From Candidatus Poribacteria bacterium (GTDB taxonomy: Bacteria > Poribacteria > WGA-4E > PCPOR2b), in contig JAJEAL010000134.1 of assembly GCA_022822785.1 (NCBI GenBank), positions 75,349-139,348 on the forward strand: DNA of 64,000 nucleotides, read 5' to 3'. The notes beneath the pieces are model-generated. The model did not search any database and was not told where the DNA came from. It worked only from the letters and a program-made list of their open reading frames with translations. The translations under genes were made by a program, and so were the position numbers. Below are positions 1 through 64,000 of this stretch, one piece after another. Numbering within the stretch: position 1 is the first letter of the stretch; each line of letters opens with the position of its first letter.

Positions 1-1269
1 TTGCGATACTGTATCCAATACCACTCCAACAACAATTAGGACGGAGGCACCACTGATTAGTGCCCCAGTGCCTAGCCATCCTTGCAAAAGCAGCGGAAAG
101 ACCGCAATTGCGGCAAGAAATACCGCACCGGGTAAAGTGATTCTGGTTAAGGTATCGTTGATATAATCTGCGGTCCGCTTACCAGGGCGAATGCCCGGAA
201 TAAAGCCACCATACTTTCTCAAGTCGTCCGCCATTTGCACAGGATTAATTTGAACAGCTGTGTAGAAATATGTAAAACCGATAATTAGCAGGGCGTAAAC
301 CACCCAATATAAGGGACTGCTTGCGCTGAAAACGGCAATGAGGCCTCCAATCCACGCCCATGAGGGAAATTGACTTTGCAAAAGCCCCAGAACTGTTGAA
401 GGGAATTGCATTAGGGTGACGGCGAAGATGATTGGAATCATGCCAGCTGCGTTGACCCGCAGCGGTATATGTGTTGCTTGTCCGCCCATTACCTTGCGTC
501 CTACAACTCGCCGCGCGTATTGGACGGGAATTTTACGGACGCAGAAAGTGATAAACACGGTTCCCATAATCGCCACAACTCCCAAGGCGAGGAAGATGAC
601 TAGTTTCGGCAGGTCAATCTGACGATTAAGGAGTTGGTTGAATATTGTTTGAATTCCGCCTGGCATTCCTGAGAGGATACCAATCGTAATAATTATGGAG
701 ATACCGTTTCCAATCCCTCGTTCTGTGATTTGTTCGCCGAGCCACATGACGAAAGAGGTTCCAGCCATCAGGGTAATCATGGTTAGCAAAGTCCACCAGA
801 TACCTGGATTCGTCACGATTTCGATGTTTTCAGTGCTAATAATAGCGCCGGGTCTTTGCAGCATCACGCTAATCATAACGCCCTGAATTGCACTCAGGAT
901 AACGGTGCCATAGCGTGTATATTGGGTAATTTTTTTTCGACCATCCGGTTCTTTGGAAAGTTTTTCAAGAAACGGGATAACGACGGTAAGGAGCTGCATG
1001 ACAATTGACGCACTGATATATGGTTGGATCCCGAGTGCAAAGATTGTCATCTGGGAGAACGCACCACCTGAAAAGAGGTCTACAAAGTCAAGTACGCTGC
1101 CCCCGGTCCGCCCTCTTAGCCCCTCAAAAAACTTTTCTAATGCGATATCATCGATACCGGGAAGCGTGATATGGGCGCCCAAGCGATAGACAATTAACAG
1201 TAGTCCTGTGAAGATCAGTCGTTGCCGCAGCTCTGGAATTTTGAAAGCGTTTTGAAATGCCTTAATCAC
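1..1269 (-). CDS. secY: Preprotein translocase SecY, partial. N-terminus at 1269 (GTG start, V/MIKAFQNAFKIPELRQRLIFTGLLLIVYRLGAHITLPGID); C-terminus runs off the window start.
   Basis: Manual minus-strand translation downstream of the rplO stop gives the canonical SecY N-terminus. Position after L15 is conserved. The ORF table lacks it because it has no in-window stop. Confidence 0.85.
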   Translation of the reverse strand, partial: MIKAFQNAFKIPELRQRLIFTGLLLIVYRLGAHITLPGIDDIALEKFFEGLRGRTGGSVLDFVDLFSGGAFSQMTIFALGIQPYISASIVMQLLTVVIPFLEKLSKEPDGRKKITQYTRYGTVILSAIQGVMISVMLQRPGAIISTENIEIVTNPGIWWTLLTMITLMAGTSFVMWLGEQITERGIGNGISIIITIGILSGMPGGIQTIFNQLLNRQIDLPKLVIFLALGVVAIMGTVFITFCVRKIPVQYARRVVGRKVMGGQATHIPLRVNAAGMIPIIFAVTLMQFPSTVLGLLQSQFPSWAWIGGLIAVFSASSPLYWVVYALLIIGFTYFYTAVQINPVQMADDLRKYGGFIPGIRPGKRTADYINDTLTRITLPGAVFLAAIAVFPLLLQGWLGTGALISGASVLIVVGVVLDTVSQ

Positions 1270-1716
1270 TTAAATCACCTCAATGCTACCGCCGGTGGAT
1301 TGTATCTTTTCAACAGCAGACTTTGAGAATCGGTGTCCTTTTACTGTTAATTGCTTTTCTAGAGCGCCTTCTCCAAGGATCTTAATTTTTCCGTTTTTCT
1401 TTTTTATAATTCCGGTTTCCCGCAAAAGCTCGGGGGTAATCGTGGTTCCATTATCAAAATAATTTAGTGTCTGGATATTCACGACTTCATACTCGACCCG
1501 TGTATGTGCGGTTCTTCGGGGACCACGCTTCGGTAAGCGTCTGACGAGTGGCATCTGTCCGCCTTCAAACCAAGCGGGGATGGAGGCACCGGATCGGGAT
1601 TTCTGTCCTTTATGACCACGTCCACAAGTTTTACCCCAACCTGAGCTTTCGCCACGCCCCACTCGCTTCCGGGCACGAGTTGCATTTTTTGCGGGCTTGA
1701 GTTCGTTTAATTTCAT
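1270..1716 (-). CDS. rplO: 50S ribosomal protein L15
   Basis: 148 aa, Gly/Arg-rich ([12 protein letters not shown] motif), position between S5 and SecY. Confidence 0.9.
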
Positions 1717-1834
1717 CTAGATTCACTCCATTTTATGGATTGGTAATTACGCTTAGCATTCCTCGCTTTTCTTCGAGGGTGAACTCTCTGAACGAATTAG
1801 GAATGTCCCCAATCAGGATGCTGAGAAGGGGCTG

Positions 1835-2362
1835 TTAATCGAGGAGTTCCTCAACTGTCTTACCCCGCAGCCGCGCTACGTCGTTGATATCCTTTAGGCC
1901 TTTTAGGGCTTGCATGGTAGCTTCTGCGGTATTCTTAACGTTTCGAGAACCAAGCCGTTTGGTCAGTACATCTTGGACGCCAGCAAACTCCAAAATGGCT
2001 CTCGTTCCGGGACCGGCAATAATCCCCGTACCAGGACTAGCGGGTTTGAGTAGCACCTTTGCCCCACCGTGCTTCCCGATAATTTCATGAGGAATGGTAT
2101 TTCCGGATAAAGGCACACGAATCAAGTTCTTCTTCGCATCAGCGATGCTTTTACCGATAGCTGATGGAATTTCATTTGCACTTCCAAAACCGAGTCCGAC
2201 GACCCCCGATTGATCCCCGACGACCGAAAGCGCATTAAAGCTGGGCGTCCGTCCGCCCTTACGAACACGCATCACGCGGTTGATGTCAATTGGACGTTCT
2301 TCAAACTCAAATTCATTCGGGTTTATTCTTTCCCTCAAAAGTGACTCTCCTTTATTATGCAA
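1835..2362 (-). CDS. rpsE: 30S ribosomal protein S5
   Basis: 175 aa, conserved S5 core ([26 protein letters not shown]), operon position. Confidence 0.9.
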
Positions 2363-2411
2363 GTGTCAGTTCATCTTGTGCACACGTTTATGGCATATTC
2401 TCTAAGAATAC

Positions 2412-2780
2412 TCAGAATCGCAGCCCCTCTTCCCTAGCAGCGTCTGCAAGGGCTTTAATCCTGCCGTGATAGAGATTTCCGCCGCGGTCAAAGACGACGG
2501 ATTCAATCTGACGCTCTTTCGCGCGACGAGCGATTAATGCCCCCACCTCTTTTGCAGCATTAACATTGCTTGGCACTGGCAGGTTGTTTTTCAGTTCTGG
2601 TGATAGGGTCGAGGCTGCAATGAGCGTGTTACCGGTTTCGTCATCAATAATTTGTGCGTAAATATGCTTCAAGCTGCGAAAAACCGCAAGCCTTGGCCTT
2701 TGTCTAGTCCCGATTATTTTTGTTCGCACCCGCTTCTGTCGTCTATGCCGGGCGAGATATTTTTCCTTTGACTGATTCAA
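2412..2780 (-). CDS. rplR: 50S ribosomal protein L18
   Basis: 122 aa, [18 protein letters not shown] motif, operon position. Confidence 0.9.
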
Positions 2781-2877
2781 TGATTATCCCTCCAGTAGTG
2801 AGAAAAAAGGTCGGCAAAACCGGATATAATATTTTTAACTTGCCGACTTGGGAATTCTCTCGGGTTCAATCGCTGCG

Positions 2878-3444
2878 CTACACCCCAGTTTTCCCTTCCT
2901 TCATCCGAACGCGCTCGCCCTCGTAACGGATGCCTTTAGAAGGTTCGTAGACTTCCGGTTTCTTGATTTGGCGGATTGAAGCTGCCACTTGACCGACAAG
3001 AGCCTTATCAATACCACTCACTGTTATTGGTGTGTGCGGCTGCCCTCCTATATTTTCGGAGGCCTCAACACTCAGGGTAATACCGTCAGGGGGCTCATAG
3101 ATTACCGGATGGGAATATCCGACATTTAAGACTAGACGTTTCTGGTTGTCTATTTCCGCACGATATCCGATGCCGACAAGGATGAGTTTTTTCTCAAAAC
3201 CGTCGGTCACACCGGCTACCATATTAGCGATGAGGCTGCGGGTTAGTCCATGCAGCGATTTGTGTGACTTCAGATCGGTCGATCTCTCAACTGTGATTAA
3301 TCCATCTGCCAAGCTAACTGCTATGCCTTCGGGAATTGTCCAATTAAGGCTGCCTTTGGGCCCTTCAACAGTAATATCGTTTTGGCCCAAAGCAATCTTA
3401 ACCTTTGTATCCGTCTGAATTGGCATTTGTCCTATTCGTGACAT
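2878..3444 (-). CDS. rplF: 50S ribosomal protein L6
   Basis: 188 aa, MSRIGQMPIQ N-terminus typical of L6, operon position. Confidence 0.9.
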   Translation of the reverse strand: MSRIGQMPIQTDTKVKIALGQNDITVEGPKGSLNWTIPEGIAVSLADGLITVERSTDLKSHKSLHGLTRSLIANMVAGVTDGFEKKLILVGIGYRAEIDNQKRLVLNVGYSHPVIYEPPDGITLSVEASENIGGQPHTPITVSGIDKALVGQVAASIRQIKKPEVYEPSKGIRYEGERVRMKEGKTGV

Positions 3445-3473
3445 TGTATTCGTCTCCGAACTTAAACTGAAAA

Positions 3474-3872
3474 TTACCAGATATAACAGAGCACCTCACC
3501 CCCAATGCCGGTTTGCCTGCATTGGGAGGCGGTTTTAATACCTTGGGAGGTCGATAATATAGCAATTCCTAAATTTCCGTACACATTGGGCAGCCGATCT
3601 GCTTTCGCGTATACGCGCCGTCCCGGTTTACTAATTCTCTTGAGTCCCGTAATCACCTTTTCTTTTTCTTCGCCATACTTCAAGTAAATGCGCAAGATAC
3701 CTTGTTTGCCGTCATCAATCCAACGATAATTACGAATGTACCCTTCCTCATGCAGCGTACGGGTAATCTCCATTTTGAGTTTTGATGCCGGTATTTCGAC
3801 GCGCTCGTGTCCAGCCATATTTGCGTTGCGAATACGAGTTAGCATATCCGCGACTGGATCCGTCATTGACAT
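3474..3872 (-). CDS. rpsH: 30S ribosomal protein S8
   Basis: 132 aa, [16 protein letters not shown]-terminus typical of S8. Confidence 0.9.
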
Positions 3873-3906
3873 GGGTTTTCTCCTTTATGTGCCGATAAAT
3901 AAGGGG

Positions 3907-4122
3907 CTACCAACTTGCCTTTGTGACTCCTGGAATTTTACCTTCTCTTGCGAAGAGGCGGAAACAGATTCGGCACAGATCGAACTTTCTCAGATAACCG
4001 CGGGCACGCCCGCAGTGGCGACAACGATTATACTTTCGGACCCGAAACTTCGGGGTTCTTTTCTGTTTGGCAATAAGTGCTTTTGTTGCCAAATGAAGGC
4101 TCCTTTCCTTTACTACTATCAA
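3907..4122 (-). CDS. rpsN: 30S ribosomal protein S14 type Z (zinc-binding, CxxC...CxxC). The true start may be internal to the 71-aa ORF.
   Basis: KQKRTPKF...[22 protein letters not shown]...GVTKASW matches the short Zn-ribbon S14 form. Confidence 0.8.
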
Positions 4123-4139
4123 AGGGCAGCGTACATGCG

Positions 4140-4682
4140 CTACGATTCTCTAAATGGCATGCCTAGCAGGCGTAACAACTCACGCCCCTCTTCATCGTTT
4201 GGGGCGGTTGTTCCAACTGTGATATTTAATCCACGTACTTCACTTATGGTGTCGTAGTCGATTTCTGGGAAAATGACCTGCTCTTGGAGTCCCAATGAGT
4301 AATTACCCCGTCCATCAAAGGAATCTGGGGAGAGACCCCGAAAATCGCGGATCTGCGGAAGGACGACGTTGACGAGTTTATTGAAAAATTCATACATGCT
4401 ATCTCGTCGTAGGGTCGTTTTACAACCGATGGGCATCCCGGCGCGGACCTTGAAGGCGGATACAGATTTCTTCGCGCGGGTAATCACTGCCCGTTGGCCG
4501 CCTATTTGTGTCAGTTCTTCGACGGCATTATCCAAAAGTCTTGAATCTTCTATTGCAGCACCAACCCCCATATTTAGAGTAATCTTGTCGAGTTTTGGCA
4601 CGCGCATAACATTTGAATAATTGAAGCGTTGTTGCAAGGCGGGGAAAACTTCCTCTTGATAAAAAGATTTAAATACACTCAT
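4140..4682 (-). CDS. rplE: 50S ribosomal protein L5
   Basis: 180 aa, conserved L5 sequence, operon position. Confidence 0.9.
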
Positions 4683-4734
4683 TGGTTTTTACCTTATGGA
4701 TTGCGGAACTCCGTTGAACCAGGTTTCATGTGAA

Positions 4735-5106
4735 TTAGTCGCGCTCGGCATCACTGCCACATTTTCTGCATACGCGCACACGGTACTTTTTCATCCGTCC
4801 GCTAGTCTCCTTCTCAAGGGTGCGCCGTCTGGTTCGAGCGGGCTGGTTACATTTTGGACAAATCAGCTTTAAGTTAGCAAGGTTGATGGTTCCTTCTCTT
4901 TCGACAACACCACCTTGTGGGGCTTGAGGACTGGGACGGGTGTGCCTTTTAATCATGTGGATGCCTTCAACAGTGGCTCGACGTTTATGGGGAAGCACTT
5001 CTAGAACGACCCCCGTTTTGTCCTTATCCTTGCCGGTCAATACTAACACGTGATCGTTTTTCTTTATATGAAATTTGGTGTGCAACGGGGCTACCTCCTG
5101 GGGCAT
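4735..5106 (-). CDS. rplX: 50S ribosomal protein L24 with a C-terminal Cys4 (CPKC...CRKC) zinc-ribbon-like tail
   Basis: KOW-type N-terminus (HIKKNDHVLVLTGKDKDKTGVV). C-terminus aligns to Bacillus L24 DPKT...VAKKSG, with the four positions replaced by Cys. Confidence 0.85.
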   Translation of the reverse strand: MPQEVAPLHTKFHIKKNDHVLVLTGKDKDKTGVVLEVLPHKRRATVEGIHMIKRHTRPSPQAPQGGVVEREGTINLANLKLICPKCNQPARTRRRTLEKETSGRMKKYRVRVCRKCGSDAERD

Positions 5107-5475
5107 CTAAATGACCTCTGGCGCTAAAGAGACGATTCGTGCAAATGCTTTTTCTCTGAGTTCGCGAGCGACGGGACCAAAAATACGTGTTCCCCGCGGT
5201 TGGTCTTGGGCATCAATGAGCACGGCAGCATTCTTGTCGAATTTGATATAGGAACCGTCGAGTCTTCGGTGTTCCTTAGTCGCGCGGACTACGACTGCTC
5301 GCACGACCTCTCCTTTTGTAACTTGGCTATTTGGATTTGCTTCTTTCACACTTGCCACGATTACATCGCCAACGCGTGCATAACGCCTTTTGCTGCCGCC
5401 GAGCACACGAATACACATAAGCTGCTTTGCTCCTGTGTTATCCGCGCAATTTAACATGGTATACGCTTGAACCAT
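5107..5475 (-). CDS. rplN: 50S ribosomal protein L14. Start moved to the internal Met ([17 protein letters not shown]).
   Basis: Homology to the L14 N-terminus MIQQES..VADNSGA; the ORF-table start at 5517 adds 14 unsupported residues. Confidence 0.9.
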
Positions 5476-5513
5476 TGTTATTACCTTCCTTAGTGTAGCT
5501 CCGTTTCCCCACT

Positions 5514-5789
5514 TCACGCATCAATGGATTCTGCCTGGGAAACGACTTGACGAACTTTCCAGCGTTTGCGACGACTGATTGGACGAACTTCAACAATCTG
5601 GACGAGATCGCCAACATGACATATATTCTGCTCGTCATGAGCCAAAATCTTTGTGGTTCTTCTGACAATTTTCTTATATAGGGGATGCTGAAAAGCACGA
5701 ACAATTTCAACAGCAACCGTTTTATCCATCCGATCACTGGTTACAGTACCTGTTCTGAGCTTACGATTCCCGCGGCTATGCTTATCCAC
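5514..5789 (-). CDS. rpsQ: 30S ribosomal protein S17. Start placed at GTG 5787-5789 ([25 protein letters not shown]).
   Basis: Alignment to S17 [20 protein letters not shown]. The longer ORF would overlap rpmC. No ATG between. Confidence 0.85.
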
Positions 5790-5811
5790 GCTTTTCCTCT
5801 CGTAGCTAAAG

Positions 5812-6018
5812 TTATGGTGACTCTTCAATCCCAAGTTCACGTAGACGAAGAATTGTACGGATACGTGCGATATCCTTCTTGACTTTTTTTAATTGGGATG
5901 TATCTTCAAGCTGTCCTAGTATTCTTCGAAACTTAATATTGAACGCAGTGTCTTTAAAATCTCGAAGTTCAGTTTCTAACTCCTCAGATGACTTGCTGCG
6001 CAATTCATTAGCAGTCAT
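5812..6018 (-). CDS. rpmC: 50S ribosomal protein L29
   Basis: 68 aa, helical, [26 protein letters not shown] typical of L29. Confidence 0.85.
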
Positions 6019-6024
6019 TGCTTG

Positions 6025-6438
6025 TTATTCTCCCGTTCGACTGACAAATTTTGTTTTAATCGGCAATTTGTGGGCGGCTCTGGTCATGGCTTCTTTTGCT
6101 TCTGCGACGGGGACCCCGCTAAGTTCATATAAAATGCGTCCCGGTTTAACGACAGCAACCCAGAACTCCGGGGCACCTTTTCCGCTTCCCATTCGAGTTT
6201 CAGCGGGTTTTTTTGTTACAGGCTTATGGGGAAACATTTTAATCCAAACTTTTCCACCACGGCGCACATGCCGTGTGATTGCAATTCGTGCGGATTCAAT
6301 TTGACGACTCGTAATCCAACCTGGTTCCATTGCTTTCAAACCGTACTCGCCAAAATCAATTTTCGCACCTCGATGGGGTGTACCGCGCCGTTTTCCACGC
6401 TGCACTTTACGATGTAAAACCCGTTTGGGCATTAACAT
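6025..6438 (-). CDS. rplP: 50S ribosomal protein L16
   Basis: 137 aa, [16 protein letters not shown]-terminus typical of L16. Confidence 0.9.
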
Positions 6439-6477
6439 TTTATGTGCTCCTTCTGATGCATATTCTTGAACAAGATT

Positions 6478-7329
6478 TTACGATTCTGTATTCTCGCGAT
6501 TACTTCTCCGCGGCCCTCGTCGCCGATCCTGATTTCTTCGCCGTCTGGGTCGATTGTCGGGACGCGTTGTTGAGCGTTCGTTTCTAGCAGGCGAAAATCG
6601 TGACTGGCGTCTTTGAGCGGTTTCAGTTGGAACTTGGGTAGCGCGACCGGACGGGGAAGTGACTCCTGGAAGCTCCGGTTTCCCGATAATCTCTCCCTTA
6701 AAAATCCATGTTTTAATACCAATCTTACCGTAAGTTGTATCCGCTTCAGCGAACCCGTAATCGATATTTGCTCTGAGCGTGTGTAGGGGCACTCTGCCTT
6801 CAATATTTGATTCTGAGCGTGCCATTTCGGCGCCGCCGAGCCGACCACCGATACTGATTTTAACGCCTTGGGCACCCGCTTTCATTGAAGCGATAATGCT
6901 TTTCTTCATCGCCTGTCTAAAATTCGATCGACGTACGATTTGGAGCGCGACTGCTTCAGCGACCAGTTGGGCATCTAACTCGGGACGCTTGATTTCAGTG
7001 ACATTAATCCGAACGTTCCTTTCAGTCGTCGAGTTTGAATCTGCTTGCAGGATCTGCTCTAAATCTGCTTGTAGTTTTTCCGCTTCAACACCACGCCGTC
7101 CAATGACGATACCGGGACGAGCTGTGTGTATATGAATATTACACCTATCTCCGACCCGTTCAATTTCGATGCGGGAAATGCCGGCACGCGACAACCTTTC
7201 CTTAATGAAGGACTGGATTTTCAAATCCTCATGGAGCCATTGCGCGTACTCTTTTTCGTTGTACCATTTTGAGTCCCAATTCTCAATAATTCCTAGACGT
7301 AGTCCACGCGGGTGCGTTTTCTGTCCCAC
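6478..7329 (-). CDS. rpsC: 30S ribosomal protein S3 with a long Arg-rich C-terminal tail
   Basis: [15 protein letters not shown]-terminus and KH domain. The last ~70 aa are low-complexity basic. Confidence 0.9.
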
Positions 7330-7424
7330 TAAAACCTCCTCATTAAAATCCAGTAGGGCAAAGGTTGCCGTGCAGAGGAGGTAAAGGAACGTACATCAGT
7401 CTATTCAGAAAGCTGATAGGATTT

Positions 7425-7799
7425 TCAATATCCATCTTCATCTTCCTCCTCGTCTATCACGACGGTAATATGACACCGACGATGTAAGATTCTGTTTGCC
7501 ATACCCCTTGCCCGTGGGCGAAACCATCTTCGGGTGATGCCATCGTTGACAACAATCTGTTTGACAACTAGATTGCTTTCATCAATAGTAGCTCCCTGCT
7601 GTTGTGCGTTATATCGTGCATTGGCTGCAGCCGATTGAATCAGCTTGCGAATTACCGGAGAGGCTGCTTTATGCGTGAATGCTAATTGGTCTATTGCCTC
7701 TTCGACATATTGATCTTTAACTAAATCAGCAACGAGGCGTGCTTTTCGTGGTGCAATCGGCACGTTTCGGATGCTTGCTCGAGCCTCCATGTTAGCCAT
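7425..7799 (-). CDS. rplV: 50S ribosomal protein L22
   Basis: 124 aa, ARLVADLVKDQYVEEAIDQLAF typical of L22. Confidence 0.9.
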   Translation of the reverse strand: MANMEARASIRNVPIAPRKARLVADLVKDQYVEEAIDQLAFTHKAASPVIRKLIQSAAANARYNAQQQGATIDESNLVVKQIVVNDGITRRWFRPRARGMANRILHRRCHITVVIDEEEDEDGY

Positions 7800-7881
7800 C
7801 TCCTAAATTAGCTTGAGCATTTGTAGTAACTTCCGCTCATAATCTTGATGATCGAGTTTACTTTCGCACTGGGGGTTTACT

Positions 7882-8148
7882 TTATCTTTCACCACTGCCA
7901 TGCGCTCTGAATGTTCGCGTGGGCGAAAATTCACCAAGTTTATGGCCGACCATGTTTTCTGTGATATAAACAGGAAAGAATTTTTTACCATTATGAATGG
8001 CAAGTGTATGACCAATCAGGTCCGGTGTCACCATAGATCTGCGTGACCATGTGCGGATCACACGTTTAGTTCCAGCCCGATTCATTGCGTCAATTTTTTT
8101 TAGAAGTTTTGGATCTACGTAAGGTCCTTTTTTTACGGAACGGGGCAT
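7882..8148 (-). CDS. rpsS: 30S ribosomal protein S19. Start at the internal Met ([12 protein letters not shown]).
   Basis: Canonical S19 N-terminus; the ORF-table start adds 10 aa. Confidence 0.9.
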
Positions 8149-8202
8149 GATATCCCTCCTAAAAATGGAAAAACACACTAACTTTATGCCAATCGAGAGA
8201 AC

Positions 8203-9027
8203 TTACTTCCGCCGACTCACAATATATCGTCCCGATCGCTTTTTAGGGTCTCTTGTTTTATACCCTTTGGTTGGGACGCCCCACGGTGTAACGGGGTGTC
8301 TTCCGCCTGCACTTTTCCCCTCACCACCTCCATGCGGGTGATCATGAGGATTCATTGCTACACCTCGCACTTTGGGACGGTGTCCTTTCCATCGGTTTCG
8401 TCCGGCTTTACCGATAGTTAGGTTTGCATGGTCAACATTGCCCACCTGCCCAATTGTTGCCATACATTGGATTGGAAGTAAACGCACTTCACCGGAGGGC
8501 ATTTGGATCCGTGCCTGCTTTCCTTCACGATCTACTAGTTGCGCTTCAGTGCCCGCACTGCGTACGAGCTGACCGCCTTTACCCGGCTGCATTTCTATAT
8601 TATGTATTGAGGTGCCGAGGGGGATCCGTTCAAGAGGCAAAGCGTTGCCAACTCTGATAGGCGCATCGGGGCCGGCATTTAAGACATCATCAACTTGGAG
8701 TCCGAGCGGTGCAATGATATACCGTTTTTCTCCATCAGCGTAATGGAGTAGGGCAATCCGTGCAGATCTACTGGGATCATACTCGATTGAGGCGACTTTG
8801 GCGGGGATACCGAATTTATCACGCTTGAATTCGATAGCGCGATAACGTCGTTTATGTCCACCACCGCGCCTCCGGACAGTCATTCGCCCGTGCGTGTTAC
8901 GTCCTCCCTTTTTCTTTAGTCCCTTAGTTAATGATTTTTCGGATTTTCGCCGAGTCACATCTTCAAAGGTATCTCCGGTGACAAATCGGCGACTGGGTGT
9001 GACGGGTGAATATGTTTTAACTGCCAC
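8203..9027 (-). CDS. rplB: 50S ribosomal protein L2
   Basis: 274 aa, [14 protein letters not shown] and C-terminal GGGEGK motifs. Confidence 0.9.
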
Positions 9028-9064
9028 GCTAAATCCCTCCTAGTAAGCCTTCAAACGTGCGCTG

Positions 9065-9364
9065 CTATATATTTTCAAAAGCGTCGATGGTTGTTCCTTC
9101 AGTGACGGTAATGATGACCTTTTTCCAGTTTGGTCGCCGTCCTTGTCGATATCGCCAGAATTGCCCCTTGGTCTTGCCACGGACCTGTATCGTATTAATC
9201 TTCAAAATCTTATCCTTGAGATCGAACAGCTCTTCAGCTGCTTTACGGATTTCTGCTTTGCTAGCTTTTACATCAACAACAAAAGAGTACTTGTCCGCCT
9301 CTCTGAGGATGGTGCTTTTTTCTGTTATTAACGGTTCCTTGATAATTCGATATGGATCTTTCAT
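9065..9364 (-). CDS. rplW: 50S ribosomal protein L23
   Basis: 99 aa, position between L2 and L4, L23-like sequence. Confidence 0.85.
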   Translation of the reverse strand: MKDPYRIIKEPLITEKSTILREADKYSFVVDVKASKAEIRKAAEELFDLKDKILKINTIQVRGKTKGQFWRYRQGRRPNWKKVIITVTEGTTIDAFENI

Positions 9365-10027
9365 TTATACTTCCTCGACTGGGACATCATCTGTTAGCTG
9401 AACGAATTTTGCTTCTATCTTCTCTGCTGCGCTTTCGGTAAAGACAATTTTGTCGTGCCACAGCACATCGTAGACATTTAAGGTATCCCAGACACAGCTA
9501 TTTACGTTGGGAATATTCCGTACAGATAGATAGATATTCAATTCGGGCTGACCGAGGACAAAGAGGACTTTATCTGTGAGTCCTAAATTACCTAGAACTC
9601 GAACTATCTCCTTTGTTCTTGGGGAGCCTAACGTGAAATCTTCAATCAGGATGCAACCATCATTTTGAAATTTATCTGCCAAAGCCGAGTGTAATCCAAG
9701 TTGGCGCACCTTTTTCGGTGTCCGTTGGCGATAGCTGCGTGGCTTGGGGCCGAATATAACGCCACCATGTACCCGTATTGGGGATTGATTGTCTCCCGCT
9801 CGGGCGCGCCCTGTTCCTTTCTGACGATATAACTTTCTGCCGCTTCCCCGAACTTCTGAGCGTGTTTTGGTGGATGCTGTTCCTCGACGTTGGTTTGCTA
9901 GGTGTGCAACGACGCATTGATGTATGACGGCTTCATTGACGTCTACTTTTATGAATGCGTCAGAGAGCTCTCTTTGTCTCAGGGTATCTCCAGAACGATT
10001 GTATACATCTAAAGCTGCCATAAGCAA
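9365..10027 (-). CDS. rplD: 50S ribosomal protein L4
   Basis: 220 aa, operon position, GTGRARAGDNQSPIRVHGGVIFGPKPRSY motif. Confidence 0.9.
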   Translation of the reverse strand: MLMAALDVYNRSGDTLRQRELSDAFIKVDVNEAVIHQCVVAHLANQRRGTASTKTRSEVRGSGRKLYRQKGTGRARAGDNQSPIRVHGGVIFGPKPRSYRQRTPKKVRQLGLHSALADKFQNDGCILIEDFTLGSPRTKEIVRVLGNLGLTDKVLFVLGQPELNIYLSVRNIPNVNSCVWDTLNVYDVLWHDKIVFTESAAEKIEAKFVQLTDDVPVEEV

Positions 10028-10048
10028 TAATCCTCAACAGGGGTATAT

Positions 10049-10687
10049 TTACTGTTTACCCTTCACTGCCTTCTTGATGATAAGTAAGCCGTTAGATGGA
10101 CCGGGCACGGCACCTTTAACGACTAATAGATTCCTTTCAGCATCTGCTTGGACGACTTGCAGATGCTGAGTTGTTACCCGCTCTCCGCCATGCCGTCCTG
10201 GCATCTTTTTGCCTTTGAAAACACGCGACGGCCATGCACTATGACCAATCGATCCCGGTCTCCGATGGTTTTTCTCACTACCGTGGGTCTGTTTCATACC
10301 GGAAAACCCCCACCGCTTAATCACACCGGTGAATCCGCGACCTTTCGACGTTCCGGTTACATCCACAAAATCTCCAGGCGAGAAAATACCGACATCAATA
10401 CTTGATCCCACGTCCAAACCTTCGGTGCTGTCAACGCGCATCTCTCGCAGAAATCGACGTGGTTCAACGTTTGCTTTTTGGAAGTGTCCGCTTTCGGGGC
10501 GATTGACTTTGTTTTCACGTCGGTAGCCGAAGCCTAATTGGACAGCATTATAACCCTCACGGTCTTGCGTTTTGACCTGTACTATCGGGCAGGGCCCCGC
10601 TTCGACGACCGTGACTGGAATGGCAGTTCCGGATTCATCAAAGATTTGTGTCATGCCAATTTTCTTACCTAATATTCCACTGCTCAT
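10049..10687 (-). CDS. rplC: 50S ribosomal protein L3. Start at the internal Met (MSSGILGKKIGMTQIF).
   Basis: Canonical L3 N-terminus. Confidence 0.9.
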   Translation of the reverse strand: MSSGILGKKIGMTQIFDESGTAIPVTVVEAGPCPIVQVKTQDREGYNAVQLGFGYRRENKVNRPESGHFQKANVEPRRFLREMRVDSTEGLDVGSSIDVGIFSPGDFVDVTGTSKGRGFTGVIKRWGFSGMKQTHGSEKNHRRPGSIGHSAWPSRVFKGKKMPGRHGGERVTTQHLQVVQADAERNLLVVKGAVPGPSNGLLIIKKAVKGKQ

Positions 10688-10731
10688 ATTACATCTCCGC
10701 AACGAGGGTGCTCAGGTGAAACGATATGTGG

Positions 10732-11043
10732 CTACAGGAGCGTGATTTTGACATCAACGCCAGCTGGTAGATCTAAGCGCATGAGCGCATTAACGGTCTT
10801 GGGTGTCGTTTGCAAAATATCGAGTAACCGTTTGTGAATTCGCATTGCGAACTGTTCGCGGGATTTCTTGTCTTTGAAGGTCGATCGCTGCACAGTATAA
10901 ATGTGCTGTTTAATCGGCAGCGGGATGGGACCTGAGACTAATGCGCCTGTCCGCTTGGCGGTCTCCGCGATTTGACCTGCGGAGTGGTCTAACAAACGAT
11001 AATCAAATGACTTTAGCCGAATCCGTATTTTCTGATTGTCCAT
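10732..11043 (-). CDS. rpsJ: 30S ribosomal protein S10. Start at the internal Met ([14 protein letters not shown]).
   Basis: Canonical S10 N-terminus MQNQRIRIRLKAFD. Confidence 0.9.
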
Positions 11044-11121
11044 CAGTACTCCAACCCAATTTGGTTCGTTAGTACATTGGCTCACTAGGCGACTAGTGAA
11101 CCAATGTACCTCATGTAGCTA

Positions 11122-12321
11122 TTACTCAATAACCTCTGAGACAACGCCGGCTCCGACAGTGTGTCCGCCTTCACGAATTGCAAATCTCAGCTCTTCTTCC
11201 AAAGCGATAGGTTTGGTAAGCTCAACAGTAATGCTGATATTATCTCCGGGCATTACCATCTCAACGCCTTCGGGAAGATTCATCACGCCCGTTACATCGG
11301 TTGTACGGAAGTAGAACTGTGGACGATAACCACTGAAGAAAGGTGTCCAGCGACCACCTTCGTCTTTGTTCAAAATATAGATTTCAGCTGCAAACTGTGT
11401 GTGTGGCGTAATACTGCTTGGTGCTGCGAGAACTTGCCCACGCTGGACCTCTTCACGCTCAGTACCACGGAGCAGTATACCTGCATTATCACCTGCGAGG
11501 CCTTCATCAAGCTGCTTACGGAACATCTCTACACCGGTTGCAACCGTACTGGTAGTCGGTGCGAGCCCAACAATTTCGACGGTGTCACCGACGTGAACAA
11601 TCCCACGTTCGATACGGCCTGTCACAACCGTACCGCGTCCGGTAATTGAGAAGATATCTTCTACAGGCATGAGGAAGGGCCTATCAACATCTCGAACCGG
11701 TTCAGGTATCCAGTCGTCACACGCCTGCATTAGCTCTAAGATTGGTTGACATTCCTCTGCATTCGGATCTCCACCACTTTCCATAGCTTGGAGCGCGGAT
11801 CCGCTAACGACTGGAATATCGTCACCGGGGAACTCATATTCGGTGAGCAGTTCTCGGACTTCAAGTTCTACTAACTCAAGGAGCTCTTCATCGTCAACCA
11901 TGTCCGCCTTGTTGAGGAAGACAACGAGGCTTGGCACGTTTACCTGTCGTGCGAGAAGGACGTGCTCACGGGTTTGGGGCATAGGCCCGTCCGCGGCGGA
12001 AACGACAAGAATTGCGCCGTCCATCTGTGCTGCACCGGTAATCATGTTTTTGATATAGTCAGCGTGTCCGGGACAGTCTACGTGAGCGTAGTGTCGATTT
12101 TCCGTTTCATACTCAACGTGCGCGGTATTAATAGTAATCCCACGCTCTTTTTCTTCGGGAGCTGCATCAATCTCTTCGTAAGTTTTTACATACTCGCTCC
12201 CAGATAGATTTGACAGCACCATGGTAATCGCAGCTGTTAGCGTCGTTTTACCATGGTCGACGTGTCCAATTGTACCGACATTAACGTGTGGCTTGGTCCT
12301 TTCAAATTTTTCCTTTGCCAT
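11122..12321 (-). CDS. tuf: Elongation factor Tu
   Basis: 399 aa, [19 protein letters not shown]-domain motifs; GAGGAG SD upstream. Confidence 0.95.
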
Positions 12322-12411
12322 GTATACTTCTCCTCATATTCTAACTAAATGATACTCACCGTCCTACCTGTTGAACGTTGGCGACAAGCCATATCAACAG
12401 GGGGGGGGTGG

Positions 12412-14505
12412 TTAAACAGAAATTTCTTTTAACGAGATAATTTCTTGAGCAATGCTCTGGGGTACACAATTATAATTCGCAAACTCCATTGAGTAAGTTG
12501 CGCGTCCTTGTGTCAGGGAGCGGAGTGTTTTAACATAACCGAACATTTCAGCCAGCGGTACGTAGGCTTTAATGACCTGCGTTCCGGACTTAGGGTGCAT
12601 ATCTGTCTGGAGAATTTGTGCACGACGCGCATTTAAATCCCCCATTACTTTTCCCAAATAGTCATCCGGAGCGATGACTTCGATCTCCATGATAGGTTCA
12701 AGCAGCATCGGATCTGCGCGTTTTACCGCTTCTTTGAAGGCGATCCGAGCGGCGTTTGAAAATGCAATTTCTGAAGAATCAACAGGATGGTAAGAACCGT
12801 CATACAATCGCACACCTATGTCAACGAGGGGGTAACCTGCTAAAATTCCGGCGGTTATCCCTTCCTCAAGGCCCTTACGGACAGCGGGTATATATTCTTG
12901 AGGAATAGCGCCCCCTTTGATATCATTGACGAATTCAAAACCGGTTCCTTGTGCTAATGGATAAATTTCAATGACAACATGCCCGTATTGACCGCGTCCA
13001 CCGGATTGGCGAACAAAACGCTCGTTGGCGTTTGCGGGGTGCTGGATAGTCTCACGATACGAAACCTGCGGTTGACCAATCTCTGCCGAGACCTTAAATT
13101 CACGAACCAAGCGATCTACGATTATTTCCAGATGTAACTCGCCCATGCCGGACAGGAGTGTTTGTGCTGTTTCTGGGTCCTGATGCATCTTGAAGGTTGG
13201 ATCTTCTTCAGCCAACTTTGATAGTGCTAGGTTCATCTTTTCGATGTCCGACTTTGTTTGCGGCTCAATAGCAATGGACATTACTGGAGAGGGAAATGCC
13301 ATTGACTCCAGAACAACCGGAGCATTCGGATCGCAAACGGTGTCGCCGGTCATCACGGATTTGAAGCCGATGATAGCGGCAATATCGCCCGCATAAATAG
13401 CTTGGCGTTCCTCACGCTTGTTCGCGTGTAGCTGCATCAATCGTCCGATTCGCTCAAATTTCCGTTGTGTGCTGTTGTATATAGTCGTCCCCTTAGCTAG
13501 GACACCGGAGTAGACTCGGAGGAATGTCAGCTTACCAACGTGCGGATCGGTTGCAATTTTGAAAGCGAGCGCCGAGAAAGGCTCATCATCATTTGCCGAA
13601 CGCGTTTCTTCCGCTTCAACTTCCGGATTCAAGCCAATTACTGGCGGCACATCGATTGGAGATGGTAGATAGTCAACCACTGCATCTAATAGCGGCTGTA
13701 CGCCTTTATTCTTGAGGGCAGTGCCGCACAAGACGGGAACAATTTTTCCGCTTAGCGTTGCGGTTCTCAAACCCATTTTAATTTCTTCTTCGGAGAACTC
13801 AATGCCATCGATATATTTAGCGAGGAGGTCATCGTCACACTCGGCAATTGCTTCCAACATCTGTTCCCGATATTCTAGCACACTTCCCATCATTTCATCT
13901 GGAATACTTGCTTCGTGCATTATAGATCCGAAACTAGCTTCATCCCATACAAGCCCTTTCAGTGAAATCAAATCAACGATGCCGCTAAAACTTTCTGCAG
14001 AACCGATAGGCAGTTGAATAGGTACCGCTACAGCACCAAGTCGCTCGACCATCATTTCGACTGTTCGGAAAAAGTCTGCCCCGGTTCGGTCCATTTTATT
14101 AATGAGTGCAATACGGGGTACCTGATATTTATCTGCTTGTCTCCATACCGTTTCTGACTGGGGTTCTACACCGCCGACTGCACAGAAAACAGCAATAGCT
14201 CCATCAAGGATTCGCAGCGATCTTTCAACTTCAACCGTAAAATCTATATGGCCGGGGGTATCAATAATGTTAATGCCGTGTTCATTCCATTGGCAGGTTG
14301 TTGCGGCAGCGGTGATGGTAATCCCTCGTTCCTGCTCCTGTGTCATCCAATCCATTGTCGTAGTGCCATCGTCAACTTCGCCTATACGGTGGACTCTGCC
14401 TGTATAGTACAACATCCGTTCGGTTACAGTTGTCTTGCCCGCATCAATATGCGCCATGATGCCGATATTGCGGGTATGCGTCAATGGAAATCGACGCTGC
14501 TCCAT
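12412..14505 (-). CDS. fusA: Elongation factor G. Start chosen at [17 protein letters not shown]; alternative upstream starts at 14529, 14553 and 14583 are possible.
   Basis: [18 protein letters not shown] motifs and five-domain EF-G length. Confidence 0.9.
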
Positions 14506-14628
14506 AGACCGTCGTTTTTCAGCGGTCATCCGATTTTGTTTTGTCGCTCTCATTTTTCCTAAAATTTCCCTATAGTACAACAAAAAGGTAAAAAATTACC
14601 GTTCCGATAAATCGCAATTTCGCTTAGC

Positions 14629-15099
14629 TTACCAACGATAATGTGCAAACGCGCGATTCGCCTCCGCCATCCGGTGTTGATCGAGTTTTCTGCGAATTGA
14701 AGCGCCGTCATTCCTAGCGGCATCTAATAGTTCTCCTGCTAGCCGCTCTGCCATTGTTTTTTCTCCACGATCTCTTGCAGATTGAATAATCCAGCGGAGC
14801 GCCAGTGTTGTACGGCGTTCCGCTTTCACGTCAACCGGCACTTGGTAGGTTGCCCCGCCCACACGCCGAGACCGAATTTCAAGAACGGGCTTAACGTTAT
14901 TAATTGCTTCCTGAAAAACGGTAAGTCCCTCCTGGTTCGTGCGTTTCTCAACGATGTCTATGCTATCATATAGAATTGCTCGCGCGACACTCTTCTTTCC
15001 ACGAATCATTAGGAAGTTAATAAATTTTGCAACTAGTTTACTGTCATATTTTGGATCTGGAAGTACGTCCCGTTTAACGACCTCTGCACGGCGTGGCAT
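14629..15099 (-). CDS. rpsG: 30S ribosomal protein S7
   Basis: 156 aa, [19 protein letters not shown]-terminus typical of S7. Confidence 0.9.
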
Positions 15100-15110
15100 A
15101 CCTTCCTCCT

Positions 15111-15482
15111 CTAGCTACCGCTCTTTGCACCATATTTTGATCTTGCCTGCCGTCGATTCTCGACCCCTGCTGTGTCGAGTGTGCCTCGGACAATATGATA
15201 TCTGACATTGGGCAAATCCTTGACCCTTCCACCGCGCACCAGTACAACCGAGTGCTCCTGAAGATTATGATCTATGCCGGGGATATAGCAGGTAGCTTCC
15301 TGACCGTTGGTAAAACGGACGCGAGCAACCTTGCGCAGCGCTGAATTCGGTTTCTTGGGTGTTATTGTCCTGACCTGCAAACAGATACCCCGTCGTTGGG
15401 GACAGCTATCCAAGACTGGGGATTTGCTTTTCTTACTTGTTCTTTTACGAGATTTTCTGACTAACTGATTAATTGTTGGCAT
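15111..15482 (-). CDS. rpsL: 30S ribosomal protein S12
   Basis: 123 aa, [11 protein letters not shown]-terminus, [10 protein letters not shown] motif. Confidence 0.9.
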
Positions 15483-15777
15483 ATGATTGACCTCGACTGA
15501 CTAATAATGTGCAGGCATAAATAAAGCCCCACTGTGGGGGCTCACAAAGTTGTCCTCTATAACGAAGTAACTGTGAAAAACACACCAAAGTGTTTTGGAA
15601 CTATACATTCCTCCCCGTTTTCCGCCCAATTTGCGGCGAAAATTCAAAGTTAGCGTCGAAGGACGAATTATACCAAACAGATTGCTGAATGTCAAGCACT
15701 TTTCTATTTTTTTATTATGTTTTTTTAGCCTGCCCCAAAATTAACGAAATATTGCAGATAATGTTTCGCACAATTGA

Positions 15778-16794
15778 TTACATCTGCACCGCGGGCTCTT
15801 GGACAGTGTCCAACAGCTGGGTGATTACGGCATCGGAATCAACGCCCTCAGCTTCCGCATGAAAATTGGTGAGCACGCGATGTCGGAGCACAGCATGTGC
15901 CACTGATTTAACGTCTTCTATAGATGCGTTCACACGTCCCCGTAGAATGCCGCGTGCTTTCGCGCCAAGGATGAGGTACTGTCCCGCTCGAGGACCTGCC
16001 CCCCACCGGACCCACTGCTGGATGAAATCTGGGGTATCTTTACTGTTGGGACGGGTTGCCCGGGCGAGTTTAACTGCGTACCGTACAACGTTATCGGCGG
16101 CTGAAACCCGTCGGACAATCTGGTGCAGCATTATAATATCCTCACCGGAGAGCACCGTTTCCAGGTCGGGTTCATCAACGCTTGTCGTCGACGAAACAAT
16201 CGTGACCTCCTCTTCCTCGCTCGGATAGTTAATTACGATTTTAAACATGAAACGGTCCAATTGTGCCTCTGGCAGTGGATAGGTCCCTTCCTGCTCAATC
16301 GGGTTTTGTGTTGCAAGGACAAAGAACGGTTGTTCCAAATTATACATAGTGCCCCCCGCCGTGACATGATACTCCTGCATCGCTTCGAGTAATGCGGCTT
16401 GGGTTTTGGGCGGGGTGCGGTTGATTTCATCAGCGAGTAGGATGTTAGCAAATATGGGCCCTTGGATGAAGCGAATCTCCCGGTGCCCGGTGGAACGTTC
16501 TTCTTCCAAAACGTCTGTGCCGGTGATATCGGCAGGCATCAGGTCCGGCGTAAACTGAATTCGCTTAAACTGGAGGTTAAGGATTTCGGCGAGCGTCTTA
16601 ATCATGAGGGTTTTGGCGAGACCTGGAACGCCTTCGAGCAGGCAGTGACCGCCCGCAAAGAACGCCATGAGCATCTGATCAATGACGTCGTCTTGGCCGA
16701 TAATTACTTTTTTGAGTTGCTCTGAGATGAGATCTCTACCTGTCATCAGTTTTTCGATTGCTTGAACTTCTTCTGTTGCTGGCATAGTATCCAT
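15778..16794 (-). CDS. MoxR-family AAA+ ATPase
   Basis: 338 aa, GVPGLAKT Walker A and MoxR-like overall sequence. Confidence 0.8.
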
Positions 16795-16930
16795 AACTCC
16801 TTTTTAATCTCAATAGTGGCTATTTCTTCTGAATAATCTTCACGATTGGGGTGAGTTCGTCCAACTTGCTACAAAATCATCAATGTTAAACGGAGGTATC
16901 TCGTTAAAGATGTAGGGGGTTGGCTCCTTA

Positions 16931-17872
16931 TCACTTTTTCTGAATCGCTGCTGTCTGCTTGGCAACCGTTTCAAGTTGGTCTTCATCCCACTGTTCTTGC
17001 TGCTGTAGTGCATACAACGATGTATAACCCCCCGACCAGTCTGGGGGTACGAGGCACGGACGGTCATCGTGGTGCGCCCAGCGGGCCGGTTTGCCCTTCA
17101 CAATGGTGCCCTCATATCGACTGGGTAACGGATTGGCGGTGTAGGTGAAGGCGTCGGCTGACGAATAGATATTCAGCAATAAAGGGCGTCCTTGATCGGA
17201 GAGGTTCGGCTTGGACCCGTGAACCACGCGGCAATTGTGAATCGTAATGGATCCAGCGGGCCCCTTCAGATAGTGGGCGTTCTCTGTGTCAACACTTTTG
17301 GCATCTTTGTCGCTGAGGCAACCGACCCATTGATTGTCCTCATTGTATTGATTGAAAAGTTCGCCCTTGTGACTTCCGGGGAGGGCGCCAAGCGGACCCT
17401 GACCATCGCCTACGTCATGGAGATAAACACCGATTGTGAGCGGACTATAGTTGGTGTGGGGCCAATAGGTGATGTCTTGGTGCCACTTGACCTCTTCGCC
17501 GCCCTCTGCCCATTTGAAATTCAATTTTGAGTGATGGAATTTCACGTCCGGTCCTACCAGATCTGCCGCTACGTCAACGATGATTGACTGCGACGCAAAC
17601 TCCCAATAGGTTGGGTGATGTTCAACCGGACTGGTCAAGCGGCGCAGACGCGGATTGTCCGCTGTGTGGCCTGGCTCCAGATCAAATATCATGTCGGACT
17701 TGTCCAAGGACCGGCTGCGCTGCACCATTTCGTCTGTAACGTCGATCAGCCGTTCGACCCAATCCTGCGGCACGATACTTTCAACGAGTAGGTATCCGTT
17801 ATCAAAGTAAAATTGACGCTGCTCTTGAGTGAGTGTTTCAGGTTTGTGGGACAATATCTGCTCAGGTGTCAT
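16931..17872 (-). CDS. Phytanoyl-CoA dioxygenase (PhyH) family Fe(II)/2-oxoglutarate oxygenase
   Basis: 313 aa, HQDITYW...HDV...HNCRVVHGSKPN His/Asp...His facial triad pattern of PhyH. Confidence 0.75.
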   Translation of the reverse strand: MTPEQILSHKPETLTQEQRQFYFDNGYLLVESIVPQDWVERLIDVTDEMVQRSRSLDKSDMIFDLEPGHTADNPRLRRLTSPVEHHPTYWEFASQSIIVDVAADLVGPDVKFHHSKLNFKWAEGGEEVKWHQDITYWPHTNYSPLTIGVYLHDVGDGQGPLGALPGSHKGELFNQYNEDNQWVGCLSDKDAKSVDTENAHYLKGPAGSITIHNCRVVHGSKPNLSDQGRPLLLNIYSSADAFTYTANPLPSRYEGTIVKGKPARWAHHDDRPCLVPPDWSGGYTSLYALQQQEQWDEDQLETVAKQTAAIQKK

Positions 17873-17921
17873 CGGATAACCTCCTTCTATGTGAGATCAA
17901 CAGTAAAATCTACCTTTTCTT

Positions 17922-18278
17922 CTAATCGGACTTTCGCTGATACAGAACCCGTCCATACGGTTCAGCGTCACCGTCGTATTTTGGATTCAGGCGGCGAACC
18001 ATCCTGGTAAAGGTTGAATTTTTGAACCCCATTGATTGCAACGCGTCAAGCGACAGCTGCCACGAAATCAGTTCCGCGAAAACCGGGTCCTCGTAAGTTC
18101 TGAACGCACTTCCTTGAGAGCGAAAATAGCTTTTATGCTCCTCTGTCATGTTTTCGCAGAGTTGGTCTGTCATGCTCCGAAGTTGGTCGAGTAGCGCATC
18201 GCTCAGGATATTCTCAAAGATACAGAACCCTTCGTTGAGGAGTTGGTTATATTTCTCTTTCGACATACAGCCCCTCAC
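17922..18278 (-). CDS. Hypothetical 118-aa protein, possibly an N-terminal PhyH-like fragment
   Basis: EGFCIFENILSDALLDQLRS resembles PhyH N-termini. It is too short for a full oxygenase. Confidence 0.3.
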   Translation of the reverse strand: MRGCMSKEKYNQLLNEGFCIFENILSDALLDQLRSMTDQLCENMTEEHKSYFRSQGSAFRTYEDPVFAELISWQLSLDALQSMGFKNSTFTRMVRRLNPKYDGDAEPYGRVLYQRKSD

Positions 18279-18400
18279 GTTATGGTTCGATACAGGTCAT
18301 AGGTTAAAGGTGTAGTTATTGTAGTCGAACAGGAAATGTAAAGTCAAGAATAGAAATTTTCAAAGCGAAGACCGGCACATAAACCTCTATCTTTATTTGG

Positions 18401-18430
18401 TTGACTTTTCGTCAACGGTTCATGTATGAT
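18401..18430 (+). promoter_or_regulatory. Putative sigma70-type promoter TTGACT-N18-TATGAT. A TTGAC-N5-GTCAA palindrome overlaps the -35 element.
   Basis: Read directly upstream of the YitJ-like gene start at 18499. Confidence 0.3.
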
Positions 18431-18498
18431 TAGACAGTTAAAATATACATTGGAAGGCGCGCTTTGTAAGCACGCTTTTCTTTGATAACCGAATTGAT

Positions 18499-20361
18499 AT
18501 GGATATGATTTCAGAACAAAAAGATAACTTCATGGAATCCCTCGCACACCGAATCTTAGTGTGTGATGGGCCTATCGGAACTGAACTCCGCAAACGGGTG
18601 CCGGCAGACTTGCGGTGCGTTGATGCTTGTAACCTCTCCGCCGAGTATGCTCAAGAAATTGAGGCGATTCACCGTGCGTACTGCGACGCGGGCGCCGATG
18701 TCATTCAGACCAACACCTATCAGGCGAATAGGGAAGCGCTGGCTGTTCACGGGTTAGCTGAACAGGTTGACGAGATTAACCGAACCGGTGTGCAGCTGGC
18801 ACACACAGCGGCGCAGGGGACGCGCTACGTAGCCGGTTCCGTGGGACAGATTTCGTTCCAAACGTTGGAGGTGCCCACCGCCAAGGTGATACGTGGCGTC
18901 TTCAAAGAGCAGATGGATGCCCTTGTTGACGAAGGTGTTGACCTCCTTGTACTAGAGACTTTTGTTTCGCCCAAACAGGCACAGATAGCGACAAAGCAAG
19001 CGCTCACTTACGGATTACCTGTCATTGTCGAGATTAGCGGCGTTTCCGGAGGGACGTTGGGCACGGGGTTAGATGTACGGGTCTTCGCCCGAGAGCTGGA
19101 ACAGCTTGGCGCACATGGAGTCGGCGTCAATTGTAGGGGCCCGCATGACTTGGTGGAGGCGATGGAGCTCCTCGCACCTATCATTAAAGTCCCGCTGGTT
19201 GTGCAACCTAATGCGGGAAATCCGAGGGTAGAACAGGGGGAAATTGCCGTTTCGTATACGGTGGGTGCGGAGGTTTTTGGCGATTACGTACGGAAGTTAG
19301 TTAAACTGGGTGCGAACATGATTGGCGGTTGTTGCGGTACGACACCGGCGTACACCCTCAAGATCCGAGAGGCGATTGCGGGGCAAGCGCCTATTAAACG
19401 GCGTTCGCGCATCTTCGTTCTGCCGAAGACGGCGTTTGTGTCCACGACCCCTACCGAGAACCCGGTTCAGCAGGTATTTGAAACGCGGGAACGCATTGTG
19501 AGTGTAGAAGCGCGCGCCAATACGTTCCCGCAATTACGGGCATTGATGAAGGAAGCAAAAGTGCTGGCTGCAAACGGTGTAGATCTGTTTGATGTAACCG
19601 ATAATTCAGGGGCTGCGGTGAACATCGGCGCTGTCGGCACGGCGTATCGGCTGCAGCAAGCAACACAGATTCCAACGCTCATCCATTGGACAACACGGTC
19701 GCGTAACCTCATCAGTATGCAATCGCACCTACTGGAGGCGGAGGCACTTGGCATCCGGGGTATAGTTGCGTTGTCCGGCGACCATCCGAAAGCTGGTCCC
19801 TATGAGGCAGCAAGCCTCGTCCCTGATATTCGTGGTTCTGTGCAACTGATGAAGCTCATCGCTCGGTTAAATCGCGGTGAACTTGCAGACGGTTCGTCGA
19901 TTGGAGAGCCGTGTGGCTTCTACTACGGCGGCGGGTTCACGATTACAGAGAATCTTCAACCGCATGTCAAGCATCTGACAAGTAAGATAGCGGAAGGCGC
20001 AAAGTTTGCTTACACACAACCGGTCTGGACCTATGAGGATATCGTACGAGCCCAGCGAGCAACGGAACATCTTGGTATAAAGATACTTTATGGGATCCTG
20101 CCGCTCACCAGTTTCCGGAGCGCCTCCTATCTGCGTGATAATTTGGGGCTTTACATTCCGCAGTTTATCATTGAAAAGTTCAGAGATCTTGGGGAGACAG
20201 CCGGTCAGGCGCTCGGAATGCAGTTGTGCTTGGAGCTGATACGAGACATCCGGAGTCAGGATGAATGCGCGGTAGATGGCATTTACCTCATCCCGCCTGC
20301 CCGCATGAATTGGAGAAACAGGCGGAAGGTCATCTCAGAAATAGTTAAAACCTATCGCTAG
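18499..20361 (+). CDS. Bifunctional homocysteine S-methyltransferase / 5,10-methylenetetrahydrofolate reductase (YitJ-like)
   Basis: 620 aa. N-terminal Hcy-binding domain (ILVCDGPIGTEL...GGCCGTTP) and C-terminal MTHFR domain (GIRGIVALSGDHP). Confidence 0.8.
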   Translation: MDMISEQKDNFMESLAHRILVCDGPIGTELRKRVPADLRCVDACNLSAEYAQEIEAIHRAYCDAGADVIQTNTYQANREALAVHGLAEQVDEINRTGVQLAHTAAQGTRYVAGSVGQISFQTLEVPTAKVIRGVFKEQMDALVDEGVDLLVLETFVSPKQAQIATKQALTYGLPVIVEISGVSGGTLGTGLDVRVFARELEQLGAHGVGVNCRGPHDLVEAMELLAPIIKVPLVVQPNAGNPRVEQGEIAVSYTVGAEVFGDYVRKLVKLGANMIGGCCGTTPAYTLKIREAIAGQAPIKRRSRIFVLPKTAFVSTTPTENPVQQVFETRERIVSVEARANTFPQLRALMKEAKVLAANGVDLFDVTDNSGAAVNIGAVGTAYRLQQATQIPTLIHWTTRSRNLISMQSHLLEAEALGIRGIVALSGDHPKAGPYEAASLVPDIRGSVQLMKLIARLNRGELADGSSIGEPCGFYYGGGFTITENLQPHVKHLTSKIAEGAKFAYTQPVWTYEDIVRAQRATEHLGIKILYGILPLTSFRSASYLRDNLGLYIPQFIIEKFRDLGETAGQALGMQLCLELIRDIRSQDECAVDGIYLIPPARMNWRNRRKVISEIVKTYR

Positions 20362-20541
20362 TCCTATATCCATCTTGAAATTAGAGGTCTACCTGCTTGT
20401 TGTCGTAGCGCAATTCATTGGACCTACAACTGTTGTCACTTCTCATGCTCTTGGCGTCTTGCACATTCTTTCTGTGGGATTAGGTAACCAACGGTCCGGT
20501 ACAGTTACACACATAGCAACGCTGATAATGGGGGAGCGCTC

Positions 20542-21414
20542 ATGATTAAACTCGGTTGCAATAGCTTGGTGAGGGACAGAGACAATCCCGGAAAGTGGAT
20601 CGATATTGAGACGATGATCGATTTAATCCATACGTTGAGATTGGATATCATTGATTTTCAGCTCGATAGGGGGTTCCGTTCTCTCGAACCGGCGTATCTT
20701 CGTAAGGTCAAGATTTTGTGCCATAAGCATGGCTTACCGATAGGTTTCATAGGTGCTGGCAGCGGGTTTGTCAGTGCTGCTCAACTGCCGAACGGGGGTG
20801 TGGTTGGTGTGGGGCTATCGCCGGACGAGTTACAAGGGCGGATTGATGAGGTCAAGAGAGCGGTGGACGTTGCCGTGTTCATGGGTGCTCCACTGATTCG
20901 CCTGTTCGGTGGCGGAGTGCCTGAAGGGACCGAGAACCGTGAAACGGTGTGGTCAACGATGATTTCCGGGTTCCAAGCGGTCTCCGATTACGCGGCTGAG
21001 AAAGGCATCCTGATCGGTCTTCACAACCATCCGCCGGCTGTAGAACCGACGAGCGATGACATTTTCCGCATCCTGAACGATGTTGACCGTGAGAACTTCA
21101 CCTTCATCTTGGATACAGGTCGGTGGCGCGGTGCACCGACAAGTAGGGAGAAAACTTCTGATTCAAGTGCGGATATCTACAGATACATGGAGGAAACCGC
21201 ACCCTACGCTTCATACGTGCGCGCTAAGATCTATAAGGTCGATAGCGGTGAGGAGGAGCTACTCGATTATAGACGTATTATTGCTATCCTCAAGAAAGCA
21301 AACTACAACGGGAATATGTCGATTGTTTACGAGGACCAGGGCAATCAGTGTGGTTACGCCGAAGCTATTGAGTTAGCAGTCAAACATTTACGGGGGTTGC
21401 TTGCGGAGGAGTGA
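20542..21414 (+). CDS. Sugar phosphate isomerase/epimerase (xylose-isomerase-like TIM barrel)
   Basis: 290 aa, AP-endonuclease-2/TIM-barrel pattern (GLPIGFIG..., IRLFGG, GLHNHP). Confidence 0.6.
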   Translation: MIKLGCNSLVRDRDNPGKWIDIETMIDLIHTLRLDIIDFQLDRGFRSLEPAYLRKVKILCHKHGLPIGFIGAGSGFVSAAQLPNGGVVGVGLSPDELQGRIDEVKRAVDVAVFMGAPLIRLFGGGVPEGTENRETVWSTMISGFQAVSDYAAEKGILIGLHNHPPAVEPTSDDIFRILNDVDRENFTFILDTGRWRGAPTSREKTSDSSADIYRYMEETAPYASYVRAKIYKVDSGEEELLDYRRIIAILKKANYNGNMSIVYEDQGNQCGYAEAIELAVKHLRGLLAEE

Positions 21415-21420
21415 GAAGGG

Positions 21421-23445
21421 ATGACCTCAACCGAAAAGCAGGAAATTCCGTGGGGCGACATAGGGGAACCGTTGGCAGATTTGCTTCGGTATGAACGCGA
21501 AATCGGCTGCTACGAGCACGCAAGCTACGCTCTGCTGTCAACGGTTGTCCATGAGATGGCGGATTCGGCGTGGCGGCAATTCCTGTTGGCGGGGGATAAT
21601 TTTGCTGAAATAGTTGGGCAGGTCATCGCCATATCTGACAGGGAATCCAAAAATCCCAAGAAGGTTCTTGACGCAATTTGCGAATTGGTCAATGCCGCTT
21701 ACACCCGCACGCCAGAAAGCGCACGACAGTTCCTGAAAACGTACCTAAAGTACAGACCAAGTTTCCCGTATTCTATCCGAGAGGAGTTGGATGCGCTCTC
21801 AAAACAGGGAAAACGTCGGGTAGCGCTACGTGCGGCTGCTTTCGCAGCGGAGATGGAGCGTTTTCAACCGTTCCAGCCGTATAGTGAGATGGAAGAAGCG
21901 GTATGTGAACATTGGTACGAGCAGATTCTTCGAGGCGACGTAACCGCGCGCCAAGGACGCAGGGTACCTGCACAGATGCTCACCGCGAAAAAATGTTTGC
22001 TCAAGCATTGGCGTGAGGCTGAAGGGGATAGCCAGATTGAGGAGGAGGCAATATTCAACAGATATGCGGATGTTTTTAAGTCAACCAATATTTCGGCATT
22101 GACGGACGTTATCGTTGGCATGCGGCGTTTCCATCTGATACACGGTTTTCATGTCAAGTTTGATGTGAAAGAGATTGAACTTTTCCTGAAAAACTTTCCG
22201 AAGGCGGAGGTGTTAAACCGGTTTGAGAAGTTAGAGCGGTGGCTGGATAAATACCACAAGACAAATCACGATGGCACGATATTAACTCCTCCGCTGATCG
22301 ACTTTTTATCGAACGATTCGGACTTTGACTCCCTACTTGCTGAACTTGATCGATATAGAGCGGATACACGGAACGGGCGATTCGATATAAATAACATCTT
22401 GCAACGAGATCTTGAATTTAGACGCTTCGCTTATGAGTACACACGTGTTTTGGAGCCGCTCACCTATCAACTCCAGAATCGATACCCCGCCCCAAGATCT
22501 AACAAAGAGCTGTACCGATTATTCAACCAACTTGAACAACTACCGACGGTGGCCGCAGATCCACCCCGTTTGGGCGAGCAGCACCTCGCAGAAGTCCGTC
22601 GTACTGCATACGAAGCTGTGGAGTTTCTCAAGTTTTTGAGAGGGTTCCGAGCGCGTACTAGCAGGCATATTGTGGTAGTGGGGAATGATCGTTATGGACG
22701 GCAGTGGGTTGTCGAGCCTATTGAGGCGTATCTTAAAAAGCGCTTCACGCTTAGGTATGACCGCGTGCGTTCCGGCACTTCTACGAGACTGAGTGTGCCT
22801 TCGGCGTTCCCAAGGGAATTTGTCAAAGAGATCAGTGCACGGATGCCCCATATCGTGATTGTCGATGCCTCCCATGCGCCGCCGAGAAACAACGTGATGC
22901 AACTTTCCCGCGGCCTCCGAGGCTATGCCCACTGGTTCGCTGTATTCAACGACCTCCGCGCTGAAGGCAACCTTGCTGTATACCAAGATGAAAGTTCTCT
23001 GCCCACGTCGCATTTTCCCGAACTGATGAAATGGCACGAATACGTTGCGCGGAGAGAGCAGTTACGGGAATGGGTTTCGCCGGGCGAAACTTACCGGGTG
23101 ACGACTTGGGCACCAGAGTTGAGGGACACTGTGATACTGGGTGATATGGAGGTGAAGCGTTATCCTCCGGTATCTCATGAGGAGATAGGGGGCGATTTAC
23201 CAGCAGTGATTCTAGCAAATCCTATAATATACCGCACAGAGGGCGAGGACCTGCCAGATGCGCTTCGGGGGACCACACCGCGCCACTTCGATGACCCAGA
23301 AGCTCATGCAGTGGATAGGGTTGTGTTCGGATTTGGTTCCCACGGGTTTGAGACCCGACTTGAAGGGATGAGCACAGAGCAGTTTGTCCAGACAGCTCAG
23401 GGGCACATCAAGAGAGAGATTGATAGGCTGTTAGAGGAATCGTAA
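21421..23445 (+). CDS. Large hypothetical protein (674 aa), no recognised domain
   Basis: Long uninterrupted ORF, 6 bp after the preceding gene, coding-like composition. Confidence 0.5.
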
Positions 23446-23473
23446 TCTTAACAATGATTTGGAGGAACCGATT

Positions 23474-24295
23474 ATGGCGAAAACAATTATCTCGGTAGCG
23501 GTGGTAGGATCGGGACCTACCAAGGAGATGAATCCGGCTGTACCGTATACACCTAAGGATATTGCACAAGCCGCGATTGAATCGAGTCGAGCGGGGGCAT
23601 CGATCGCACACATCCATGTCCGTGACCCTGAAACGGGAATTGTGTGTTCAAGGTTGGAGCTCTTCGCAGAGGTTGTGGATCGGATTCGCCAAGAAAGTGA
23701 CATCCTGATTAATCTCACAACGAGTGGGGGCAACATACCCGGAAAAAATATCATTGAGGAACGGCTTGAGCCTGTTACGTTAGAACCTGAAATCTGTTCC
23801 CTTGATGTCGGGTCACTGAACTTTGGAGAGCGCGTGTTTCTCAATCCGCCGGAGTGGGGACGAGCTGCGGCGCAACGGATGCGTGAGCGGGGGGTCAAGC
23901 CTGAAATTGAAGTCTTCGACGCGGGGCACATACGTCAGGCGATGCAGTTAATTGGCGAGGGACTGTTCGAGGATCCGCCGTTTATCCAATTGTGCATGGG
24001 CGCAGGTTGGGGTATCGAAGCGACGCCGGATAATATGCTGTTCATGAAGAACTTGTTGCCGCCCGATATCCCGTGGTCTGTTATGGGTGTTGGTCGAACC
24101 CAATTGCCGATGATTACGATGGGCATCATTCTAGGCGGTCATATCCGTGTCGGCTTTGAGGATAATATCTATCTTCGCAGAGGGGTACTGCTGAAAAGCA
24201 ACGCTCAGATGGTCGAGGTCGCTGTGAATTTGGTTCAGCAGCTACAAGGCGAAGTTGCTACACCGAGCGATGCACGTCAAATCCTTGGGATATAG
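23474..24295 (+). CDS. 3-keto-5-aminohexanoate cleavage enzyme family (BKACE/DUF849) beta-keto-acid cleavage enzyme
   Basis: [27 protein letters not shown]...[10 protein letters not shown] typical of DUF849. Confidence 0.75.
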
Positions 24296-24310
24296 ACTAA
24301 AACGTGAAGC

Positions 24311-25237
24311 GTGAGAAAGAAAAGAATCATTTGCGTCCATAGAAAGAGGTTTGTTCGTCTGATGTCACAGAAAAAGGGTTCACTGGATTTCCTAGAGGGG
24401 GTCACGGACGAGGTGGTTGAGTGGCGGATGCTCAACATGGACTCCGAGTTGGTCACAGCCAATCTGAGTCGCACAATCGGTCCTGGTATTCGTAGTACGC
24501 TCAGCCCTCACTGGACCTTTAACGCCAAACGCGGCGACGGTATTGTTCCGCTTAATAATATCCTGAGATTTGAGACCTTCGGTGTGCACTGTCCTTTGGG
24601 AACAAAGCTACAGCAGGAAACGCGGTTACGACTGGTGACGACGCGTGACGATAATGGGAAGTTGAAACGCGGTCACCTAGCGATGAACTGTGAATTGTTC
24701 AACAAAGACGCTGACTCTCGACTGCGAGTTGGACGTGCCGAATTTTGGATGGCGCTGACTCGTCCGCTAGCTCCACCGGGGCAACATAGACCGACCGACG
24801 TGCCGGAGGCGATCAGGTTCTTGGAGGAACATGAAGCGACCGAAAGTGATCTGGTCAGTCGGGGCATTGAGTCGTACCGTTGCCGGACAACTAACGGCGG
24901 ACAAGCCTTCCATGACACAATGCCGCTGGTTTTCCATATGGATCGCTCGGATATCTACCGTCACATTAATACGGCTGTGTATATGAACCAAGCACAGGAT
25001 TACTTAGCACTCCTGTATCACAAAGTCGGCGGAGATGCCGGGCGGCTGCGGTTCCGTGAAATCATGATCTATTTTCGCAAACCGTTCGTACCGGGACAGG
25101 CGGCAGAGGTGGAGTTGGACTTTGTCGAATACCCAGACCGTTTCCACGGTGCTGTCCGCTTCTACCATTCTGAGCGCGAAGGTGGTCGGAGTGAGCGGAT
25201 TTCTATGGCAATGGAGACGCGGGGCCCCCTACAGTGA
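24311..25237 (+). CDS. Hotdog-fold thioesterase-like protein (possibly double hotdog). The start may be the internal Met at about 24365.
   Basis: DIYRHINTAVYMNQAQD resembles the DxxGHVNNAxY thioesterase motif. Confidence 0.4.
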   Translation: MRKKRIICVHRKRFVRLMSQKKGSLDFLEGVTDEVVEWRMLNMDSELVTANLSRTIGPGIRSTLSPHWTFNAKRGDGIVPLNNILRFETFGVHCPLGTKLQQETRLRLVTTRDDNGKLKRGHLAMNCELFNKDADSRLRVGRAEFWMALTRPLAPPGQHRPTDVPEAIRFLEEHEATESDLVSRGIESYRCRTTNGGQAFHDTMPLVFHMDRSDIYRHINTAVYMNQAQDYLALLYHKVGGDAGRLRFREIMIYFRKPFVPGQAAEVELDFVEYPDRFHGAVRFYHSEREGGRSERISMAMETRGPLQ

Positions 25238-25278
25238 CAACCGGCTAGCGGTTGGTTTTAGATTGAGGAGGAGTGAGG

Positions 25279-26838
25279 ATGAAATACGACACAATTATCG
25301 TTGGAGCGGGTGCAGCTGGGGCAATACTTGCGACTCGACTCACGGAAGATTCGGGGCGATCTGTCCTGTTACTAGAGGCGGGTCCCGATTTCCCAGACTT
25401 TGAGCAACTTCCGGAAGAGATTAAGTACGGTTATGGACGAAACCGCAATATCTGGGCACGCGCTTTTGGTCGTCCGACCAAATTCGGTTGGGGTTACACC
25501 GCCCGCGCTACTGACAGTGTTCCCAACATGTTTGTCCCGCGCGGCAAGATAGTTGGTGGTTCAAGCGCGGTGAACGCGCAAATCTTCCTCCGTGGTGTGC
25601 CTGAAGACTACGACAGTTGGGCTGCTTTGGGCAACGACAAATGGAGTTACGAGGAGTTACTTCCTTGCTTTCGTAGAAATGAATCTGACCTCGACTATAG
25701 TGATTCCTATCACGGGAACACCGGACCTATCCGCGCTCGGCGGCATAGGTACGAGGAGTTGAACCCTGAACAGGCGGCTTTCTACGACGCTGCCCTGGCT
25801 GCTGGCTATCCGGATTGTCCTGACCACAACGACCCGGACTCTATGGGGGTGGGTCCACTTGCACTCAACAATCCGGATGGCATCCGCTGGAGCACGGCAA
25901 TCGGCTACCTAAACCCGGCGCGTCATCGTTTGAACCTCAGGGTTAAAGCGGACTGTTTGGTGCATCGTCTGCTCTTTGAGGGTAAACGGGCTGTCGGCGT
26001 CCGGGTGGAGAGCGACGGCGAGATGTTCGATGTCTATGGCGAGGAGGTCGTTCTGTGTGGCGGATCTATCGGTTCACCGCACATCCTCATGCTTTCGGGT
26101 ATCGGGCCCGCCGATCATCTCAAGGCAGTTGGTATTCCTGTGGTGGTTGATCTGCCGGGCGTTGGGCAGAACCTGAGAGACCATCCGCAGGTGTCGGTCA
26201 CTTTGAGGGTAAAGGAGGCGTTCCTGCCCAGTGGCATAGAGCCGCGACTTCAGATCGGGCTCCGGTACACGGCGGACGGCTCTGACCTTCGCAATGACAT
26301 GTTTCTCCTACCAACTGCTTTTGCTACGGAAGAGGGCTATCTTGTGGAATCGGACTCTGTGCCTTTAGGGTTTCTCATTGCTGCGTGTATATACCTCGCT
26401 GTCGGTTCGGGCGAAATCCGGCTCGCTTCTGCCGATCCGCATCAACAACCGGTCTTGGATTATAACTATCTAGCGGAATCCTTTGACCGTGAACGCCTGC
26501 GCGAATCTGTGCGTATCGCTATCGATCTGCTCGAACACGATGCGTTCAGGAAATTGGTTGCGGAACGGCTTGCGCCGACGGACGCTGATTTGGCGACGGA
26601 CAAGACCTTGGACGATTGGTTGCTGCGCCAAGTGACCACTAGTCACCACATCTCATCGACCTGCAAGATGGGACCGGATTCGGACCCGATGGCGGTGGTT
26701 GATCAGTACGGTAGGGTCTACGGTGTTGAGGGGCTGCGGGTGGCGGACGCTTCGATTATGCCCGACTGCATCCGCGCCAATACTAACGTGACGACGATGG
26801 TCATTGGAGAGCGTATCTCGGACTTCATAATCGCGTGA
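25279..26838 (+). CDS. GMC-family (glucose-methanol-choline) FAD oxidoreductase
   Basis: MKYDTIIVGAGAAGAILATRL Rossmann N-terminus and GMC C-terminal motifs (GGSSAVNA, MGPDSDPMAVVD); ATG at 25279 preferred over GTG 25273. Confidence 0.85.
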   Translation: MKYDTIIVGAGAAGAILATRLTEDSGRSVLLLEAGPDFPDFEQLPEEIKYGYGRNRNIWARAFGRPTKFGWGYTARATDSVPNMFVPRGKIVGGSSAVNAQIFLRGVPEDYDSWAALGNDKWSYEELLPCFRRNESDLDYSDSYHGNTGPIRARRHRYEELNPEQAAFYDAALAAGYPDCPDHNDPDSMGVGPLALNNPDGIRWSTAIGYLNPARHRLNLRVKADCLVHRLLFEGKRAVGVRVESDGEMFDVYGEEVVLCGGSIGSPHILMLSGIGPADHLKAVGIPVVVDLPGVGQNLRDHPQVSVTLRVKEAFLPSGIEPRLQIGLRYTADGSDLRNDMFLLPTAFATEEGYLVESDSVPLGFLIAACIYLAVGSGEIRLASADPHQQPVLDYNYLAESFDRERLRESVRIAIDLLEHDAFRKLVAERLAPTDADLATDKTLDDWLLRQVTTSHHISSTCKMGPDSDPMAVVDQYGRVYGVEGLRVADASIMPDCIRANTNVTTMVIGERISDFIIA

Positions 26839-26868
26839 CAAACCACTTTCTTTTTTTGCTCATCTAAA

Positions 26869-26933
26869 AAGAAAGTGCAAAGTACGAAGAGAAACCGAGT
26901 TTTGAAGAAAAAACTCGGTTTCTTTGCACTAAA
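26869..26933. terminator. Bidirectional rho-independent terminator between convergent genes
   Basis: Perfect 13-bp inverted repeat GAAACCGAGTTTT-gaagaaa-AAAACTCGGTTTC, extended by TGCAAAG/CTTTGCA and flanked by A/T runs. Confidence 0.6.
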
Positions 26934-26961
26934 TCTTAACATGAGCCCCATTTTTGATGCG

Positions 26962-27981
26962 TTAAGGAATTGAAGGGATTGGATAGCCTCCAATCCTTCG
27001 GTGGTTGTACGAGTTAGACTTAATTTCGCCCCAACGTGTTGGAACCACCCCTTGTGGTGTGACCGGCAACCGTGAATCCCATTCGTGGGGACCGAGATCG
27101 TCTTGGGGGTGATTGGTCAACTGGGTGAGCTGCCCGTCCTGAAGGCGGAAACGATATATCTCCCAGTTATTGCCATCCTTTCTAAAGGTTACCGCCCGAT
27201 TTCTGCCGGCAAACAGAATCGACTCCCCATCGGTGGACCAGATTTCGCTTGTCATATCCCACCGTGGCAATCGTAACGGCTCACGCTTGACCACCTCCCG
27301 CCGCCCCGTTGGGTGGAGTGTGGCAATCACCGTCACCGACTTATTTGAATCAAAGCCGACGGTTTCTACATACACCACCTTTTTCCCATCCGGCGACCAG
27401 CCGCCCAAAAGCATTCCTGTATTCGGCTTCGGTTGAGAGACCCGCCACATGCCTCTGCCGTTGGGTTGGATCGCATAAATCTGACGACCTTGGTCAATAT
27501 CTCCCTCAAAGAGAATCTGTTTCCCATCCGGCGACCATTGTGGGTTCGTGGCAAACTTCAGGCGTGTTATCTGCTTCACATTGCTCCCATCGGCGTCCAT
27601 CACGAAAATATTGAGTCGATGATTTTCATCGGCGTTCCGATTGCTACGAAACGCAATCTGACTTCCGTCAGGCGACCAGTAGGGAACACCATCAGATGCG
27701 GGATGACGAGTCAGGTTGCGTTGATTGCTTCCATCGGCGTCCATCACATATACTTCCCAATTTCCATCACGTTTACTACGGAACGCAATCTGTTGTCCGT
27801 TGGGCGACCAAACAGGCGCGGAATCACTCGTCTCATTGAACGTCAGGCGCCTTTGGTTGCTCCCGTCGGAGTTCATCGTGTAGATTTCAGTATTTCCGTC
27901 CCGATGGGAATAAAAGACAATTTTGCCCTGAAGGGGGCTCGTGACGAGCCAAAGGCTCGCCACAAGCATAGCAATCCGCAT
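26962..27981 (-). CDS. Secreted PD40 / TolB-like beta-propeller repeat protein
   Basis: Signal peptide [19 protein letters not shown]. Repeated ~45-aa units ([26 protein letters not shown]). Confidence 0.7.
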
Positions 27982-27991
27982 CGTACCTCCT

Positions 27992-28252
27992 TTATTCTAT
28001 TACAATGTCCAAAAACTCAGTGACTTTAAGTTCTGCTTTGCCCGGCACCTTGACCAGCTTACCACCTTTACGGATTTCAAGGCGTGTATACCCCTCAAGT
28101 TCATAATCGTTGTCCGGGTCCAAACCATAGACACTTGCACCGAGTCCTTGACTCTTGCCATCCCATTCGTACTGTTGTGTTATTTTCTTCCCTGTTTTTA
28201 GGACCTTAGTCTCTCTGACGATTGTGTGGTTAGGAATGCGTTGGCATTCCAT
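27992..28252 (-). CDS. Hypothetical 86-aa protein, co-directional with the PD40 protein
   Basis: ORF only; 10-bp gap to the downstream gene. Confidence 0.3.
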
Positions 28253-28723
28253 TGGGTGAGAACCATCAACTCTGCAATTCGCATATCCGATGGATATGTG
28301 GTTCTCTTTTTTACCAAGTATTCACAGTATTGATAATTTGGTTGCGCCTTATTTATCGCAGCGCAAAACTCATGCCAACATTTTGAATTATGTCAACGCT
28401 TCAGGCGTGGCGCGGGTTTGAAGGCTGGGCTGATATTTCGAAATGCCGGCAAAAGTCGGAAGCAGAACCGCCAAAATTGGCATTTGGTCAAAAACAGCGA
28501 TCTACCTCAATTTTCATCTGACAGTTTGTCGAAAACAGCGTTTTTTTGGGAAATAGCCTCGACATTTCGTCAAATTGAGACGTAATGTGCACTTCCTGCT
28601 GATTCAATAACGGTATGATACTCCAAACGTGGGAGTATGGGGCGGGCAAGTTGAGCGTAAGCGAAATCCCGATGGGGATGCCCAACCTACGGGGGCGTTA
28701 TGCTTTGATACACCTCGGTTGTT

Positions 28724-29943
28724 CTAGCATTTCGTTTTCAGGTTATCCCGTTGCCGTGAGGTTTCCGGCACCAGCCATAGGAAAATCGCTACCGCCATAT
28801 ACCCAACTCCTGCTAGAGCCACAGCGGAAAGCCCCAATCCCGACACATCTGCAATCTCACCGACGATCCAAGGTCCCGTTGCGTGACCGACATCACCGAT
28901 GAGTCGCCAGACTGCAAGGAACTCCCCCGTGCCTTCCCGTGGGGCAAGGTCTGCCCCCGTTGTCATCATTGTGCCGGAACCGAGTCCGTTGCCAAGTCCC
29001 ATCACAATGCCTGCAATCAGTAGGGTTAGGTAACTGCCTGTGAAGGGCACCATTGCCATCCCCGTTGCGAAAATGAAGAAGCAGGGAACGATGGCGTATC
29101 TCCTGCCGAACCGATCCATAATGAATCCCGCCACCGGAAACATCACCATATCGATGAATGAGGAGAGGCTGAAGATTAATCCGACGGTCTGACGGTCTAG
29201 CCCGATAACATCGCGTCCATAGAGGATAATAATAATGCGCCGCCCCGCTCGGAGGGTTTGGACGCAGATTTGCCCCATTCCAGCCGTGAGTAATGCGCGA
29301 TAGTGTGTCTTCAATATGTCGATAAACTGTTTCAGGTGTAACCGACGGGGACCGACTGCCGAAGAACGTCTTGTTTCGTGGATGAAGAAGAGGCAGAACA
29401 GGAAATTGACCCCCATAATCGCTGCACAGGCAAAAAATGGCGCACTCAAACCGTAATGTTTACCGATGAAGCCACCGATGGCGGGTCCCAAGAAAGTGCC
29501 AATTCGACTGACTCCGCCGAATAGTGCGAGCGATCTACCGCGTTCGGGGACTGGGACAGCATCCGTCAGATAGGTATATCGTGCAATGGTCCATAGGGCA
29601 CTGCCGATGCCCGCGATCAGTTGGTAGATAAGCAGCTCAAGGACAGTATGGGCAAGTCCAACGCCGAGGGTAGATAGTCCCACCACAGCGGCGCCGATTA
29701 ACATTGACGATTTACGGCCTGTCCGTTCAATCAAGATGCCAGCAGGCACATCCGCAATCAAGACGCCAACGCCTTGCATACCGAGGGCTAACCCCATCAA
29801 GCTGTAAGAGGGATTAAAAGATTTTGCGTATTCGGGTAAGATTGGGATGAGGATACCGCTACCGACGGAGAGCAGAAAAGCAGGAAAATAGATTGGCAGG
29901 ATGAGCGATCGCCGCGTGAACGGTTGCTCTGGTAAGTTCTGCA
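28724..29943 (-). CDS. MFS transporter. Start placed at MQNLPEQP to avoid overlap with the next gene.
   Basis: 12-TM-like hydrophobic periodicity; the ORF-table start at 30064 overlaps the MetE-like gene by 107 nt. Confidence 0.7.
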
Positions 29944-29957
29944 TGGTCGCGTTTTCG

Positions 29958-31025
29958 CTATCCGTACCTTTCGCGAAGAATTTCCGCTGCTTTTGCTTCG
30001 TTTTTGAGTTTCTGATATGCTTCGTCGATAGGGATTTCGGCGGCGCTGCCGGGCGCAAATCCACAATCTGGGTTCAGGGTGATACGTTCGGGAGGCAGAT
30101 GCCGAAGCGCACGTTCAACCCGGGCGACAATCTCTTCAGGTGTGTCAATGTGTTCGGCCCGACAATCGACGCAGCCGAGTCCAACGCTTTTATCTTCGGG
30201 GATCTCCTTCAACACCGCAAGATCGCCGGCAACTGGAATGGTGAACTCCATCAGGTATTGATCGACTTTGAGCCGCTTTAGGTGGGGCAAGATTGGCTCA
30301 TATCCCCCTTCGCCGATCCAGCCGTCACGCCCTTTATTACGTCGGCAGAGGTGAATGGCAATCTGAATTCCGTTGACACCATCAATAATCTGGTTCAACA
30401 GATCGACGCACACATCCATCTCGCGTTCAGGATTTTCATAACCTGCTCTAACAGACTCATCGACAAAGAGACACAGATGGGGATCATCAAACTGGGCAAC
30501 TGCCGCCCCTGCCTCCCTGATGGCGATAAGTTCATTCCGCAAAATATCGACGAGATCGTACATGAACTCCTCGCGTGTCGGGTAGGCATCGCGCGATTTT
30601 TCTGGGTCCCACATCCGTTGTCCCAATAGATATGGGGAGGGGAGACACACCTTTGTCAGTCGATCGGTGTGCTGCCTCAGAAATGCGGTCTCTGCTGCGA
30701 TAACCCCCGGCTGCTTGAGGCGTATTTTATCGACAGCGGTTGTCCAGTGCAGCCCGTCGCGCATACTCAGCTCGAATCCGCTTGCGATGTCTGCAATCAC
30801 ACCGATATAGGAGCGTCGCCGCCATTCGCCATCGGAGATGATGTCGATCCCAGCGGCTTCCTGCACGGCGATGATATATTGCACAGCGGCGTCCATTTCT
30901 TTTTGCATTTCGGCTTCGGAGTGTTGAGGCTCATTTTCTAGTGCAAGCAGATCGCGGACGAAATCAGACCGTGGCATACTGCCCACGACGGTGGTTGGGA
31001 ATAGCGGAAGTTTTTGATTTGACAT
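29958..31025 (-). CDS. Cobalamin-independent methionine synthase family, single-domain (core-MetE / UROD-MetE-like)
   Basis: 355 aa, PTTVVGSMPR N-terminal motif, C-terminal Zn-ligand-like region. Confidence 0.7.
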   Translation of the reverse strand: MSNQKLPLFPTTVVGSMPRSDFVRDLLALENEPQHSEAEMQKEMDAAVQYIIAVQEAAGIDIISDGEWRRRSYIGVIADIASGFELSMRDGLHWTTAVDKIRLKQPGVIAAETAFLRQHTDRLTKVCLPSPYLLGQRMWDPEKSRDAYPTREEFMYDLVDILRNELIAIREAGAAVAQFDDPHLCLFVDESVRAGYENPEREMDVCVDLLNQIIDGVNGIQIAIHLCRRNKGRDGWIGEGGYEPILPHLKRLKVDQYLMEFTIPVAGDLAVLKEIPEDKSVGLGCVDCRAEHIDTPEEIVARVERALRHLPPERITLNPDCGFAPGSAAEIPIDEAYQKLKNEAKAAEILRERYG

Positions 31026-31240
31026 AGAAGATAGAACCCACTACAGAGACGCGGAGACGCAGAGTTGATGGATGGAAGATTCGAAGCAGGGAAGATTGGG
31101 GGAGCGTGCGTCTGTCGGAGCGAGTGTTTGATTCGCCTCCACACCCCCACGCCTCCTCACTCCCTTGCCCCCTCGCTTCTTCCTCTCTTTTCTCTGTGTC
31201 TCTGCGTTAAGATAGAATTAATATAACATGCTTTGTGCCG

Positions 31241-31774
31241 TCATGAGAGCGCATTCTCATAGCCGGCGTAGGTTGCATCGTCAAAGAGAACGAAACGCAC
31301 CTCTTCGATCCCATCGTGTCCTTCTAGGAATTCTTTCACCGCATTAAGAGCGGTGCCGGCTGCTTTGTCAATCGGGTAGCCGTAGATACCCGTGCTGATC
31401 GATGGGAACGCAATCGTCTTGATACGGTGTTCTAGCGCTAGACTTAAACTCTCCCGATAACAACTAGCGAGGAGTCTAGGTTCGCCGGCATTTCCGCCCC
31501 GCCAGATCGGTCCGACGGTATGGATAACATGGTTTGCGGCGAGATTACCCCCTGTTGTGATTACCGCACTCCCCGTGGGGCACCCGCCCTGTTCGGCGCG
31601 GATTTCATTGCATTCTTCCATAATCGCCGGTCCGCCGGCGCGGTGAATTGCGCCGTCAACACCGCCGCCGCCCATGAGTTGCTCATTTGCAGCGTTGACA
31701 ATCGCATCAACTTGTTCCTTTGTAATATCTCCTTGTACGAGGGTAAGTGTCCCTTGGCTAATTTTAATTTGCAT
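31241..31774 (-). CDS. Macro-domain protein (O-acetyl-ADP-ribose deacetylase, YmdB-like)
   Basis: 177 aa, LVQGDITKEQVDAIVNAANEQLMGGGGVDGAIHRAGG. Confidence 0.8.
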   Translation of the reverse strand: MQIKISQGTLTLVQGDITKEQVDAIVNAANEQLMGGGGVDGAIHRAGGPAIMEECNEIRAEQGGCPTGSAVITTGGNLAANHVIHTVGPIWRGGNAGEPRLLASCYRESLSLALEHRIKTIAFPSISTGIYGYPIDKAAGTALNAVKEFLEGHDGIEEVRFVLFDDATYAGYENALS

Positions 31775-31814
31775 AGATACCTCCGTTAACTCTCGTTTTC
31801 TCCTCGTTTCTGTA

Positions 31815-33920
31815 TCACTCAGTTATGGGACTCATTAGAATATTTCCGTCGCTATCCAGATGCCCACGGTAGTCGGGTGGGACGACGATGGTCGAATCGT
31901 ATTCGTCGATAAGCAAGGGACCGGTTGTGCCTGCCTCGCCGAGCTCGTGACGTGAAATGACGGGGGTCTCAATTGTCCCCCATGATGCGCCGAAATACGC
32001 CTCTCTATTCAGTGCACGTGCTCCAAGCTGCTCCGCCGGGTTGAGCACACCTTGTTGTCCGCGTATGCCCGCTTGCCCAATCAACCGGACTGCTACAACT
32101 TCGATTGGGTTATCGGGATCGGATCGGTGCCCATAGAGTCGTTCGTGTTCTGTTTCAAAGGTAGTGTATAGCGTTTGCATCGTTGTTTCGGTGAAGTTTT
32201 CGTCTGTCATTCCAATGCGTATCTCCGAGGCTTGTCCCTTAAACCGGATATCAACGCTGCAACTGAGCGTTACTTGGTCGGCGGGGTAGCCTTCGGTCTG
32301 GAACTGTGCGAGCATATTGCGCTGCATCTCTGTTTTAATCTGCTGTAAAGCCTTTGCATTGAGCGTTTCGCTAGCGAGCAGACAGCTGCGGACATCGTGA
32401 TGCTCAACACCGGAGAAGAGTAAGCCCAAAGTGCTGAATAGACCGGGCAGCGGCGGCACAATCACTTGACGGATCAGAAGTTCTTTTGCCAATCCCGCGG
32501 CGTGAATTGGGCCAGCCCCACCGAAAGCCATTAGGACAAACTCCCGCGGATCGCGTCCACGTTCGGTGGAGACAGCGCGCAGCGCTCGCATGGTGCGGGC
32601 GTTGGCAATTCGATGGATCCCCTCCGCGGCTTGAAGCAGGTCCATTTCGAGGGGGACGGCGATGCGGTCGTGTATCGATTGTCGGGCGGCTTCAATGTCA
32701 ATGCTGACCTCTCCATCAGCCAATTCACCGGGTCGAATATAGCCCAATACCACATTGGCATCGGTGACAGTCGGTTCTGTCCCTCCGCGTTGGTAGCACG
32801 CGGGTCCCGGTACCGCACCTGCGCTACGGGGACCGACGCGCAAGCCACCAGCACCATCTAGATATGCAATGCTTCCGCCGCCGGATCCGACTTCGGCAAT
32901 GTCGATGCTCGGAGCCCGAATGAGCTCGCCGCCCCCGCCGACCAATCGGTTTCCCATCGAAATCGAAGCACCAACTTCGTATTCCGGACTGTAAGCCACG
33001 GCACCGTTTTCAATGATGGATGCTTTAGCGGTGGTGCCTCCCATGTCGAGTGTAATGAGGTTAGTCGTTCCTAGCCGTTGCGCTGTGAATCCAGCTGCTA
33101 ACACGCCGGCAGCGGGTCCCGATTCCAAGACAAAAACCGGCAGCCGTGCGGCGTCAGCTTCTGGCGTTAATCCACCGGCTGATTGCATCATCAGTAACGG
33201 TGCCTCAATTCCCATCTCCCCTAAGCCGCTACGCATCGCGTTCAAATAACGCTGCATAACGGGACGGACGTAAGCGTTGACAACAGTGGTAGCGGTGCGT
33301 TCATACTCTTTGCGTTCCGGGAGAACCTCAGATGAAAGGGAGACCGGGGTGTCTGGTAGGTGCGATCTCAGAAAATCACCGATAGCGTTTTCGTGTTGTG
33401 GAAAAGCGTAGGCGTGGAGGGTGCAGACCGCTATAGATTCGACCTCTTCTCTCTCTAGCTCCTCCTTGAGGCGCCACAGTTCTGGCTCCGAGAGTGGGGT
33501 CAGCACCTCTCCGGAGCCAGAGATACGTTCTGTGATTTCAAAGCGCAGGTATCGTTCAACGAGTGCTTCGGGCTTTTCAAAGAATAGGTCGTACATCTGG
33601 GGCGCACGAATGCGCCGCAGTTCGAGAACATCCCGGAAGCCTTTAGTGGTGATCAGTGCGGTTTTCGCGCCGCGTTTCTCCAGAACGGCGTTGGTTGCCA
33701 CCGTGGTGCCGTGTGCGACTTCGCTGACGCTTGTTCCGGCGGCGTCGGTTGTGCGCAGCAGATGCTCGATTGCGTTTAGCACCGCTCGCTCAAAGTTGGG
33801 AGGTGTGGAGGGGACTTTATGGGTCCAGAGATTTCCGTTGGCGTCGATTAGGACGACATCGGTGAAGGTGCCGCCGACATCCGCACCGATGCGCAATGTA
33901 TTTTGGTTGGTCATCGTCAT
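31815..33920 (-). CDS. Hydantoinase A / N-methylhydantoinase A / oxoprolinase family protein
   Basis: 701 aa, RIGADVGGTFTDVVLID N-terminus; Hydantoinase_A family length. Confidence 0.8.
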   Translation of the reverse strand: MTMTNQNTLRIGADVGGTFTDVVLIDANGNLWTHKVPSTPPNFERAVLNAIEHLLRTTDAAGTSVSEVAHGTTVATNAVLEKRGAKTALITTKGFRDVLELRRIRAPQMYDLFFEKPEALVERYLRFEITERISGSGEVLTPLSEPELWRLKEELEREEVESIAVCTLHAYAFPQHENAIGDFLRSHLPDTPVSLSSEVLPERKEYERTATTVVNAYVRPVMQRYLNAMRSGLGEMGIEAPLLMMQSAGGLTPEADAARLPVFVLESGPAAGVLAAGFTAQRLGTTNLITLDMGGTTAKASIIENGAVAYSPEYEVGASISMGNRLVGGGGELIRAPSIDIAEVGSGGGSIAYLDGAGGLRVGPRSAGAVPGPACYQRGGTEPTVTDANVVLGYIRPGELADGEVSIDIEAARQSIHDRIAVPLEMDLLQAAEGIHRIANARTMRALRAVSTERGRDPREFVLMAFGGAGPIHAAGLAKELLIRQVIVPPLPGLFSTLGLLFSGVEHHDVRSCLLASETLNAKALQQIKTEMQRNMLAQFQTEGYPADQVTLSCSVDIRFKGQASEIRIGMTDENFTETTMQTLYTTFETEHERLYGHRSDPDNPIEVVAVRLIGQAGIRGQQGVLNPAEQLGARALNREAYFGASWGTIETPVISRHELGEAGTTGPLLIDEYDSTIVVPPDYRGHLDSDGNILMSPITE

Positions 33921-35614
33921 CTCGTCCCGTTCCGAGGACTCCGATGGATCGGAGGGATTACCGGTAATGTGATGTGAGAAGGGTATTGTGTGTTATGATA
34001 GATTGTCTGATGCGCTGATTCTATTTCGGCGTCCAGTCCCGGTGTGCTGCCGGTGTTTTGGTTCCGGTCGAAGCGCGGGAAATTGCTACTGGAGACTTCG
34101 ACGCGAATTTGGTGTCCCGCCTTGAAGAGATTGCTTGTTTCCCAGAGTATAACCTTGTAAGCGCAGATGGTTTCGGGTTCGATTAGTGTTGGTTCTTCAT
34201 AAGAATTGCGGAATCGTGCACGCACAATGCCTTCGCAGATGTTAATGGCTTTCCCGCCCGGATGGACATCAACGAGCGTTGCGGTGAAGTCAGTATCCGG
34301 TGCACTGGAGGCGGCGTAGAGCGTTAGTTCAATCTGTCCTGTGACTTCTAGATCCTCGGTGAGCGGGGGTGTGGAATAGACCAACACATCGTCTCTGCGT
34401 TCCACAGATCGCCGATCCTTTGGACCGGTGTTATCAATAAACATGCTCTGGCCGCCCACAGTGGGGACAGGGTTTTCGGGATCATAAATGAAAGAATCGA
34501 CAGGTTCGTTTTGTGGCGGTTGAGTTGTAAGCTCGCCGTCTCCGTGGAGGGAGTTGGCACGTCCGCCGCTGTGCAGATAAAACTTGGTATATTGCGTCCG
34601 TGCGGGGGGCCACTCATGCTCGTGGCGCCAGACGTTCTCTCCCATGACGAAGATTCGGATGGGCGGTTCGTCGTCTATGCCGGTACCAATCCCTTTTAAG
34701 CGTTGATCGTACCAACGGATGTGCGCGTCCGGAATATCCACCATTGCGTTTGAACCGAAGTCGATGTCACCGAACGGTTCGGCGCTGCCGATCGCGGTAT
34801 GCGTCCACGGACCCACGAGGAGTTTTGTTTTTGATCGAGTTTCTGGGCTTCGAGCTTGTGTCGTCCACCCATTAAAACATTTGAAGCCTTCGTGCACGAG
34901 GTTATCGTACCACCCGGTGATAAAATATGCAGGGGTATCGACTTCTGCGTACCTATACTTCATGCTGTAGGATTTCCAGAAATCGTCAAAGGTATTGTGT
35001 CTAATCACCTCTCGATAGAACGGTCGATCGCCGATGCTGTCAAGCGCGGAAATCAGCGGCAACCGCCGGTAGACCTCCTCCCAATCGATCAGATCTCTCG
35101 GCGCGTTCTGGTTTGTGCGATCCCCAAGCCAGATGAAGTTCATGGCGTTCTGGAGCTGCAGGACGCCGTTATAGCGCATGTGCCCGTAGTTGTCCTCTTG
35201 GTTGGCGATTGGGACAAGCCCCTTGACGTAGAGGCTGCGGAGCGCTGCTGGTAAAATCTGTGTGAATCCGGGATAAGAGATGCCGAAAGTTCCGATGTTC
35301 CCATCGCACCACGGTTGGGCGCCCAGCCACTGTTGCGTGTCGTAGCCGTCGTTGGTCTCGTCGATGTAGGGCCGCCACACCCCCTCCGAGTCGTAGCGTC
35401 CACGGGAGTCCTGCATCACCACGGCGTAACCGCTTTGCGCGAAGCGTACCGCCCAATCCACGTACCGCGGGTGCTGGGTGCTGTAGGGAGATCGGATGAG
35501 CAGCACGGGAAACTTATCGCCTACAGCCGGACGGTACAAGGCACCGTAGAGTTGGACACCATCGCGCATGGGAATTTTGAGATCTAACTGGATGCGGAGA
35601 TCGTGGTTTGGCAT
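33917..35614 (-). CDS. CocE/NonD-family alpha/beta hydrolase (S15 X-Pro dipeptidyl-peptidase-like)
   Basis: 565 aa, RDGVQLYGALYRP...FPVLLIRSPY...GISYPG nucleophile elbow. Confidence 0.8.
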   Translation of the reverse strand: MPNHDLRIQLDLKIPMRDGVQLYGALYRPAVGDKFPVLLIRSPYSTQHPRYVDWAVRFAQSGYAVVMQDSRGRYDSEGVWRPYIDETNDGYDTQQWLGAQPWCDGNIGTFGISYPGFTQILPAALRSLYVKGLVPIANQEDNYGHMRYNGVLQLQNAMNFIWLGDRTNQNAPRDLIDWEEVYRRLPLISALDSIGDRPFYREVIRHNTFDDFWKSYSMKYRYAEVDTPAYFITGWYDNLVHEGFKCFNGWTTQARSPETRSKTKLLVGPWTHTAIGSAEPFGDIDFGSNAMVDIPDAHIRWYDQRLKGIGTGIDDEPPIRIFVMGENVWRHEHEWPPARTQYTKFYLHSGGRANSLHGDGELTTQPPQNEPVDSFIYDPENPVPTVGGQSMFIDNTGPKDRRSVERRDDVLVYSTPPLTEDLEVTGQIELTLYAASSAPDTDFTATLVDVHPGGKAINICEGIVRARFRNSYEEPTLIEPETICAYKVILWETSNLFKAGHQIRVEVSSSNFPRFDRNQNTGSTPGLDAEIESAHQTIYHNTQYPSHITLPVIPPIHRSPRNGTR

Positions 35615-35795
35615 AGAATATTCTTTTCACCTCCTTAAAGGATTTTTATTTTAACGCAAAGTCGCAAGGACGCTAAGAAATATCAATATAGGACTTACGC
35701 AGCTCGAAATTGGGCAGGCACAAGGCCTGCCCCTACAATGGATTGATTCCCCGTAGGGGCAACCCTTGTAGTTGCCCTTGCTACTGAAAATTCTT

Positions 35796-36533
35796 CTATC
35801 CTGAAAATCCTGATTCGGTTTTCGCTAGTTGTTCAACAAATACTGCATGAACGGTGGTTTGTAGCCCTGCCCTCAATTCTGATGAGACCTGTGTCATATC
35901 TCCTGCCAACAGTGCTGCCACCGCCAAGCGTAAACCGGGAAAGACTTGACTCTCAATGACTCCCTCCGCATTGGGGGTAAACGCTACATATTCTTCACTC
36001 ACGAGCTGAAACCAATCAAGTTGTCCATCCTGCGTTTGCCATACAATGTATTCCTGCACACCGCACCGCTGGTAGACCTCAAGTTTTTCGTGTAGATCGT
36101 AGTCCGCGCTGGTGCCTGCAACTTCGACGATTAACTCTGGTGCACCCTCTACATACCCTTCGTCAATGATTCGTGACCGTCCTCCCTGTGCAGGTTCTAT
36201 CCGTAACAGTGCATCGGGTTGGTGTTCGTTGTTGGCATCGAGATAGACTGTGCTGTTATCCGCCAAGTCAACACCGGGGGTTGCTATCCAATACGCCCCT
36301 AACCATGCCATAATTTGAGCGTGGGGTCTGCCATGAAAATCTATTCGTACAGGTGATGGCATGTACACAACTTCTTCAATTAATTCTGCTTTTTTCAGAT
36401 GGGGCATCCCCTCATAGCGCCGTTCAAACTCCTCCCGCGTCAGCCGTTCACCGTGCTTCAGTGGTGGAACATTCTCACTGCGCATTGTCGGTTGTGCACG
36501 AACTTCCTTCTCTGTCGTTCTTTCGACACTCAT
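35796..36533 (-). CDS. Uma2-family (DUF820) putative restriction-endonuclease-like protein
   Basis: PD-(D/E)xK-like Uma2 pattern (LTREEFERRYE...AELIEEVVYMPSP...PDALLI). Confidence 0.6.
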   Translation of the reverse strand: MSVERTTEKEVRAQPTMRSENVPPLKHGERLTREEFERRYEGMPHLKKAELIEEVVYMPSPVRIDFHGRPHAQIMAWLGAYWIATPGVDLADNSTVYLDANNEHQPDALLRIEPAQGGRSRIIDEGYVEGAPELIVEVAGTSADYDLHEKLEVYQRCGVQEYIVWQTQDGQLDWFQLVSEEYVAFTPNAEGVIESQVFPGLRLAVAALLAGDMTQVSSELRAGLQTTVHAVFVEQLAKTESGFSG

Positions 36534-36730
36534 GATAAGCTGTCCTCCTTTCATTACTTCAGTATCGTAGGTTGGGTTGAACGGTTAAGGCTAAGTCCCT
36601 ATCAACGACAGTAGGTGTGCTGCCTTTCAACACCACCGTCTTGTAGATAGAAGGAGTGAAACCCAACATCTTGATCCGTCACCGGTCAAATAAGATTTCT
36701 CCATCGGCATTGTGCACGCTTCGGTGTATG

Positions 36731-36880
36731 GATTAGACATTGCGCCCCGCTGGAGCGCGGGAATTGGACCTCCCATCAACTATAGACATATCGCTCCTCT
36801 GGAGCGAAAACGGTTCACCTGTCAACCTGCTGGGGCTTTCGGATATTTGTTTATCCGTGTACTATAGACATGTCGAAAAT
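36731..36880. repeat. Three tandem copies (the last partial) of a ~35-bp hairpin repeat TATAGACAT(A/G)TCGCyCC-NCT-GGrGC
   Basis: Copies at 36731-36770, 36781-36820 and 36861-36880. Each stem is complementary with compensatory changes. Confidence 0.45.
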
Positions 36881-37059
36881 ACCCACAGCGTTGCATAAAG
36901 TGCTAGGCTCAATGAGCCAGGAATAGACGGACAACATACCGGGTATTCGGGGCTAAATAAACCGATGAACCAATGATTTTCACAGGTCACGCATCACGTT
37001 ATTAACAGCTGCAAACTAGCACCATTGGTTTATATCATAAGGCTAAAGTAGGGTAAATT

Positions 37060-40000
37060 TTACTTGAGTATCAGCATCTTCCTCGTTGCTGTGAACTCTC
37101 CTGCTGTCAATGTATAGAAATAGAGTCCACTGGCGAGGGACTCTCCAAGTTGATTCCGTCCGTCCCAATATACCGCACGGCTGCGGCTTCGATAGATACC
37201 CGCTGCCTGATGCCCCACCGCCAACCGTCGTAATAGCTGCCCAGCCCCATCATAAATTGTCAGCGTGACTTCTGCTGGTTCCGCTAACTGATACGGAATC
37301 CATGTCTCCGGGTTAAATGGGTTTGGATAGTTACGGAGCAATGCAGTCTCATCGGGAATCAGTGAGGCTAGCAGTTTTTCGAGATTTTCGATGCCCTGCT
37401 TGAAGGCGAGTGAACCGTCATTCTCCAACCGTGCCTGTGCGATCCACGCTTCTATCATTTCCGCATCTATGTTGTCTGTCCCAACCGGCGGTGCTGCAGG
37501 AGCGGTGGTGCTACCGATTGCCTGTGCAACGACAGCCAGATCAAGGATGTTGACAACACCATCACCGTTGACATCCGCAGGATCGTCAGCAGAAACCGTT
37601 TGATTCAGTTTCTGTGCAACAAGCACCAGATCTACAATGGTGACAACCCCATCTCGATTTATGTCTCCCATAGTAAGTTCTTCCTCGACAGTGATGCGGA
37701 TGCCGTGGGCGATTGCATCAATCGTAGCACCGCCAAGCGAGACGAACTGGAGGTTACGCAGTGTTACCTCCGATTCTCCACTCGCTTTCGCCTTAAATCG
37801 CGCCTTCACCAGGGTGCCGGTGCCACTGACACCTTGAGTAGATAGCCGCGCAGCGGCGAGTCCAGTGATTTGACCGCTACTATTATCAATGCTCCCACCC
37901 TGAAAGAAGGTTGCTGCGCCTGTTTTTAGGAAATCACCTTCGGTTACATCAACGGCTTCAAGTATGTTGGGATCAAACACAATATCAAACTGCCAACCCA
38001 TCAAGTCCGAGACATTTCGGGCGTGAATATTGAGGGTAAACGTCTCGTCGCGATGAATGGTTGCGGGGGTGACCGTGTATTCAACGCCGATATTTGTGAC
38101 GGTATATTCCGTCCCCGGTTCAAAGCCGAAAAAGGCGTTGTTATCTCGATATCTGATGTGCATCGCGACCAACAAGACATTTATCCCTTCCTGAAGTGTG
38201 ACCGGGAAAAAATCTTGGTAATCAGGATGCTCATGCCAACTCTTACGGAGACCCTCGTGAATCAAAGTCCCGTTGAGCCAGACCTTAAGCTCGTCATCGC
38301 TGCCGGCGTACATCGCCGTTTCCTGTTCCCGCGGTGAATAGAGAGACACAGTGCCATAGATGACTCCATCACCGAGGGAGCGTTGAAACATATCTCCAAT
38401 GTTGTCATCGCCTATAGGCAAGAGTCTACGAGAGGTCCACACCGCATCCCCGACCGACTTCCCTTCTGTTACCCCATGTGTCGCAATCTCCACCTCTGTC
38501 ACCATCCCTCCACTCGCGCCTGATAGTAAATCCTTGCTGCCATCTATTTCTGTATCCGGTAACACGACCCATAGCCACGGTCCCTCTATCTTCGGTCCGC
38601 CTTTTGGAAACCCTGGATTGTTGTACCATGTAAGTTTTGTGTTCTCGCGTAACCCTGCAAGCGGAGATATGTCTGATATGTTATTGTTATCAAGTGTGGT
38701 CCATCGCAGGTTAGTTAACCCTGCAAGCGGAGATACATCGGATATATTATTGTTGTCAAGTGTGATCCATCGCAAGTTAGTTAAACCGGCAAGTGGAGAT
38801 ATATCCGATATTTTGTTAACTTGGAGATCCAATTGTTCCAAGTTAGTTAACCCTGCAAGCGGAGATATATCCGATATTGCATTATTGTCAAGTACGAGCC
38901 ATCGCAAGTTAGTTAAACCGGCAAGCAGAGATATATCGGATATTGGTATTCTGTTACTTCCGAGATTCAGTATTGTTAAGCCGGTAAAACTCGCCAAAAG
39001 TGTTAGGTCCGATATTTCTGCACTAGGGATATATAGAATCTCCAGTTTTGGTAAACCAACAATGGGGGATAGATCGGATAGAGGGAGGCCGGCCGCGTGA
39101 ATTTTTTTTAGATTGATTAATCCCGCAAGTGGGGACAGATCGGAGATCGGCATGTCATCAATTTCTATATTAGTGAGATTCGTTAAGCCCCGTACAGGAG
39201 ATAGATCAGATAAGAGATTTTCTTGAATCAAGAGTACGCGCAGGTTGATTAATGTAGCAATTGGCGATAGGTCAGAAATCTGATTGCGGTCAAGGGCTAA
39301 AAATTCCAGATTTTTTGCAAATTGCATACCCGTCAAATCTTGGATATCCTTGTCCTTTGCGTCAAGTTCTTCCAACCTTTCCATCTCCCTCACAGTGATT
39401 AGGGCGTTAGGATTCTTGCCGAGAGTCTCTGCAATTGCAGCACGGAGGTTGGGGTCAGGAATACGAACAACGGTTCCCGGCGGCTGGTCAGGCTGCGAGG
39501 GACTGTCTACCTGTTCGTCAGGGAAGTCCAACGCGTAAATGATCGCAGGAAAATTAGATGTCCATGCGTCCCGTTTCATGCTGCCATTGGGACTGTCCAA
39601 TACCAATAATCCCGCGTTCTGTAGCCCTATATTCTCACGTATCTTCTCTTGGAAGGTTTCCATCTCTAACCCAACTGATGCAGCGGCGTATGCAGCGTCC
39701 ACAGCCCCTTGAAACACCTCATGGAAGCGGGAGATTGGCTCTATATCATCAACCGCACCGCCTGTCGCTTCCAACGCCTCTTTGTACGTATCCATATCCT
39801 CCTGTAAGAGTGCGTCCATCTCTGATCGTTCCACGTAGAGGCGTAACGCCTGCGCCTTGTCATACGCTGGATTGGTATTTGCCTCAATCACCGAACGCAC
39901 CTCATCCTCAAAGGTGTTCATACCCTCTATATGGCAGCCGAGACAGGATAACCCATTCCGCACCGTCGGGTCACTCGCTGCGGGATTGGAAACAATACTT

Positions 40001-41180
40001 ATCGGTGCCTCGTTTAACCGAGAACCGGACGCATTGGTAATGTAGTAACCTTGTAGCCCGTTGGGCAGGTTGAAGATAACCTCCCCACCATCATGGGTGA
40101 AAGCGAGGGGGTGGGTGAAGATGTTCTGTGTGCCGACACTGCCAGCGAAGTCGTAACTTTTCCAATACGCGCCGTAGCGAGAGGTATGCCGCTCCAACAT
40201 CCGGTTATTCGCGGAGACCCCCGAATTGTTCGTGCCTGCTCGCCAGACACGCACACCCGGTGCATTTTGGAGGTTGCGGACGACATCGACCTCCAGTCGG
40301 GTCTCTAACTCCCTGTCGGTTAATGGTAGAGACAGTAGGTCGTGGTATAACGGGGGTAGAGATGCATTTGCCAGAAACCAGTCAATATGAATCGATGGTA
40401 TATCACACGCCATCTCCGTCTGTAACCGCGTCAGTTGTGCCTTCAGTGCGGTCTGTGTGGGTGCATCATACGAGATATGATAGGGATATTCTGCTTCTAT
40501 CTGCGTCCAGGCGTCATTGACATCCCACTCGTAGTGTCTGAGGTCGATGTAGAAAATCGTCCCCTGAGTGTCTATCGGCTCTGGGTTGGTAACGGCACTT
40601 CCCCATGAGAGACTGTTGACTAACTTGTTAAGTCCCTTACGGTATTCTTGGAGGATGCTCGGTGGCTCGCCTGCGTTGTAGAGATGTGTCATTGTGAAGT
40701 AACGGGCAAAAGCACGGTCAAATGACGAAAGTGACATCAGGTGTGTCTCAATGGTGGTGAGTACTTCACTAGGCGAGATAAAGTTACCATTGGTTGTGGT
40801 GGTCGCTGCCCAGTCAGGGGCACCGGCTAAAATCCAATTCCGAATGGTGTTAATTTCTTGATCGGATAGGGGAGGCTGATTGAGTGGCATCCGTTTGGCG
40901 GTGTCAGTGGTTATGAGTCGGTTATAGAGTTCGGAGGTCTGCGGGTTTCCGGGGACGACGGTGCCATTTTCGATGAGTGCGTTGTGTTCAATTAGGAGTG
41001 CATCTTTAAAGGATCCTGTGGGACCGTGGCAGACGAAGCATTTCTGTTCAAGGATAGCGTGGGCATCGAGTGCTACCCCCTGTTGAGCGGTTACGGTTTG
41101 AGAACCGACCATGAGAATTAATAAACTGATGAGTACGATGCGATACTGCTGCTTACAAACCACTGAATAACGCTTAAACA
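37060..41180 (-). CDS. Giant secreted multidomain protein: signal peptide, two CXXCH haem-c sites, ~12 leucine-rich repeats, cohesin-like domain, two dockerin repeats, T9SS (Por) C-terminal sorting domain
   Basis: Start taken at MFKRYSVVCKQQYRIVLISLLILMVGSQTVTA. Motifs CFVCHG and CLGCH. LTNLRWLVLDNNAISDISPLAG x many. GWQFDIVFDPNILE. DINRDGVVTIVDLVLV / DVNGDGVVNILDLAVV. C-terminal NYPNPFNPETWIPYQL...GLYFYTLTAGEFTATRKMLILK. Confidence 0.75.
38650..39330. repeat. Intragenic 66-bp tandem repeats encoding the 22-aa LRR units
   Basis: Periodic ...gcaagcggagatat.tc.gatat... on the plus strand; the antisense ORF shows a repeated LVNPASGDISDI. Confidence 0.7.
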
Positions 41181-41300
41181 TAGAGAGTAACTCCTGAAAT
41201 GCAAGTTTGTAAAGGTTACGGCACACGGCGTCCCGACAAATTGGGACGATAATCTGTGCCCTCTGTGTCCTCCGTTGAATCCGCGATTCAGACAAATGCC

Positions 41301-41380
41301 ACATGTCGCCCCGCTGGGGCTTGGAAGGAAGAGCCTATCGCCTGGCTATAAACATATCGCCCCTCTGGGGCTAAATGCCC
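41301..41380. repeat. Two further copies of the hairpin repeat family, upstream of the giant gene
   Basis: ACATGTCGCCCCGCTGGGGCT (41301-41323) and TATAAACATATCGCCCCTCTGGGGCT (41348-41373). Confidence 0.45.
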
Positions 41381-41525
41381 CCAAATTATAGCATAATTCC
41401 CCCATAGAACGGATAAAAAAGTGCTGAACGCCCATGGTAACACTTGATACGAGACGCGCAATGAATCCCCGATAAATCGGGATTACGAAATGCGCTACTA
41501 CGAACTGAAGTGTGTAACTCCTATT

Positions 41526-42416
41526 TCATGCAATCTTGTCCAATTCTTGACGCAAGGCCGATGGTAAGGGTCCCATTTCTGACGCTTGGGCGACATCCTC
41601 AAGTTCGGAGATGTTCGCTGCGCCGCTGGAAACCGTGGTTACCCTTGAATCAGCGAGGATGTATTGGAAGGCATTTTGTGCGTGTGTGCCCGGCAGGTCC
41701 TGAAGTCGTCCGAGGACACGCTGGACCCGTTTCCGTTCCGCTTCATCCTCTATCGCTGCGACCGCCTCTGATCGCCGGGGTTCGTCGGCGAACAGCAGCC
41801 CCGCCAACGGTGTGGCGATAACGATCCCCATATTGTGAGCGGCGGCAGCAGGAATAACCGCTTTCGCTGCCTTTTGCGAGCAGGGGTGGTAGTCGTGATA
41901 TACTAGCACTGTGTCAAACTCCCCGGTGTCGGCGAGTTTGGCTAAGAGTGGAATGGCTCTGCCCGTGATTCCGATTTTTTCGCAAAGTCCGCGCTTTTTC
42001 GCTTCCTTCAAGCCGTCGAGCGTTCCGCCCGGTTCTGTGATCCGTTCCCAACCCGCCATGTTGACCTCATGGATCTGGGCGATGGAAAGTTTTGGGATGC
42101 GCAGCCGTTGCAAGCTCCGTTCGATGCTCCAAACGACGTTGTCTCCGCGGTAGTCGAAGTTTGGAGGATCGTAACCGACTTTGGTGGCGACGTAAAAGTG
42201 TTCCGCTACGCCTTCGAGGGCACCGCCCAACAGTTCCTCGCTCTTGCCGTAGAGCGGGGCGGTGTCGATATAGTTGATCCCTAATTTGAGTGCACGCCTC
42301 ACCACTTCATCGGTACTCTCTTGGGCACGTTCGGGATCGGTTCCCATCAGGTACGCGCCGCCGAGGCTAACCTCGCTGATCTGCCAACCTGTGCTTCCCA
42401 TCGTTCGATAGTTCAT
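41526..42416 (-). CDS. Aldo/keto reductase
   Basis: 296 aa, AKR family overall sequence (INYIDTAPLYG). Confidence 0.8.
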   Translation of the reverse strand: MNYRTMGSTGWQISEVSLGGAYLMGTDPERAQESTDEVVRRALKLGINYIDTAPLYGKSEELLGGALEGVAEHFYVATKVGYDPPNFDYRGDNVVWSIERSLQRLRIPKLSIAQIHEVNMAGWERITEPGGTLDGLKEAKKRGLCEKIGITGRAIPLLAKLADTGEFDTVLVYHDYHPCSQKAAKAVIPAAAAHNMGIVIATPLAGLLFADEPRRSEAVAAIEDEAERKRVQRVLGRLQDLPGTHAQNAFQYILADSRVTTVSSGAANISELEDVAQASEMGPLPSALRQELDKIA

Positions 42417-42453
42417 TTGTCACCTCACAGTTTTCGCTCATGTTAAGAAATGG

Positions 42454-42747
42454 TCAGAACTTACGTAAGGTCAGCGTACCTTTCCGTGCCATGTGGTACG
42501 GAGAGTAGCCCACCGGACAGGGTGGAGCGACGGTGACTTGGGGGTAGAGCTGCAAGGCGGCTTGCTGAGAGATGAACGTAGAGAGGACAATATCTAGGTC
42601 TAGGCTCAGGTGTTCGTTGTGCTGCTCAACTGCGCCGATGGGGATGATAGCGGCTTTCAGCCTGCCGCTCTGCAACGCTTCCCGAATCTCTTTCCGGGTG
42701 CACTCGCCTAGCATGACTCGGTAGGGGTTGACGTATCGGTTCGCCAT
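42454..42747 (-). pseudogene. Creatininase-family (creatinine amidohydrolase) N-terminal fragment, 97 aa
   Basis: AAIIPIGAVEQHNEHLSLDLD matches the creatininase V.PVGS.EQHG.HLPL.TD motif. It is only about one third of family length, with no room for the remainder. Confidence 0.45.
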
Positions 42748-42760
42748 GATTTAGGCTCCT

Positions 42761-44014
42761 TTATCCTTCCAATCGTCGGACGGTGCTGCCGCCCTGCACG
42801 GCATCATAGATTTCCTTGAATCCATCGCTTCCATCGTCGGGCACGGCTTCCAGATTAGATCCTGCCTCGCAGGTCGGCATGGCGTCGTTCGGATAGACTG
42901 CGTGGAGGTCCTGTTTGTTGCAACCGTAGTAGGTGACTTCTCCGCTTGCGCGAGAATAGCGGTAGATGTGACGGGGAGTGTCTACAAAGGAGTAATCCAC
43001 CTTGTATTTCTGCACCGCTTCTTCGTCAACCTCCACGCCGATGCCGGGCTTCTCTGGGACACGGTAGAAACCGCCGCGCAACTCGATCGGTTCGGTGATG
43101 AGTTGGCTCTCCCAGATGTTCATGCAGGTGATCGCGGGCCACTTGGCTTGAGCGCATACGACACCGAGGTGGGCTGCCCATGTGGTGGTGATACCGGTGC
43201 CGACAAGTTGTAACCAGAAGGGTTTGTTCGCTTCTTCACAGACGGTTGCCTGTTTCAACAGACGGTGTGCACCCGCGCAGATGACAAAGCCATCCGCTAC
43301 ATCTTCCTGCAGCGTAGTCAGGATAGGCGGGGAGCCGTAGTGCATTGCCACGGGCCTGTTGATACGTTGGCGGATCTGTTTGTTCCCGGCGACATCGCCT
43401 TGTGGAATTGGACTTTCGATCATGGCGACCCGTTCGTACTGTTCGAGGGTCTTGAGGAACTCGACAGCGTTGGCTGCGTTTGCCAAGGTTGCATTGAAGT
43501 CCAGATCCAGCTTGAACTGTGGGGGCACATCTTCGATGATGGCTCCGATGGCTGCGTGTAAGTCGTACCAGGTCCGCGCCTTGAGTTTAGAGGACATATA
43601 CCCTTGTTCGGCTGCATCAGCGCATTGTTGCGCCCAATCTTTCGGGGGCATATCCATCGCCCACCAAGAGAGCGGGCACCACTCTCGGACCTTCGTCCCC
43701 AGAAGGCGATAGGCAGGCGTATTCAAGGTTTTACCGACTGCGTCGAAGAGTGCGATTTGGACGCCGGCACCCAAACCGTCCTCCCACAGCAGATCTCCAG
43801 CCTCGCGTCCCACGATCTGTTCTTGGATATCATCGGACACCCTTGCCCAAGTGTAGTTGGGGATGGTCTCGCCCCAGCCGACCACACCGTTATCGAGGGT
43901 GATTTTGCAGATTTGGACAATATGCCAGTGCGGCAGCCAATACTGCATATGTTCGTTTGTATGTGGCGTGAAGGGAACGTCTAAATAGGTAAGTTCAACA
44001 TCGGTGATTTTCAT
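42761..44014 (-). CDS. Enolase-superfamily enzyme (mandelate racemase / muconate lactonising enzyme-like)
   Basis: 417 aa, MR_MLE N-terminal capping domain and barrel-domain pattern. Confidence 0.7.
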   Translation of the reverse strand: MKITDVELTYLDVPFTPHTNEHMQYWLPHWHIVQICKITLDNGVVGWGETIPNYTWARVSDDIQEQIVGREAGDLLWEDGLGAGVQIALFDAVGKTLNTPAYRLLGTKVREWCPLSWWAMDMPPKDWAQQCADAAEQGYMSSKLKARTWYDLHAAIGAIIEDVPPQFKLDLDFNATLANAANAVEFLKTLEQYERVAMIESPIPQGDVAGNKQIRQRINRPVAMHYGSPPILTTLQEDVADGFVICAGAHRLLKQATVCEEANKPFWLQLVGTGITTTWAAHLGVVCAQAKWPAITCMNIWESQLITEPIELRGGFYRVPEKPGIGVEVDEEAVQKYKVDYSFVDTPRHIYRYSRASGEVTYYGCNKQDLHAVYPNDAMPTCEAGSNLEAVPDDGSDGFKEIYDAVQGGSTVRRLEG

Positions 44015-44170
44015 GGTAGTATCCTTCCGTTGAGATGTTATGTACTTCCTTGATAGTCAAAATAGATTGCATCTGTATCGTAAAAACTACTGATTCTCTT
44101 AGCAAAAACCTCGGCTGCGTCAAACCTCAACCGGCGGGGAATTTGGAAAAATTTTTCCTTCTGACCTGTC

Positions 44171-45067
44171 TTAACGGTTAAAGAAGAAATCTTCCGCTGT
44201 CTTGAAAAGGATTTGTTCTTTATCCGAATCACTCAGAAAATCAGCGTGGTCGTTGATAAGCGCGATGGCAGCGGGAAAATCGGTGTGTGGGTTGTTCATT
44301 ACTACGGGACCGCCGCTGTCGCTTTCCCACATACAGCGCTCCGGACCGAAGGCGTCGACTACCCGACGGATCAGCGGCAGGAGATCCAGATACGGTGCCT
44401 TCCCATCCCCTAACGCCTGAAAGGGCCCCAGCTTGACCATCACACGCTTGTGCTTTGCCATATCGCAGAGCGTTTTGAGGTCATCTTCGGGGAAGATGCC
44501 GTCTCGTATCCGCACCCCGCAGATGTGATCCAGAATCACAGGGGTGTCGGGGAAGCGGGTGCACATTCGATCCAGATCTGGCAGATCGTCGAGTCCCATG
44601 AGGAAACTCAAGGCGAGGTTATGCGCTGCCCCTGCTGCAAACATCGCCTCATACCCCGGATAGTCGAGCCACCGGGAGACATCACCAATCGGCATACGCG
44701 CGGTTTTGCCGCCACGCACACGGAAGGCATAGATGCCTTGACGGGATAGGGCAATCATCGTTTTATCCGGACTGGCGAGCGATACATCCGTCACCGCTGG
44801 CACGATGCCTGTGCCCACAAAGGTGTCCGGAGCGTTGGCGATAAGGTCTATGATGTAGCTGTGATCGAGACCGTACCACGTCATCTGGACAAGGTTTATC
44901 CGGACTTTGCCGACCAAGCGACTGTACTCGAAATGTTGTTCTGGGGTAAAGGAGGGCAGCCATAGGTCACTTGGATTGAAACCGGGTGCTAACGGATAGG
45001 TTTCAAAGTCGTCTGTCCACACGTGGATATGTGCGTCGATGACTCTATCTTGTATATTTATCCCCAT
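44171..45067 (-). CDS. Amidohydrolase-2 family metal-dependent hydrolase (lactonase/decarboxylase-like TIM barrel)
   Basis: 298 aa, VIDAHIHVW N-terminal His-x-His motif. Confidence 0.7.
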   Translation of the reverse strand: MGINIQDRVIDAHIHVWTDDFETYPLAPGFNPSDLWLPSFTPEQHFEYSRLVGKVRINLVQMTWYGLDHSYIIDLIANAPDTFVGTGIVPAVTDVSLASPDKTMIALSRQGIYAFRVRGGKTARMPIGDVSRWLDYPGYEAMFAAGAAHNLALSFLMGLDDLPDLDRMCTRFPDTPVILDHICGVRIRDGIFPEDDLKTLCDMAKHKRVMVKLGPFQALGDGKAPYLDLLPLIRRVVDAFGPERCMWESDSGGPVVMNNPHTDFPAAIALINDHADFLSDSDKEQILFKTAEDFFFNR

Positions 45068-45265
45068 TTGCTTTTCGTTCCCTTTGCCTTAGAGTTGGAA
45101 GAGTGGAAGAAGGTCCCCTAATCTCCCATGCTTTCACCCATCTAGTATGTTTCTTGAGATATTATCACAAATGCCAATGGGAATCCATGAGAAACTTCGG
45201 AAGAAAAGCGGTTTTCCAGTGAACCTTTTCAGTTCGCCCAACACTAAAGGGGGTAGGAGGGCATT

Positions 45266-45805
45266 GTGGCAAGGGATATCGGAGAATATCACCCCCAGAT
45301 TGCACAGTTCGTTGATCAACTCTGTCGTGTCTACTATAAGCACAGTCAGCCTGAAGACCGCAGGGATATCAGCAGCGAGGTTGCCTTAATCGCGCATCAG
45401 AACCGCGAGCAGATTGCGGACGAATCCGAACGGGCATTTCTGGGATGGCTCCATCAAATTGCACAAAATGTGGTTCGGAACTGGTCACGCCGTGAAGGAA
45501 CTGCTGCCAGACGTGCGCTTGGCAGTCTTGACGACGAAAATTTTGGGACTGGGCAGATACTATCGGATGCACATACACCAGAGACAGATCTTCTCTTTCA
45601 AGAGAGAATGACAGTTGTTCGGAACGCAATCTCGGAATTGCCTTTGATTCATCAACAGGTGATTTGGTTATTCTACATTGAAGGACTTTCGGTGAAGGAG
45701 ATCGCAGGGAAGCTCGGCATTAGGAAAGGAACGGTTAAAAGCCGTCTATATCATGCAAGAGAACAACTCGCGACACGCTTGGCATCCTATTTTGCCGAGA
45801 GTTAA
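45266..45805 (+). CDS. ECF (sigma-70 family, group IV) RNA polymerase sigma factor
   Basis: 179 aa, region-4 HTH (IEGLSVKEIAGKLGIRKGTVKSRLYHAREQL) and region 2. Confidence 0.8.
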   Translation: MARDIGEYHPQIAQFVDQLCRVYYKHSQPEDRRDISSEVALIAHQNREQIADESERAFLGWLHQIAQNVVRNWSRREGTAARRALGSLDDENFGTGQILSDAHTPETDLLFQERMTVVRNAISELPLIHQQVIWLFYIEGLSVKEIAGKLGIRKGTVKSRLYHAREQLATRLASYFAES

Positions 45806-45825
45806 TAATAAGAGGAAAGGAAACT

Positions 45826-46173
45826 ATGAAGCATCAAGCACTACTTCTTGTCATCTCTTGTATGACACTCTCGATCGTTCTTGGTGGGTGCCATGTAGAA
45901 ATAAATGTAAAAGAAGAAGAAGAGGGTTTTTTGACAGTCAAGAACCGTTCAAATGTAACAATCACGAGTATTTTTATCGCTGCTGCTGAAGATGATTCTT
46001 GGGGGGCAGATCAACTCAAATCCGATATTCTACTACCTGGTGCTATAGTAACTTTTACTATTGAACCTGGCGCCTATGATGTCAGGGTTGTATCTGAACA
46101 TCATCGAGATTTCATATATGAAGCTGACATCTCGAGTGGGTGGACGACAACCGTGGCAATCAGATTCAGATAA
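45826..46173 (+). CDS. Small lipoprotein (lipobox LGGC)
   Basis: 115 aa, MKHQALLLVISCMTLSIVLGGC signal plus lipobox. Confidence 0.45.
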   Translation: MKHQALLLVISCMTLSIVLGGCHVEINVKEEEEGFLTVKNRSNVTITSIFIAAAEDDSWGADQLKSDILLPGAIVTFTIEPGAYDVRVVSEHHRDFIYEADISSGWTTTVAIRFR

Positions 46174-46422
46174 GAAAGCTGCAAGAACGACCTTCCTGCA
46201 AAGAAACCACGTTGAGAGCGAGGGTAATTCGGCGGATGATCCGATCGCGGATTGGGTTACGCTACTTTCTGTCAACTGCGTAACGCTTAAACAAGTTGAG
46301 CGTAGCGAAATTCTAATCTTATCAGGGTTGTTCTGAATCCCGATGTCCACGTCGGGGGCTTTGACGGTTCAGTTGTGTAAGTCCTATTGATACTAAAATA
46401 AAACGGAAGGAATAAGGTAATA

Positions 46423-48921
46423 GTGAAACATCTCTTGTCGATATGGGAGGCGAATTTGTATCTGTTCTTCGCCCTTGTGATGCTCATTCTCGTAATGCCG
46501 CTCGCGGCTCTGTCCCAAACCGGGACGATTGAAGGCACTGTTTATGATGGGAACACCAACGCCCCGGTCGTCGGCGCAGATGTTCATATCCTCGGGACCG
46601 ATGAACGCCAAACAACCGATACGGAAGGGAAGTTCTGGTTTATAGAAATGGTTCCAGGCACCTACACCGTGTCAATTATTCACAAAATGTACGACACCCC
46701 TACAGAAACCGATGTAGAGGTCACCGCAGGTCATACCACTCAAGTAACGCTGTACCTAGGCGAGGTACTCATGCTAGAAGAGGTTATTGTTGAAGGGGAA
46801 CGCCTCCCGCCAACAATCAGTCGAAAGGACATCCGCGGGAGCGAATTGATACGTATCCCCGGCGTTGGTAATGATGCGCTCAAGGGGTTGACAACGCTTC
46901 CGGGCATCGGTGTTCCCAATGATTACTTCGGCATTCTCTATATCCGTGGAAGTGAGCCGGGATCTAACCTCTACTATTTTGACCGGACACCGCTTGGATA
47001 TCCGTTTCACTGGGGCGGTCTACTCTCGACTGTCAGCTCGGAAGTCATTGATAAAATTGATATCTATGCCGGTGGATACGGCGGGGAATTTGGGTTGGAT
47101 TCGCAGGCGGTGTTGGACATCCACTCACGTGATAGCATAGAAGAACGGATAAGCGGTAAATTTAACCTGAACATCCTCTACTCCGAAGGGCTGCTTGAGC
47201 GCAGACTTGGGGATGAGGGATATGTGTCTATTGCCGGACGACGGAGCTACATCGATCTCATTGTTGGACGGTTCATTGATGAACAGCAGTTTCCCTACTT
47301 TTCGGACTATCAACTCAAATTTGCCTATCCTCTTGGTGAAAGGCATTGCTTGACACTCAACAGCTTTGCTGCAACCGATCATTTCCACGTTGAGGAGGCG
47401 ACATCTGTAGAAGTTACAGAAGTGGAGAGCGGTCAGATGGAAGAAGAAACGCAGACATTTGAAGGTGCACGCGCCTCTGCTTTTTTCAAAAATGGGTTTA
47501 ACGCACAAGGCCTCCATCTCCATTCCAATTTCACTGAAAATCTTACCTCCCAGTTCTCGCTCACCCGTTCGTTCAATTTCCTCACTATCAACTTTGAAGC
47601 GCCCATCACGGAGTCGTATGAATTCGGTTCGGACGGTGAACTTGTGTCTGAAGTGGACTACGGTCACTACGACATAAATATCAAGGTTCCGGTCTATACG
47701 TTGAGAGAAGACGTGTCCTACCGATTAAATCTACGTCCTGACGATACTAGTCATCAAAGTGAGTCTACCGCATTGGAAACAGGATTCCTTCTTTCCTTCA
47801 GTCCTGCCAACAGTTTCGAGGACAGCAGGATTCCACAATTTGAAGAGCGCGATGACCGCGAAGAAACGGTTACCCTAGTTGTTGATGAAAATGGGGAGGC
47901 GGTCGAAGAAACTATCGTGGGTGGAGAAGGATTGGAGTTAGTTAGTATTGAAGAGAATCACTACGAATTCGGGCACGATTTCCGGCGCGCTGAGGGTTAC
48001 CTACAGGGGCGATATGACCCGTTGCCGTTTCTCTCTGCTGCGCTAGGGATTCGGTTGGATTATCTGGACGTGACAGGGCAGACCTCCATACAGCCGAGGG
48101 GGAGCTTAAGTTTTGCGTTGCCGGGCGGTTCTAACCTCCGGTTCGCGTATGGACATTATGAACAGAGTCCACAACCGCATCAGATACTGTCGGAGAACGG
48201 GAATTCTGCGTTGGAATCAAGCCTTGCGCGACACTATATCATGGAACTTGAAGGCGAACTTTCATCTCGCACGGAATTGAAGTTCGCTACTTACTACAAA
48301 GATATGCAGAAGTTGGTCACAGCGGATGAGATAGCGAATTATCTTAATCAGGGAACTGCGTATGTTAGCGGGGCAGAGGCGTTCCTGCGGCACCGTGTGC
48401 CAGATAAGTTCTTCGGCTGGATCTCGTATGCTTATACGCACGCTGAACGGCGCGAGAATCCGGGGGATTTCTACCGACCTTATTTTTTTGATAACACGAA
48501 TATTGTTAGCGTTGTTGCCAACTACAACTTCACGCCTAAGTTTGAGATTGGCGCGAAGTGGCAATATTTGAACGGAACCGCTGAAGTGCCAATCAGCTCC
48601 GTTGTTCTCGTTCAAGACCCGCTGACACGCGGGTTGAACCCGCTTTTGGCGGATATTGATGAATCCGTTACTGCTGAACTGACCCCGTACCATAAGTTGG
48701 ATCTCCGGGTGAGTTACAAATTCGACTTTATGGGCTTACGGATAGGTGCGTTTCTCGATATTCTGAACGTCTACAACCGGAAAAACAGTGTGAAATTTGT
48801 CTTTACCCCGGATGAGCTGCTTGAGGTTCAAGGTGAAGAGGTGGAAATCGAAGAGCCTGAAATCTTTGAGGCGCAGCAATTCCCGCGCATTCCCTATTTT
48901 GGTCTGACTGTTGAATTTTAA
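46423..48921 (+). CDS. TonB-dependent-receptor-like outer-membrane protein with an N-terminal CarboxypepD_reg domain
   Basis: 832 aa, signal peptide, GTIEGTVYDGNTNAPVVGADVHI, plug-like region, long beta-barrel-like C-terminus ending in Phe. Confidence 0.65.
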   Translation: MKHLLSIWEANLYLFFALVMLILVMPLAALSQTGTIEGTVYDGNTNAPVVGADVHILGTDERQTTDTEGKFWFIEMVPGTYTVSIIHKMYDTPTETDVEVTAGHTTQVTLYLGEVLMLEEVIVEGERLPPTISRKDIRGSELIRIPGVGNDALKGLTTLPGIGVPNDYFGILYIRGSEPGSNLYYFDRTPLGYPFHWGGLLSTVSSEVIDKIDIYAGGYGGEFGLDSQAVLDIHSRDSIEERISGKFNLNILYSEGLLERRLGDEGYVSIAGRRSYIDLIVGRFIDEQQFPYFSDYQLKFAYPLGERHCLTLNSFAATDHFHVEEATSVEVTEVESGQMEEETQTFEGARASAFFKNGFNAQGLHLHSNFTENLTSQFSLTRSFNFLTINFEAPITESYEFGSDGELVSEVDYGHYDINIKVPVYTLREDVSYRLNLRPDDTSHQSESTALETGFLLSFSPANSFEDSRIPQFEERDDREETVTLVVDENGEAVEETIVGGEGLELVSIEENHYEFGHDFRRAEGYLQGRYDPLPFLSAALGIRLDYLDVTGQTSIQPRGSLSFALPGGSNLRFAYGHYEQSPQPHQILSENGNSALESSLARHYIMELEGELSSRTELKFATYYKDMQKLVTADEIANYLNQGTAYVSGAEAFLRHRVPDKFFGWISYAYTHAERRENPGDFYRPYFFDNTNIVSVVANYNFTPKFEIGAKWQYLNGTAEVPISSVVLVQDPLTRGLNPLLADIDESVTAELTPYHKLDLRVSYKFDFMGLRIGAFLDILNVYNRKNSVKFVFTPDELLEVQGEEVEIEEPEIFEAQQFPRIPYFGLTVEF

Positions 48922-48974
48922 CGGTTCGCAAAATAGGTTTGAAGCATTAAATATTGAAGGGAGGTTGAACAAAG

Positions 48975-49646
48975 ATGAAATGTAATCAAGTACAGGAAAA
49001 GCTACTTCACTCTATTGACAAGGAGTTGTCTCCACAGATTCGAGAGCATCTGCTTGGCTGTAAAGAATGCGAGCAGAAATATCGAATCTTACAGACGACG
49101 CAGAAATCGCTAGAAGATTTTGGCCGTGCTGTTCGAGATGGTTCTATTTCAATGGAGGCACCGCCATTTCCGCCGGTTCGACGCCGTTCCTTCTGGATCG
49201 AAATACGCGATAGCCTGAAAACGCCGGTGCCGGTGTGGATACCATCTGCTATCGGTGTGGTTGGGTTGCTGCTGTTCGTTGTGTCGATTTTTTCGCCGCT
49301 CACGCCGTCGGTGGAATGGGGTACACAAAAAGGGAGTGAAAATGCAGGTCGCATCGCTCCACCACTCTCAGCGGAGGGGATGTTGGAGTTTCTCATTATG
49401 CCTGAACCAACGGATGCAGCACAACTCGCCGCCTCAATCGAAACAGTTGAAACGTTCCTGAAGATGCATCCCGACGATCTCGCGATGCATGCCAAACTGG
49501 TTGATCTGTATCAATCTCGACTCAAGTTGGGGGAACTGTCCGCCGGCGAGCGCGACGCCATGGCAGAGAAATTATCACTTGAACGACAACGTTTTTCAGC
49601 GCTGCTGGAAAATTTTACGAAAGGGGTAGAGAATGATTCAGAATAG
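48975..49646 (+). CDS. Anti-sigma factor (zf-HC2 putative zinc finger plus a single TM helix)
   Basis: 223 aa, CxxxxxxLLxxxDxELxxxxxxHLxxCxxC motif and one TM segment (VWIPSAIGVVGLLLFVVSIF). Confidence 0.7.
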   Translation: MKCNQVQEKLLHSIDKELSPQIREHLLGCKECEQKYRILQTTQKSLEDFGRAVRDGSISMEAPPFPPVRRRSFWIEIRDSLKTPVPVWIPSAIGVVGLLLFVVSIFSPLTPSVEWGTQKGSENAGRIAPPLSAEGMLEFLIMPEPTDAAQLAASIETVETFLKMHPDDLAMHAKLVDLYQSRLKLGELSAGERDAMAEKLSLERQRFSALLENFTKGVENDSE

Positions 49647-52600
49647 CTTGGGACAAACAGGTGGATGGAAGGAGGGAAAGATGGAAGGATGGAACCAATC
49701 TTCCATCTTCGCTTCCGCTTGCATCTTGATTCGATGGGCGCTTTCGGTCTGTAGTTTATTTGTAATTTTTTCACAGCCCATCCACGCTGAACAATATGCC
49801 ATCCTCGTGGGCGTTTGGGACTATGAAAATCCAAACTTACAGCTTGATGCGCCGCCAAACGATTTGAAGCTGATGGAAGCGGTGCTCTCGGCACAGGGTG
49901 TCACACAGGAACAGATGCACATCCTCCCCAATCCGAACAAGGCACAGATTCAACGTAAATTTCGGGAACTCAGCCGCCGCCTGACCCCTTCCGATAGCCT
50001 GCTTTTTTATTTTAGTGGGCATGGCACGCAGATTATTGACAAACTCGGAACTTTTCCGGGGGATGAAGCGAAAGGGCGATACCCGGACAGGAACGATGAA
50101 GCACTGTTGCCTGTGGACGCGGATCTGGCATCGCCCAAGACGTACCTGTTGGATGACGAACTCAATACCCTGCTCCAAGAACTGCCGACGCAGCAGGTCT
50201 CCTGCATTATTGACACATGCTACTCCGGCGACATACTTCGAGAGATTCGTCTGGGACGGCCCAAAGGCTCGCCGGTGGCGGATACCCCAACGGGGATCGC
50301 TCAACCTACCCAGATTGTAAGCCATACGGAGGACATCTTGGATGAGTCCGCCGATTTTGCGCTGCTGTTAGCGGCTTCTGCATACAATCAGGTCGTCCAT
50401 GAACTGCGCATCCCGATTGGCGAGACCTATCTACCTGTCAGTGCGATGACCTATTCTCTCTATCGAGGGGTGTTTGCGCGCTCGCAACCTCCTGCAGATC
50501 AGATGGACGCGAGACAATGGGACGGCAAACTGACGTACCGCCAAATTATTCAGCATATCCAGAACGACCATAGGCAGTGGAATCTAGCGTGGCAGCCTGT
50601 CCTTGAGGGACCAGGAAATCGCTTCAATGAGGTGTTTCTCCCTACTGACTTGATGCCGCAATTAAACGACACATTAACCCTGACAACAATAAAGGGGCAG
50701 TCGATATCGGTGAGTCGGCGGGCGTTGGCGCTTGCCGGTGGTGGCAATTTTCAGCTTGGCGCTGCGAGTGGTATCAACACCCGACATTGGGCGGTTGTTA
50801 TCGGCGTGGATGCGTATCCGTCACCCTTTCAGTCGCTCAAGTATGCTGCCGATGATGCCAAAGCGGTCGCGCAGGTGTTCCAAGATGCAGGCGCCAATGT
50901 GACGCTGATGACGCCTGATAGCCTGATTCAGCCGACGAAGGCGAATATAATTGAACAGCTCCAACGACACGCTCAACTTGAAGGGGTAGATCTGCTGACC
51001 GTTTATCTCTCTGGGCATGGCGAGGATGTCAATGGAACAGGTTACTTTCTACCGATGGATGTCGCCGATCCACTCGTGGACGGTGGACTGAGTCTTGAAA
51101 ATCTGTTTGCGATTCTCAACCGCGCAAACGCCAAGCATCGGTTCGTCATCGTTGATGCGTGTCGAGTGGCACCGAAGGCCCACTTCGTTGCGGCGCTGTC
51201 GCGCTATAGTGAGGAGAGCAATATCATCTTCACAGCGTGTGATAGCAACCAGTGGGCACCGGAAGTTCCACGCCTGAAACATGGACTGTTCACCTACTTC
51301 CTGCTCAAAGGGCTGCGCGGCGGCTCCCAGGACCGGGGCGCAGCAGGTGCCGATGGGACCGTCACGGTATTGGGGTTATTGGATTATGTGACACGCGGCA
51401 TTGAGGAGTGGCATTCCCACCTGTCCGAGGAGCAACACTATCCGCAGCAGATTACGCCCCGCGTCTTTTATAACGGGAAATATATCTCACTGTTGAACAA
51501 CCAAGGGATTGACCCGGCGGTGATCAACAATGAAGGGCTGCTTCCCCAAATTACCAATACGTTCCGACATCAACTCGCCCGTAGCTTGGAATTAGCACCT
51601 TCTTCAGAAAGAAATGATGGTGTTACACCGTCAACCCCAAAAGGTAACGATTTACATCTGCCTGTGACCATTTCACTAATTCCGTGGATTAGTAGTGTTG
51701 GCGTCCATGACTTCAACCGTAATATCACAACGAACCTGTCACTCAATATTATTGCAGGTTATCATACCAAGTTGGATGGCATCGAATTGGGTGGGGTTTT
51801 GAACATAAAGGGGCTTGAGGCGAAGGGCTTACAATTCGCTGGGGTTGGGAATATCGTCGGTGGGGATGTAGACGGTTTCCAAGTTTCAAGTGCACTTAAC
51901 GCTGTGGGCAGAAATATGGAGGGTTTCCAAACGTCGGGTGGAGTCAATGCTAGTGGTCGCGACGTTAACGGGTTCCAAGTCGCGGGTGGTGCCAACATCG
52001 CCGGCAAAAACGTGGAAGGTTTCCAAGCGTCAGGTGGAGTCAACGTTAGCGGTGGTAATCTCGATGGTTTCCAAGCAGCGGTGGGCGGCAATGTGGTTGG
52101 CAGAGATGTGGTCGGTGTCCAAGCCACAGTCGGGGCGAATCTGGGTGGGCGTGACCTTCGAGGTTTGCAGGCAGCTGGCGGCGCGAACTTCGTCGGTGGG
52201 AAAGTGGGAGGTCGAAGTCTACAGGCCGCGGTCGGACCCAACATCGCTGGGCGTTTAGAGGGGACACAGCTCAGCGTGTCTGCTAATATCGCGCTTGATC
52301 GGTATCAAGAGACAAATCTCTCGTACGCAGGTACACAGATTGGGATGGTCAATATTGCGCCCGGTGATATTGGGACACAGATTGGGCTTCTCAATATTGC
52401 TGGTCATGTGGGTACGTCGCAGGTGGGCCTGCTTAACGTCTCCGGACGGATGTCGGGCGTCCCGATCGGATTGATCAGTTTCGTCAAGGATAATCCACTA
52501 CACCTGCAACTGTGGAGTAGCGATACGGAGGTTGCAAACCTTGGGATTCGACTCGGTAGCCGACACGTTTACAGTCTGTTGATGATCGGCAGTTACCCAC

Positions 52601-52950
52601 ACGGCGATTTGGGCAGATGGTCGTCCGGGTTTGGTATCGGTGGGCACATTCCGCTCGGCAGGCAACTCTTTCTGAACGTTGACTTTATTACGCGCCAGGT
52701 GGGTTATACCGACGAATGGGCGGAGGAGACTTGGCGGTATGATGAACACACCGTCTTGAACAAACTGCGCCTTGGGTTTGGCTGGGAGCAGCACAAATGG
52801 TTCAGCTTCTTTGGTGGTGTTTCGCTCAACTTCCTCGTCTCGGATAGAGGGGACACTTCGGATTTTGGGTACGGATTTGATCATGTATACCGAAGGGATG
52901 ATACGACCGTTCGTATTTGGCCCGGGTTCTTTGCGGGGGTTCAGTTTTGA
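49633..52950 (+). CDS. Secreted tandem-caspase (peptidase C14 x2) protein with Gly-rich 16-aa repeats and a beta-barrel-like C-terminus
   Basis: His/Cys dyads FYFSGHG...DTCYSGD and VYLSGHG...VDACRV. Signal-like N-terminus. Repeats GFQxxGGxNxxGxxxx. C-terminal ...GFFAGVQF. Confidence 0.7.
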   Translation: MIQNSLGQTGGWKEGKMEGWNQSSIFASACILIRWALSVCSLFVIFSQPIHAEQYAILVGVWDYENPNLQLDAPPNDLKLMEAVLSAQGVTQEQMHILPNPNKAQIQRKFRELSRRLTPSDSLLFYFSGHGTQIIDKLGTFPGDEAKGRYPDRNDEALLPVDADLASPKTYLLDDELNTLLQELPTQQVSCIIDTCYSGDILREIRLGRPKGSPVADTPTGIAQPTQIVSHTEDILDESADFALLLAASAYNQVVHELRIPIGETYLPVSAMTYSLYRGVFARSQPPADQMDARQWDGKLTYRQIIQHIQNDHRQWNLAWQPVLEGPGNRFNEVFLPTDLMPQLNDTLTLTTIKGQSISVSRRALALAGGGNFQLGAASGINTRHWAVVIGVDAYPSPFQSLKYAADDAKAVAQVFQDAGANVTLMTPDSLIQPTKANIIEQLQRHAQLEGVDLLTVYLSGHGEDVNGTGYFLPMDVADPLVDGGLSLENLFAILNRANAKHRFVIVDACRVAPKAHFVAALSRYSEESNIIFTACDSNQWAPEVPRLKHGLFTYFLLKGLRGGSQDRGAAGADGTVTVLGLLDYVTRGIEEWHSHLSEEQHYPQQITPRVFYNGKYISLLNNQGIDPAVINNEGLLPQITNTFRHQLARSLELAPSSERNDGVTPSTPKGNDLHLPVTISLIPWISSVGVHDFNRNITTNLSLNIIAGYHTKLDGIELGGVLNIKGLEAKGLQFAGVGNIVGGDVDGFQVSSALNAVGRNMEGFQTSGGVNASGRDVNGFQVAGGANIAGKNVEGFQASGGVNVSGGNLDGFQAAVGGNVVGRDVVGVQATVGANLGGRDLRGLQAAGGANFVGGKVGGRSLQAAVGPNIAGRLEGTQLSVSANIALDRYQETNLSYAGTQIGMVNIAPGDIGTQIGLLNIAGHVGTSQVGLLNVSGRMSGVPIGLISFVKDNPLHLQLWSSDTEVANLGIRLGSRHVYSLLMIGSYPHGDLGRWSSGFGIGGHIPLGRQLFLNVDFITRQVGYTDEWAEETWRYDEHTVLNKLRLGFGWEQHKWFSFFGGVSLNFLVSDRGDTSDFGYGFDHVYRRDDTTVRIWPGFFAGVQF
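51870..52265. repeat. Intragenic ~48-bp tandem repeats (about 8 copies) encoding the Gly-rich 16-aa units
   Basis: Periodicity is visible in all frames. The antisense frame gives PPTxxP repeats. Confidence 0.6.
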
Positions 52951-53016
52951 ACACAATATGCCAGATGCCCTTTTTATGTATGTGGGTTGGGCTTCCTAGC
53001 CCAACATCAAAGGCAT

Positions 53017-53032
53017 CGGGGCAAGATGCCCC
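53017..53032. repeat. 16-nt hairpin CGGGGCAAGATGCCCC, copy 1
   Basis: Identical to 56825-56840; lies 35 nt beyond the 3' end of the PLD-SNF2 gene. Confidence 0.6.
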
Positions 53033-53066
53033 TCCCACTGGCCCGAACGGATTTTTCGGCGTTAAT

Positions 53067-56000
53067 TTAGACCAATGCTGCGCTGCAAATAATCTTTGGA
53101 ACGGTTTCATTTTCAAGTTGTGCGGCTTGCTGCCTCGATTCCCATTCCCGCATGTTGTGTTGACGATACAGGTCTCTCAGATTTTTCAGCAAGGCATCTC
53201 CGGTCACGCCGTTTCGACGCAGTAAATTGAGTTCTCGATTCACCGCGGTTGTAATTGTCCCACGAAACGCCTTTTCCAGTGTGCTGACTTGAGCGGAGAC
53301 ATCTTCATCACCACCCCCCGCCCCCCCGCCGCTAGCGGGGGGGAGAGAGGGGGTAATGATTTTCAATTCCCTTAACACATACCGTTGCCCCTGTGTCAGG
53401 GAGAGGGTGTGCTTGCGTTCCGATTGCAGGTCTTTGATTTCTTGGATGAATAACCGCTTGACCCCCATGATAGTCGCATTGTAATCCGTAGGCAACTCGC
53501 CCCCGGGAAGTTCCGGTTCGCACTCAATCTGATTGAGGATGCGGGAGATGTCTCTGGAGGTAATATCGCCTTTTTCATCCAAAAGGAACAGTTGTTGATA
53601 ACGTCCCGCTTGACAGAACAGATAGGTGCCTTCTGAGCCTTTTGGGATTGCTGTGCGAATCCCGTCTCTCAGATTCGCGATTCGCTCATACTCCTCCGGA
53701 TCCTCACGCCGCAGCTGTCTCAGAATTTCTTCGGCTTCGTTGAGATCGATTACCTTTTCATCTTCGCTTTCTTCAAACAGACTCAACTGCTCGCCTTCCT
53801 CCTCATAGATAGCATACATCGCCGCTTCGTTAAGTTGTTCGGAGTTATCGAGGATAGCTGCGTCCTCACCAATCGTATCGTGAATTTCTTGGATACGGCG
53901 TTGAAGGATTTGTTGCAATCCCAAATTTTGTTCGATGCCGGTTTCTGGCAGAAAGTTAAAGCCGTAAATCACATCGTGCTCGCTACCGATACGGTCGATA
54001 CGCCCGAATCGCTGGATCAGTCGCACAGGATTCCAGTGGAGATCGTAGTTAATGATTTTGTCGCCGTCCTGTAGGTTAAGTCCTTCCGCCAATACGTCGG
54101 TAGCGATAAGGGTGGACAGTTCCGATTCTCCACGCTGAAAACGGTACTCTGAATTTGCTTTCGGCGCAAAACGCCCCACGACCCGTTCTTTGCTTTTATC
54201 ACCGCTATAGATCACGTCAATATCAGTCCGTTTGCTGTTGGGGTTAATATTGTCAAACAGATAACGCGCTGTATCCGCATATTGGGTGAAGATTAGGCAC
54301 TTTCCCTCGTTAAGAGGCGGTTCTGCCAACCGTTTTTTGAGGATTTGCAGCTTCGCATCTTGCTCAGCGGTGATTGGTGATACAAGGTCTGACATCGCTC
54401 GTAGCAGCTGGAGGTCATGCTCAATATCCCCACGTAGCTCGTCGATTTTGAAATCTGCAATGTTGTATCGCGCTGAAGCTTGCCTCAACGCATCCATCAG
54501 GTCCTGTTCCTCTGCTTCGTTCGGTTCGTAGAGGAGGTCTTGTGCTTGGTCACCGGCGGGAACAATGCCTTCTTCTATAGCTTTGAGAAAGCGTTCGTGA
54601 ATCTTCAACAATCGACGCACTGATATCTTAAAGGCGTACACACTGGATTCAAATCGCTTGAACAGGAGTATCCGCATCAGCCCACGAAGGTTGACCCCTG
54701 AACGTTGCAGGTTGGTGTAGGGCTCCTGTTTCTGCTTTGACTTAATTACGTAATTCCAGAGCCCATAGCGGGCATAGGTTAGTGTGCTAACTGAAGAGGA
54801 AGGTGATCGGCTGCCTCGCGGTTTTCCCAGATGTTCCCGCAGCTGAAGGTAAAGCCCCTGATAGGTGTCTTCAATATTGTAGGAGATGGTTTCCAAGACA
54901 CGATTGGGGAAGAACTGCTTGTTTCCACCGACAACGACGTAAGCCTTTCGATGTCCGTCAAGATACTCCTGAAATTGGGACGGATCAACGGGTTGGTCGG
55001 TCTCTCCGTCGAAGCCGTACCAACGCAAGATATGATTGCGGGTGCGTCGGATGAGGATATTTCCTAACAGGTCGGGGAGATTTTTTTCTCGCTTCTCAAT
55101 CTGGCGAAAGTATGTCCGCAGGTTGGGGGGATCTATTGGTAAGTCAGTGATGTCTTCGGGGTGAAAGAGTTTAATCTGGTGGTATACGTCCCAAGCACTC
55201 TTGTTGCGTGGTGTCGCGGTGAGAAAACAGCATTGTCGCCCGGTGGCTAAAAAGGCCTGCAGCACTCTGTAACGTTGCGTGTCACGATGGCGGAAATTAT
55301 GACTCTCATCAACCAGTACAAAGTTCCGGTCGCGGTATATCACATCATCAAGAATTGTCGAAGTGAGATCGTACCCCTGTTCATCCGGTCGATCCTCACC
55401 TTCTCGTAAATGTCCCATAGAAAGGACGCGGGCGTTGAGTTGATAGACTTCGTTGTAGCGTTCCCACATTTGGACCAACGGGGCGGGGCAGACAATTAGT
55501 GGACGTGCATTTTCCGCCCATTCAAAATACTTGACAATTGCTGCACCGATGTAGCTTTTACCGAGACCGACGACATCTGCGACAAAGGCACCGCCGTAAT
55601 CCCGAATAATCTGCACCGCTTGCTGGACCGCAACTTTCTGAAAATCCGCTAACTGTTTGGTAATGTCCTCCTCCCAGAGTATGTCCCCCTCGTCGCCCCC
55701 TTCAAGTCGATCTTTAACCAACTCATAGAGTGTCTTCATGTAAATGTCGTAGGGGGACACGGGGGCGATTGCCCACGATGATTTCATTACCTCCATTAGG
55801 GATTCATCGAAATTTTGCGCTTCATCCCAGAGTTCGTCGAACCAGCGACATAGTTCGGCGTGGTTTGCGTTCCCTTGCACCACAACGTTTAGCTCGGTAT
55901 TGTGGCTTACACCGGCTAGTGTGAGGTTAGATGATCCGACAACGGCGATGCCTTTTTCATAGCGTCCTTCGTCGTTATAATCGAAGATGTAGGCTTTGGC

Positions 56001-56465
56001 GTGTAGTCTGCCTTTGGTGTAGACGCGGACCCGCAGCCGCTTTTCTTTTATCATCTCGACCAACGTTTTGATCAACAATTCACCGTCGTCGGTCTGATCC
56101 ATTAACTCCACAGACTCTATGATGTTCTCTGCGGTTTCTGCCCCCATCTGTTGACTTTCGATGCGTTTGGGGTAGGTCTGGGCTTCGGCGACATCGGCGA
56201 CCTGTTCTAACCTGGGATACCCTTCGGCGAGCTGCTCCAACGTCTCACGATTGGTGGTATTACCGATCAGCAAGCGGAGTTCTTTGACGCCCTGTAGTTC
56301 TTTCGCAATGCTTTGAAATCCCGACAGAAAAAAATACCCTACCGCGAATCTCGCTTTTTCGGTGGAGTCGAGGATGAGGTTGATGTGTTCTGCCAACTTT
56401 TCGCTTCGGTTGTCAATGATGTCGTGTTGCATTTCGGTTGCTTGCCCTAGTTTTTTGCCGTTCAA
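53067..56465 (-). CDS. PLD-family (HKD) nuclease fused to an SNF2-family SF2 helicase, 1132 aa
   Basis: HKD motif RLHAKAYIFD in the N-terminal domain. SNF2/DEXH motifs GLGKS, FVLVDESHNFR, LIATDVLAEGLNLQ, QRFGRIDRIGS. Confidence 0.75.
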   Translation of the reverse strand: MNGKKLGQATEMQHDIIDNRSEKLAEHINLILDSTEKARFAVGYFFLSGFQSIAKELQGVKELRLLIGNTTNRETLEQLAEGYPRLEQVADVAEAQTYPKRIESQQMGAETAENIIESVELMDQTDDGELLIKTLVEMIKEKRLRVRVYTKGRLHAKAYIFDYNDEGRYEKGIAVVGSSNLTLAGVSHNTELNVVVQGNANHAELCRWFDELWDEAQNFDESLMEVMKSSWAIAPVSPYDIYMKTLYELVKDRLEGGDEGDILWEEDITKQLADFQKVAVQQAVQIIRDYGGAFVADVVGLGKSYIGAAIVKYFEWAENARPLIVCPAPLVQMWERYNEVYQLNARVLSMGHLREGEDRPDEQGYDLTSTILDDVIYRDRNFVLVDESHNFRHRDTQRYRVLQAFLATGRQCCFLTATPRNKSAWDVYHQIKLFHPEDITDLPIDPPNLRTYFRQIEKREKNLPDLLGNILIRRTRNHILRWYGFDGETDQPVDPSQFQEYLDGHRKAYVVVGGNKQFFPNRVLETISYNIEDTYQGLYLQLREHLGKPRGSRSPSSSVSTLTYARYGLWNYVIKSKQKQEPYTNLQRSGVNLRGLMRILLFKRFESSVYAFKISVRRLLKIHERFLKAIEEGIVPAGDQAQDLLYEPNEAEEQDLMDALRQASARYNIADFKIDELRGDIEHDLQLLRAMSDLVSPITAEQDAKLQILKKRLAEPPLNEGKCLIFTQYADTARYLFDNINPNSKRTDIDVIYSGDKSKERVVGRFAPKANSEYRFQRGESELSTLIATDVLAEGLNLQDGDKIINYDLHWNPVRLIQRFGRIDRIGSEHDVIYGFNFLPETGIEQNLGLQQILQRRIQEIHDTIGEDAAILDNSEQLNEAAMYAIYEEEGEQLSLFEESEDEKVIDLNEAEEILRQLRREDPEEYERIANLRDGIRTAIPKGSEGTYLFCQAGRYQQLFLLDEKGDITSRDISRILNQIECEPELPGGELPTDYNATIMGVKRLFIQEIKDLQSERKHTLSLTQGQRYVLRELKIITPSLPPASGGGAGGGDEDVSAQVSTLEKAFRGTITTAVNRELNLLRRNGVTGDALLKNLRDLYRQHNMREWESRQQAAQLENETVPKIICSAALV

Positions 56466-56791
56466 TCCTGTGAGGATTCTGTTCGCAATGCTTGTCCAAT
56501 ATATTCGTCGTGTCGTTCGCTGAGATCTGTGGAATCACATTCCAATGTACCTGCCAAGGCTAGTAGTGGATCGGGGTTGCCAGACATCATTTTCCGTAAG
56601 TGACTGTCGTTTTCTACTATCCCGTCTAGGGCACTTTCGGCAGATAAATTTGTCTGCTCACGTTCAAACCGTTCAACCATAGCCGCAACCCATTGAGCGG
56701 TCATTTCTTCGGGAGTTTTCCCGAATTGTTGGGCGATATGTTTTAAGGAACGATACAAACTGTTCTCAAGTTTGATTGTTAATGTTTGCAT
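56462..56791 (-). CDS. Small putative ribbon-helix-helix (CopG/Arc-like) protein, translationally coupled (ATGA overlap) to the PLD-SNF2 gene
   Basis: 109 aa. N-terminal TLTIKLENSLYRSLKHIAQQFGKTPEEM is a strand-helix pattern typical of RHH. The assignment is tentative. Confidence 0.35.
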   Translation of the reverse strand: MQTLTIKLENSLYRSLKHIAQQFGKTPEEMTAQWVAAMVERFEREQTNLSAESALDGIVENDSHLRKMMSGNPDPLLALAGTLECDSTDLSERHDEYIGQALRTESSQD

Positions 56792-56824
56792 TGACTTGTA
56801 TCTCCTACGGATTGTTTTGATGGG

Positions 56825-56848
56825 CGGGGCAAGATGCCCCGCCTACGG
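56825..56848. repeat. 16-nt hairpin CGGGGCAAGATGCCCC, copy 2, extended as GCGGGGCAAGATGCCCCGCCTACGGG
   Basis: Identical core to 53017-53032, in the same orientation. Confidence 0.6.
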
Positions 56849-56860
56849 GATATGGTGTTA

Positions 56861-57331
56861 TTACTCCCTTGCCCAACCTATCAGTGCTTTATCGGGGGAG
56901 GCAATGTCGTTGATGGATGTATAATAGTAGCGTTCCCATCCGAGACGAGGCAGACCGGTGAAAATCATCAGGTTGAGTGGATATACATCACTATCGACAG
57001 CACGTCGAAAGTCGTCCCGAAATAGGAAGGTGGGCTTACCGAGTGCTATCGCTATTCCTAGCTCGATCATGACCCCTTCATCTGGGGGCACTCCGTTTAT
57101 GACCGCAAAAATTGCGTCCGCATCGAATACGTCCTGTTTGTCCTTCTGTCCAATTCGGTACGCCCAGTCGGAGGATAACCTGTCCTGGTTATTGCGTTCA
57201 AACGGCTCCCATACTTCTAACCCAACCGCTTCCAATGCCTTAACGAGAGCGGGTAAAGCGGTCTCTCGCAGTTGCTCTGAGAAGCCGTAGGGATTTGCCA
57301 GATATATTGTCTTTTTTTTTGTTACGGTCAT
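56861..57331 (-). CDS. Nucleoside 2-deoxyribosyltransferase / DNPH1 (Rcl)-fold protein
   Basis: 156 aa. IYLANPYGF...AVINGVPPDEGVMIELGIAIALGKPTF matches the NDT/DNPH1 D..G...E.G.A.A.GKP nucleophile motif. Confidence 0.6.
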   Translation of the reverse strand: MTVTKKKTIYLANPYGFSEQLRETALPALVKALEAVGLEVWEPFERNNQDRLSSDWAYRIGQKDKQDVFDADAIFAVINGVPPDEGVMIELGIAIALGKPTFLFRDDFRRAVDSDVYPLNLMIFTGLPRLGWERYYYTSINDIASPDKALIGWARE

Positions 57332-57336
57332 CGGTT

Positions 57337-58560
57337 CTACGATTCGCTCTCTTCTTGCAGAGATTTTGCCGCAAAAATTGTTAAGCGTAATTCTTCGCCG
57401 AACAGTTCGTATACAGGGATTTTGCCGCTAAGCTGCTCACTCTCGTTCAGGATGATACCAACCCCCTCACCCCGACGTTCTAAAAAGTGTCGCCGAACTA
57501 CCTGTGAACCCATATCATCGTCGAGCGTAATTTCCGAAAGTAGGCGAGCGAGGAGTTCGTTACGGGTTGCCTGATTATAGCGCAAATCGTCCACTGTTAA
57601 GGTATTTGCCAATGCACCCGGCGAATAGAGCTCTAGCCGGTCCGTGAACATAAATAGACGAATCTTCGATCCGGCTTTTGAATAATCTCTATGTACCACG
57701 GCGTTAACCACTGCCTCAAAAACCGCTCTCATACTGTATTGTGATCGCTCTATTCTGCCGATTTCCTTGCGAGCCGAGACTTGGTTATATCTCTCAACAA
57801 ATTTGAAGGCATCCACAATCTGTTGATCCAACGGTCCTCTAAAATCTTTACCATCAATCTGGTAGTTCGCATCCCTTTCCACGCCATTATAGAAAACAGC
57901 TTGAATGAAACTGTTGTAGAGGTAATCGTCGGGTCTATCATGACACATCAACAGACCAGCCACCGAGGCGCGATCCTCCTGCCCCTCTTTGACCAGCAAA
58001 CGCCTTTTCAATAGCAGGTCTTCTACCTTCTCACGTTCAGTCGCTTCTTCTGTGATAAATCGTTGATACAGTGTTTCCCTTAATATGTCTTTGTGAGTGC
58101 TCGGCACAAACTGTTCGTCAAAAGCGATGATACGTGCCTGTGAGCGGCTTTGTAGCAATCGCCCTAACTGCTCGGTGGTCATCCTGCTCTTGCTGCTGCC
58201 TTGACGAATGAAGTAACGGCCGGATGATTCGTGGACAAACAAGCTACGGGGCACCTCTATTTTTAACAGGTTTTTGTCATCAATCCGCAGTTTTTCGGTA
58301 AGGATGTGAACCATGGGGTCAATGTTATCCCGGCATACTTCAACCATTGTTCTCTCTATCCTGTCCAGATCTTGGCGATCCATACCGACAATTTCACTAT
58401 CGTCGTCAACACCGATCAGTATCACCCCACCGTTAGCGTTGGCAAAAGCAGCGACTTCCTCGGCAAGACTCTCTCTGTGAGGTAACTCTCTTTTGAATTC
58501 AATCGTTGAGTCTTTCCCTAGGTATATTTTTTCGGTGAGCTCGGTCAAACTGTCAAACAT
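57337..58560 (-). CDS. COG2865-type protein: AlbA_2 (Schlafen-like 'divergent AAA') domain plus C-terminal HATPase_c_4-like domain
   Basis: 407 aa, N-terminal ...KDSTIEFKRELPH...ANANGGVILIGVDD typical of AlbA_2. 5-bp gap to the NDT-like gene. Confidence 0.6.
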   Translation of the reverse strand: MFDSLTELTEKIYLGKDSTIEFKRELPHRESLAEEVAAFANANGGVILIGVDDDSEIVGMDRQDLDRIERTMVEVCRDNIDPMVHILTEKLRIDDKNLLKIEVPRSLFVHESSGRYFIRQGSSKSRMTTEQLGRLLQSRSQARIIAFDEQFVPSTHKDILRETLYQRFITEEATEREKVEDLLLKRRLLVKEGQEDRASVAGLLMCHDRPDDYLYNSFIQAVFYNGVERDANYQIDGKDFRGPLDQQIVDAFKFVERYNQVSARKEIGRIERSQYSMRAVFEAVVNAVVHRDYSKAGSKIRLFMFTDRLELYSPGALANTLTVDDLRYNQATRNELLARLLSEITLDDDMGSQVVRRHFLERRGEGVGIILNESEQLSGKIPVYELFGEELRLTIFAAKSLQEESES

Positions 58561-58676
58561 CGCTTATTCCTTAGATGAATATGCTATTGTCTGAATCGTG
58601 GATTGTCGTGGATTAACGCATGACACGGATTAAATCCCCGGTTTCCCATTGCTGGAAATTGTTACTTCCCTTGCGG

Positions 58677-58964
58677 TCAAGTGGGTTCTCCCACAGATAT
58701 GAGCGAAAGATCTTCAAGAAATGAACGTACATTTTCAATCTGCGAATCGTCAATATCCCAATCATACTCTTTAGCAACTTCTTGGATCTGTTCGGTTGTG
58801 GTTCTGCCTTGCCGGTTGACAATATAGTAGTGCGGACCGAAACCAAGATCAGTTTCCTCTAATACCGAAAGAAAATAAAGTTTCTTTTGGAGGGTGGTTC
58901 GCCCCCGGAGACTTTTATTGTTTTCGCTTCCAATGACAAGCAAAATCAGGTCTTGAATGTGCAT
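58677..58964 (-). CDS. Hypothetical 95-aa protein, weak resemblance to the Panacea (DUF4065) antitoxin-associated domain
   Basis: GRTTLQKKLYFLSV resembles the Panacea (T)KLQKLLYFAQ motif. Weak. Confidence 0.25.
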   Translation of the reverse strand: MHIQDLILLVIGSENNKSLRGRTTLQKKLYFLSVLEETDLGFGPHYYIVNRQGRTTTEQIQEVAKEYDWDIDDSQIENVRSFLEDLSLISVGEPT

Positions 58965-59102
58965 AGAACCTCTTTTCTTTTCGGGACAATGTCCTTTGAC
59001 TCCCTCTTGTCAGGAAGCTAGCAAAATATCTTACTTATTTTTACTTCATTTTGGCATTGATCATAGGAGGGCGATTTACTACGACGAGGTAGTCCAGCAG
59101 AT

Positions 59103-59516
59103 TTACGTCTTGACGATGACAAATACACCGATGATGAAGGCAATCTCTATTATGTAAAAAATAATGAGGGTGAGGGAAAAGATAGCGGAAAGCCAGCTAC
59201 ATTTCGGTTTATCTCTGTGCTTTAGGGAACTCATCTCAAAATCGGTATCGGATTGAACCCTGATTTCGTTGTATACTTGTCGAAACAATCTTTCTTGCCA
59301 GAGAAAGTATCCGTCCAGAATCCAAAACCCAAGGGCGGGCAGGATAAGCACTAGGACAAAGTACGGGTTTTGTATTTCAGGTTTGGCGATTAAAACCATC
59401 GCTGCGACAATAATAGTCATACTCCAACTTTTGACTAAGAAACTATTGCTCCCCAAACGGTTGATAACAGCTTGGGTCATTTCCAAGTGCTTTACGACCT
59501 TTTCCGTACCATTCAT
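59103..59516 (-). CDS. Small membrane protein with three predicted TM helices
   Basis: 137 aa. Three hydrophobic segments (TIIVAAMVLIA, FVLVLILPALGFWIL, LSAIFSLTLIIFYIIEIAFIIGVFVIV). AT-rich gene. Confidence 0.45.
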   Translation of the reverse strand: MNGTEKVVKHLEMTQAVINRLGSNSFLVKSWSMTIIVAAMVLIAKPEIQNPYFVLVLILPALGFWILDGYFLWQERLFRQVYNEIRVQSDTDFEMSSLKHRDKPKCSWLSAIFSLTLIIFYIIEIAFIIGVFVIVKT

Positions 59517-59612
59517 GGTTTTATCCTCCTGTGCCGCATTTTGAAATTTGGTGATGTAATCATAAGGTTAATTTTTTATTAAGGATTTTCTCTACAATGC
59601 AGATTTCCTCGC

Positions 59613-60281
59613 TTATTCTTGCACCATTTTCGTTATGTTGTAATCATCTATTTTTTCTTTTATGTCTTCAGCCGTTTGAAGGTATGTTTCTTTATCTGCT
59701 ATAAAATCGCACCATTTAACTGAATGAATGTACGAGGACGCCCCTGTGTAAACAGGATAGTTGCTTGGATGGTTTGCACAGTTATTAAATGCAGGTTCCT
59801 TTATATTGAACATATTATCTTTCAGTATCTGAAACAGTCTATCAATATATAGAGATCTACAATGGCAAATGATACATGTGTCATCTGCAAGAAAGTAGCT
59901 ATATGATAAATATTCATCTGGCAAAACAACTGCTAACATTGCATTTGTTCGGCTTGTACGTCCATTCCGTGTAATTTCTTTCAGAGAGTATGAAACTTCC
60001 CACGGAATCCATTGGTCAGATTCCTTTTGCTCAGAATCTTTCATTTCTGGTGAAATTAGGACAAGCGTTAAACTACTGTCGTATATTTTGTCTTTTAGAT
60101 GAGATTCGATGGTTTCATCCTTAAAATCACTTAAATCTTCATCACCCTCCCCTTTGTAGATTTCATCATCTTCAAATAAATCAATTAGCTCATCAACATA
60201 AGCACGGGCAGTTGTTTCACCGTTAATAGGTTGAACACTATCATCAGCATGTTTATAGGAAACAAAAATTTTTCTTGCCAT
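59613..60281 (-). CDS. TIR-like protein (DUF1863 / ThsB-like)
   Basis: 222 aa. N-terminal KIFVSYKHADD and SLTLVLISPEMKDSE...WIPWEVSYSL resemble ThsB RVFFSFHYQD / TCVLIGSQT...WVRYEI. Confidence 0.55.
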   Translation of the reverse strand: MARKIFVSYKHADDSVQPINGETTARAYVDELIDLFEDDEIYKGEGDEDLSDFKDETIESHLKDKIYDSSLTLVLISPEMKDSEQKESDQWIPWEVSYSLKEITRNGRTSRTNAMLAVVLPDEYLSYSYFLADDTCIICHCRSLYIDRLFQILKDNMFNIKEPAFNNCANHPSNYPVYTGASSYIHSVKWCDFIADKETYLQTAEDIKEKIDDYNITKMVQE

Positions 60282-60433
60282 TTAGTTGTTGCTCCTTATC
60301 AATTTCCCAATTCCTATCAAAATATTTGCTTTCTGCATCCGTGCCCCCACAAGATAAACAACCCCTTAATGCATACCATCCCGTTCTCCTCGCGTGACGT
60401 TGAGGACGTTTGAAAATGAGCGTTTTACCACGA

Positions 60434-61648
60434 TTAGAGTGGGCAAATTCCATCTACTTGGATAGTAGAAGGTTCAACATTTGTATACTGCTGGGGGCGA
60501 CGCCCTTTGAATCTGACTTGTAACCGCTTTGAGTCTAGAAGCCTTAAATCCAATTGAAGTACATCTCCGACTGTGTTTGACAGTTTCAAATAAAGCACCG
60601 AAATTAAACGGGCGAATTTCTTGAACCTCCCGGCCGGTTGTCCAAAAGACTGATAGAGCTGTGGGATAGGGGATTCGAGAATTTGTAGACCGGTTTCATG
60701 GTATGATGAACTTCCGCCCCCAATAAAAGCCTCTAACATTCTTTGATTTATTAGATCAGATTGATCGAACCAAGGACTGACAGTCTCTAGCTTTTCATCA
60801 AGAAGAATCCTTCTTGCTCGCATTTTGGCAATCTGATCTGGTGAGATGTTGTTGAACGCCATATCATCAAGGGGATTGCTCTGTTGTCTACGACTATCTT
60901 CCTCCAAAACAACTTTCCAAACGGTTTGAGAGCTAGACGTAGCTTGAGAGATCTCCCGTGGACTTACCCAGGCGGCCTCCTCCCATAGCGCAAAAGCAAG
61001 TCTGTTACGAATAGGCACTATGCCACCACGATTGTTCCGCAATGAACGAAGAAAGGCAACTTCGTCGGGCGATGCTGGAAGCAATTCAAGAGAGATTTCT
61101 GTTGCCCCCCAATGCATATTTTGAAATGGGATAAAATACGGTTTCCCATCTTCTGTGTGGAACAGTACAAATTCACCAGGATCGCTCTCTGCGGCAGTCA
61201 AGGTTGATATATTAGCGTTCACTGGCTGTGATGCAGTGCCCGACAGTTTCTCCACTAAAGCTTGGTAAATTTCTTCCATGTTCGTCGGATCTAAATCAAG
61301 ATATCCGACTGTTGGCAAAATTCCCGGAATCTCTGTGTCATCAATACGAATTGGAAGAATATACTCCTCGTTTTCCTGAAATGCCCTTGCTTGAGCATTT
61401 TGGAGTTCGTGTTGCGCCCATAATTTCTGTGCATAGTGTTCAGACAGGAATATGACACAGTAACGCGCTTGATCCTTGTAAACCGATGAAAAGTGAACGT
61501 AGAGATCTTTACCCCAAAGTTGCGCCCGTTCAAATTCGTCATAAAAGACGGAATACCCCTCTGCTTGGAGACGGTTGGCTAGCTGTTCAGCGTAGGGACG
61601 ATCTTCTCCAGCAAAGGACAAGGCAACATCGTATTGTTTTTCTGTCAT
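60434..61648 (-). CDS. TIR-domain protein (canonical TIR_2 N-terminus) with an uncharacterised ~260-aa C-terminal domain
   Basis: 404 aa, YDVALSFAGEDR...YSVFYDEFE...CVIFLSEHYAQKLWAQHEL TIR signature. Confidence 0.65.
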   Translation of the reverse strand: MTEKQYDVALSFAGEDRPYAEQLANRLQAEGYSVFYDEFERAQLWGKDLYVHFSSVYKDQARYCVIFLSEHYAQKLWAQHELQNAQARAFQENEEYILPIRIDDTEIPGILPTVGYLDLDPTNMEEIYQALVEKLSGTASQPVNANISTLTAAESDPGEFVLFHTEDGKPYFIPFQNMHWGATEISLELLPASPDEVAFLRSLRNNRGGIVPIRNRLAFALWEEAAWVSPREISQATSSSQTVWKVVLEEDSRRQQSNPLDDMAFNNISPDQIAKMRARRILLDEKLETVSPWFDQSDLINQRMLEAFIGGGSSSYHETGLQILESPIPQLYQSFGQPAGRFKKFARLISVLYLKLSNTVGDVLQLDLRLLDSKRLQVRFKGRRPQQYTNVEPSTIQVDGICPL

Positions 61649-61818
61649 TTTTTACCCTTCCTCAACATATTTTGATTTTTGATTTACTATTCCTGATAAT
61701 ATACCATATAATGTTAAGTATACCCTACAGATGTTAAGTTTGCAATTGTCGCGGGTTAACGGAGAACATGGGTTCAAAAAAACAGCATCGGCAACACTTA
61801 ATCCTCGCAATTGTCTGA

Positions 61819-62862
61819 CTACCCACGAATACCAAAGAATCCCTCAATCACATTGCCCCACTTCGACCAAATTTCAGCCAAGCCTCCACCTGCACTGAGA
61901 GTCGCAGCAAGTGCTGATAAGGTAGGCTTGATGAGCCCTGCTTTTCTGCCGGGTGGTGCTAATGTGGCTTGTGCACTGAGTAACTCCAACTGTTCTAGGA
62001 TTTCAAGCTGTTGTTGTGATGAGATATCTTGGCTCGCTGTTATGGCTTCAATTAAATTCTTGAATGCTTCTGCTATCTGATGTTGATTAAAATCAACTAG
62101 AGTGGAAACGTTTACAGCAATTGATTCGACTTGCTTTATCTCTCCTGCGTTCAACATTCCTACTGTGCTGTTGGATATTTCGACTTTCATTTCAGTTCCT
62201 CCTTTCTGGATTAGTTGTTTAATGTTGAACGTAATGTTGCTCGCAGTTTCCTTCTCGTTTGCAGAAAAAACTAGTCCTTCTCCAAGAATGCCGTTTTCCT
62301 CTAATTTCAAAGCCCATTCTAAAATTATGTTTCTGACAGCCTCTTGGATTTTACGAAATTGAGACTTAGGAACATGGCATTCAGGTTCAGAATTAATATC
62401 TCCAAGATGTTCGCAAAGTTTAAGTTTTAGATCATCGGGAAAGGTTATCTTAACAAGAGAGGAACTTTTGTTGTCAAGTATAGTTTCTATTACTCCAATT
62501 GGATCGAGGACTGACCTTCTTGATAATCGTTTGCCTTCTTCAGGTGATTCAAATGTCCATGGTACCAACCTCTGATTAAGAAGAAGCCTAACCTTTAATT
62601 CCCCATCTACCCAGCGGTATTTAGGCAGCTTTTCCAATCTGTTTTCAGGACAATCCCAATCTAACTCTGCTAGATGATAATAACCGTTCAATTCTAACTC
62701 AATCCACTTTTCAAACTCTTGAATTTTCAGTTTTTTAGCTGCTACGAGTGCTTTTCTCAGTAAGTTGGAAATACTAATATCTGCATTGAGTGCATCACGT
62801 TGTAGTTCTATAATTAATGAGTCCATGAAAGAATCCCTACCTTTCAAAATTATACCGCTCAA
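61819..62862 (-). CDS. AbiTii-like abortive-infection protein
   Basis: 347 aa, N-terminal LLRKALVAAKKLKIQEFEKWIELELNGY resembles the AbiTii domain signature. Confidence 0.5.
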   Translation of the reverse strand: MSGIILKGRDSFMDSLIIELQRDALNADISISNLLRKALVAAKKLKIQEFEKWIELELNGYYHLAELDWDCPENRLEKLPKYRWVDGELKVRLLLNQRLVPWTFESPEEGKRLSRRSVLDPIGVIETILDNKSSSLVKITFPDDLKLKLCEHLGDINSEPECHVPKSQFRKIQEAVRNIILEWALKLEENGILGEGLVFSANEKETASNITFNIKQLIQKGGTEMKVEISNSTVGMLNAGEIKQVESIAVNVSTLVDFNQHQIAEAFKNLIEAITASQDISSQQQLEILEQLELLSAQATLAPPGRKAGLIKPTLSALAATLSAGGGLAEIWSKWGNVIEGFFGIRG

Positions 62863-63029
62863 TCTCTCAAATAATAGTATCAGAGACTATACTGAATTAT
62901 AGCAGCTACAATTTGGGAAGGCAAGTTAAAAATTGCTCTTGTCACTATATATTGTATATTAATTAGCATTTATACACAATATATGGAAAAATTTACCATG
63001 TTGATTGTCCTATTTCAAAACTTAACTGC

Positions 63030-64000
63030 TTAGGTTTTCAGGCTTTTTTCTTTACCGAGCCTGTCAGTAACATGTACTATGAAATCGTCCAAAATTTGCT
63101 CATAACAATCTACAAGTCCAAGAGGTTTTAAGATTAGCATATCGAAGATTTTCCTATCGGAGGCATTTATCTCCTGATCAATTGGCATTACCTCTCTCTT
63201 AGATAGAATGTTAAATGCCTCTATGATTTCGGCAGCTTCTCTATCGGAGAAATTTGAGGGATTGGGAATTAGAAGTGGTTTTATTTCAGGCCCGTATATG
63301 TTAATTCGACCACTTACATTGATACGTCCCATAAGTTCAAGCAGAAAGTACGCTAAAGTTGAGTTGAGCAACGCCGCGGCAAGTTCGCTTGTTTTACGAT
63401 TCCGAAATTTGCCATGAAAAAACATGTCACCTATACGGAAATGATTTTTGTTCAGTGGCACAAAAAATCTCGATCGGATAAGTCTAGGAATTATAAAATC
63501 TCCACCCTCTTGATCCGGAACAGCATACCAAATACTTCTATTACGAATTGTGCTGGCTTGGGGTAAGGGAACGCCCCCGACTGTATGAGACGCTTTTTTG
63601 CTAGTCTTTAAATTTTCACCATATTTGATATATGCTAAGGTTCCCTTTGCAGCCCGCTTTCTTAGTTCCGTTTTAGACAGATCACAAAGGAATATACGTT
63701 TTTGAATATGAGGAGTTTCAATGACAAGCCGCTCTATCTCGTGCATTGAAGTTATAACAGGCTTGAGAAACTCCTCCTCAATCCTCTGCTCCTGAACCTT
63801 TTGATCATCAAGGTAGAAAAACTCATTTGCCCCCGTTGTAAAACCGCGCCGCACGTCTGCAACATCTCCCAAACGAACCAACTTATCCTTCCCCTTTTCT
63901 ATAATTGTCCAGTAGATGTCCGGGGCGCGGAGATACTTTCCGCCCCACTTGTCGCCTGTATACTTTGGGTTGGGAGCGGTATCATCGCTGCCCGTTTTCA
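63030..64000 (-). CDS. C-terminal region (target-recognition part) of an Eco57I-like N6-adenine DNA methyltransferase / type IIG restriction enzyme. The gene continues past the window end.
   Basis: LGDVADVRRGFTTGANEFFYL motif. The frame stays open upstream of the ORF-table TTG start through 64000 (...YLRAPDIYWTIIEKGKDKLVRLGD...). Confidence 0.6.
   Translation of the reverse strand, partial: KTGSDDTAPNPKYTGDKWGGKYLRAPDIYWTIIEKGKDKLVRLGDVADVRRGFTTGANEFFYLDDQKVQEQRIEEEFLKPVITSMHEIERLVIETPHIQKRIFLCDLSKTELRKRAAKGTLAYIKYGENLKTSKKASHTVGGVPLPQASTIRNRSIWYAVPDQEGGDFIIPRLIRSRFFVPLNKNHFRIGDMFFHGKFRNRKTSELAAALLNSTLAYFLLELMGRINVSGRINIYGPEIKPLLIPNPSNFSDREAAEIIEAFNILSKREVMPIDQEINASDRKIFDMLILKPLGLVDCYEQILDDFIVHVTDRLGKEKSLKT

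Follow-up and report, generated by a model that had tools for sequence, protein, structure and literature searches.

The described proteins that come closest to the one reported here, each resembling it in part, are the internalins of Listeria, the LRR adhesins of Bacteroidota, the cohesin and dockerin proteins of cellulosomal and non-cellulosomal systems, and the PSCyt1 proteins of planctomycetes. Of the uncultivated symbionts of sponges, Poribacteria rank among the most abundant. In the Bacteroidota, BspA of Tannerella forsythia and InlJ of Porphyromonas gingivalis are LRR adhesins that are cargo of the T9SS, and in the known T9SS systems possession of a type-A C-terminal domain (CTD) usually leads to anchoring at the cell surface. 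Incomplete single-cell genomes of Poribacteria have yielded this same sorting domain but not the Por structural genes, and the phylum is rich in both LRR (PF12799) and TIGR04183 domains (PMC3909097). In the PVC bacteria, PSCyt1/WD40 proteins are encoded in conserved gene clusters with DUF1501 (PMC3542564). Of the family to which the gene analysed here belongs, searches of the literature for Poribacteria with cohesin/dockerin, T9SS or LRR/cytochrome gave no description.

The gene and its family

The gene lies on the minus strand of the window (the whole stretch of 64,000 nucleotides that was analysed), where an open reading frame spans 37060..41304 and the ATG at 41181 is the likely start, with a ribosome-binding site, AGGAG (41191..41195, minus strand), read directly from the sequence some 9 nt upstream of it. 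The complete gene, of 1373 codons and a stop, thus occupies 37060..41181; the preliminary description had given 37060-41180, and while the ORF is real, that span misses one base at the 5′ end and was given without a strand. A product of 1373 aa is also given by an identical, independent gene call in the ENA assembly ERZ23491076, and homologues likewise begin MFKR. Residues 1-32 (41086..41181, minus strand) read as a Sec-type signal peptide, with a basic n-region whose motif is common to paralogues, a hydrophobic stretch IVLISLLILMV and a cleavage site between VTA and QQ. After this come, in order, a class-I cytochrome c domain, a domain of about 435 aa which holds a second CXXCH motif, an LRR block, a jelly roll, a cohesin, a dockerin, a helical linker and a CTD. 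All of the domains proposed in the preliminary description were recovered by Pfam, NCBIfam, Foldseek or reading of the sequence; the jelly roll (175 aa, aa 856-1030) and the linker (aa 1236-1280) were absent from it. Searching the window by tblastn with each domain, for further copies or partner genes, returned only the gene itself.

Beyond the window, the searches turned up 582 or more relatives, every one in a genome of Poribacteria; the chromosome OZ242335.1 alone holds at least 11 copies, and copies stand in tandem in nine loci. Among 8000 candidate proteins scored, 2337 matched an N-terminal query, and among 8000 scored with a C-terminal query 7398 did so. The domain order is kept in every one of the 80 copies with enough contig, and 77 of 80 copies, from species-representative genomes, are single intact ORFs of 1331-1578 aa. 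Database proteins of only 547-975 aa were considered as short isoforms but rejected as frameshifted gene calls, as their tails are out of frame and 77 of the 80 ORFs are intact. The combination of domains, which had been thought rare, is therefore a fixed architecture, represented by 582 or more genomic copies and by predicted proteins in the thousands, with 11 or more copies in a genome. A symbiont source had also been suggested, and this agrees with flanks 88-96% identical to Candidatus Poribacteria chromosomes and with the finding that every relative detected is poribacterial.

The haem module and the sorting-type C-terminal domain

Two CXXCH motifs had been noted in the N-terminal region and both were read there, CFVCH at aa 48-52 (41026-41040, minus strand) and CLGCH at aa 413-417 (39931-39945, minus strand), accounting for four of the six cysteines of the protein. 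Both are invariant in 96 homologues with identity down to 37% and so are far beyond chance. The first lies in a class-I cytochrome c domain (aa 35-125; 40807..41079, minus strand) that is recognised by Pfam PSCyt1 (24.8 bits, cut-off 22) and whose family profile matches solved class-I cytochromes (FoxE 5mab, 4.5e-9; Kuenenia c-552 7o38, 5.5e-4) and also CcoP. Residues C48, C51, H52, M98 and P99 are invariant in the alignment of 96 sequences (Met98-Pro99 at 40885-40890, minus strand), and Met98, from its position about 40-50 residues past the first CXXCH, is probably the distal haem ligand.

The second motif lies in a conserved domain of about 435 aa (aa 126-560; 39502..40806, minus strand), modelled by AF2 as alpha/beta/alpha with a pLDDT of 89.7 and a pTM of 0.78. 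In this domain C413, C416 and H417 are invariant together with some 45 further residues, many of them polar or aromatic, bringing the whole haem module to around 60 invariant residues. No Pfam or NCBIfam model covers it, and a Foldseek search against the PDB gave a best E of 0.75; the expectation that the CXXCH motifs fall within a cytochrome-like fold was thus borne out for the first site, but the second is in no recognised haem-protein fold. Kinship to Tll0287, Cytochrome_C7 or MtrC at the second site was rejected, the matches being weak and local to the motif (E 0.008-0.17) with fold support absent. Fatty acid cis/trans isomerase (CTI) was also rejected, as its match reached only 15.3 bits against a cut-off of 25 (E 0.008) and covered aa 86-168 only (profile positions 76-153 of 692), was absent from 10 distant members and, in the paralogue P0246, recurred only over the same cytochrome-proximal stretch. 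The entropy of the ~435-aa domain is the lowest in the family, that of the haem-module core (aa 270-450) being 0.25-0.5 bits compared to 1.1-1.8 in the LRR and jelly roll.

The haem module itself extends well outside Poribacteria, forming 7685 clusters at 50% identity, and it is widespread in Planctomycetota, where its fusion partners are TPR, WD40, FGE-sulfatase or Ser/Thr-kinase domains. In these relatives outside Poribacteria, receptor kinases included, it is always found just after a signal peptide or transmembrane segment, a placement as compatible with a periplasmic, membrane-proximal role as with one at the surface.

At the other end of the protein, aa 1282-1373 (37063..37338, minus strand; NYPNPFNPETW ... 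RKMLILK) form a T9SS type-A-like CTD, scoring 30.2 bits with TIGR04183 (cut-off 23) and 37.6 with FlgD_ig (cut-off 27). The sorting domain that had been recognised earlier is thereby supported by TIGR04183, though Pfam Por_Secre_tail (PF18962), at 17.9 bits, is below its own cut-off of 27; that model reaches 27.4 on a neighbouring poribacterial cohesin protein (L017, start 1708). Relatives are named ‘T9SS type A sorting domain-containing protein’ by NCBI. The CTD recurs on many unrelated poribacterial proteins, and its dN/dS of 0.07-0.13 reflects the strongest constraint in the gene bar the haem core. The further proposal, that the domain implies secretion of the FCB-group type, was not supported, as the organism is a poribacterium, no T9SS component was present among the 40 window ORFs scanned, and none was found in the incomplete single-cell genomes (PMC3909097); on account of this, translocation across the outer membrane and anchoring there are only putative.

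The same evidence bears on a different placing of the protein, in the periplasm or close to the inner membrane, as a redox sensor or a scaffold for redox enzymes. The haem module would then be the working part, either a sensor or a protein-modifying oxidoreductase, while the LRR and jelly roll would recruit periplasmic partners and the CTD would be an Ig-like fold with no role in export. The constraint upon the CTD and its recurrence on unrelated proteins better fit a recognised sorting signal, and the fast-evolving LRRs and the cohesin-dockerin pairs with Pro/Thr-linked scaffoldins, described below, are hallmarks of extracellular display, so that we regard this placing as unlikely, even though no T9SS genes are known from Poribacteria (PMC3909097) and the same module makes up the extracytoplasmic portion of Ser/Thr kinases and of proteins with FHA, DnaJ or zf-HC2 domains. 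The constant position of the module after a signal peptide or transmembrane segment, its many polar and aromatic invariant residues, as in an active site or ligand pocket, and the conserved PVC clusters of PSCyt1/WD40 proteins with DUF1501 (PMC3542564) are also in favour of the periplasmic placing.

Variable LRR and jelly-roll domains and predicted cohesin-dockerin pairing

Residues 570-855 (38617..39474, minus strand) form an internalin-type LRR block, comprising a helical cap and 10-13 repeats of 22 aa (ten by HMM and about 13 when the cap and divergent units are counted), in keeping with the dozen originally claimed. The block was identified by Pfam LRR_4 (E 3.6e-33), NCBIfam internalin_A (5e-45) and a match to internalin A 2omx (E 4e-83) which includes the cap, and its last units are encoded by a tandem DNA array of 4.5 copies of 66 nt with 78% match, located at 38650..38944 by Tandem Repeats Finder. 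Positions 5, 6, 8, 10, 11 and 13 of the repeat, which make up the concave face, are hypervariable. The following domain, at 38092..38616 (minus strand), is a galactose-binding-like jelly roll, modelled by AF2 as a beta-sandwich (pLDDT 84-95) and matched by Foldseek to GH2 beta-glucuronidases and beta-galactosidases; Pfam BetaGal_ABD2 matches the equivalent domain of paralogue P0246. Its dN/dS, 0.27-0.46, is the highest in the gene.

At seven positional orthologues the genes flanking this one are 88-96% identical with dN/dS of 0.04-0.10, whereas the family gene is 73-81% identical in its haem module, 53-57% in its LRR and 62-66% in its jelly roll, with dN/dS reaching 0.31-0.46. Within the protein, conservation is greatest in the haem module; variation is greatest in the jelly roll and on the concave face of the LRR, both of which evolve far more rapidly than the genes on either side. 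As dN/dS is below 1 in every domain, diversifying selection is inferred from relative rates only, and the unevenness of dS over its length points to recombination, by which these rates are confounded. No diversity-generating retroelement or local hypermutation system flanks the gene, its neighbours being metabolic enzymes and a Uma2 nuclease. Clustering of neighbours across 78 loci, in search of conserved operon partners, gave mainly metabolic flanks common to the positional orthologues of the window, alongside other recurrent neighbour clusters of which the smaller part was annotated.

The cohesin module, aa 1031-1165 (37687..38091, minus strand), and the two calcium-binding repeats of the dockerin, aa 1170-1225 (37507..37674, minus strand), were both seen in the preliminary description and both score well above their Pfam cut-offs (Cohesin 47.4 bits against 24.1; Dockerin_1 39.8 against 22.9). 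The cohesin carries the motif GWQFDIVFDPNILE at aa 1062-1075, and its predicted nine-stranded jelly-roll fold matches many solved cohesins with a Foldseek probability of 1.0, among them the type II cohesins of A. fulgidus (2xdh) and C. perfringens (2jh2), with a target TM-score of 0.67-0.81. The calcium loops of the dockerin read as DINRDGVVTIVD (aa 1173-1184) and DVNGDGVVNILD (aa 1203-1214), with D1, N3, D5, G6 and D12 each above 95% conservation among 78 copies; the two F-hand segments, whose calcium ligands occupy loop positions 1, 3, 5 and 12, agree, as read from sequence, with the definition of a type I dockerin. Between the dockerin and the CTD is a conserved linker of two helices in the AF2 model, of low pLDDT (37342..37476, minus strand), 55-92% identical across the copies in 78 loci.

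Cohesins are also encoded beside family genes in other genomes. Two proteins combining a cohesin with a sorting domain (L017:1708-3468 and L025:3875-5710) and a scaffoldin-like protein with three cohesins and Pro/Thr linkers (L025:10407-12416) each adjoin a family gene, and these give indirect support to the scaffold chaining proposed when a cohesin and a dockerin were first seen in this polypeptide. At a further locus (L005) an LRR, dockerin and sorting domain protein adjoins the family gene.

The three-cohesin protein with its Pro/Thr linkers would also suit a cellulosome-like degradative complex of which the present protein was the substrate-targeting subunit, its jelly roll, which is similar to the N-terminal domains by which GH2 enzymes bind sugar, acting as a carbohydrate-binding module and the scaffoldins also carrying dockerin-bearing hydrolases for sponge matrix glycans. 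This we hold to be very unlikely, as neither this protein nor any of the 80 copies examined has a catalytic glycoside-hydrolase domain, no dockerin-bearing enzyme was seen in about 1 Mb of poribacterial loci examined, and the dominant variable element is an LRR, which binds protein. Equally improbable is an effector released free into the sponge mesohyl, with an LRR that binds host receptors like those of soluble internalins and a cohesin-dockerin pair that does nothing but oligomerise, since the strong similarity to internalins A and B and the large, fast-evolving paralogue repertoire, typical of host-interaction factors, are set against a type-A CTD that usually means anchoring at the cell surface in known T9SS systems and neighbouring cohesin and sorting-domain proteins that look like cell-bound anchors.

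A proposed surface array and its relation to known systems

The explanation that we favour, and consider probable, is that the gene belongs to a greatly expanded family, specific to Poribacteria, of modular binding proteins which are exported, diversified and assembled by cohesin-dockerin pairing. Under this explanation the protein would be exported by Sec and c-type haem attached in the periplasm, the first site making a His/Met class-I cytochrome and the second binding another covalent haem in a domain that matches no solved structure, after which the CTD would pass the protein outward or anchor it. The dockerin could plug into the cohesin of another family member, of a cohesin and sorting-domain protein or of a three-cohesin protein, and the protein’s own cohesin could take a further dockerin, so that many variants would be displayed in one surface array. 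The variable LRR and jelly roll would bind diverse ligands, probably proteins and glycans of the sponge host or matrix, while the invariant haem module would provide a common redox, sensing or catalytic function. More tentatively, and with a good deal less confidence, we suggest a cohesin-dockerin-linked coat of dozens of LRR receptors, each with the same two-haem module and anchored by a T9SS-like signal in a phylum without a known T9SS, in which the module would be a new kind of haem enzyme or sensor outside the cytoplasm, present also in thousands of planctomycete proteins, that acts on or reports whatever is caught by the binding domain next to it. An LRR family so large and so hypervariable, with an assembly system built in, is a concrete and testable candidate for a host-interaction surface.

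Compared to the planctomycete PSCyt1 proteins, the whole N-terminal module of about 520 aa is homologous (about 40% identity, bit scores of about 350-440), with both CXXCH motifs invariant and the module again following a signal peptide or transmembrane segment. Those proteins differ in having C-terminal TPR, WD40, FGE-sulfatase, NPCBM or HEAT domains, or an N-terminal kinase or FHA domain, and the LRR-cohesin-dockerin-CTD cassette was in none of those examined. The module defines a large extracytoplasmic haem-domain family, of which Pfam covers the cytochrome part only and which has no solved-structure match; it would repay both the solving of its structure and curation as a family.

The internalins of Listeria (InlA, InlB, InlH) share with this protein a helical cap at the N-terminus and, after it, 22-residue LRRs with the pattern LxxLxLxxNxIsDisPL, and also the concentration of variability on the concave face. 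Here, however, the LRR is preceded by a 530-aa haem module and followed by a jelly roll instead of an Ig-like inter-repeat domain, a dockerin and sorting-type CTD take the place of an LPXTG or GW anchor, the organism is of Gram-negative type, and the NCBIfam score is 154 against the internalin cut-off of 1600 bits. T9SS cargo of the BspA and InlJ type has the same sequence of Sec signal, LRR binding region and type-A CTD, but belongs to a different phylum from this one, where the T9SS is not demonstrated, and the haem, jelly-roll, cohesin and dockerin modules are additions here, in a family of which one genome holds at least 11 copies; the gene sharpens the question of what recognises T9SS-like CTDs in phyla from which no T9SS is known.

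A cohesin and a dockerin also occur in one polypeptide in the adaptor and anchoring scaffoldins of cellulosomes and in non-cellulosomal proteins (A. cellulolyticus ScaA, A. fulgidus 2xdh, C. perfringens 2jh2/2vo8), which have the same cohesin fold and two canonical F-hand calcium loops. As in cellulosomal systems, a Pro/Thr-linked multi-cohesin protein and cohesins on putative cell-anchoring proteins are found near family genes. In contrast to those systems, the cargo here would be not enzymes but an LRR binding module and a haem module, and anchoring would use a T9SS-like CTD and not SLH domains or sortase, so that the locus is predicted to extend cohesin-dockerin assembly to a non-degradative setting of Gram-negative type.

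The gene and its family in Poribacteria

The gene occupies the sole long ORF of its region of the window (37060..41304, minus strand), and its sequence reads as starting at the ATG at 41181, with AGGAG nine bases upstream and a Sec signal peptide following, giving a product of 1373 residues (window 37060-41181). Exactly the same 1373-residue product was called independently in a public metagenome assembly, on a 338-kb scaffold, and MFKR opens the homologues as it opens this protein. The preliminary description had claimed haem-c sites, LRRs, a cohesin, a dockerin and a T9SS C-terminal domain in one chain, an observation that was confirmed, with its interpretation partly supported: CXXCH motifs are present at residues 48 and 413, the LRR block is of internalin type (Pfam LRR_4 3.6e-33, NCBIfam internalin_A 5e-45 and internalin A structure 2omx 4e-83), and the cohesin and dockerin score 47.4 bits (cut-off 24.1) and 39.8 bits (cut-off 22.9), the dockerin with calcium loops DINRDGVVTIVD and DVNGDGVVNILD. 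The C-terminal domain passes TIGR04183 (30.2 against 23) and FlgD_ig (37.6 against 27), but not Pfam Por_Secre_tail (17.9 against 27), and residues 126-560 and 856-1035 were without annotation.

Searching with the N-terminal 561 residues retrieved more than 2300 proteins; identity is 76-85% throughout the best 120, in which the named entries come from Candidatus Poribacteria. The C-terminal 518 residues retrieved about 7400, some named “T9SS type A sorting domain-containing protein” by NCBI. Scanning a single genome for each species turned up at least 582 family copies, all in Poribacteria metagenome-assembled genomes, many of which are complete chromosomes (5-6.8 Mb); of the best 80 matches, at least 11 lay on one chromosome, and tandem copies were found at nine loci. 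When each domain was mapped onto 78 loci, the order haem module, LRR, middle domain, cohesin, dockerin, linker, C-terminal domain was kept in all 80 copies with enough contig, 77 of them single intact ORFs of 1331-1578 residues, so that what had been called a rare combination is the rule in this phylum. Shorter database entries with out-of-frame tails are probably frameshifted gene calls. Members from lower-quality assemblies (among database matches P0001-P0240) are often split or truncated, as in the P0001/P0121 pair on one 6.5-Mb contig, and database counts are therefore inflated and lengths misleading. No published account of this family came up in literature searches. Three things are new: an architecture of seven modules in fixed order, its expansion within a single symbiont phylum, and the cohesin proteins that accompany it. 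The body of the haem module apart, all parts are of known kinds.

The window DNA itself is poribacterial, its flanking genes (amidohydrolase, enolase-superfamily, aldo-keto reductase, S15 peptidase) being 88-96% identical to and syntenic with seven loci from Poribacteria assemblies. A 97-aa creatininase-family ORF (~42416-42761; L079:1435-1728) separates the enolase-superfamily gene from the aldo-keto reductase gene; an unannotated ORF of ~300 aa that recurs as a neighbour at other loci could be its complete version, in which case the window copy may be a remnant. Elsewhere in the window, a PhyH (phytanoyl-CoA dioxygenase) gene at 16931-17872 agrees with the expansion of PhyH genes described in Poribacteria (PMC3909097), and two ORFs without any Pfam match (21421-23445, 674 aa, and 24311-25237, 308 aa) sit inside a metabolic gene cluster. 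Positions 46423-52950 encode a TonB-receptor-like/CarboxypepD_reg protein (832 aa), then a 223-aa ORF assigned to no family and a protein of 1105 aa with a caspase domain (Peptidase_C14). A defence island of low GC (39-48%) at 53067-63881 contains an HKD+Snf2 helicase (PADLOC C3a139, 292 bits), a Schlafen/AlbA_2 protein, AbiTii, a ThsB TIR-like protein (270 bits) without adjoining ThsA, a second TIR protein and a type IIG restriction-methylase fragment.

The haem module

An exhaustive HMMER search of 1.84 billion cluster representatives matched the haem module in 7685 clusters (1554 below 1e-30), the matches spanning the whole ~520 residues at about 40% identity. The named members outside the family are planctomycete (Gemmataceae, Pirellulales) and labelled “mono/diheme cytochrome c family protein”. 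Outside the family the module is followed by TPR, WD40, FGE-sulfatase, NPCBM, HEAT or Sel1 domains and preceded by Ser/Thr kinase, FHA, DnaJ or zf-HC2 domains, and poribacterial relatives at about 60% identity have WD40 or TPR-TonB_C-FGE-sulfatase in place of the LRR. It is always immediately preceded by the signal peptide or by an N-terminal region of kinase, FHA, DnaJ or membrane-domain type. Among poribacterial relatives of the module, P0246 (2278 aa) has two LRR blocks, P0258 many WD40 repeats and P0250 a TPR-TonB_C-FGE-sulfatase arrangement.

Across 96 sequences, down to 37% identity, C48, C51, H52, M98-P99, C413, C416 and H417 are invariant, together with about 45 further residues that are in many cases polar or aromatic (among them R160, N189, W193, D267, R314, N326, R327, E330, R331, H332, YWxSYDF 339-345, GGE 365-367 and LPN 372-374). 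The first haem site (C48 motif) appears to be a His/Met class-I cytochrome, because the family profile matches solved class-I cytochromes (FoxE 4.5e-9, Kuenenia c-552 5.5e-4, CcoP), over residues ~35-130 only. A match to fatty-acid cis/trans isomerase (CTI) was weak, confined to the cytochrome-proximal stretch and not reproduced in distant members, and that link was rejected. No Pfam or NCBIfam model covers the module beyond the cytochrome part. The AlphaFold2 model is a confident one (mean pLDDT 89.7, pTM 0.78) and runs from a helical part through a five-stranded sheet and the CXXCH helix to a second helical part. A Foldseek comparison with the PDB gave no match (best E 0.75), and on that comparison it would be going too far to speak of a new fold. 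Of the two haem-c sites claimed, the first falls within a cytochrome fold and the second has neither a domain model nor a structural match; the C413 motif probably binds a second covalent haem in an uncharacterised domain, for which H332 is, by inference only, a candidate distal ligand.

Variable domains, neighbouring cohesin proteins and export

Over the 78 copies, entropy was lowest in the core of the haem module (0.25-0.5 bits) and highest in the LRR and jelly roll (1.1-1.8 bits). The LRR block consists of a helical cap and 22-residue repeats (10 detected by HMM in the window copy, 8-16 across the family), with conserved scaffold positions and 2.9-3.9 bits of entropy at concave-face positions 5, 6, 8, 10, 11 and 13; its last units form a 66-nt tandem array in the DNA. 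The middle domain (residues 856-1030) is predicted as a beta-sandwich (pLDDT 84-95) resembling the N-terminal region of GH2 enzymes, and with Pfam BetaGal_ABD2 matching the equivalent domain of a paralogue we take the model to represent a galactose-binding-like jelly roll. The cohesin model is matched by type II cohesins, by the non-cellulosomal cohesin of Archaeoglobus fulgidus and by Clostridium perfringens cohesin modules, the dockerin calcium ligands are more than 95% conserved over the 78 copies, and the C-terminal domain, which starts NYPNPFNPETW and ends RKMLILK, is among the gene's most constrained parts.

Positional orthologues had amino-acid identity (and dN/dS) of 88-96% (0.04-0.10) for flanking genes, 81-91% (0.07-0.13) for linker and C-terminal domain, 73-81% (0.11-0.19) for haem module, 62-66% (0.27-0.46) for jelly roll and 53-57% (0.18-0.31) for LRR, the rate contrasts being relative only and dN/dS exceeding 1 in no domain. 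In the closest orthologue (locus L018) dS was lowest in the dockerin (0.15) and highest in the LRR (1.13), with flanks at about 0.5; its identity to the window gene is 89-91% over cohesin, dockerin and C-terminal domain (dS 0.15-0.47), 79% over the haem module and 55% over the LRR. This unevenness along the gene suggests recombination or gene conversion among paralogues.

Other cohesin or dockerin proteins are encoded directly beside family genes in other genomes. Two of about 600 residues each (L017:1708-3468 and L025:3875-5710) have a signal peptide, N-terminal cohesin, ~330-aa unassigned region and family-type C-terminal domain, a third (L025:10407-12416) has three cohesins separated by Pro/Thr-rich linkers, and a fourth (L005:3-956) has LRR, dockerin, helical linker and sorting domain without jelly roll and cohesin. 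They resemble scaffoldins of anchoring and adaptor type and lend indirect support to a possible cohesin-dockerin chaining of family proteins.

Concerning export by a T9SS, no components of that system were found among the 40 window ORFs scanned. Kamke et al. 2014 (PMC3909097) reported many LRR (PF12799) and TIGR04183 domains, but no Por structural genes, in single-cell genomes of Poribacteria, which were incomplete. That the C-terminal domain is tightly conserved and recurs on unrelated proteins speaks for its recognition by some machinery, possibly a T9SS. At the other end, the paralogues (P0001-P0120; window 41086-41181) have in common a conserved signal-peptide n-region of unusual length, MFKR(Y/H)..V..LI..CKQQ..I.LI, which an LRR-only neighbour protein in L025 also carries and which may be a dedicated targeting motif. 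At L025:12672-13619 a family-type signal peptide is fused directly to the LRR cap, without a haem module.

Going beyond the observed architecture, family, conservation pattern and neighbouring cohesin proteins, we infer that the protein would be exported by Sec, with haem attached next, in the periplasm, and that its C-terminal domain would direct outward sorting or anchoring. The dockerin could then dock onto the cohesin of a paralogue or scaffoldin-type protein, its own cohesin taking a further dockerin. The variable LRR and jelly roll would capture ligand, and the invariant haem module would have a common redox, sensing or catalytic role. We consider this whole mechanism somewhat probable. 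That the protein is instead a periplasmic redox sensor or enzyme scaffold seems unlikely, although the membrane-proximal position of the haem module in receptor kinases speaks for it. Less probable still is a targeting subunit of a glycan-degrading complex, and the roughly 1 Mb of poribacterial loci examined showed neither a catalytic glycoside hydrolase nor an enzyme with a dockerin. We give equally little credence to a released effector.

Relation to known systems

The LRR of this family would work like that of internalins, but the protein failed the tests for membership, having neither an inter-repeat domain nor an LPXTG or GW anchor. Its signal-LRR-sorting-domain logic is reminiscent of BspA and InlJ, which are T9SS adhesins of Bacteroidota. 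In carrying cohesin and dockerin within one chain it is like adaptor scaffoldins and non-cellulosomal cohesin-dockerin proteins. The haem module has homologues in planctomycete PSCyt1 proteins, among them the “PSCyt1/WD40” proteins described from DUF1501 clusters of PVC bacteria (PMC3542564).

Follow-up and report, generated by a model that had tools for sequence, protein, structure and literature searches.

Five open reading frames, all on the forward strand, lie between positions 45266 and 52950 of the window, the 64,000-nt stretch of DNA that was analysed (Table 1). The host belongs to the sponge-symbiont Poribacteria. In order, the genes encode an ECF sigma factor, a small putative lipoprotein, a TonB-dependent-receptor-like outer-membrane protein (OMP), a zinc-type anti-sigma factor and a protein with two caspase-like Peptidase_C14 domains. 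The initial annotation had listed five co-directional genes with these domains, and the list was confirmed by the ORF positions and by domain searches.

Table 1. Genes and features of the cluster, in window coordinates.
Feature	Position	Strand	Basis or remark
ECF-type promoter motif TGAACC-N15-ACACTAAA	45220–45248	+	about 20 nt before the sigma-gene start
ECF (group 4) sigma-70 factor, 179 aa, GTG start	45266–45805	+	Pfam Sigma70_r2, Sigma70_r4_2, Sigma70_ECF; TIGR02937
Small putative lipoprotein, 115 aa, accessory gene	45826–46173	+	signal peptide and LGGC lipobox (direct sequence reading)
TonB-dependent-receptor-like OMP with N-terminal CarboxypepD_reg	46423–48921	+	domain searches
Zinc-type (HxxxCxxC) single-pass anti-sigma factor, 223 aa	48975–49646	+	motif and TM segment
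Caspase ATG/anti-sigma TAG overlap, 14 nt	49633–49646	+	signature of translational coupling
Tandem-C14/LA_2272-module outer-membrane protein, 1105 aa	49633–52950	+	ORF, domain and homologue comparison
In-frame palindromic insertion, 69 nt, signal-peptide n-region	49660–49728	+	homologue alignment; inverted repeat 49671–49716
C14 domain 1, metacaspase-like; His130, Cys196 (1105-aa numbering)	49792–50680	+	PDB sequence matches
C14 domain 2; His462, Cys510	50782–51492	+	best Pfam stretch, residues 384–566
16-residue (48-nt) G-x-Q...N repeat array	51838–52300	+	predicted two-strand-per-rung beta-solenoid
C-terminal outer-membrane-type beta-barrel, ending ...WPGFFAGVQF	52348–52947	+	AF2, Foldseek

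Conservation of the cluster was evaluated in the 26 Candidatus Poribacteria genomes with enough flanking sequence. The order and strand of the sigma, anti-sigma and caspase genes were kept at 26 of 26 loci while the flanking genes varied, which argues that the cluster is not a chance one. The synteny search proposed by the initial annotation thus found homologous sigma/anti-sigma pairs linked to a caspase gene at every locus rather than at none. The OMP gene lies between the sigma and anti-sigma genes at 23 of the 26 loci, stands upstream of the sigma gene at L027 and is absent from L025 and L028; the lipoprotein gene, with no Pfam or NCBIfam family matching its product, was found at only 10. 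That these two genes are dispensable or movable, with the other three present throughout, was counted in favor of a three-part core, and both the OMP and the lipoprotein appear to have accessory roles. In the OMP, CarboxypepD_reg (59.5 bits) and TonB_dep_Rec_b-barrel (52.3 bits) both passed the cut-off, with Plug scores of 19.3 in the window copy (below the cut-off of 23.9) and 30.8 in the L023 homologue. A TonB-box-like EEVIVEG was read by eye after the CarboxypepD_reg domain. No STN match was obtained in the domain search, in agreement with the earlier statement that this protein lacks an N-terminal signalling extension. Two divergent OMP classes were found (83–93% versus 38% identity); they are only 38% identical to each other, against 55–65% or more for the neighbor genes.

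The sigma factor scored 71.3 bits against the ECF model TIGR02937 (cut-off 42.9), and the GTG start and AGGAGG Shine-Dalgarno sequence of its gene are conserved. The promoter-motif search, likewise proposed earlier, gave one conserved ECF-type motif at the head of the operon, the single match in the window, with 0.05–0.18 matches expected by chance. Upstream of the first gene the motif is exact at 24 of the 26 Poribacteria loci and occurs as one-mismatch variants at the other two; at L027, where the OMP gene comes first, it stands before that gene. No conserved promoter was found upstream of the anti-sigma or caspase gene among the Poribacteria loci compared. With its sole conserved ECF-type promoter at the head, the cluster looks like one self-regulated operon, of which this motif is, judged by its sequence, the presumed promoter. 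On the same ground the earlier claim of sigma-gated caspase expression is probably correct.

The anti-sigma factor carries its HxxxCxxC motif at 49047–49070, a TM segment at about 49224–49298 and a C-terminal extracytoplasmic domain of about 115 aa that is predicted to be helical. C3, H25-x3-C29-x2-C32 and one TM segment were invariant in 17 homologues. The window copy gave no Pfam match and weak, below-cut-off matches to NCBIfam anti-sigma models; PF13490 (zf-HC2) is a precomputed match in several homologues and, together with the invariant residues, shows the earlier zf-HC2 assignment to be real. The 14-nt overlap with the caspase gene, also reported in the initial annotation, proved genuine. 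Its ATG-N8-TAG form is conserved in the aligned Poribacteria loci, the AAAGGAG Shine-Dalgarno sequence of the caspase gene lies inside the end of the anti-sigma gene, and most caspase-protein homologues begin MxQNSLG. The conserved overlap and these common starts identify 49633 as the ancestral caspase start. The public gene call on the contig places the start at 49681 (1089 aa), with a 34-nt gap to the anti-sigma gene. This second ATG, with its strong AAGGAGG Shine-Dalgarno sequence, is created by the 69-nt insertion, which is found in the window, L012, L014 and L015, as a variant in L007, and is missing from most homologues. Signal-peptide cleavage is placed after ...PIHA (about 49788).

Two Peptidase_C14 stretches (E 2e-35) follow. 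The SGHG histidine and the D-x-C cysteine are kept in both and are invariant in 27 homologues; the dyad is also invariant in the single-C14 family, which suggests that proteolysis is under selection. The best PDB sequence matches of domain 1 were metacaspase-1 of yeast and Candida, Arabidopsis MC9 and MC4 and T. brucei MCA2, and the alignment with these metacaspases of known structure includes the acidic GDEAKGRYPDRNDEALLPVD insert between His and Cys. By analogy (PMC6426788), domain 1 would be expected to cleave after Arg or Lys at P1. In BLASTP against P0314 and P0341, domain 2 gave E 6e-12 and domain 1 E 2e-7, so that domain 2 is the one related to the single C14 domain of a widespread sigma-linked family. 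In the full-length AF2 model the C14 region is poorly predicted (pLDDT 51.6).

At its end the protein has an uncharacterized LA_2272 module (NCBI name "surface repeat-containing"), always C-terminal in family members, which is predicted to fold into a beta-solenoid and then a small beta-barrel of outer-membrane type (AF2 model of the module, pLDDT 90.7, pTM 0.73). In the solenoid DNA, repeats of two families (D1 and D2) recur at intervals of 48 and 96 nt, and the repeat number differs among homologues through repeat-unit indels in the alignment. The best PDB matches to the barrel in Foldseek were the 8-stranded OmpW, Ail, OprH, OmpA, NspA and OmpX, with probabilities up to 1.0 and E values of 0.01–0.07. 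The signal peptide and this barrel support the earlier view of an extracytoplasmic, outer-membrane caspase. From the small even-stranded barrel and the analogy with STN proteins discussed below, the protein is probably tethered to the outer membrane with its C14 domains facing the periplasm, and the secretion and surface proteolysis first suggested are less likely. Autotransporter-like surface display of the C14 domains may nevertheless occur.

Sigma-linked metacaspase operons were described by Asplund-Samuelsson et al. in 2012 (PMC3501461) in Myxococcus, Anaeromyxobacter, Haliangium, Sorangium, Ralstonia and Fibrobacter, as a co-occurrence and without an anti-sigma factor, an outer-membrane module or a mechanism. 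The Poribacteria cluster is a related form of these so far unexplained operons, with a C14 protease gene and a sigma-70-family gene in one operon. Four sigma-metacaspase operons are present in Myxococcus xanthus. The 2012 family (e.g., P0310, "ICE-like protease", M. stipitatus) has the solenoid and barrel C terminus of LA_2272 in common with the window protein and, in the present searches, was usually preceded by sigma and anti-sigma genes with 4-nt overlaps. Unlike the Poribacteria protein, whose metacaspase-like domain 1 is extra, its members have one C14 domain; their sigma and anti-sigma factors are of other types, and no OMP gene is inserted. Single-C14/LA_2272 homologues preceded by a sigma and an anti-sigma-like gene were found at L087/88, L089-91, L092-94 and L175. 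Among 60 metagenome loci for which 1500 nt or more of upstream sequence was available, both genes directly precede the single-caspase gene in 49, and at least an anti-sigma-like gene does so in 54. Outside Poribacteria, a 4-nt ATGA/GTGA overlap joins the anti-sigma and caspase genes at 51 of 68 junctions, and the products of the middle genes gave weak matches to anti-sigma models. Myxococcus stipitatus has the partner gene but lacks a sigma gene next to it, and one module-only LA_2272 protein has no sigma gene nearby. A CarboxypepD_reg protein is encoded near one triad (L092).

The sigma factors of the Poribacteria and of the widespread triad are 22% identical and their anti-sigma factors have no detectable similarity; with neither gene detectably orthologous, it is the third component, common to both, that carries the analogy. 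That component also occurs with another head. In Bacteroidota the LA_2272 module carries STN and follows FecR anti-sigma genes, and among 71 long family representatives STN was found in 40, CarbopepD_reg_2 in 44 and C14 in 8. Three unrelated anti-sigma types are each paired with an LA_2272-module protein of different N-terminal head: the zinc type with a helical domain and tandem C14, an "LGEL" type with a beta-rich domain and single C14, and FecR with STN. In FecA/FecR-type cell-surface signalling, the periplasmic STN domain makes the contact with the anti-sigma factor; going by its position, C14 would take this anti-sigma-contacting slot. The STN pairing in Bacteroidota points to the LA_2272 module as a signalling partner rather than an output, and the recurrence of such three-gene sets in many bacteria suggests that the protease belongs to the signalling switch itself rather than being merely what the switch produces.

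The reading tentatively preferred, at somewhat less than even confidence, is a self-regulated ECF operon whose core consists of the sigma factor, the zinc-type anti-sigma factor and the outer-membrane-tethered tandem-C14 protease, the last acting as the dedicated partner and site-1 protease of the anti-sigma factor. The anti-sigma factor would bind the sigma factor and hold it at the inner membrane. The signal peptide would direct export of the C14 protein and the C-terminal LA_2272 barrel would anchor it in the outer membrane, with the solenoid stalk and C14 domains pointing into the periplasm to meet the anti-sigma C-terminal domain. On an envelope or host cue the protease would cut that domain, probably after Arg or Lys, and this site-1 cleavage would start degradation of the anti-sigma factor and free the sigma factor. 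The freed sigma factor would then drive the single TGAACC-N15-ACACTAAA promoter and yield OMP, lipoprotein, more sigma factor, anti-sigma factor and protease.

Whether a linked gene encodes a regulator or a target cannot be told from genomic context, as pointed out in the reclassification of ECF sigma factors (PMC7826278). The caspase-barrel protein could accordingly be an output of the sigma factor, an envelope-stress protease acting on other periplasmic, outer-membrane or host (sponge) proteins with no control over the anti-sigma factor. This was considered somewhat unlikely. The single ECF-type promoter that appears to drive the whole operon would make the protease sigma-dependent, the active dyads are compatible, and envelope-stress regulons often include periplasmic proteases, such as DegP in the sigma-E regulon. 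However, a mere target is not expected to keep start/stop overlaps with anti-sigma genes across phyla and three unrelated anti-sigma types, nor to give way to an STN signalling head at the same gene position, and the genes that vary in Poribacteria are those of the OMP and lipoprotein, not the caspase. As the caspase gene accompanies the anti-sigma gene without exception, the "cargo" label of the initial annotation is not supported; its sigma/anti-sigma operon and extracytoplasmic caspase stand, sigma dependence is probable, and the secreted/surface part of the interpretation is less likely than a periplasm-facing enzyme.

It is improbable that the anti-sigma extracytoplasmic domain serves instead as a safety catch that inhibits or chaperones a dangerous periplasmic protease, with phage or envelope damage freeing both sigma factor and protease and leading to envelope-protein degradation, regulated lysis or abortive infection. 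Translational coupling would give a fixed proportion of the two proteins, probably in a complex, a defence island lies directly downstream of the cluster in the window, and caspase-like proteases act in bacterial cell-death defences, e.g., gasdermin systems. The island, however, is not conserved beside the cluster (L005 has other neighbors), and the death-associated bacterial caspase-like proteases known to us are cytoplasmic. PADLOC gave a generic caspase-domain match only and recognized no defence system in the cluster, and the earlier suggestion of regulated cell death is unsupported. Very doubtful, finally, is a real sensor or transporter role for the TonB-receptor-like OMP, be it in cell-surface signalling of the classical kind or in TonB-dependent export of the Oar type, with the caspase processing it or being handled by it and the LA_2272 barrel as an anchor only. 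The usual place of its gene between sigma and anti-sigma genes and the CarboxypepD_reg protein near L092 agree with such a role, and in Myxococcus a protease can leave the cell through a CarboxypepD_reg-TonB transporter (Oar/PopC). The OMP, however, has no STN and is missing from L025, L028 and most non-poribacterial triads, and the divergence of its two classes relative to their neighbors indicates that it is not part of the conserved core.

The preferred reading, with the protease as signalling partner, was compared with known systems. As in FecI/FecR/FecA signalling, an ECF sigma factor, a single-pass anti-sigma factor and an outer-membrane protein encoded next to them span the envelope, and the operon would be self-regulated; in contrast, the window OMP lacks STN, the anti-sigma factor is of the zinc type rather than FecR, and the proposed partner has a small barrel, a solenoid stalk and a protease head in place of a 22-strand transporter. 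Proteases that release ECF sigma factors have precedents in DegS/RseA and in Prc in cell-surface signalling, and the extracytoplasmic site-1 cut proposed here would resemble those of DegS/RseP on RseA and of Prc/RseP. The known site-1 enzymes, however, are serine proteases whose genes do not overlap the anti-sigma gene, whereas the present candidate is a clan CD cysteine protease tethered to the outer membrane. Both domains have the His-Cys dyad and D-x-C of metacaspases and orthocaspases (Yca1, TbMCA2, AtMC4/9, cyanobacterial orthocaspases), but the predicted C14 domains are exported, in tandem and fused to a solenoid and an outer-membrane barrel. A cut in a sigma-binding inhibitor that frees an ECF-type sigma factor, as proposed here, is made by Craspase, in which the caspase-like CHAT protease Csx29 of Cas7-11/Csx29 cleaves Csx30 (PMC10028731), and by CalpL/CalpT/CalpS; those systems are cytoplasmic and CRISPR-linked, are activated by RNA or cyclic oligoadenylates, and have neither signal peptide nor outer-membrane anchor. 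In Dma an ECF anti-sigma system is likewise tied physically to an 8-stranded outer-membrane barrel, and proteolytic fragments were observed. There the barrel is fused to the anti-sigma factor by a disordered linker, without a protease domain, whereas here it is part of another polypeptide, which carries the C14 domains and whose gene is translationally coupled to the anti-sigma gene.

The contig belongs to a Candidatus Poribacteria metagenome bin, and a genome scan yielded 27 Poribacteria loci, of which the 26 with enough upstream sequence were taken into the gene-order count. By tblastn, the sigma, anti-sigma and caspase genes kept one order and one strand in 26 of 26 loci, with flanking genes varying from locus to locus, and the link of the sigma/anti-sigma pair to a caspase gene, for which synteny in relatives had been suggested as a check, was present in every one. 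The gene for the TonB-receptor-like outer-membrane protein (OMP) lay between sigma and anti-sigma genes in 23 of these loci, in two classes whose products are 83-93% and 38% identical to the OMP of the window; it was missing from loci L025 and L028, where the sigma gene abuts the anti-sigma gene, and stood upstream of sigma in L027. The lipoprotein gene was found in 10 of the 26. Because all 26 loci have the trio while OMP and lipoprotein vary, the invariant core is sigma, anti-sigma and caspase, with the OMP and the lipoprotein as accessories. A reading centred on the OMP is considered improbable.

Several of these loci have features of their own. L028 is a second, paralogous sigma/anti-sigma/caspase cluster that shares its genome with L025 (CAXXCS010000002.1), and its caspase gene is interrupted by an IS630-like element with HTH and DDE_3 transposase ORFs. 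In a divergent Poribacteria clade (L022, L024 and L026), the gap between OMP and anti-sigma genes measures 800-900 nt, which leaves room for a further small gene. Directly downstream of the cluster in L005, a 950-aa fusion of an ECF sigma factor with WD40 beta-propellers and a 789-aa WD40 protein are encoded; sigma-WD40 fusions of similar architecture have been reported in Planctomycetes.

All five plus-strand reading frames of the initial annotation were confirmed. The first product was upheld as an ECF sigma factor by Sigma70_r2 (25.5 bits, cut-off 24) and Sigma70_r4_2 (54.9 bits) in Pfam and by TIGR02937 in NCBIfam (71.3 bits, cut-off 42.9); at 179 aa, with no more than regions 2 and 4 and scoring above the threshold of the family, it belongs to the ECF (group 4) sigma factors. 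A specific ECF group was not assignable, the best subfamily model being TIGR02984 with 67.6 against a cut-off of 183.75. The 115-aa ORF of the lipoprotein has an LGGC lipobox besides its signal peptide, with no family match in Pfam or NCBIfam. In the anti-sigma protein, C3, H25-x3-C29-x2-C32 and a single TM segment were invariant among 17 homologues, and some homologues carry PF13490 (zf-HC2), whereas the window copy fell below Pfam and NCBIfam thresholds. Its H-x3-C-x2-C motif, its single TM segment and the position of its gene in a sigma operon are those of a predicted class I zinc-binding (ZAS, zf-HC2) anti-sigma factor. The homologue alignment also contained a conserved extracytoplasmic tail of ~115 aa (residues ~109-223), a domain that matched no Pfam or NCBIfam family. 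The 832-aa OMP was found to be a CarboxypepD_reg and TonB_dep_Rec_b-barrel protein (barrel model 52.3, cut-off 27) with a TonB-box-like EEVIVEG read by eye, and the Plug model (cut-off 23.9) scored 19.3, below threshold, on the window OMP and 30.8, above it, on the L023 homologue. As had been noticed initially, an N-terminal signalling extension is missing: STN was absent from the OMP in a search at E <= 0.01 and from its L023 homologue, and because the OMP is without STN, the cluster fails the defining test of a classical TonB-dependent transducer system.

Coordinates of the features discussed (window positions, or positions within the locus named)
Feature	Sequence	Position	Strand
1414-aa repeat protein	window	37060-41304	minus
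Creatininase-family ORF	window	42454-42747	minus
Region searched against Rfam	window	44800-53300	
GGAAG...CTTCC-rich stretch	window	45090-45110	
TGAACC-N15-ACACT(A/T)AA block	window	45220-45248	
ECF sigma factor	window	45266-45805	plus
Lipoprotein	window	45826-46173	plus
OMP	window	46423-48921	plus
Anti-sigma factor	window	48975-49646	plus
Caspase protein	window	49633-52950	plus
69-nt insertion	window	49660-49728	
Arms of the insertion	window	49671-49692, 49695-49716	
Caspase start in public gene call	window	49681	plus
Defence-island-like block	window	53067-61648	minus
Sigma-WD40 fusion and WD40 protein	L005	13891-19629	
Enlarged OMP/anti-sigma gap	L022, L024, L026	~6360-7320	
Second sigma/anti-sigma/caspase cluster	L028	7974-12591	
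IS630-like transposase ORFs	L028	9110-10370	
DUF2807 protein	L086	4104-4751	
DUF2807 protein	L178	7717-8454	
Module-only protein and triad	L175	5001-9665	

The alignment of sequences upstream of the sigma gene contained a single conserved block, TGAACC-N15-ACACT(A/T)AA, followed by AGGAGG and the GTG start. When the window and the fetched loci were scanned, TGAACC-N15-ACACT had its sole match in the 64 kb of the window ahead of the sigma gene and occurred once per locus at the cluster head, exactly in 24 of 26 loci and as a one-mismatch variant in two; in L027 its place is ahead of the OMP gene, the first of the cluster there. Before the anti-sigma gene, a region of 18-907 nt in the Poribacteria loci, the Shine-Dalgarno alone was conserved. 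A promoter-motif search had been suggested in the initial annotation; an ECF-type motif was found at the cluster head, and none was conserved ahead of the anti-sigma gene. Generic sigma-70 promoter and terminator scans gave background level only, and Rfam gave no match across the region searched. The cluster would therefore seem, by its sequence, to be one self-regulated operon with a putative promoter, sigma dependence and transcription start: a single transcript would extend over ~45252-52950, starting a few bases past ACACTAAA.

The 1105-aa double-C14 protein was likewise borne out, with PF00656 at 122.9 bits (cut-off 21.4) over two Peptidase_C14 stretches. The SGHG His and the D-x-C Cys (C196 and C510 in the 1105-aa numbering) were invariant in both domains among 27 homologues, which is the His-Cys dyad of a predicted caspase-hemoglobinase fold domain of Peptidase C14, and the D-x-C motif together with metacaspase similarity would suggest a putative P1 specificity for Arg/Lys. 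Domain 1 aligned best to eukaryotic metacaspases of known structure, and domain 2 is a relative of the single C14 domain in the sigma/anti-sigma/C14 triads described below (E 6e-12; domain 1 gave 2e-7); since domain 2 is akin to the latter and domain 1 is metacaspase-like, the Poribacteria protein looks like a C14-module core with a metacaspase-like domain added at its N terminus. The public gene call places the start downstream, which gives 1089 aa with a strong AAGGAGG Shine-Dalgarno and separates the gene from the anti-sigma gene by 34 nt. This start, which would abolish the overlap, was rejected as the ancestral state: most homologues start with MxQNSLG, corresponding to ATG 49633, and ATG-N8-TAG at the anti-sigma stop is kept in the aligned Poribacteria loci, so the 14-nt overlap described initially is real and ancestral. 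A signal peptide is retained from either start. The n-region of this signal peptide contains a 69-nt in-frame, GGAAG-rich palindromic insertion, restricted to the window and some relatives (L012, L014 and L015, with a variant form in L007), that creates the new Shine-Dalgarno and the second ATG. A GGAAG...CTTCC-rich stretch resembling this insertion also precedes the sigma gene in the window, L014 and L019. The insertion could represent a small mobile repeat.

C-terminal to both C14 domains, the protein has 16-residue G-x-Q...N repeats (48-nt repeats in the DNA), differing in number among homologues, and then ~200 residues ending in GFFAGVQF. This LA_2272 module has no Pfam family, its barrel part matched nothing in Pfam or NCBIfam, and the NF047436 repeat model scored 17.2 on the window protein (cut-off 25), with homologues P0354 and P0271 above the cut-off. 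The C-terminal 450 aa retrieved proteins of the LA_2272 family with E values of 1e-54 to 1e-56, named by NCBI 'LA_2272 family surface repeat-containing protein', and the repeat array with its conserved C-terminal domain makes the window protein a predicted member. In the literature, LA2272 was found only in two Leptospira lists of OMP predictions. The AF2 model of the module (103-sequence alignment, pLDDT 90.7, pTM 0.73) showed a solenoid with two strands per rung and, after it, long antiparallel strands; a full-length AF2 model of the 1089-aa protein (27 close homologues, pLDDT 51.6) was left unused for the C14 part. The best PDB matches in Foldseek were the 8-stranded outer-membrane barrels OmpW, Ail, OprH, OmpA, NspA and OmpX, with high probability, weak E values of 0.01-0.07 and TM scores of 0.4-0.55 on the target, so that the predicted small outer-membrane beta-barrel (OmpA/OmpW/OmpX/Ail-like), with its aromatic C-terminal residue, is confident as a model and weak as a database match. 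Small even-stranded barrels have both termini in the periplasm; in classical (type Va) autotransporters, an alpha-helical linker threads the pore of a 12-strand barrel and the N-terminal passenger is on the surface.

A profile search of 1.84 billion representatives returned 9,923 clusters with the module, including 4,191 at E <= 1e-30; its position was invariably C-terminal. Among the 120 matches listed, many were module-only proteins of ~350-500 aa, ~30 carried a single C14 (~700-780 aa), including the 'ICE-like protease' of Myxococcus stipitatus, and ~14, from Bacteroidota, carried CarbopepD_reg_2 with or without STN. The 71 long, top-scoring representatives contained CarbopepD_reg_2 in 44 cases, STN in 40, C14 in 8 and ankyrin repeats in 1. 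Both STN examples (L086 and L178) sit behind an ECF sigma factor and a FecR anti-sigma factor with overlapping stop and start codons. A DUF2807 protein is encoded near both loci and might belong to this Bacteroidota variant as a further conserved component, or be one of its targets. Similarly, L087/88, L089-91, L092-94 and L175 have a sigma gene, a gene for a ~270-aa protein and a C14-module gene, joined by 4-nt overlaps; the middle proteins start with an L-x-x-x-x-LGEL anti-sigma-like segment and gave weak matches to anti-sigma models. In L175, a 374-aa module-only protein is encoded immediately upstream of the complete triad, and because it adjoins the triad the two LA_2272-type proteins there may work together. 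M. stipitatus has a 295-aa partner gene and no adjacent sigma gene, and one module-only protein had no sigma gene nearby.

Scanning metagenomes with the alignment of the single-C14 family gave 552 relatives, from which 80 loci were kept and searched with HMMs built from the seed sigma and partner proteins. An anti-sigma-like gene lay directly upstream on the same strand in 54 of the 60 loci with at least 1500 nt of upstream sequence, and sigma and anti-sigma were both found in 49 of these 60; most of the remainder had a sigma homologue on the opposite strand. Partner and C14 genes shared a 4-nt ATGA/GTGA overlap at 51 of 68 junctions. The sigma factors of Poribacteria and of these triads have 22% identity, and no similarity was detectable between their anti-sigma factors. 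Three unrelated anti-sigma types each precede and overlap an LA_2272-module gene: FecR with an STN head, the LGEL type with a single C14 and the zinc type with tandem C14. More distant C14 loci of other phyla (L034-L084, ~30% identity to one C14 domain) gave no sigma or anti-sigma by tblastn with the window queries and were set aside as unrelated C14 families.

In FecA/FecR-type signalling, the STN domain is periplasmic and contacts the anti-sigma factor. Because the three anti-sigma types pair with differing heads, STN is periplasmic and small-barrel ends are periplasmic, the head domains are suggested, from models and by analogy, to face the periplasm and meet the anti-sigma extracytoplasmic domain. 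For a conserved, catalytically intact C14 protease in this slot, site-1 cleavage of the anti-sigma factor would be the most economical role, after which the single operon promoter would provide positive feedback. That the C14 protein is a signalling site-1 protease of the anti-sigma factor is proposed tentatively, as a possibility slightly on the doubtful side of even. The broader idea that the LA_2272-module proteins (~10,000 clusters) are widespread, hitherto unrecognised outer-membrane partners of ECF anti-sigma factors that act independently of a TonB-type barrel, and that their C14-headed members, the Poribacteria protein included, transmit the signal by cutting the anti-sigma factor in the periplasm, is more speculative and rather unlikely; it would amount to a bacterial extracytoplasmic 'caspase switch' over transcription.

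The interpretation of the initial annotation, in which the caspase is a sigma-controlled output, is compatible with the operon structure, but it accounts neither for the coupling of anti-sigma and module across phyla nor for the substitution by STN, and it is judged doubtful; a safety-catch or cell-death role is improbable. A defence-system reading, considered because a defence island adjoins the cluster, was rejected as the main one, since the island is not kept beside the cluster in relatives and no system is recognised by PADLOC: in PADLOC-DB 2.0, the generic 'caspase' model alone matched the C14 domains, with no match for sigma, OMP or anti-sigma.

In earlier work on metacaspases, operons with sigma-70-family genes were recorded for four of the five in M. 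xanthus and for those in several further genera, with no mechanism proposed (Asplund-Samuelsson et al. 2012, PMC3501461). In the main text of the ECF reclassification (PMC7826278), genomic context is held unable to separate regulators from targets and caspases are unmentioned. CHAT domains are mentioned near ECF54 (PMC8999054). Dma anti-sigma factors are fused to an 8-strand outer-membrane barrel (PMC10927553), and Craspase (PMC10028731) and CalpL are cytoplasmic systems in which ECF sigma factors are freed by a protease. The window cluster is best filed among the sigma-linked metacaspase operons, noted earlier but never explained. It differs from them in having two C14 domains in tandem, an anti-sigma factor of the zinc type and, inserted, a gene for a TonB-receptor-like protein. 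Should the protease prove to be the partner of the anti-sigma factor, a concrete, testable function would be gained for a large bacterial metacaspase family, among them the products of four operons of Myxococcus xanthus, a genetically tractable species, together with a new outer-membrane signalling module, headed by STN in Bacteroidota and by C14 elsewhere. ECF sigma systems are a major bacterial signalling route; to our knowledge, many ECF groups have no known input, and bacterial caspase homologues are abundant with almost none having a known job. Poribacteria are uncultured sponge symbionts, and the circuit, if real, would be among the few conserved envelope-sensing circuits identified in them and may bear on how a symbiont reads its host.

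In the window, the cluster is directly followed by the defence-island-like block, which is not conserved beside it in L005. The block encodes an HKD(PLD) and SNF2 helicase (C3a139/DrmD-like in PADLOC), a nucleoside deoxyribosyltransferase-like gene product, an SLFN/AlbA_2 and HATPase_c_4 protein with a weak pAgo-associated match, and two TIR proteins, one of them ThsB-like (E 4e-81). Upstream of the cluster, the creatininase-family ORF is probably a truncated remnant, with 97 aa here, where the relative L006 has 292 aa at that position. The 1414-aa protein contains LRR, cohesin, dockerin and FlgD_ig domains, as annotated by Pfam for this gene in L001; eukaryote-like repeat proteins of this type have been reported for sponge symbionts.

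Follow-up and report, generated by a model that had tools for sequence, protein, structure and literature searches.

A double-caspase protein with a predicted beta-solenoid stalk and small outer-membrane barrel in an ECF sigma factor operon of Candidatus Poribacteria

The window analysed here is a 64,000-nucleotide stretch of contig JAJEAL010000134.1 from Candidatus Poribacteria, a sponge symbiont. Its plus strand carries an ECF sigma factor gene cluster with the following members, to the last of which a caspase/solenoid/barrel protein is assigned:

45220..45244, +, ECF-type promoter-like motif TGAACC-N14-AACAC(T), about 20 nt before the sigma start, its single occurrence in the window
45266..45805, +, ECF sigma factor gene, 179 aa (Pfam Sigma70_r2, r4_2 and Sigma70_ECF)
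45826..46173, +, small predicted lipoprotein ORF, 115 aa, lipobox LGGC (ORF list)
46423..48921, +, TonB-dependent-receptor-like outer-membrane protein, 832 aa (Pfam)
48975..49646, +, single-pass anti-sigma factor, 223 aa (motif, TM helix, weak models)
49633..52950, or from 49681 with M17, +, caspase/solenoid/barrel gene (ORF call, start-site check, database copy)

The sigma protein scored 71.3 bits against NCBIfam TIGR02937 (cutoff 42.9), and the promoter-like motif was found at the same position in 24 of 24 aligned sequences (the window and 23 Poribacteria loci), the flanks of which could not be aligned. A looser version of the pattern gave one match, just 5' of the sigma gene, in 25 loci. 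The lipoprotein ORF, for which profile searches returned no family match, is covered whole by 92-96% identical DNA in nine loci and, apart from its last few bases, in a tenth (L010), and is an optional operon member. The receptor-like protein combines CarboxypepD_reg, a weak Plug match and a 22-strand-type barrel ending in ...TVEF, with no STN domain detected by Pfam, and its gene lies between those of the sigma and anti-sigma factors in 23 of 27 Poribacteria species loci. The anti-sigma factor possesses an N-terminal HxxxCxxC zinc-binding motif, a TM helix at aa 87-105 (49233-49289) and, on the periplasmic side, a helical domain of about 115 aa in which an invariant K-G follows the TM helix at a short distance. 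Its H-L-x-x-C-x-x-C motif and TM segment recur in every full-length orthologue aligned, while the zf-HC2 and anti-sigma models matched the window protein weakly, under their curated cutoffs. The anti-sigma gene stands directly 5' of the caspase gene in all 27 species loci and the sigma gene is kept in 26, the exception being the contig-truncated L028. The caspase gene would be the last of an autoregulated ECF operon, in the order promoter, sigma factor, (lipoprotein), receptor-like protein, anti-sigma factor and caspase, and this context is the strongest clue to its function.

The caspase ORF encodes 1105 aa from M1. An alternative start, M17 at 49681, is preceded 6 nt upstream by the Shine-Dalgarno sequence AAGGAGG and yields 1089 aa; the database copy P0001 begins at this position and is 100% identical across the 1089 aa. 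The anti-sigma and caspase frames overlap by 14 nt when counted from M1 and are separated by a 34-nt gap when counted from M17. The ORF, Pfam, repeat and homologue analyses bore out the overall organization that an earlier note had described from the sequence, namely two C14 domains, Gly-rich (here Gly/Gln/Asn) repeats and a C-terminal domain ending in ...GVQF, and added a signal peptide to it:

49681..49788, +, Sec-type signal peptide, aa 17-52, predicted cleavage IHA/EQ (hydropathy, orthologue conservation)
49789..50622, +, caspase domain 1, metacaspase/orthocaspase-like, p20 and p10-like part (Pfam E 3.9e-17)
50782..51432, +, caspase domain 2 (Pfam E 3.5e-18)
51661..52500, +, beta-solenoid stalk, aa 677-956, about 15-16 rungs (AF2)
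51778..52308, +, eleven 16-residue repeats, aa 716-892, consensus GxQxxGGxNxxGxxxx (motif scan)
52501..52947, +, C-terminal 8-stranded outer-membrane beta-barrel, aa 957-1105, terminal strand TVRIWPGFFAGVQF (AF2, Foldseek, amphipathicity)

The signal peptide, whose presence the earlier note had left to be checked, was assigned by eye from a Sec-type h-region that is kept across homologues together with the following ...HA/EQ. The n-region of the window copy contains an insertion of ~20 aa relative to orthologues. Classical signal peptides are also found in relatives with a single caspase domain.

When scanned one at a time, both C14 domains passed the Pfam cutoff of 21.4 bits, and the His/Cys dyads that had been recognized in them lie in the motifs FSGHG (His130, codon 50020-50022) and DTCYSG (Cys196, 50218-50220) of domain 1 and LSGHG (His462, 51016-51018) and VDACRV (Cys510, 51160-51162) of domain 2. 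These four residues are invariant among 112 full-length homologues/orthologues, and the caspase domains are the best conserved regions of the protein, with a mean identity to the query among orthologues of 93% (domain 1) and 92% (domain 2), compared with 66% for the repeats. Judged by this dyad conservation, both domains appear to be catalytically intact. The two share just 29% identity over 83 aa, and the presence of two differing C14 domains within one chain is unusual. Among solved structures, the best sequence matches of domain 1 were yeast Yca1, Arabidopsis MC9/MC4 and T. brucei MCA2, in alignments running through SGHG and D(T/S)C(Y/H)SG; the domain aligns to the p20 of these and of cyanobacterial orthocaspases/metacaspases with E values of 1.6e-6 to 3.5e-3. 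By model comparison, the window protein's caspase domains have the orthocaspase/metacaspase fold, and comparison of the full-length model with caspase-7, caspase-3 and MALT1 gives TM-scores of about 0.7. The NCBIfam model caspase_w_EACC1 reached 114.5 bits against the whole protein, under its cutoff of 140, with its best stretch in domain 2. Domain 2 is also closer than domain 1 to 16 of 18 single-caspase relatives, and is the positional counterpart of the one caspase domain in the relatives from other phyla. To our knowledge, characterised orthocaspases and metacaspases are cytoplasmic, and none with a signal peptide and an outer-membrane anchor was found in the literature searched.

Past the caspase domains, the motif G.Q.{5}N occurs nine times where 0.39 occurrences are expected (2000 shuffles, maximum 3). 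Eight copies (aa 732-859) are spaced by exactly 16 residues, as the earlier note had counted, and degenerate copies at 716, 860 and 877 bring the array to 11 units, flanked by cap rungs (677-715) and by 'GTQIGxxNIA' rungs of 13-16 residues (900-956). A tandem repeat at the DNA level was looked for in the array and not found. Among orthologues the repeat region varies from 96 to 226 aa, mostly by 16-aa steps, and measures 144 aa (9 units) in 72 of 112. In two independent AF2 runs each repeat was folded into two strands with a pLDDT of about 90, the mean pLDDT for the C-terminal 446 aa (solenoid and barrel) being 86.7. Given the usual beta-solenoid rise of 4.8 Å per rung, the stalk would be roughly 7-8 nm long.

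The protein ends in ...WPGFFAGVQF, that is, with a final Phe after a WPGxxxGxQF strand. This terminus and an alternating strand pattern had led the earlier note to propose an outer-membrane-protein-like C-terminus of ~200 aa, to be checked by an AlphaFold model and barrel predictions; both features stand, its extent is reduced to about 150 aa, and AF2 folds this segment into a barrel. In an alignment of 44 family sequences, each of the eight predicted strands is hydrophobic on one face and polar on the other. The 50 PDB matches listed by Foldseek are all transmembrane beta-barrels, nearly all of them natural outer-membrane proteins. TM-scores were higher for 8-stranded barrels (OprF N-domain 0.60, OprH 0.55, NspA 0.54, OmpW 0.47, OmpX 0.45) than for larger ones (10-stranded OpcA 0.30, 12-stranded NanC 0.24, 12-stranded intimin 0.19), and no alpha-helical linker precedes the barrel in the AF2 models. 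In the family alignment, the putative periplasmic turns are constant in length (3, about 4 and 2 residues), whereas the loops on the putative outer side are long and differ in length between sequences (5-13 and 8-30 residues). In the canonical topology, where turns are short and constant and loops are long and variable, the stalk and caspases would lie in the periplasm, an orientation that we consider probable from the predicted fold, topology rules and the analogy with paralogues.

The signal peptide and the predicted models support export of the protein and its anchoring in the outer membrane by its own C-terminal barrel: after Sec export it would insert by an 8-stranded OmpA/OmpX-type barrel, and a rigid beta-solenoid would point inward from the barrel's periplasmic side, with the two caspase domains at its tip. 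Of the autotransporter-like caspase suggested earlier, the anchoring by its own barrel is supported (signal peptide, AF2, Foldseek), whereas export through that barrel is not, because the barrel is of the OmpA/OprF/OmpX type, lacks a linker helix and has periplasmic-side topology; with 8 strands and ~150 aa it fits 12-stranded barrels poorly. An 8-stranded barrel has no lumen able to hold a passenger. Classical autotransporters, too, have a beta-helical stalk and, after it, a barrel at the C-terminus. Type Va autotransporter proteases (SPATE-like, pertactin-type) have a like order of signal peptide, enzyme, beta-helical stalk and barrel, and their barrel, as in the window protein, ends in an aromatic residue. 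Their barrel, however, comprises 12 strands and ~250-300 aa with an alpha-helical linker in the pore, whereas the window protein has no such linker, a stalk built of 16-residue two-strand rungs and a passenger that is probably periplasmic.

The C-terminal module is shared with the LA_2272 family (NCBIfam NF047436 repeat, named after Leptospira interrogans LA_2272), in which 14-16-residue G-x-Q...N repeats are followed by a conserved ~150-aa domain ending in WPGxxxGxQ[FLI]. The solenoid-barrel module was found in 10,169 clusters at 50% identity (E<=1e-3). The repeat model itself matched the window protein weakly (17.2 bits, cutoff 25), and LA_2272-named homologues from Myxococcus/Pyxidicoccus matched its C-terminal 446 aa at E values of 1e-54 to 1e-60. 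Family members are mostly stand-alone proteins of 370-500 aa, to which the window protein adds two caspase domains; no sigma context was seen beside stand-alone modules in the loci examined. N-terminal partner domains were tallied in the 72 family representatives of more than 565 aa with the best scores, and were CarbopepD_reg_2 (40), STN (31), CarboxypepD_reg (13), FecR_C (13) and Peptidase_C14 (12). In TonB-dependent transducers, STN and CarboxypepD_reg form part of the N-terminal extension on the periplasmic side, and paralogues carry these domains, or an inner-membrane anchor, where the window protein has its caspases. STN-type paralogues follow the order sigma factor, FecR, family member and then a CarboxypepD_reg/Plug protein, the latter of ~800 aa and akin to the window's receptor-like protein, and thereby occupy the exact gene position of a TonB-dependent transducer. 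Members from Chitinophagales have an N-terminal TM helix, a ~290-aa linker and then the solenoid, and their gene starts 7 bp past the ECF sigma gene, in the anti-sigma position. Published work on the family was limited to in-silico predictions of LA_2272 as an outer-membrane or surface protein in Leptospira (PMC2387172, PMC5348505), and no published function was found.

The operon linkage, on which the earlier note had not drawn, extends across phyla. In all eight caspase-type contexts tabulated (the window, L002, L001, L030, L034, L035, L036 and L038), an ECF sigma gene is followed by that of a single-pass protein (anti-sigma) and then by the caspase gene. The single-caspase relatives (e.g. 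Hyalangium gracile P0196, 760 aa, and the Deltaproteobacteria MAG protein P0205) likewise combine signal peptide, C14, solenoid and barrel and match the window in gene order, but they have one caspase domain, another sigma/anti-sigma family with a DUF4384-like periplasmic domain, and no receptor-like gene inside the operon. Their anti-sigma and caspase frames overlap by 4 bp in all six loci. The Poribacteria pair, of zinc-finger type, appears unrelated to that of the other phyla (scores of 16-30 bits between the groups vs 119-300 bits within the other-phyla group), and the caspase association has therefore been retained, or established anew, with other partners.

The best explanation, to which we assign a rough probability of 0.55, is an outer-membrane-tethered periplasmic protease within an ECF module, possibly a site-1-type cleaver of the anti-sigma factor. 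In a signalling module that spans the envelope, the protein would work with the sigma/anti-sigma pair as the component based in the outer membrane; in the mechanism favoured here, its tethered caspase domains would cut the anti-sigma factor of the same operon in its periplasmic domain, which would start anti-sigma degradation and release the sigma factor. On balance, a functional role in ECF signalling seems likely, while the anti-sigma factor is a tentative candidate for the substrate. The invariant K-G shortly past the TM helix is common to both unrelated anti-sigma families and would fit the Arg/Lys specificity reported for orthocaspases (PMC6426788), a weak hint. Another weak hint of a caspase link comes from sub-threshold DUF4384 matches in four of five distinct anti-sigma factors of other phyla, as orthocaspases carry DUF4384 as an accessory domain (PMC7475262). 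Since the two anti-sigma families have unrelated periplasmic domains, any substrate site shared by them is speculative.

No such outer-membrane-tethered protease in an ECF module was described in the literature searched, and the closest parallels are partial. In FecA/FecR/FecI cell-surface signalling, an outer-membrane protein likewise offers an N-terminal periplasmic domain to a single-pass anti-sigma factor encoded beside an ECF sigma factor; STN-bearing paralogues of the module take the transducer position, and the window operon includes a TonB-dependent-receptor-like protein. There, however, the periplasmic domain is an STN and not a protease pair, the anti-sigma factor is FecR and not of zinc-finger type, and the barrel is a 22-strand transporter and not a small anchor. 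DegS/RseA, and Prc acting on FecR-like proteins, tie a periplasmic protease to the inactivation of a single-pass anti-sigma factor, as proposed here. In Myxococcus xanthus, the anti-sigma factor DdvA has an extracytoplasmic caspase-fold CHAT domain proposed to inactivate it, placing such a protease outside the cytoplasm in an ECF pathway (PMC6061681). The window protease differs in being of family C14, a separate polypeptide and anchored in the outer rather than the inner membrane, and its cleavage of the anti-sigma factor is a proposal.

Gene linkage fits both a regulator and a target of the sigma factor, and the caspase could be the sigma factor's output. It would then be an outer-membrane-anchored periplasmic effector protease of envelope stress, either clearing damaged or foreign proteins from the periplasm or carrying out self-destruction of the envelope, and the anti-sigma factor would be under other control. 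Its dyads are intact and it would be co-transcribed 3' of an autoregulated ECF promoter; ECF regulons typically contain their own operon, and the authors of the ECF classification emphasize that regulators and targets cannot be told apart by context (PMC7826278). We nevertheless consider this somewhat unlikely, as STN-type paralogues hold the sensor position beside FecR, Chitinophagales paralogues hold that of the anti-sigma factor itself, the anti-sigma and caspase frames overlap by 4 bp in single-caspase loci and, in the window, overlap by 14 nt from M1 or lie 34 nt apart from M17, and the linkage persists across two unrelated sigma/anti-sigma families.

Less likely still is a surface-displayed protease, with caspases and stalk outside the cell digesting sponge or environmental proteins. 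It could get there as an autotransporter-like passenger or via the neighbouring 22-strand receptor-like protein, and might perhaps feed that receptor, as the type Va-like layout, the receptor-like gene in the operon and the surface/outer-membrane predictions for LA_2272 would allow; caspase domains are also reported among the enriched 'eukaryote-like' domains of sponge-symbiont Poribacteria (PMC7081726). Against this, the linker-free ~150-aa barrel scores 0.45-0.60 with 8-stranded but 0.19-0.24 with 12-stranded barrels, the loop/turn pattern puts the N-terminus in the periplasm, and paralogues bear an STN or inner-membrane anchor at that end. The architecture and operon also occur in free-living Myxococcota such as Hyalangium and are thus not host-specific, and several loci either lack the receptor-like gene or have it beyond the sigma/anti-sigma/caspase block. 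Membership of the adjacent anti-phage defence island, as a cell-death effector like the gasdermin-activating or CHAT proteases, is highly improbable. Matches to HKD+Snf2, ThsB, TIR, AbiTii and Schlafen-like models do lie immediately downstream, and PADLOC's generic 'caspase' model was matched at 3.5e-34, but only over the caspase core (profile positions 2-130 of 453). The defence caspases we know of are cytoplasmic, unlike the exported and membrane-anchored protein predicted here. A helicase gene follows the caspase gene in 8 of 27 Poribacteria loci, far from the constancy of its anti-sigma and sigma neighbours (27 and 26), and the defence genes are encoded on the opposite strand, the distal part of the island being lower in G+C.

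The caspase gene of the window closes a set of forward-strand features that includes genes for a sigma factor of the extracytoplasmic function (ECF) type and its presumed anti-sigma factor, and we consider it reasonably probable (about 0.6) that its product acts as the outer-membrane arm of a sigma/anti-sigma signalling module:

45220-45244, + strand, promoter-like motif of the ECF type, TGAACC-N14-AACAC(T), preceding the sigma gene by ~20 nt
45266-45805, + strand, ECF sigma gene
45826-46173, + strand, small lipoprotein ORF (115 aa) with lipoprotein signal …VLGG↓C
46423-48921, + strand, CarboxypepD_reg/Plug/TonB-dependent-receptor-like gene
48975-49646, + strand, single-pass anti-sigma gene with conserved HxxxCxxC
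49633-52950, + strand, caspase gene (1105 aa)

The full-length caspase architecture was recovered in 27 species-level genomes, 26 of them titled Candidatus Poribacteria and one an unclassified metagenome bin, with proteins 55-84% identical to the query, and more than 120 protein clusters in a large database matched the caspase protein. The genome scan used this single protein as its query, and distant gene contexts were taken from individual contigs. The anti-sigma gene stands immediately upstream of the caspase gene in 27 of 27 Poribacteria species loci, the sigma gene is kept in all of them but the contig-truncated L028, and the receptor-like gene lies between the two in 23 of the 27. An ECF sigma factor with a single-pass anti-sigma accompanies the caspase in every caspase-type context tabulated (8/8), the arrangement being common to the 27 Poribacteria loci. 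Pfam detected neither STN nor FecR in the window proteins; both are present in paralogous systems. An AAC-containing -35 element is typical of ECF promoters, and the motif upstream of the sigma gene has one; it occurs once in the window, and all 24 aligned upstream regions preserve it within flanking DNA that is itself unalignable. In 25 loci, a looser pattern gave a single match, immediately upstream of the sigma gene. The lipoprotein ORF matched no family. Nine Poribacteria loci carry it in DNA that is 92-96% identical over the whole ORF and a tenth carries nearly all of it, while the remaining loci have a gap of just 42-147 bp at its position. One Poribacteria genome apparently holds two sigma/anti-sigma/caspase blocks ~800 kb apart on contig CAXXCS010000002.1 (loci L023 and L026), and in both the sigma and anti-sigma genes are direct neighbours that no receptor-like gene separates.

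The caspase protein would enter the envelope through a predicted signal peptide whose beginning is ambiguous. Orthologues start with M-A-Q-N-S-L-G-S-T-I-R-W..., which corresponds to M1 of the window protein, and since their N-termini align with M1, we infer that the window gene carries an insertion of ~20 aa (GGWKEGKMEGWNQSSIFASAC; within 49633-49731) in the n-region that all orthologues lack. The insertion creates an internal start, M17 at 49681, preceded by the strong ribosome-binding site AAGGAGG, and therefore leaves two possible start codons; M17 is the start in the identical database entry P0001. With either start, the hydrophobic core is unchanged, and so is the ...HA↓EQ cleavage site that homologues conserve. 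A lipoprotein anchor was considered and rejected, as the 'LSVC' sequence falls within the h-region with Val at -1 and the homologues retain the ...HA↓EQ site.

Pfam matched Peptidase_C14 twice in the whole protein (E 2.1e-35), and the two domains scanned singly scored 63.1 and 66.6 bits, both passing the cutoff of 21.4. The His/Cys dyads that the earlier note had read from the sequence are indeed present in both domains (domain 1, H130/C196; domain 2, H462/C510) and are invariant among 112 full-length homologues. Domain 1 aligns with Yca1 at the dyad motifs and is nearest by sequence to the metacaspases Yca1, AtMC9/4 and TbMCA2. In a full-length AlphaFold2 model (mean pLDDT 71.3), matches to caspase-7, caspase-3 and MALT1 reached target-normalised TM-scores of ~0.65-0.73 at probability 1.00, where the aligned part could be either domain, and the predicted structure thus has the caspase-hemoglobinase fold. 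By similarity to metacaspases only, the window caspases would be expected to prefer Arg or Lys at P1. The two domains share only 29% identity over 83 aa, so that the protein joins distinct C14 lineages and did not arise by a recent duplication; tandem duplication of one domain was rejected on this low identity, together with the findings that solved metacaspases match domain 1 alone and that single-caspase relatives are slightly closer to domain 2 than to domain 1 in 16 of 18 cases. Mean identity to the query is 92-93% in the caspase domains, 85% in the C-terminal barrel and 66% in the 16-residue repeats; dyad invariance, these regional identities and the variation in repeat length together indicate that both proteases are strongly constrained and that the stalk length is adjustable.

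The stalk begins after the second caspase domain. The motif G.Q.{5}N occurs nine times in the protein, against 0.39 expected and a maximum of three in 2000 shuffles, and the eight 16-residue repeats reported earlier are borne out at exact 16-residue spacing over aa 732-859. The array extends to 11 units with three degenerate copies (aa 716-892), and shorter rungs of 13-16 residues continue to aa 956. Tandem Repeats Finder detected no DNA-level tandem repeat in 51600-52500, on which ground a recent expansion of the repeat DNA was dismissed. Among orthologues, the repeat region varies from 6 to 14 units and from 96 to 226 aa, mostly in 16-aa steps, with 144 aa (9 units) the commonest length and 176 aa (11 units) in the window protein. 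Two short strands per repeat are predicted by AlphaFold2, so the repeats would form a beta-solenoid; at 4.8 Å per rung, the modeled stalk would measure ~7-8 nm. This length and the varying copy number imply that the number of repeats could set how far the stalk reaches across the periplasm.

The C-terminal 446 aa, aligned with 43 homologues (alignment A1), were modeled with AlphaFold2 at a mean pLDDT of 86.7, with 262 residues at 90 or above, and the full-length model reproduced both solenoid and barrel. Following the solenoid, the model contains eight long antiparallel strands:

aa 957-963, 968-975, 979-988, 994-1007, 1012-1026, 1040-1054, 1057-1070 and 1091-1104, barrel strands predicted by AlphaFold2

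All 50 of the Foldseek PDB matches listed were transmembrane beta-barrels, nearly all of them natural outer-membrane proteins, with 4rlc, 8qxp, 2lhf, 1p4t and 2mnh at the top. In the family alignment, each of the eight predicted strands is hydrophobic on one face and polar on the other, the putative periplasmic turns are short and fixed (3, ~4 and 2 residues), and the putative outward loops are long and differ in length (5-13 and 8-30 residues). The C-terminal domain is thus predicted to be a closed barrel of eight antiparallel strands with its hydrophobic surface towards the lipid; its turn and loop pattern is that of a canonical outer-membrane protein and would place both chain ends in the periplasm. 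The barrel-like C-terminus proposed from the sequence is supported by the AlphaFold2 model. The protein ends in ...WPGFFAGVQF (...TVRIWPGFFAGVQF), and C-termini in the family are mostly F, L or I, with a short extra tail in a few members. The barrel had no Pfam match, and a profile search of PDB sequences returned nothing below E 0.09, so the assignment holds at the fold level only.

TM-scores of the barrel model, normalised by target
OprF N-domain, 8-stranded, 0.60
OprH, 8-stranded, 0.55
NspA, 8-stranded, 0.54
OmpW, 8-stranded, 0.47
OmpX, 8-stranded, 0.45
OpcA, 10-stranded, 0.30
NanC, 12-stranded, 0.24
intimin, 12-stranded, 0.19

The same comparison speaks against the autotransporter-like barrel suggested in the earlier note. 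Type Va autotransporters possess a 12-stranded translocator barrel with an alpha-helical linker in its lumen, whereas the model of the window protein has eight strands in ~150 aa, scores 0.45-0.60 against 8-stranded barrels versus 0.19-0.24 against the 12-stranded NanC and intimin, and shows only strands between solenoid and barrel by DSSP in both AlphaFold2 models. The Pfam Autotransporter model did not match the caspase protein. With the small 8-stranded barrels of the OmpA-N, OmpX, OprF-N or OmpW type, it shares the predicted fold and a C-terminal beta-signal, but not sequence homology.

The solenoid-barrel module extends far beyond caspases. The module alone matched 549 proteins in a word-indexed search, and a profile search recovered 10,169 clusters at 50% identity with E<=1e-3 (4,253 at E<=1e-30); among the matches listed, the module lies at the C-terminus or a few residues from it. 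Some members are called 'LA_2272 family surface repeat-containing protein' (Myxococcus and Pyxidicoccus) and others 'caspase family protein' (Hyalangium and a Deltaproteobacteria MAG); the caspase-module architecture is already in the databases under generic names. The Myxococcus and Pyxidicoccus proteins match the window module at E 5.6e-60 and 2.0e-54 over 98% of the query; the short LA_2272 repeat model scored 17.2 bits against the caspase protein, below its cutoff of 25. In the Hyalangium gracile caspase-module protein (P0196), aa 534-616 gave a weak, below-cutoff match (1e-7) to the NCBIfam 'VC2662 family protein', and on this basis short Vibrio proteins may share the module's repeat.

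N-terminal domains among the 72 best-scoring module-family representatives longer than 565 aa
CarbopepD_reg_2, 40/72
STN, 31/72
CarboxypepD_reg, 13/72
FecR_C, 13/72
Peptidase_C14, 12/72

STN with CarboxypepD_reg forms the periplasmic N-terminal extension of TonB-dependent transducers that contacts FecR-type anti-sigma factors. In STN-type loci, the order is sigma, FecR and family member, followed directly or one gene on by a ~800-aa CarboxypepD_reg/Plug protein, and these family members thus occupy the position of the TonB-dependent transducer. A Chitinophagales subfamily (~700 aa; P0222, P0230 and P0254) consists of ~47 residues, one TM helix, a ~290-aa linker rich in Thr, Asn and Gln, and then the solenoid; a gene of this type (4458-7118 of locus L039) begins 7 bp after an ECF sigma gene, without a separate anti-sigma gene. 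These members look like single polypeptides anchored in the inner and outer membranes, at the anti-sigma position. Stand-alone modules occur without sigma context.

Outside Poribacteria, we compared six single-caspase loci (Hyalangium, a second long contig on which the caspase locus is flanked by the same genes, a Deltaproteobacteria MAG and three further metagenome assemblies), all of which encode an ECF sigma, a 258-345-aa single-pass protein and the caspase, in this order and with 4-bp overlaps. Their sigmas are mutually homologous (119-300 bits), and the middle, anti-sigma-like proteins share 29-43% identity over nearly their full length (83% in the closest pair). Scans of these middle proteins gave weak matches below curated cutoffs, to anti-sigma models at the N-terminus in 3 of 4 and to Pfam DUF4384 in the periplasmic part in 4 of 5. 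The sigma/anti-sigma pair is unrelated to that of Poribacteria (16-30 bits). Module members 'armed' at the N-terminus are thus linked across phyla to ECF sigma/anti-sigma pairs, the caspase type with two unrelated pairs.

The 8-strand barrel, the pattern of its turns and loops, and the paralogues, whose partners are periplasmic or anchored in the inner membrane, together argue that the stalk and caspases probably face the periplasm. Display of the caspases on the cell surface would retain the autotransporter analogy and a role in symbiosis, but it is improbable given the size of the barrel, the missing linker helix, the N-terminal partners of the paralogues and the fact that free-living Myxococcota carry the operon too. 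The caspase could also be a target of the sigma factor rather than its regulator, which we regard as unlikely, though less so than surface display. For the preferred reading, in which the caspase protein serves the signalling module as its outer-membrane arm, a candidate mechanism is offered by analogy with regulated anti-sigma proteolysis and with DdvA, which has been proposed to be inactivated by its own CHAT domain, a caspase-fold domain outside the cytoplasm (PMC6061681). Here, at somewhat below even odds, the caspases might cleave the periplasmic domain of the anti-sigma, aa 106-223 in the window protein. A K-G shortly after the TM helix, roughly 10-45 residues from its periplasmic end, is invariant in both unrelated anti-sigma families, as W-G-x-x-K-G in 15 of 15 Poribacteria anti-sigmas (the type encoded at 48975-49646) and as R-x-K-G in 6 of 6 of the other type (L001, L030, L034, L035, L036 and L038). 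Orthocaspases are reported to cut after basic residues (PMC6426788), and the invariant K-G is suggestive of a possible protease site or may be a coincidence. More doubtfully still, the LA_2272-type family as a whole may constitute unrecognised outer-membrane arms that control ECF sigmas, the caspase subfamily directly cleaving its co-encoded anti-sigma. Such arms would reach across the periplasm over a distance set by the stalk repeat number, the K-G just outside the inner membrane would be a candidate cleavage site, and the Chitinophagales members would span both membranes as single polypeptides.

Bacterial caspase homologues are usually viewed as proteases that serve cell death or defence in the cytoplasm. 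The caspase domains of Poribacteria have so far just been included in counts of 'eukaryote-like' host-interaction domains (PMC7081726). Our results point to a different role, that of an exported caspase-fold protease under the outer membrane, genetically tied to ECF sigma/anti-sigma pairs in several phyla. Literature searches returned no description of a caspase that is exported and anchored in the outer membrane or of a caspase-ECF sigma link, no paper connecting ECF sigma factors with Peptidase_C14, and, for LA_2272, in-silico outer-membrane predictions in Leptospira only. ECF54 was considered as this system and set aside, as it has CHAT in its context but is actinobacterial and lacks an anti-sigma. 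We regard the window system as a variation on the orthocaspases and on two known kinds of regulation, cell-surface signalling and the regulated proteolysis of anti-sigmas. Should the protease act on the anti-sigma, it would represent a new route for signals across the Gram-negative envelope, caspase-driven sigma-factor activation would be a new form of cell-surface signalling, and a module family of more than 10,000 sequence clusters, so far without a known role, would gain its first function. The hypothesis is testable in cultured Myxococcota such as Hyalangium gracile, which have the simpler one-caspase version, and the conserved TGAACC-N14-AACACT promoter provides the operon's own reporter.

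A defence-island-like run of genes lies downstream of the caspase gene:

53067-63881, - strand, defence-island-like gene run

It encodes an HKD+Snf2 helicase (PADLOC C3a139, 2.6e-87), a ThsB-type TIR protein (4.1e-81), a second TIR protein, AbiTii (1.8e-39), a nucleoside 2-deoxyribosyltransferase, a Schlafen AlbA_2/HATPase_c_4 protein and, at the edge of the window, a methyltransferase-like ORF. That the caspase belongs to this island is hardly credible and was ruled out on synteny, since no more than 8 of the 27 Poribacteria loci have the helicase downstream of the caspase. Over 58-64 kb, the G+C content drops to 0.39-0.43, which suggests acquired DNA. On the other side of the operon, the window encodes a protein of an unusual 'eukaryote-like' surface-protein type:

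37060-41304, - strand, 1414-aa protein with a PSCyt1 planctomycete-type cytochrome c, many leucine-rich repeats, cohesin, dockerin and a FlgD Ig-like domain

Follow-up and report, generated by a model that had tools for sequence, protein, structure and literature searches.

Gene arrangement at the locus

The window, a stretch of 64,000 nucleotides from a Candidatus Poribacteria genome, contains on its reverse strand a gene which joins a nuclease domain of the HKD (PLD) family to an SNF2-type helicase, followed upstream by a small ORF, a series of co-oriented cargo genes and the end of a methyltransferase gene. The features discussed are as follows.

53067..56432 (-): HKD(PLD)-SNF2 helicase-nuclease gene, 1121 aa from the ATG at 56432; predicted motor-nuclease (restriction) subunit
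53070..53793 (-): C-terminal region of the HKD-SNF2 protein, about 240 residues, family-conserved and also found in a 31%-identical paralogue
53985..55670 (-): SNF2-type SF2 ATPase core, residues ~255-816, with SNF2-rel_dom, Helicase_C and motifs I, II, III and VI
55299..55310 (-): motif II (DESH) of the SNF2 core
55788..56432 (-): N-terminal HKD/PLD nuclease domain, residues 1-215, with PLDc_2 and RE_NgoFVII matches
55926..56003 (-): single HKD motif, H144..N169, from the alignment with 42 homologues
56462..56791 (-): most likely an orphan vapB-type antitoxin gene, 109 aa, with an RHH-like N-terminus and the C-terminal motif DPLLALAGTLE..TD.SERHDEYIG; non-core
56474..56477 (strand unassigned): deletion junction, 1031 bp missing relative to locus L119 (3' end of vapB, PIN vapC gene, spacer)
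56861..62862 (-): variable cargo, all co-oriented, between the methyltransferase and HKD-SNF2 genes
56861..57331 (-): NDT
57337..58560 (-): SLFN_AlbA_2/HATPase_c_4
58677..58964 (-): 95-aa ORF
59103..59516 (-): PDC-M50A
59613..60281 (-): ThsB-like TIR
60434..61648 (-): TIR_2
61819..62862 (-): AbiTii
63030..64000 (-): C-terminal 322 residues (specificity region) of an MmeI/Eco57I-type N6-adenine methyltransferase, the rest lying beyond the window end

The 1132-aa ORF named in the original prediction exists (53067..56465, -), but that length needs a TTG start, and from the ATG at 56432 the protein is 1121 aa. The shorter form is preferred because the methionine at this position is invariant, with all 42 aligned homologues starting there, and because public gene calls agree (ATG 56432, 1121 aa, a 29-nt gap after the small ORF). 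The predicted union of an N-terminal PLD domain and a full SNF2 core in one chain was confirmed by Pfam matches to PLDc_2 (residues 133-213), SNF2-rel_dom (281-478) and Helicase_C (707-827), and the catalytic set is complete, H144-x-K146-x4-D151 being followed by G166-S-S-N169; over the 42 homologues there is no variation at H144, K146, G166, S167, S168 or N169, and D151 is kept in at least 90%. SNF2 motifs I (GLGKS), II (DESH), III (TATP) and VI (QRxGRxxR) are intact and invariant or nearly so in the same alignment, and the core gives PDB sequence matches to a Sulfolobus Rad54-like SNF2 protein, ISWI, CHD4 and RapA. The C-terminal region of about 240 residues gave no Pfam match; it aligns with the C-terminus of the paralogue, the terminal IICS..LV included. 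The AlphaFold2 model of the whole protein has a mean pLDDT of 48.5, too low for structural interpretation.

More than 3600 close relatives, 56-90% identical, are spread over many phyla, and the N-terminal 250 aa as query recovered 955 cluster representatives at E<=1e-10, of which those of full length are 1040-1230 aa with the HKD domain N-terminal. The gene is thus typical of a family that is very large and strongly conserved, and does not represent a new class. Its single N-terminal HKD motif (HxKx4D...GSxN) and SNF2 core in one chain place it among the HKD-SNF2 fusion nucleases represented by C3a139 and by cd09178, the CDD entry for the HKD domain at the N-terminus of Snf2-like helicases. 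The fusion had been described as unclassified, but the best PADLOC model is 'C3a139 HKD+Snf2' (E 2.6e-87), and such fusions are already on record: PMC3417536 cites, from 2006, bacterial restriction-modification (RM) systems in which an HKD domain is joined to a SWI2/SNF2 ATPase, and a type II RM CDS next to a PLD+SNF CDS is listed, with reference to cd09178, in PMC9881135.

A probable methyltransferase partner and a slot for cargo

The original prediction included no methyltransferase, but a type IIG-like gene lies upstream, mostly outside the window. The whole gene (L001 1..3403; 1223 aa; MmeI_Mtase/Eco57I/M_Eco57I_C) starts beyond 64000, and is found on the same strand as the HKD-SNF2 gene at a distance of 6.56 kb. 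Neighbourhoods were compared over 81 related loci, and the pairing was counted in the 58 for which 4 kb or more of sequence upstream was available. A co-oriented upstream methyltransferase was present in 43/58, a lower bound as some islands may exceed the flank, and on the opposite strand in none; it is the sole widely common neighbour family over the 81 loci. The spacing runs from overlap to 7.4 kb, and pairs free of cargo overlap or lie no more than 157 bp apart (L031 -23, L071 -22, L072 -1, L074 +2, L073 +14, L044 +50, L078 +141, L026 +157). Among the 15 loci in which it was not found within the fetched DNA, seven are from Poribacteria, whose islands may extend beyond 8 kb. The arrangement extends to archaeal plasmids, a 'DNA methyltransferase' being followed after 6 nt by a 'helicase-related protein' in Haloferax and the same two genes flanking AbiEii cargo in Thermococcus, whilst the gene for the 31%-identical paralogue is paired with one for an MmeI/Eco57I methyltransferase in reversed order, the two overlapping by 11 nt. 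Conservation of the pairing spans bacterial phyla and archaea.

The defence-island setting first proposed for the fusion holds. The slot which in the window is filled by the cargo listed above is occupied in other loci by AAA_15, AAA_14+DUF4143, AAA_21, PIN, MNT, AbiEii, HD or 8xMP genes, and 67 Pfam families were counted in 105 cargo genes. This intergenic space is an insertion hotspot in which defence and toxin-antitoxin genes can replace one another, and the 109-aa ORF is one such item.

The partner methyltransferases have Eco57I, MmeI_Mtase and TaqI_C domains, and type IIG is their best PADLOC class; a search of them for the MmeI_N domain found none. NPPY and DPACGSG are present in the window's enzyme, and NPPY in all 28 partners inspected. 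The nuclease motif of MmeI is an N-terminal PD-(D/E)xK of the form D-x9-E-x-K. The corresponding motif in the window's methyltransferase, FIFSN-REQTD-WHFVNVK, is without the acidic catalytic residues, and across 25 partners it reads FS(N/D)-x8-N-(V/I)-K, with N at the first position in 21 and D in four, and with N in 25/25 where the catalytic E would sit. The partner therefore appears to have lost its own nuclease, a 'nuclease-dead' call made by motif comparison with MmeI, and with this motif degenerate an external nuclease would be needed to restrict. The two genes also differ in conservation: median identity is 63.8% for HKD-SNF2 against 27.8% for the methyltransferase, the C-terminal 300 aa of which are usually without detectable similarity between loci. 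To judge from the sequences, the combination of a conserved motor and a hypervariable specificity region follows the RM pattern.

Origin of the 109-aa ORF

The small ORF adjoining the fusion gene exists as predicted (56462..56791, -), but the ATGA overlap is absent, as the sequence reads ...CAG GAT TGA and the sole overlapping start is a TTG (TTGA). Its description as RHH-like is plausible but unproven. Pfam RHH families gave no match to the ORF. AlphaFold2 confidently places an extended segment and two helices in residues 1-45 (strand-like 1-9, H10-22, H27-52; pLDDT 83-90), with the remainder disordered, and the Foldseek matches of the model fall short of significance (best E 0.47), even though RHH antitoxins and repressors (ParD, VapB, FitA, CopG, Arc) are over-represented among them. 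The candidate RHH-like N-terminus, disordered C-terminus and conserved toxin-side motif resemble VapB, with the difference that a cognate PIN (VapC) gene is missing beside the ORF in the window. Such a gene is present in the syntenic loci L119 and L120 and in most metagenome relatives. Relatives with the C-terminal motif mostly precede PIN genes of ~138 aa, L119 and L120 have a 112-aa orthologue and then a PIN gene, and the orthologues overlap the PIN gene by 8 nt.

Comparison with L119 accounts for the difference. By blastn, window 57400..56477 matches L119 5382..6315 at 83% and window 56474..56000 matches L119 7347..7821 at 87%, leaving 1031 bp missing at a junction which is shared by L121 and lies within the last codons of the 109-aa ORF, these codons deriving from the junction. 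On this sequence evidence the ORF is most likely the vapB of an RHH-PIN vapBC pair whose toxin gene was lost by the deletion, and it is because the deletion closed the distance that the vapB stop now lies within 29 nt of the HKD-SNF2 start. The remnant is still under purifying selection (dN/dS 0.16-0.28 among PIN-less loci). Its product may work as an RHH repressor at this locus or counteract PIN paralogues encoded elsewhere, whilst being dispensable to the HKD-SNF2/methyltransferase system.

These results bear directly on the view that the RHH gene and the fusion form a self-contained, translationally coupled defence module, independent of a methyltransferase. The two ORFs are adjacent and co-oriented, the small gene is under selection despite the loss of its toxin, some MANTIS operons have an Arc/CopG-type repressor, MtsR, and small genes with the same C-terminal motif also precede paralogous HKD-SNF2 genes in Poribacteria. 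However, the supposed partner is found upstream of the fusion in only four of the 81 loci, all close Poribacteria relatives; an 89%-identical syntenic homologue (L003/L004) is without it and the copy in L006 has an in-frame stop. With the coupling absent, the adjacency a deletion scar and vapB accompanied by a PIN gene in orthologous loci, such a module is very improbable, and it is the distribution of the small gene which largely refutes it. A related idea, that the orphan VapB was co-opted after the PIN loss as an RHH repressor or protein inhibitor of the HKD-SNF2 nuclease, is also improbable, if a little less so; it draws on the dN/dS of about 0.2 and on the Poribacteria paralogue, the gene for which is preceded by a PIN gene and one to four 86-aa genes in tandem, which each encode the VapB C-terminal motif twice and no DNA-binding domain.

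Relation to known systems and probable function

As originally predicted, the locus matches no named system, in that the protein does not qualify for full membership under any curated model. Among proteins that have been studied, MtsD of MANTIS (= Gao_RL, BREX-related type 2) comes closest. MtsD too combines a single-HKD PLD nuclease at its N-terminus with an SF2/SNF2-type ATPase, and its gene belongs to an RM-like system that also encodes an N6-adenine methyltransferase; defence cargo and an Arc/CopG-type regulator may be present in the operon, and a dimer with one composite PLD site would be expected here as well. However, the HKD-SNF2 protein scores 157 bits against the 1100-bit cut-off of NF042964 (NCBIfam, Gao_RL/MANTIS PLD protein) and 86 bits with PADLOC PLD_Helicase, is longer (1121 aa against a model of ~895 positions), and is partnered by a large MmeI/Eco57I type IIG-like methyltransferase with its own specificity region. 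The DUF499 ATPase (MtsA) and DUF3780 (MtsB) are absent among the window neighbours and among the 25 most frequent of the 67 cargo Pfam families. Class 1 DISARM (DrmD, DrmMI, DrmC, DrmA, DrmB) also has an SNF2 helicase, a PLD nuclease and a large Eco57I-type adenine methyltransferase, and partial HMM matches to DrmD, DrmC and DrmMI were obtained, but here PLD and SNF2 share one chain, NF038317 (DrmD) gives 135.8 bits against a cut-off of 610, and the DrmA/DrmB (DUF1998) core is absent, as had been noted, both from the window neighbours and from the conserved neighbour clusters of the 81 loci. The mismatch with Mokosh also stands: its PLD is paired or fused with an SF1-type RNA helicase whereas the ATPase here is an SNF2-type SF2, and no Mokosh model was among the best 25 of 50 PADLOC matches.

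The partner resembles the MmeI-family type IIL/IIG enzymes and BREX PglX in its MmeI_Mtase, Eco57I and TaqI_C-like domains, its NPPY and a weak match to the MmeI helical spacer. It differs from the MmeI family in the N...N-V-K form of its nuclease motif, cleavage presumably having passed to a separate ATP-dependent nuclease, and the locus differs from BREX in the absence of PglZ and BrxC. SauUSI (type IV) and NgoAVII/CglI similarly couple a PLD nuclease to an SF2 translocase, but SauUSI is autonomous and targets modified DNA, NgoAVII/CglI divide nuclease and ATPase between two proteins, and neither is SNF2-type by sequence.

Taken with the co-oriented N6-adenine methyltransferase and its intact catalytic motifs, the HKD-SNF2 protein is probably (at roughly 70%) the motor-nuclease of a two-gene ATP-dependent RM-like system with the upstream MmeI/Eco57I-type enzyme, a pair for which neither a name nor an experimental study was found in the literature searched. 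By analogy with Type I/ISP enzymes, SauUSI and MtsD, the methyltransferase would recognise a short, probably asymmetric site and methylate host DNA; on unmethylated foreign DNA it might recruit or license the HKD-SNF2 protein, two HKD halves of which would dimerise into one PLD active site, and ATP-driven translocation would then draw sites close to each other before both strands are cut in turn. MtsD is described as a dimeric, SauUSI-like PLD-SF2 effector with one composite active site and an ATPase required for restriction, although its cleavage could not be reconstituted in vitro and the mechanism of the analogue is thus partly a model (bioRxiv 10.64898/2026.09.23.753747; PMC12839542).

The most serious alternative, though still unlikely, is an autonomous restriction enzyme, either SauUSI-like and modification-dependent or sequence-independent, which neighbours a methyltransferase through island clustering. 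SauUSI does act alone with the same PLD + SF2 layout, the C-terminal ~240 residues could form a domain for target recognition, in about a quarter of loci the fetched flank has no methyltransferase, and the paralogue loci L085 and L115-L117 have none within about 5 kb. Against this, the methyltransferase gene, where present, invariably precedes the helicase gene on the same strand, often with an overlap, the pairing persists from Poribacteria to Haloferax, and both its degenerate nuclease motif and the contrast in conservation point to an RM system. There is very little chance that the locus is a degenerate or minimal DISARM, or a MANTIS / BREX-related type 2 system with missing parts encoded elsewhere: it shares the HKD + SNF2 layout of the BR type-2 helicases, and partial matches extend to HmaA, BrxHII and the Gao_RL PLD-helicase, but every score is far under the curated cut-offs, none of DrmA/DrmB, DUF499 and DUF3780 is in the window or a conserved neighbour in the 81 loci, and the methyltransferase falls into the type IIG class of MmeI/Eco57I. 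The label of the best PADLOC model (PDLC01075) would make the protein a type III CRISPR-Cas accessory, which is the least credible reading of all. C3a139 (Shah et al. 2018, PMC6546367) has the same fusion architecture and was defined from four type III loci by proximity to CRISPR-Cas, and a 'CRISPR-associated ring nuclease' gene is found close to one archaeal homologue; however, the best-scoring stretch of the C3a139 match covers residues 15-456 only, the 64-kb window has no CRISPR array, cas genes are absent among the neighbours, and only the methyltransferase is a widely common neighbour over the 81 loci.

The locus serves as a caution that genes so close as to look translationally coupled can have been brought together by a recent deletion. 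Were the co-option of VapB true, a peptide motif could connect PIN toxin-antitoxin modules with HKD-SNF2 nucleases, and the nuclease might be restrained by a labile antitoxin-like peptide or sense its depletion. The gap between the two genes acts as a cargo slot, in line with reports on Type I RM, BREX and Hma loci, and should be useful for mining new defence genes. The pairing ties the HKD-SNF2 family to a specific partner, in what would be a simple two-gene ATP-dependent RM-like system found in many bacterial phyla and archaea.

The HKD-SNF2 protein and its methyltransferase partner

Both open reading frames of the original prediction were found on the minus strand, one at 53067..56465, of 1132 aa when begun at a TTG, and one of 109 aa at 56462..56791. 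The ATGA overlap claimed for them is absent; the junction reads ...CAG GAT TGA ACG... and the sole overlapping start is the TTG. Public gene calls start the larger gene at the ATG at 56432, which aligns with an invariant first methionine across 42 homologues and gives a protein of 1121 aa, leaving a gap of 29 nt. The predicted PLD-SNF2 fusion and its defence context were borne out, with PLDc_2, SNF2-rel_dom and Helicase_C (Pfam) matched in the large protein. The prediction had depended on a full set of HKD catalytic residues, and comparison of homologues (n = 42) found the motif, H144-x-K146-x4-D151 ... G166-S-S-N169, complete and invariant or nearly so, as were the ATPase motifs GLGKS, DESH, TATP and QRxGRxxR. 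Each chain has a single HKD motif, and an active site would therefore require a dimer; PLD nucleases with single-motif chains, such as Nuc and BfiI, dimerise to form theirs. The structure of MtsD, the PLD-SF2 effector of MANTIS, supports this requirement for single-HKD chains (PMC12839542; bioRxiv 10.64898/2026.09.23.753747).

Relatives of the large protein number more than 3600, with over 900 diverse representatives among them. The AlphaFold2 model of the 1121-aa protein had a mean pLDDT of 48.5 (built on 42 sequences sharing 69-90% identity with the query), and a phmmer search of the PDB returned generic SNF2 and DEAD-box lobes only, with no PLD-helicase structure and neither SauUSI nor MtsD retrieved. 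A promoter and terminator scan across 52800..58800 of this stretch, which comes from a Candidatus Poribacteria metagenome-assembled genome, gave results at chance level.

Clustering of all ORFs from the 81 loci that hold the large gene (80 species-representative genomes and the window's own contig) gave one widely shared neighbour family, which is present at 48 loci, in every case upstream and in the same orientation, and encodes proteins of about 1000-1280 aa. Its members carry Eco57I, MmeI_Mtase, N6_Mtase and often TaqI_C domains, and PADLOC assigns them to type IIG and matches them less strongly to DrmMI, PglX and MAD2. Of the 58 loci whose upstream flank reached 4 kb or more, 43 had this methyltransferase by tblastn; at some Poribacteria loci it was absent within 8 kb upstream, the DNA examined. 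Its spacing from the HKD-SNF2 gene ranges from a 23-bp overlap up to 7.4 kb. On the window's contig it is placed as follows.

Stop at 63030: partner methyltransferase, 1223 aa, with its last 322 codons inside the window

NPPY is present in all 28 full-length partner methyltransferases and DPACGSG in most. Their first ~200 residues are conserved, without any conserved acidic residue, and bear the motif LF(V/I)FS(N/D)-x8-WHF(L/V)N(V/I)K, which reads FIFSNREQTDWHFVNVK in the window's partner. The nuclease motif of MmeI is reported in its structure paper to be D-x9-E-x-K; at the position of its glutamate an asparagine stands in 25/25 methyltransferases, and the MmeI_N domain was not detected in the partner methyltransferases. 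The partner appears to be nuclease-dead. Pairwise identity has a median of 63.8% among the helicase-nucleases as against 27.8% among the methyltransferases, the C-terminal 300 residues of which are usually without detectable similarity; a conserved helicase-nuclease beside a variable methyltransferase is, on these identities, the pattern of a restriction-modification (RM) system.

The pair extends to archaea. On the Haloferax alexandrinus plasmid pBNX82-1 its members lie 6 nt apart, and on a Thermococcus profundus plasmid an AbiEii gene stands between them; these archaeal proteins are 32-34% identical, and their annotation goes no further than 'DNA methyltransferase' and 'helicase-related protein'. 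In Haloferax the pair adjoins, on the opposite strand, a gene for a CRISPR-associated ring nuclease.

The small upstream gene and the deletion junction

The original prediction took the 109-aa RHH-like gene as a coupled partner of the helicase-nuclease, a reading which the wider comparison does not sustain. A full-motif homologue lies upstream of the large gene in only 4 of the 81 loci (the window's contig, L002, L006 and L007), all of them close Poribacteria, and L002 is the same sequence as the window's contig in another assembly; the gene is missing from the syntenic loci L003 and L004 (89% identical). The protein, which has about 97 relatives in all, comprises an RHH-like N-terminus (residues 1-45, modelled confidently by AF2) and a disordered tail bearing the motif DPLLALAGTLE..TD.SERHDEYIG; Foldseek found nothing significant in the PDB for the model. 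On metagenome contigs, proteins with this N-terminus and tail motif mostly precede a PIN gene of ~138-144 aa, the two genes usually overlapping by 4, 8 or 29 nt, and two syntenic Poribacteria loci, L119 and L120, show the order 112-aa orthologue, PIN gene (overlapping it by 8 nt), HKD-SNF2 gene. The 109-aa gene is a stranded vapB and no partner of the HKD-SNF2 gene.

Comparison of the DNA accounts for its position. Window 57400..56477 matches L119 5382..6315 and window 56474..56000 matches L119 7347..7821, the window lacking 1031 bp that comprise the 3' end of vapB, vapC and a spacer. The junction, common to L121, falls within the last codons of the 109-aa ORF, and the seeming coupling is therefore a deletion scar. 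When the window copy (56462..56791) was compared with L006:7635-7952, L007 and L121, the PIN-less loci gave dN/dS of 0.16-0.28 at dS 0.43-0.60, and the L006 copy carries an in-frame stop; these values point to an orphan vapB that is retained under purifying selection in some lineages and is decaying in another. Directly upstream of it lies the following element.

56792..56860, minus strand: G+C-rich hairpin GGCGGGGCA-TCTT-GCCCCGCC between CCGTAGG direct repeats

Conservation of the hairpin is only partial, and L121 and L119 keep the repeats in part; the second repeat overlaps the ribosome-binding site. The element may serve as an operator or may be a small repeat element.

VapB-like motifs recur beside a second, very large HKD-SNF2 family, 31% identical to the window's and present in the same Poribacteria genomes. 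At one locus (L125) this paralogue accompanies an MmeI/Eco57I methyltransferase in reversed gene order. Four others carry arrays of small genes.

L085:3132-7863, paralogue locus with small-gene array
L115:3330-9435, paralogue locus with small-gene array
L116:4199-9785, paralogue locus with small-gene array
L117:3237-8854, paralogue locus with small-gene array

In these four the paralogue is of 1124-1192 aa, der GTPase and 2-Hacid_dh genes always flank the locus, and no methyltransferase is present within about 5 kb. Ahead of the paralogue come genes of 266 aa and 151 aa (the second motif-bearing), a PIN gene and one to four tandem 86-aa genes; these last overlap by 8 nt, and each holds the VapB C-terminal motif twice and no DNA-binding domain. 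A functional link between these small genes and the paralogue is unlikely.

The cargo slot and the edge of the island

The genes between methyltransferase and helicase-nuclease vary from locus to locus, and this gap is a cargo slot; similar embedding of genes has been described for Hma, BREX and BREX-related loci. Its contents across loci include AAA_15, AAA_14+DUF4143, AAA_21, nucleoside deoxyribosyltransferases, MNT, PIN, SLFN_AlbA_2/HATPase_c_4, TIR, AbiEii, HD and 8xMP. Besides the orphan vapB, the window's slot holds the minus-strand genes listed here; the first entry is the convergent gene on the far side of the HKD-SNF2 gene, outside the slot.

49633..52950, plus strand: caspase-like (Peptidase_C14) protein, 1105 aa, convergent with the HKD-SNF2 gene
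56861..58560, minus strand: Schlafen-like AlbA_2 + HATPase_c_4 protein (407 aa) and nucleoside 2-deoxyribosyltransferase (NDT, 156 aa), 5 bp apart
58677..58964, minus strand: 95-aa ORF, shortened by an in-frame internal deletion from a 186-aa gene that is intact at L018:5475-6035
59103..60281, minus strand: PDC-M50A membrane protein (E 1.3e-37) and ThsB-like TIR protein (PADLOC ThsB, E 4e-81)
60434..62862, minus strand: 404-aa TIR_2 protein and AbiTii protein, in the same co-oriented cargo run

The Schlafen-like/NDT pair recurs in the L007 and L119 slots (L121 has it in a shorter form) and is a possible two-gene defence module; the 407-aa protein also matches PADLOC pAgo-associated models. The PDC-M50A and ThsB-like genes are a candidate PDC-M50 / Thoeris-like pair, and no ThsA lies near them. 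The truncated 95-aa ORF is without about 91 residues between ...GPHYY and (VYY)IVNRQG. From about 58 kb onward G+C is 0.39-0.43, as against about 0.50 elsewhere. The caspase-like protein combines two C14 regions with a long G-rich repeat stretch, and genes for a TonB-dependent receptor and an anti-sigma-like protein come before its own. Several Poribacteria share the synteny of this flank, which forms the fixed border of the island.

Relation to known systems and proposed mechanism

The original prediction took the fusion to be unclassified; PADLOC, however, already lists the family under C3a139, which came out of a screen for type III CRISPR accessories (PMC6546367), and it is mentioned in PMC3417536 and PMC9881135. 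A passage of the former cites, from 2006, the fusion of HKD domains to SWI2/SNF2 ATPases in RM systems of bacteria, and Milman et al. (PMC9881135) list type II RM genes flanked by a PLD (cd09178) plus SNF coding sequence. Beyond these passing mentions, the literature searched gave the two-gene form neither a name nor an experiment, and otherwise returned related work on MANTIS and BREX-related type 2 systems.

MANTIS (Gao_RL, BREX-related type 2) combines the N-terminal HKD-helicase effector MtsD with a DUF499 ATPase, DUF3780 and a methyltransferase (PMC12839542), whereas the HKD-SNF2 protein falls below the curated MtsD cut-off and its loci lack DUF499 and DUF3780. It likewise falls below the curated DrmD cut-off, at loci without the DISARM genes DrmA and DrmB. 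A type III CRISPR accessory role is rejected, since neither a CRISPR array nor a cas gene lies nearby. The predicted lack of fit to DISARM or Mokosh holds; the HKD-SNF2 protein would work like these systems, yet on the failed cut-offs and missing components it belongs to none of MANTIS, DISARM, Mokosh and the CRISPR accessory group.

Gene pairing, motif integrity and the conservation pattern are direct observations. By analogy with Type I/ISP enzymes, SauUSI and MtsD, the pair probably forms an ATP-dependent RM-like system with HKD-SNF2 as its translocating nuclease, a reading to which we give a probability of roughly 0.7. The methyltransferase would provide sequence recognition and self-marking, and the HKD-SNF2 protein ATP-driven translocation and cleavage through the composite PLD site of a dimer.

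What the original prediction observed is partly confirmed; its interpretation is partly supported, on architecture and defence context, and unsupported on the RHH pairing and unclassified status. Most valuable are the conserved tie to a seemingly nuclease-dead methyltransferase, the cargo slot, and the explanation of the small gene's apparent coupling by a deletion scar.
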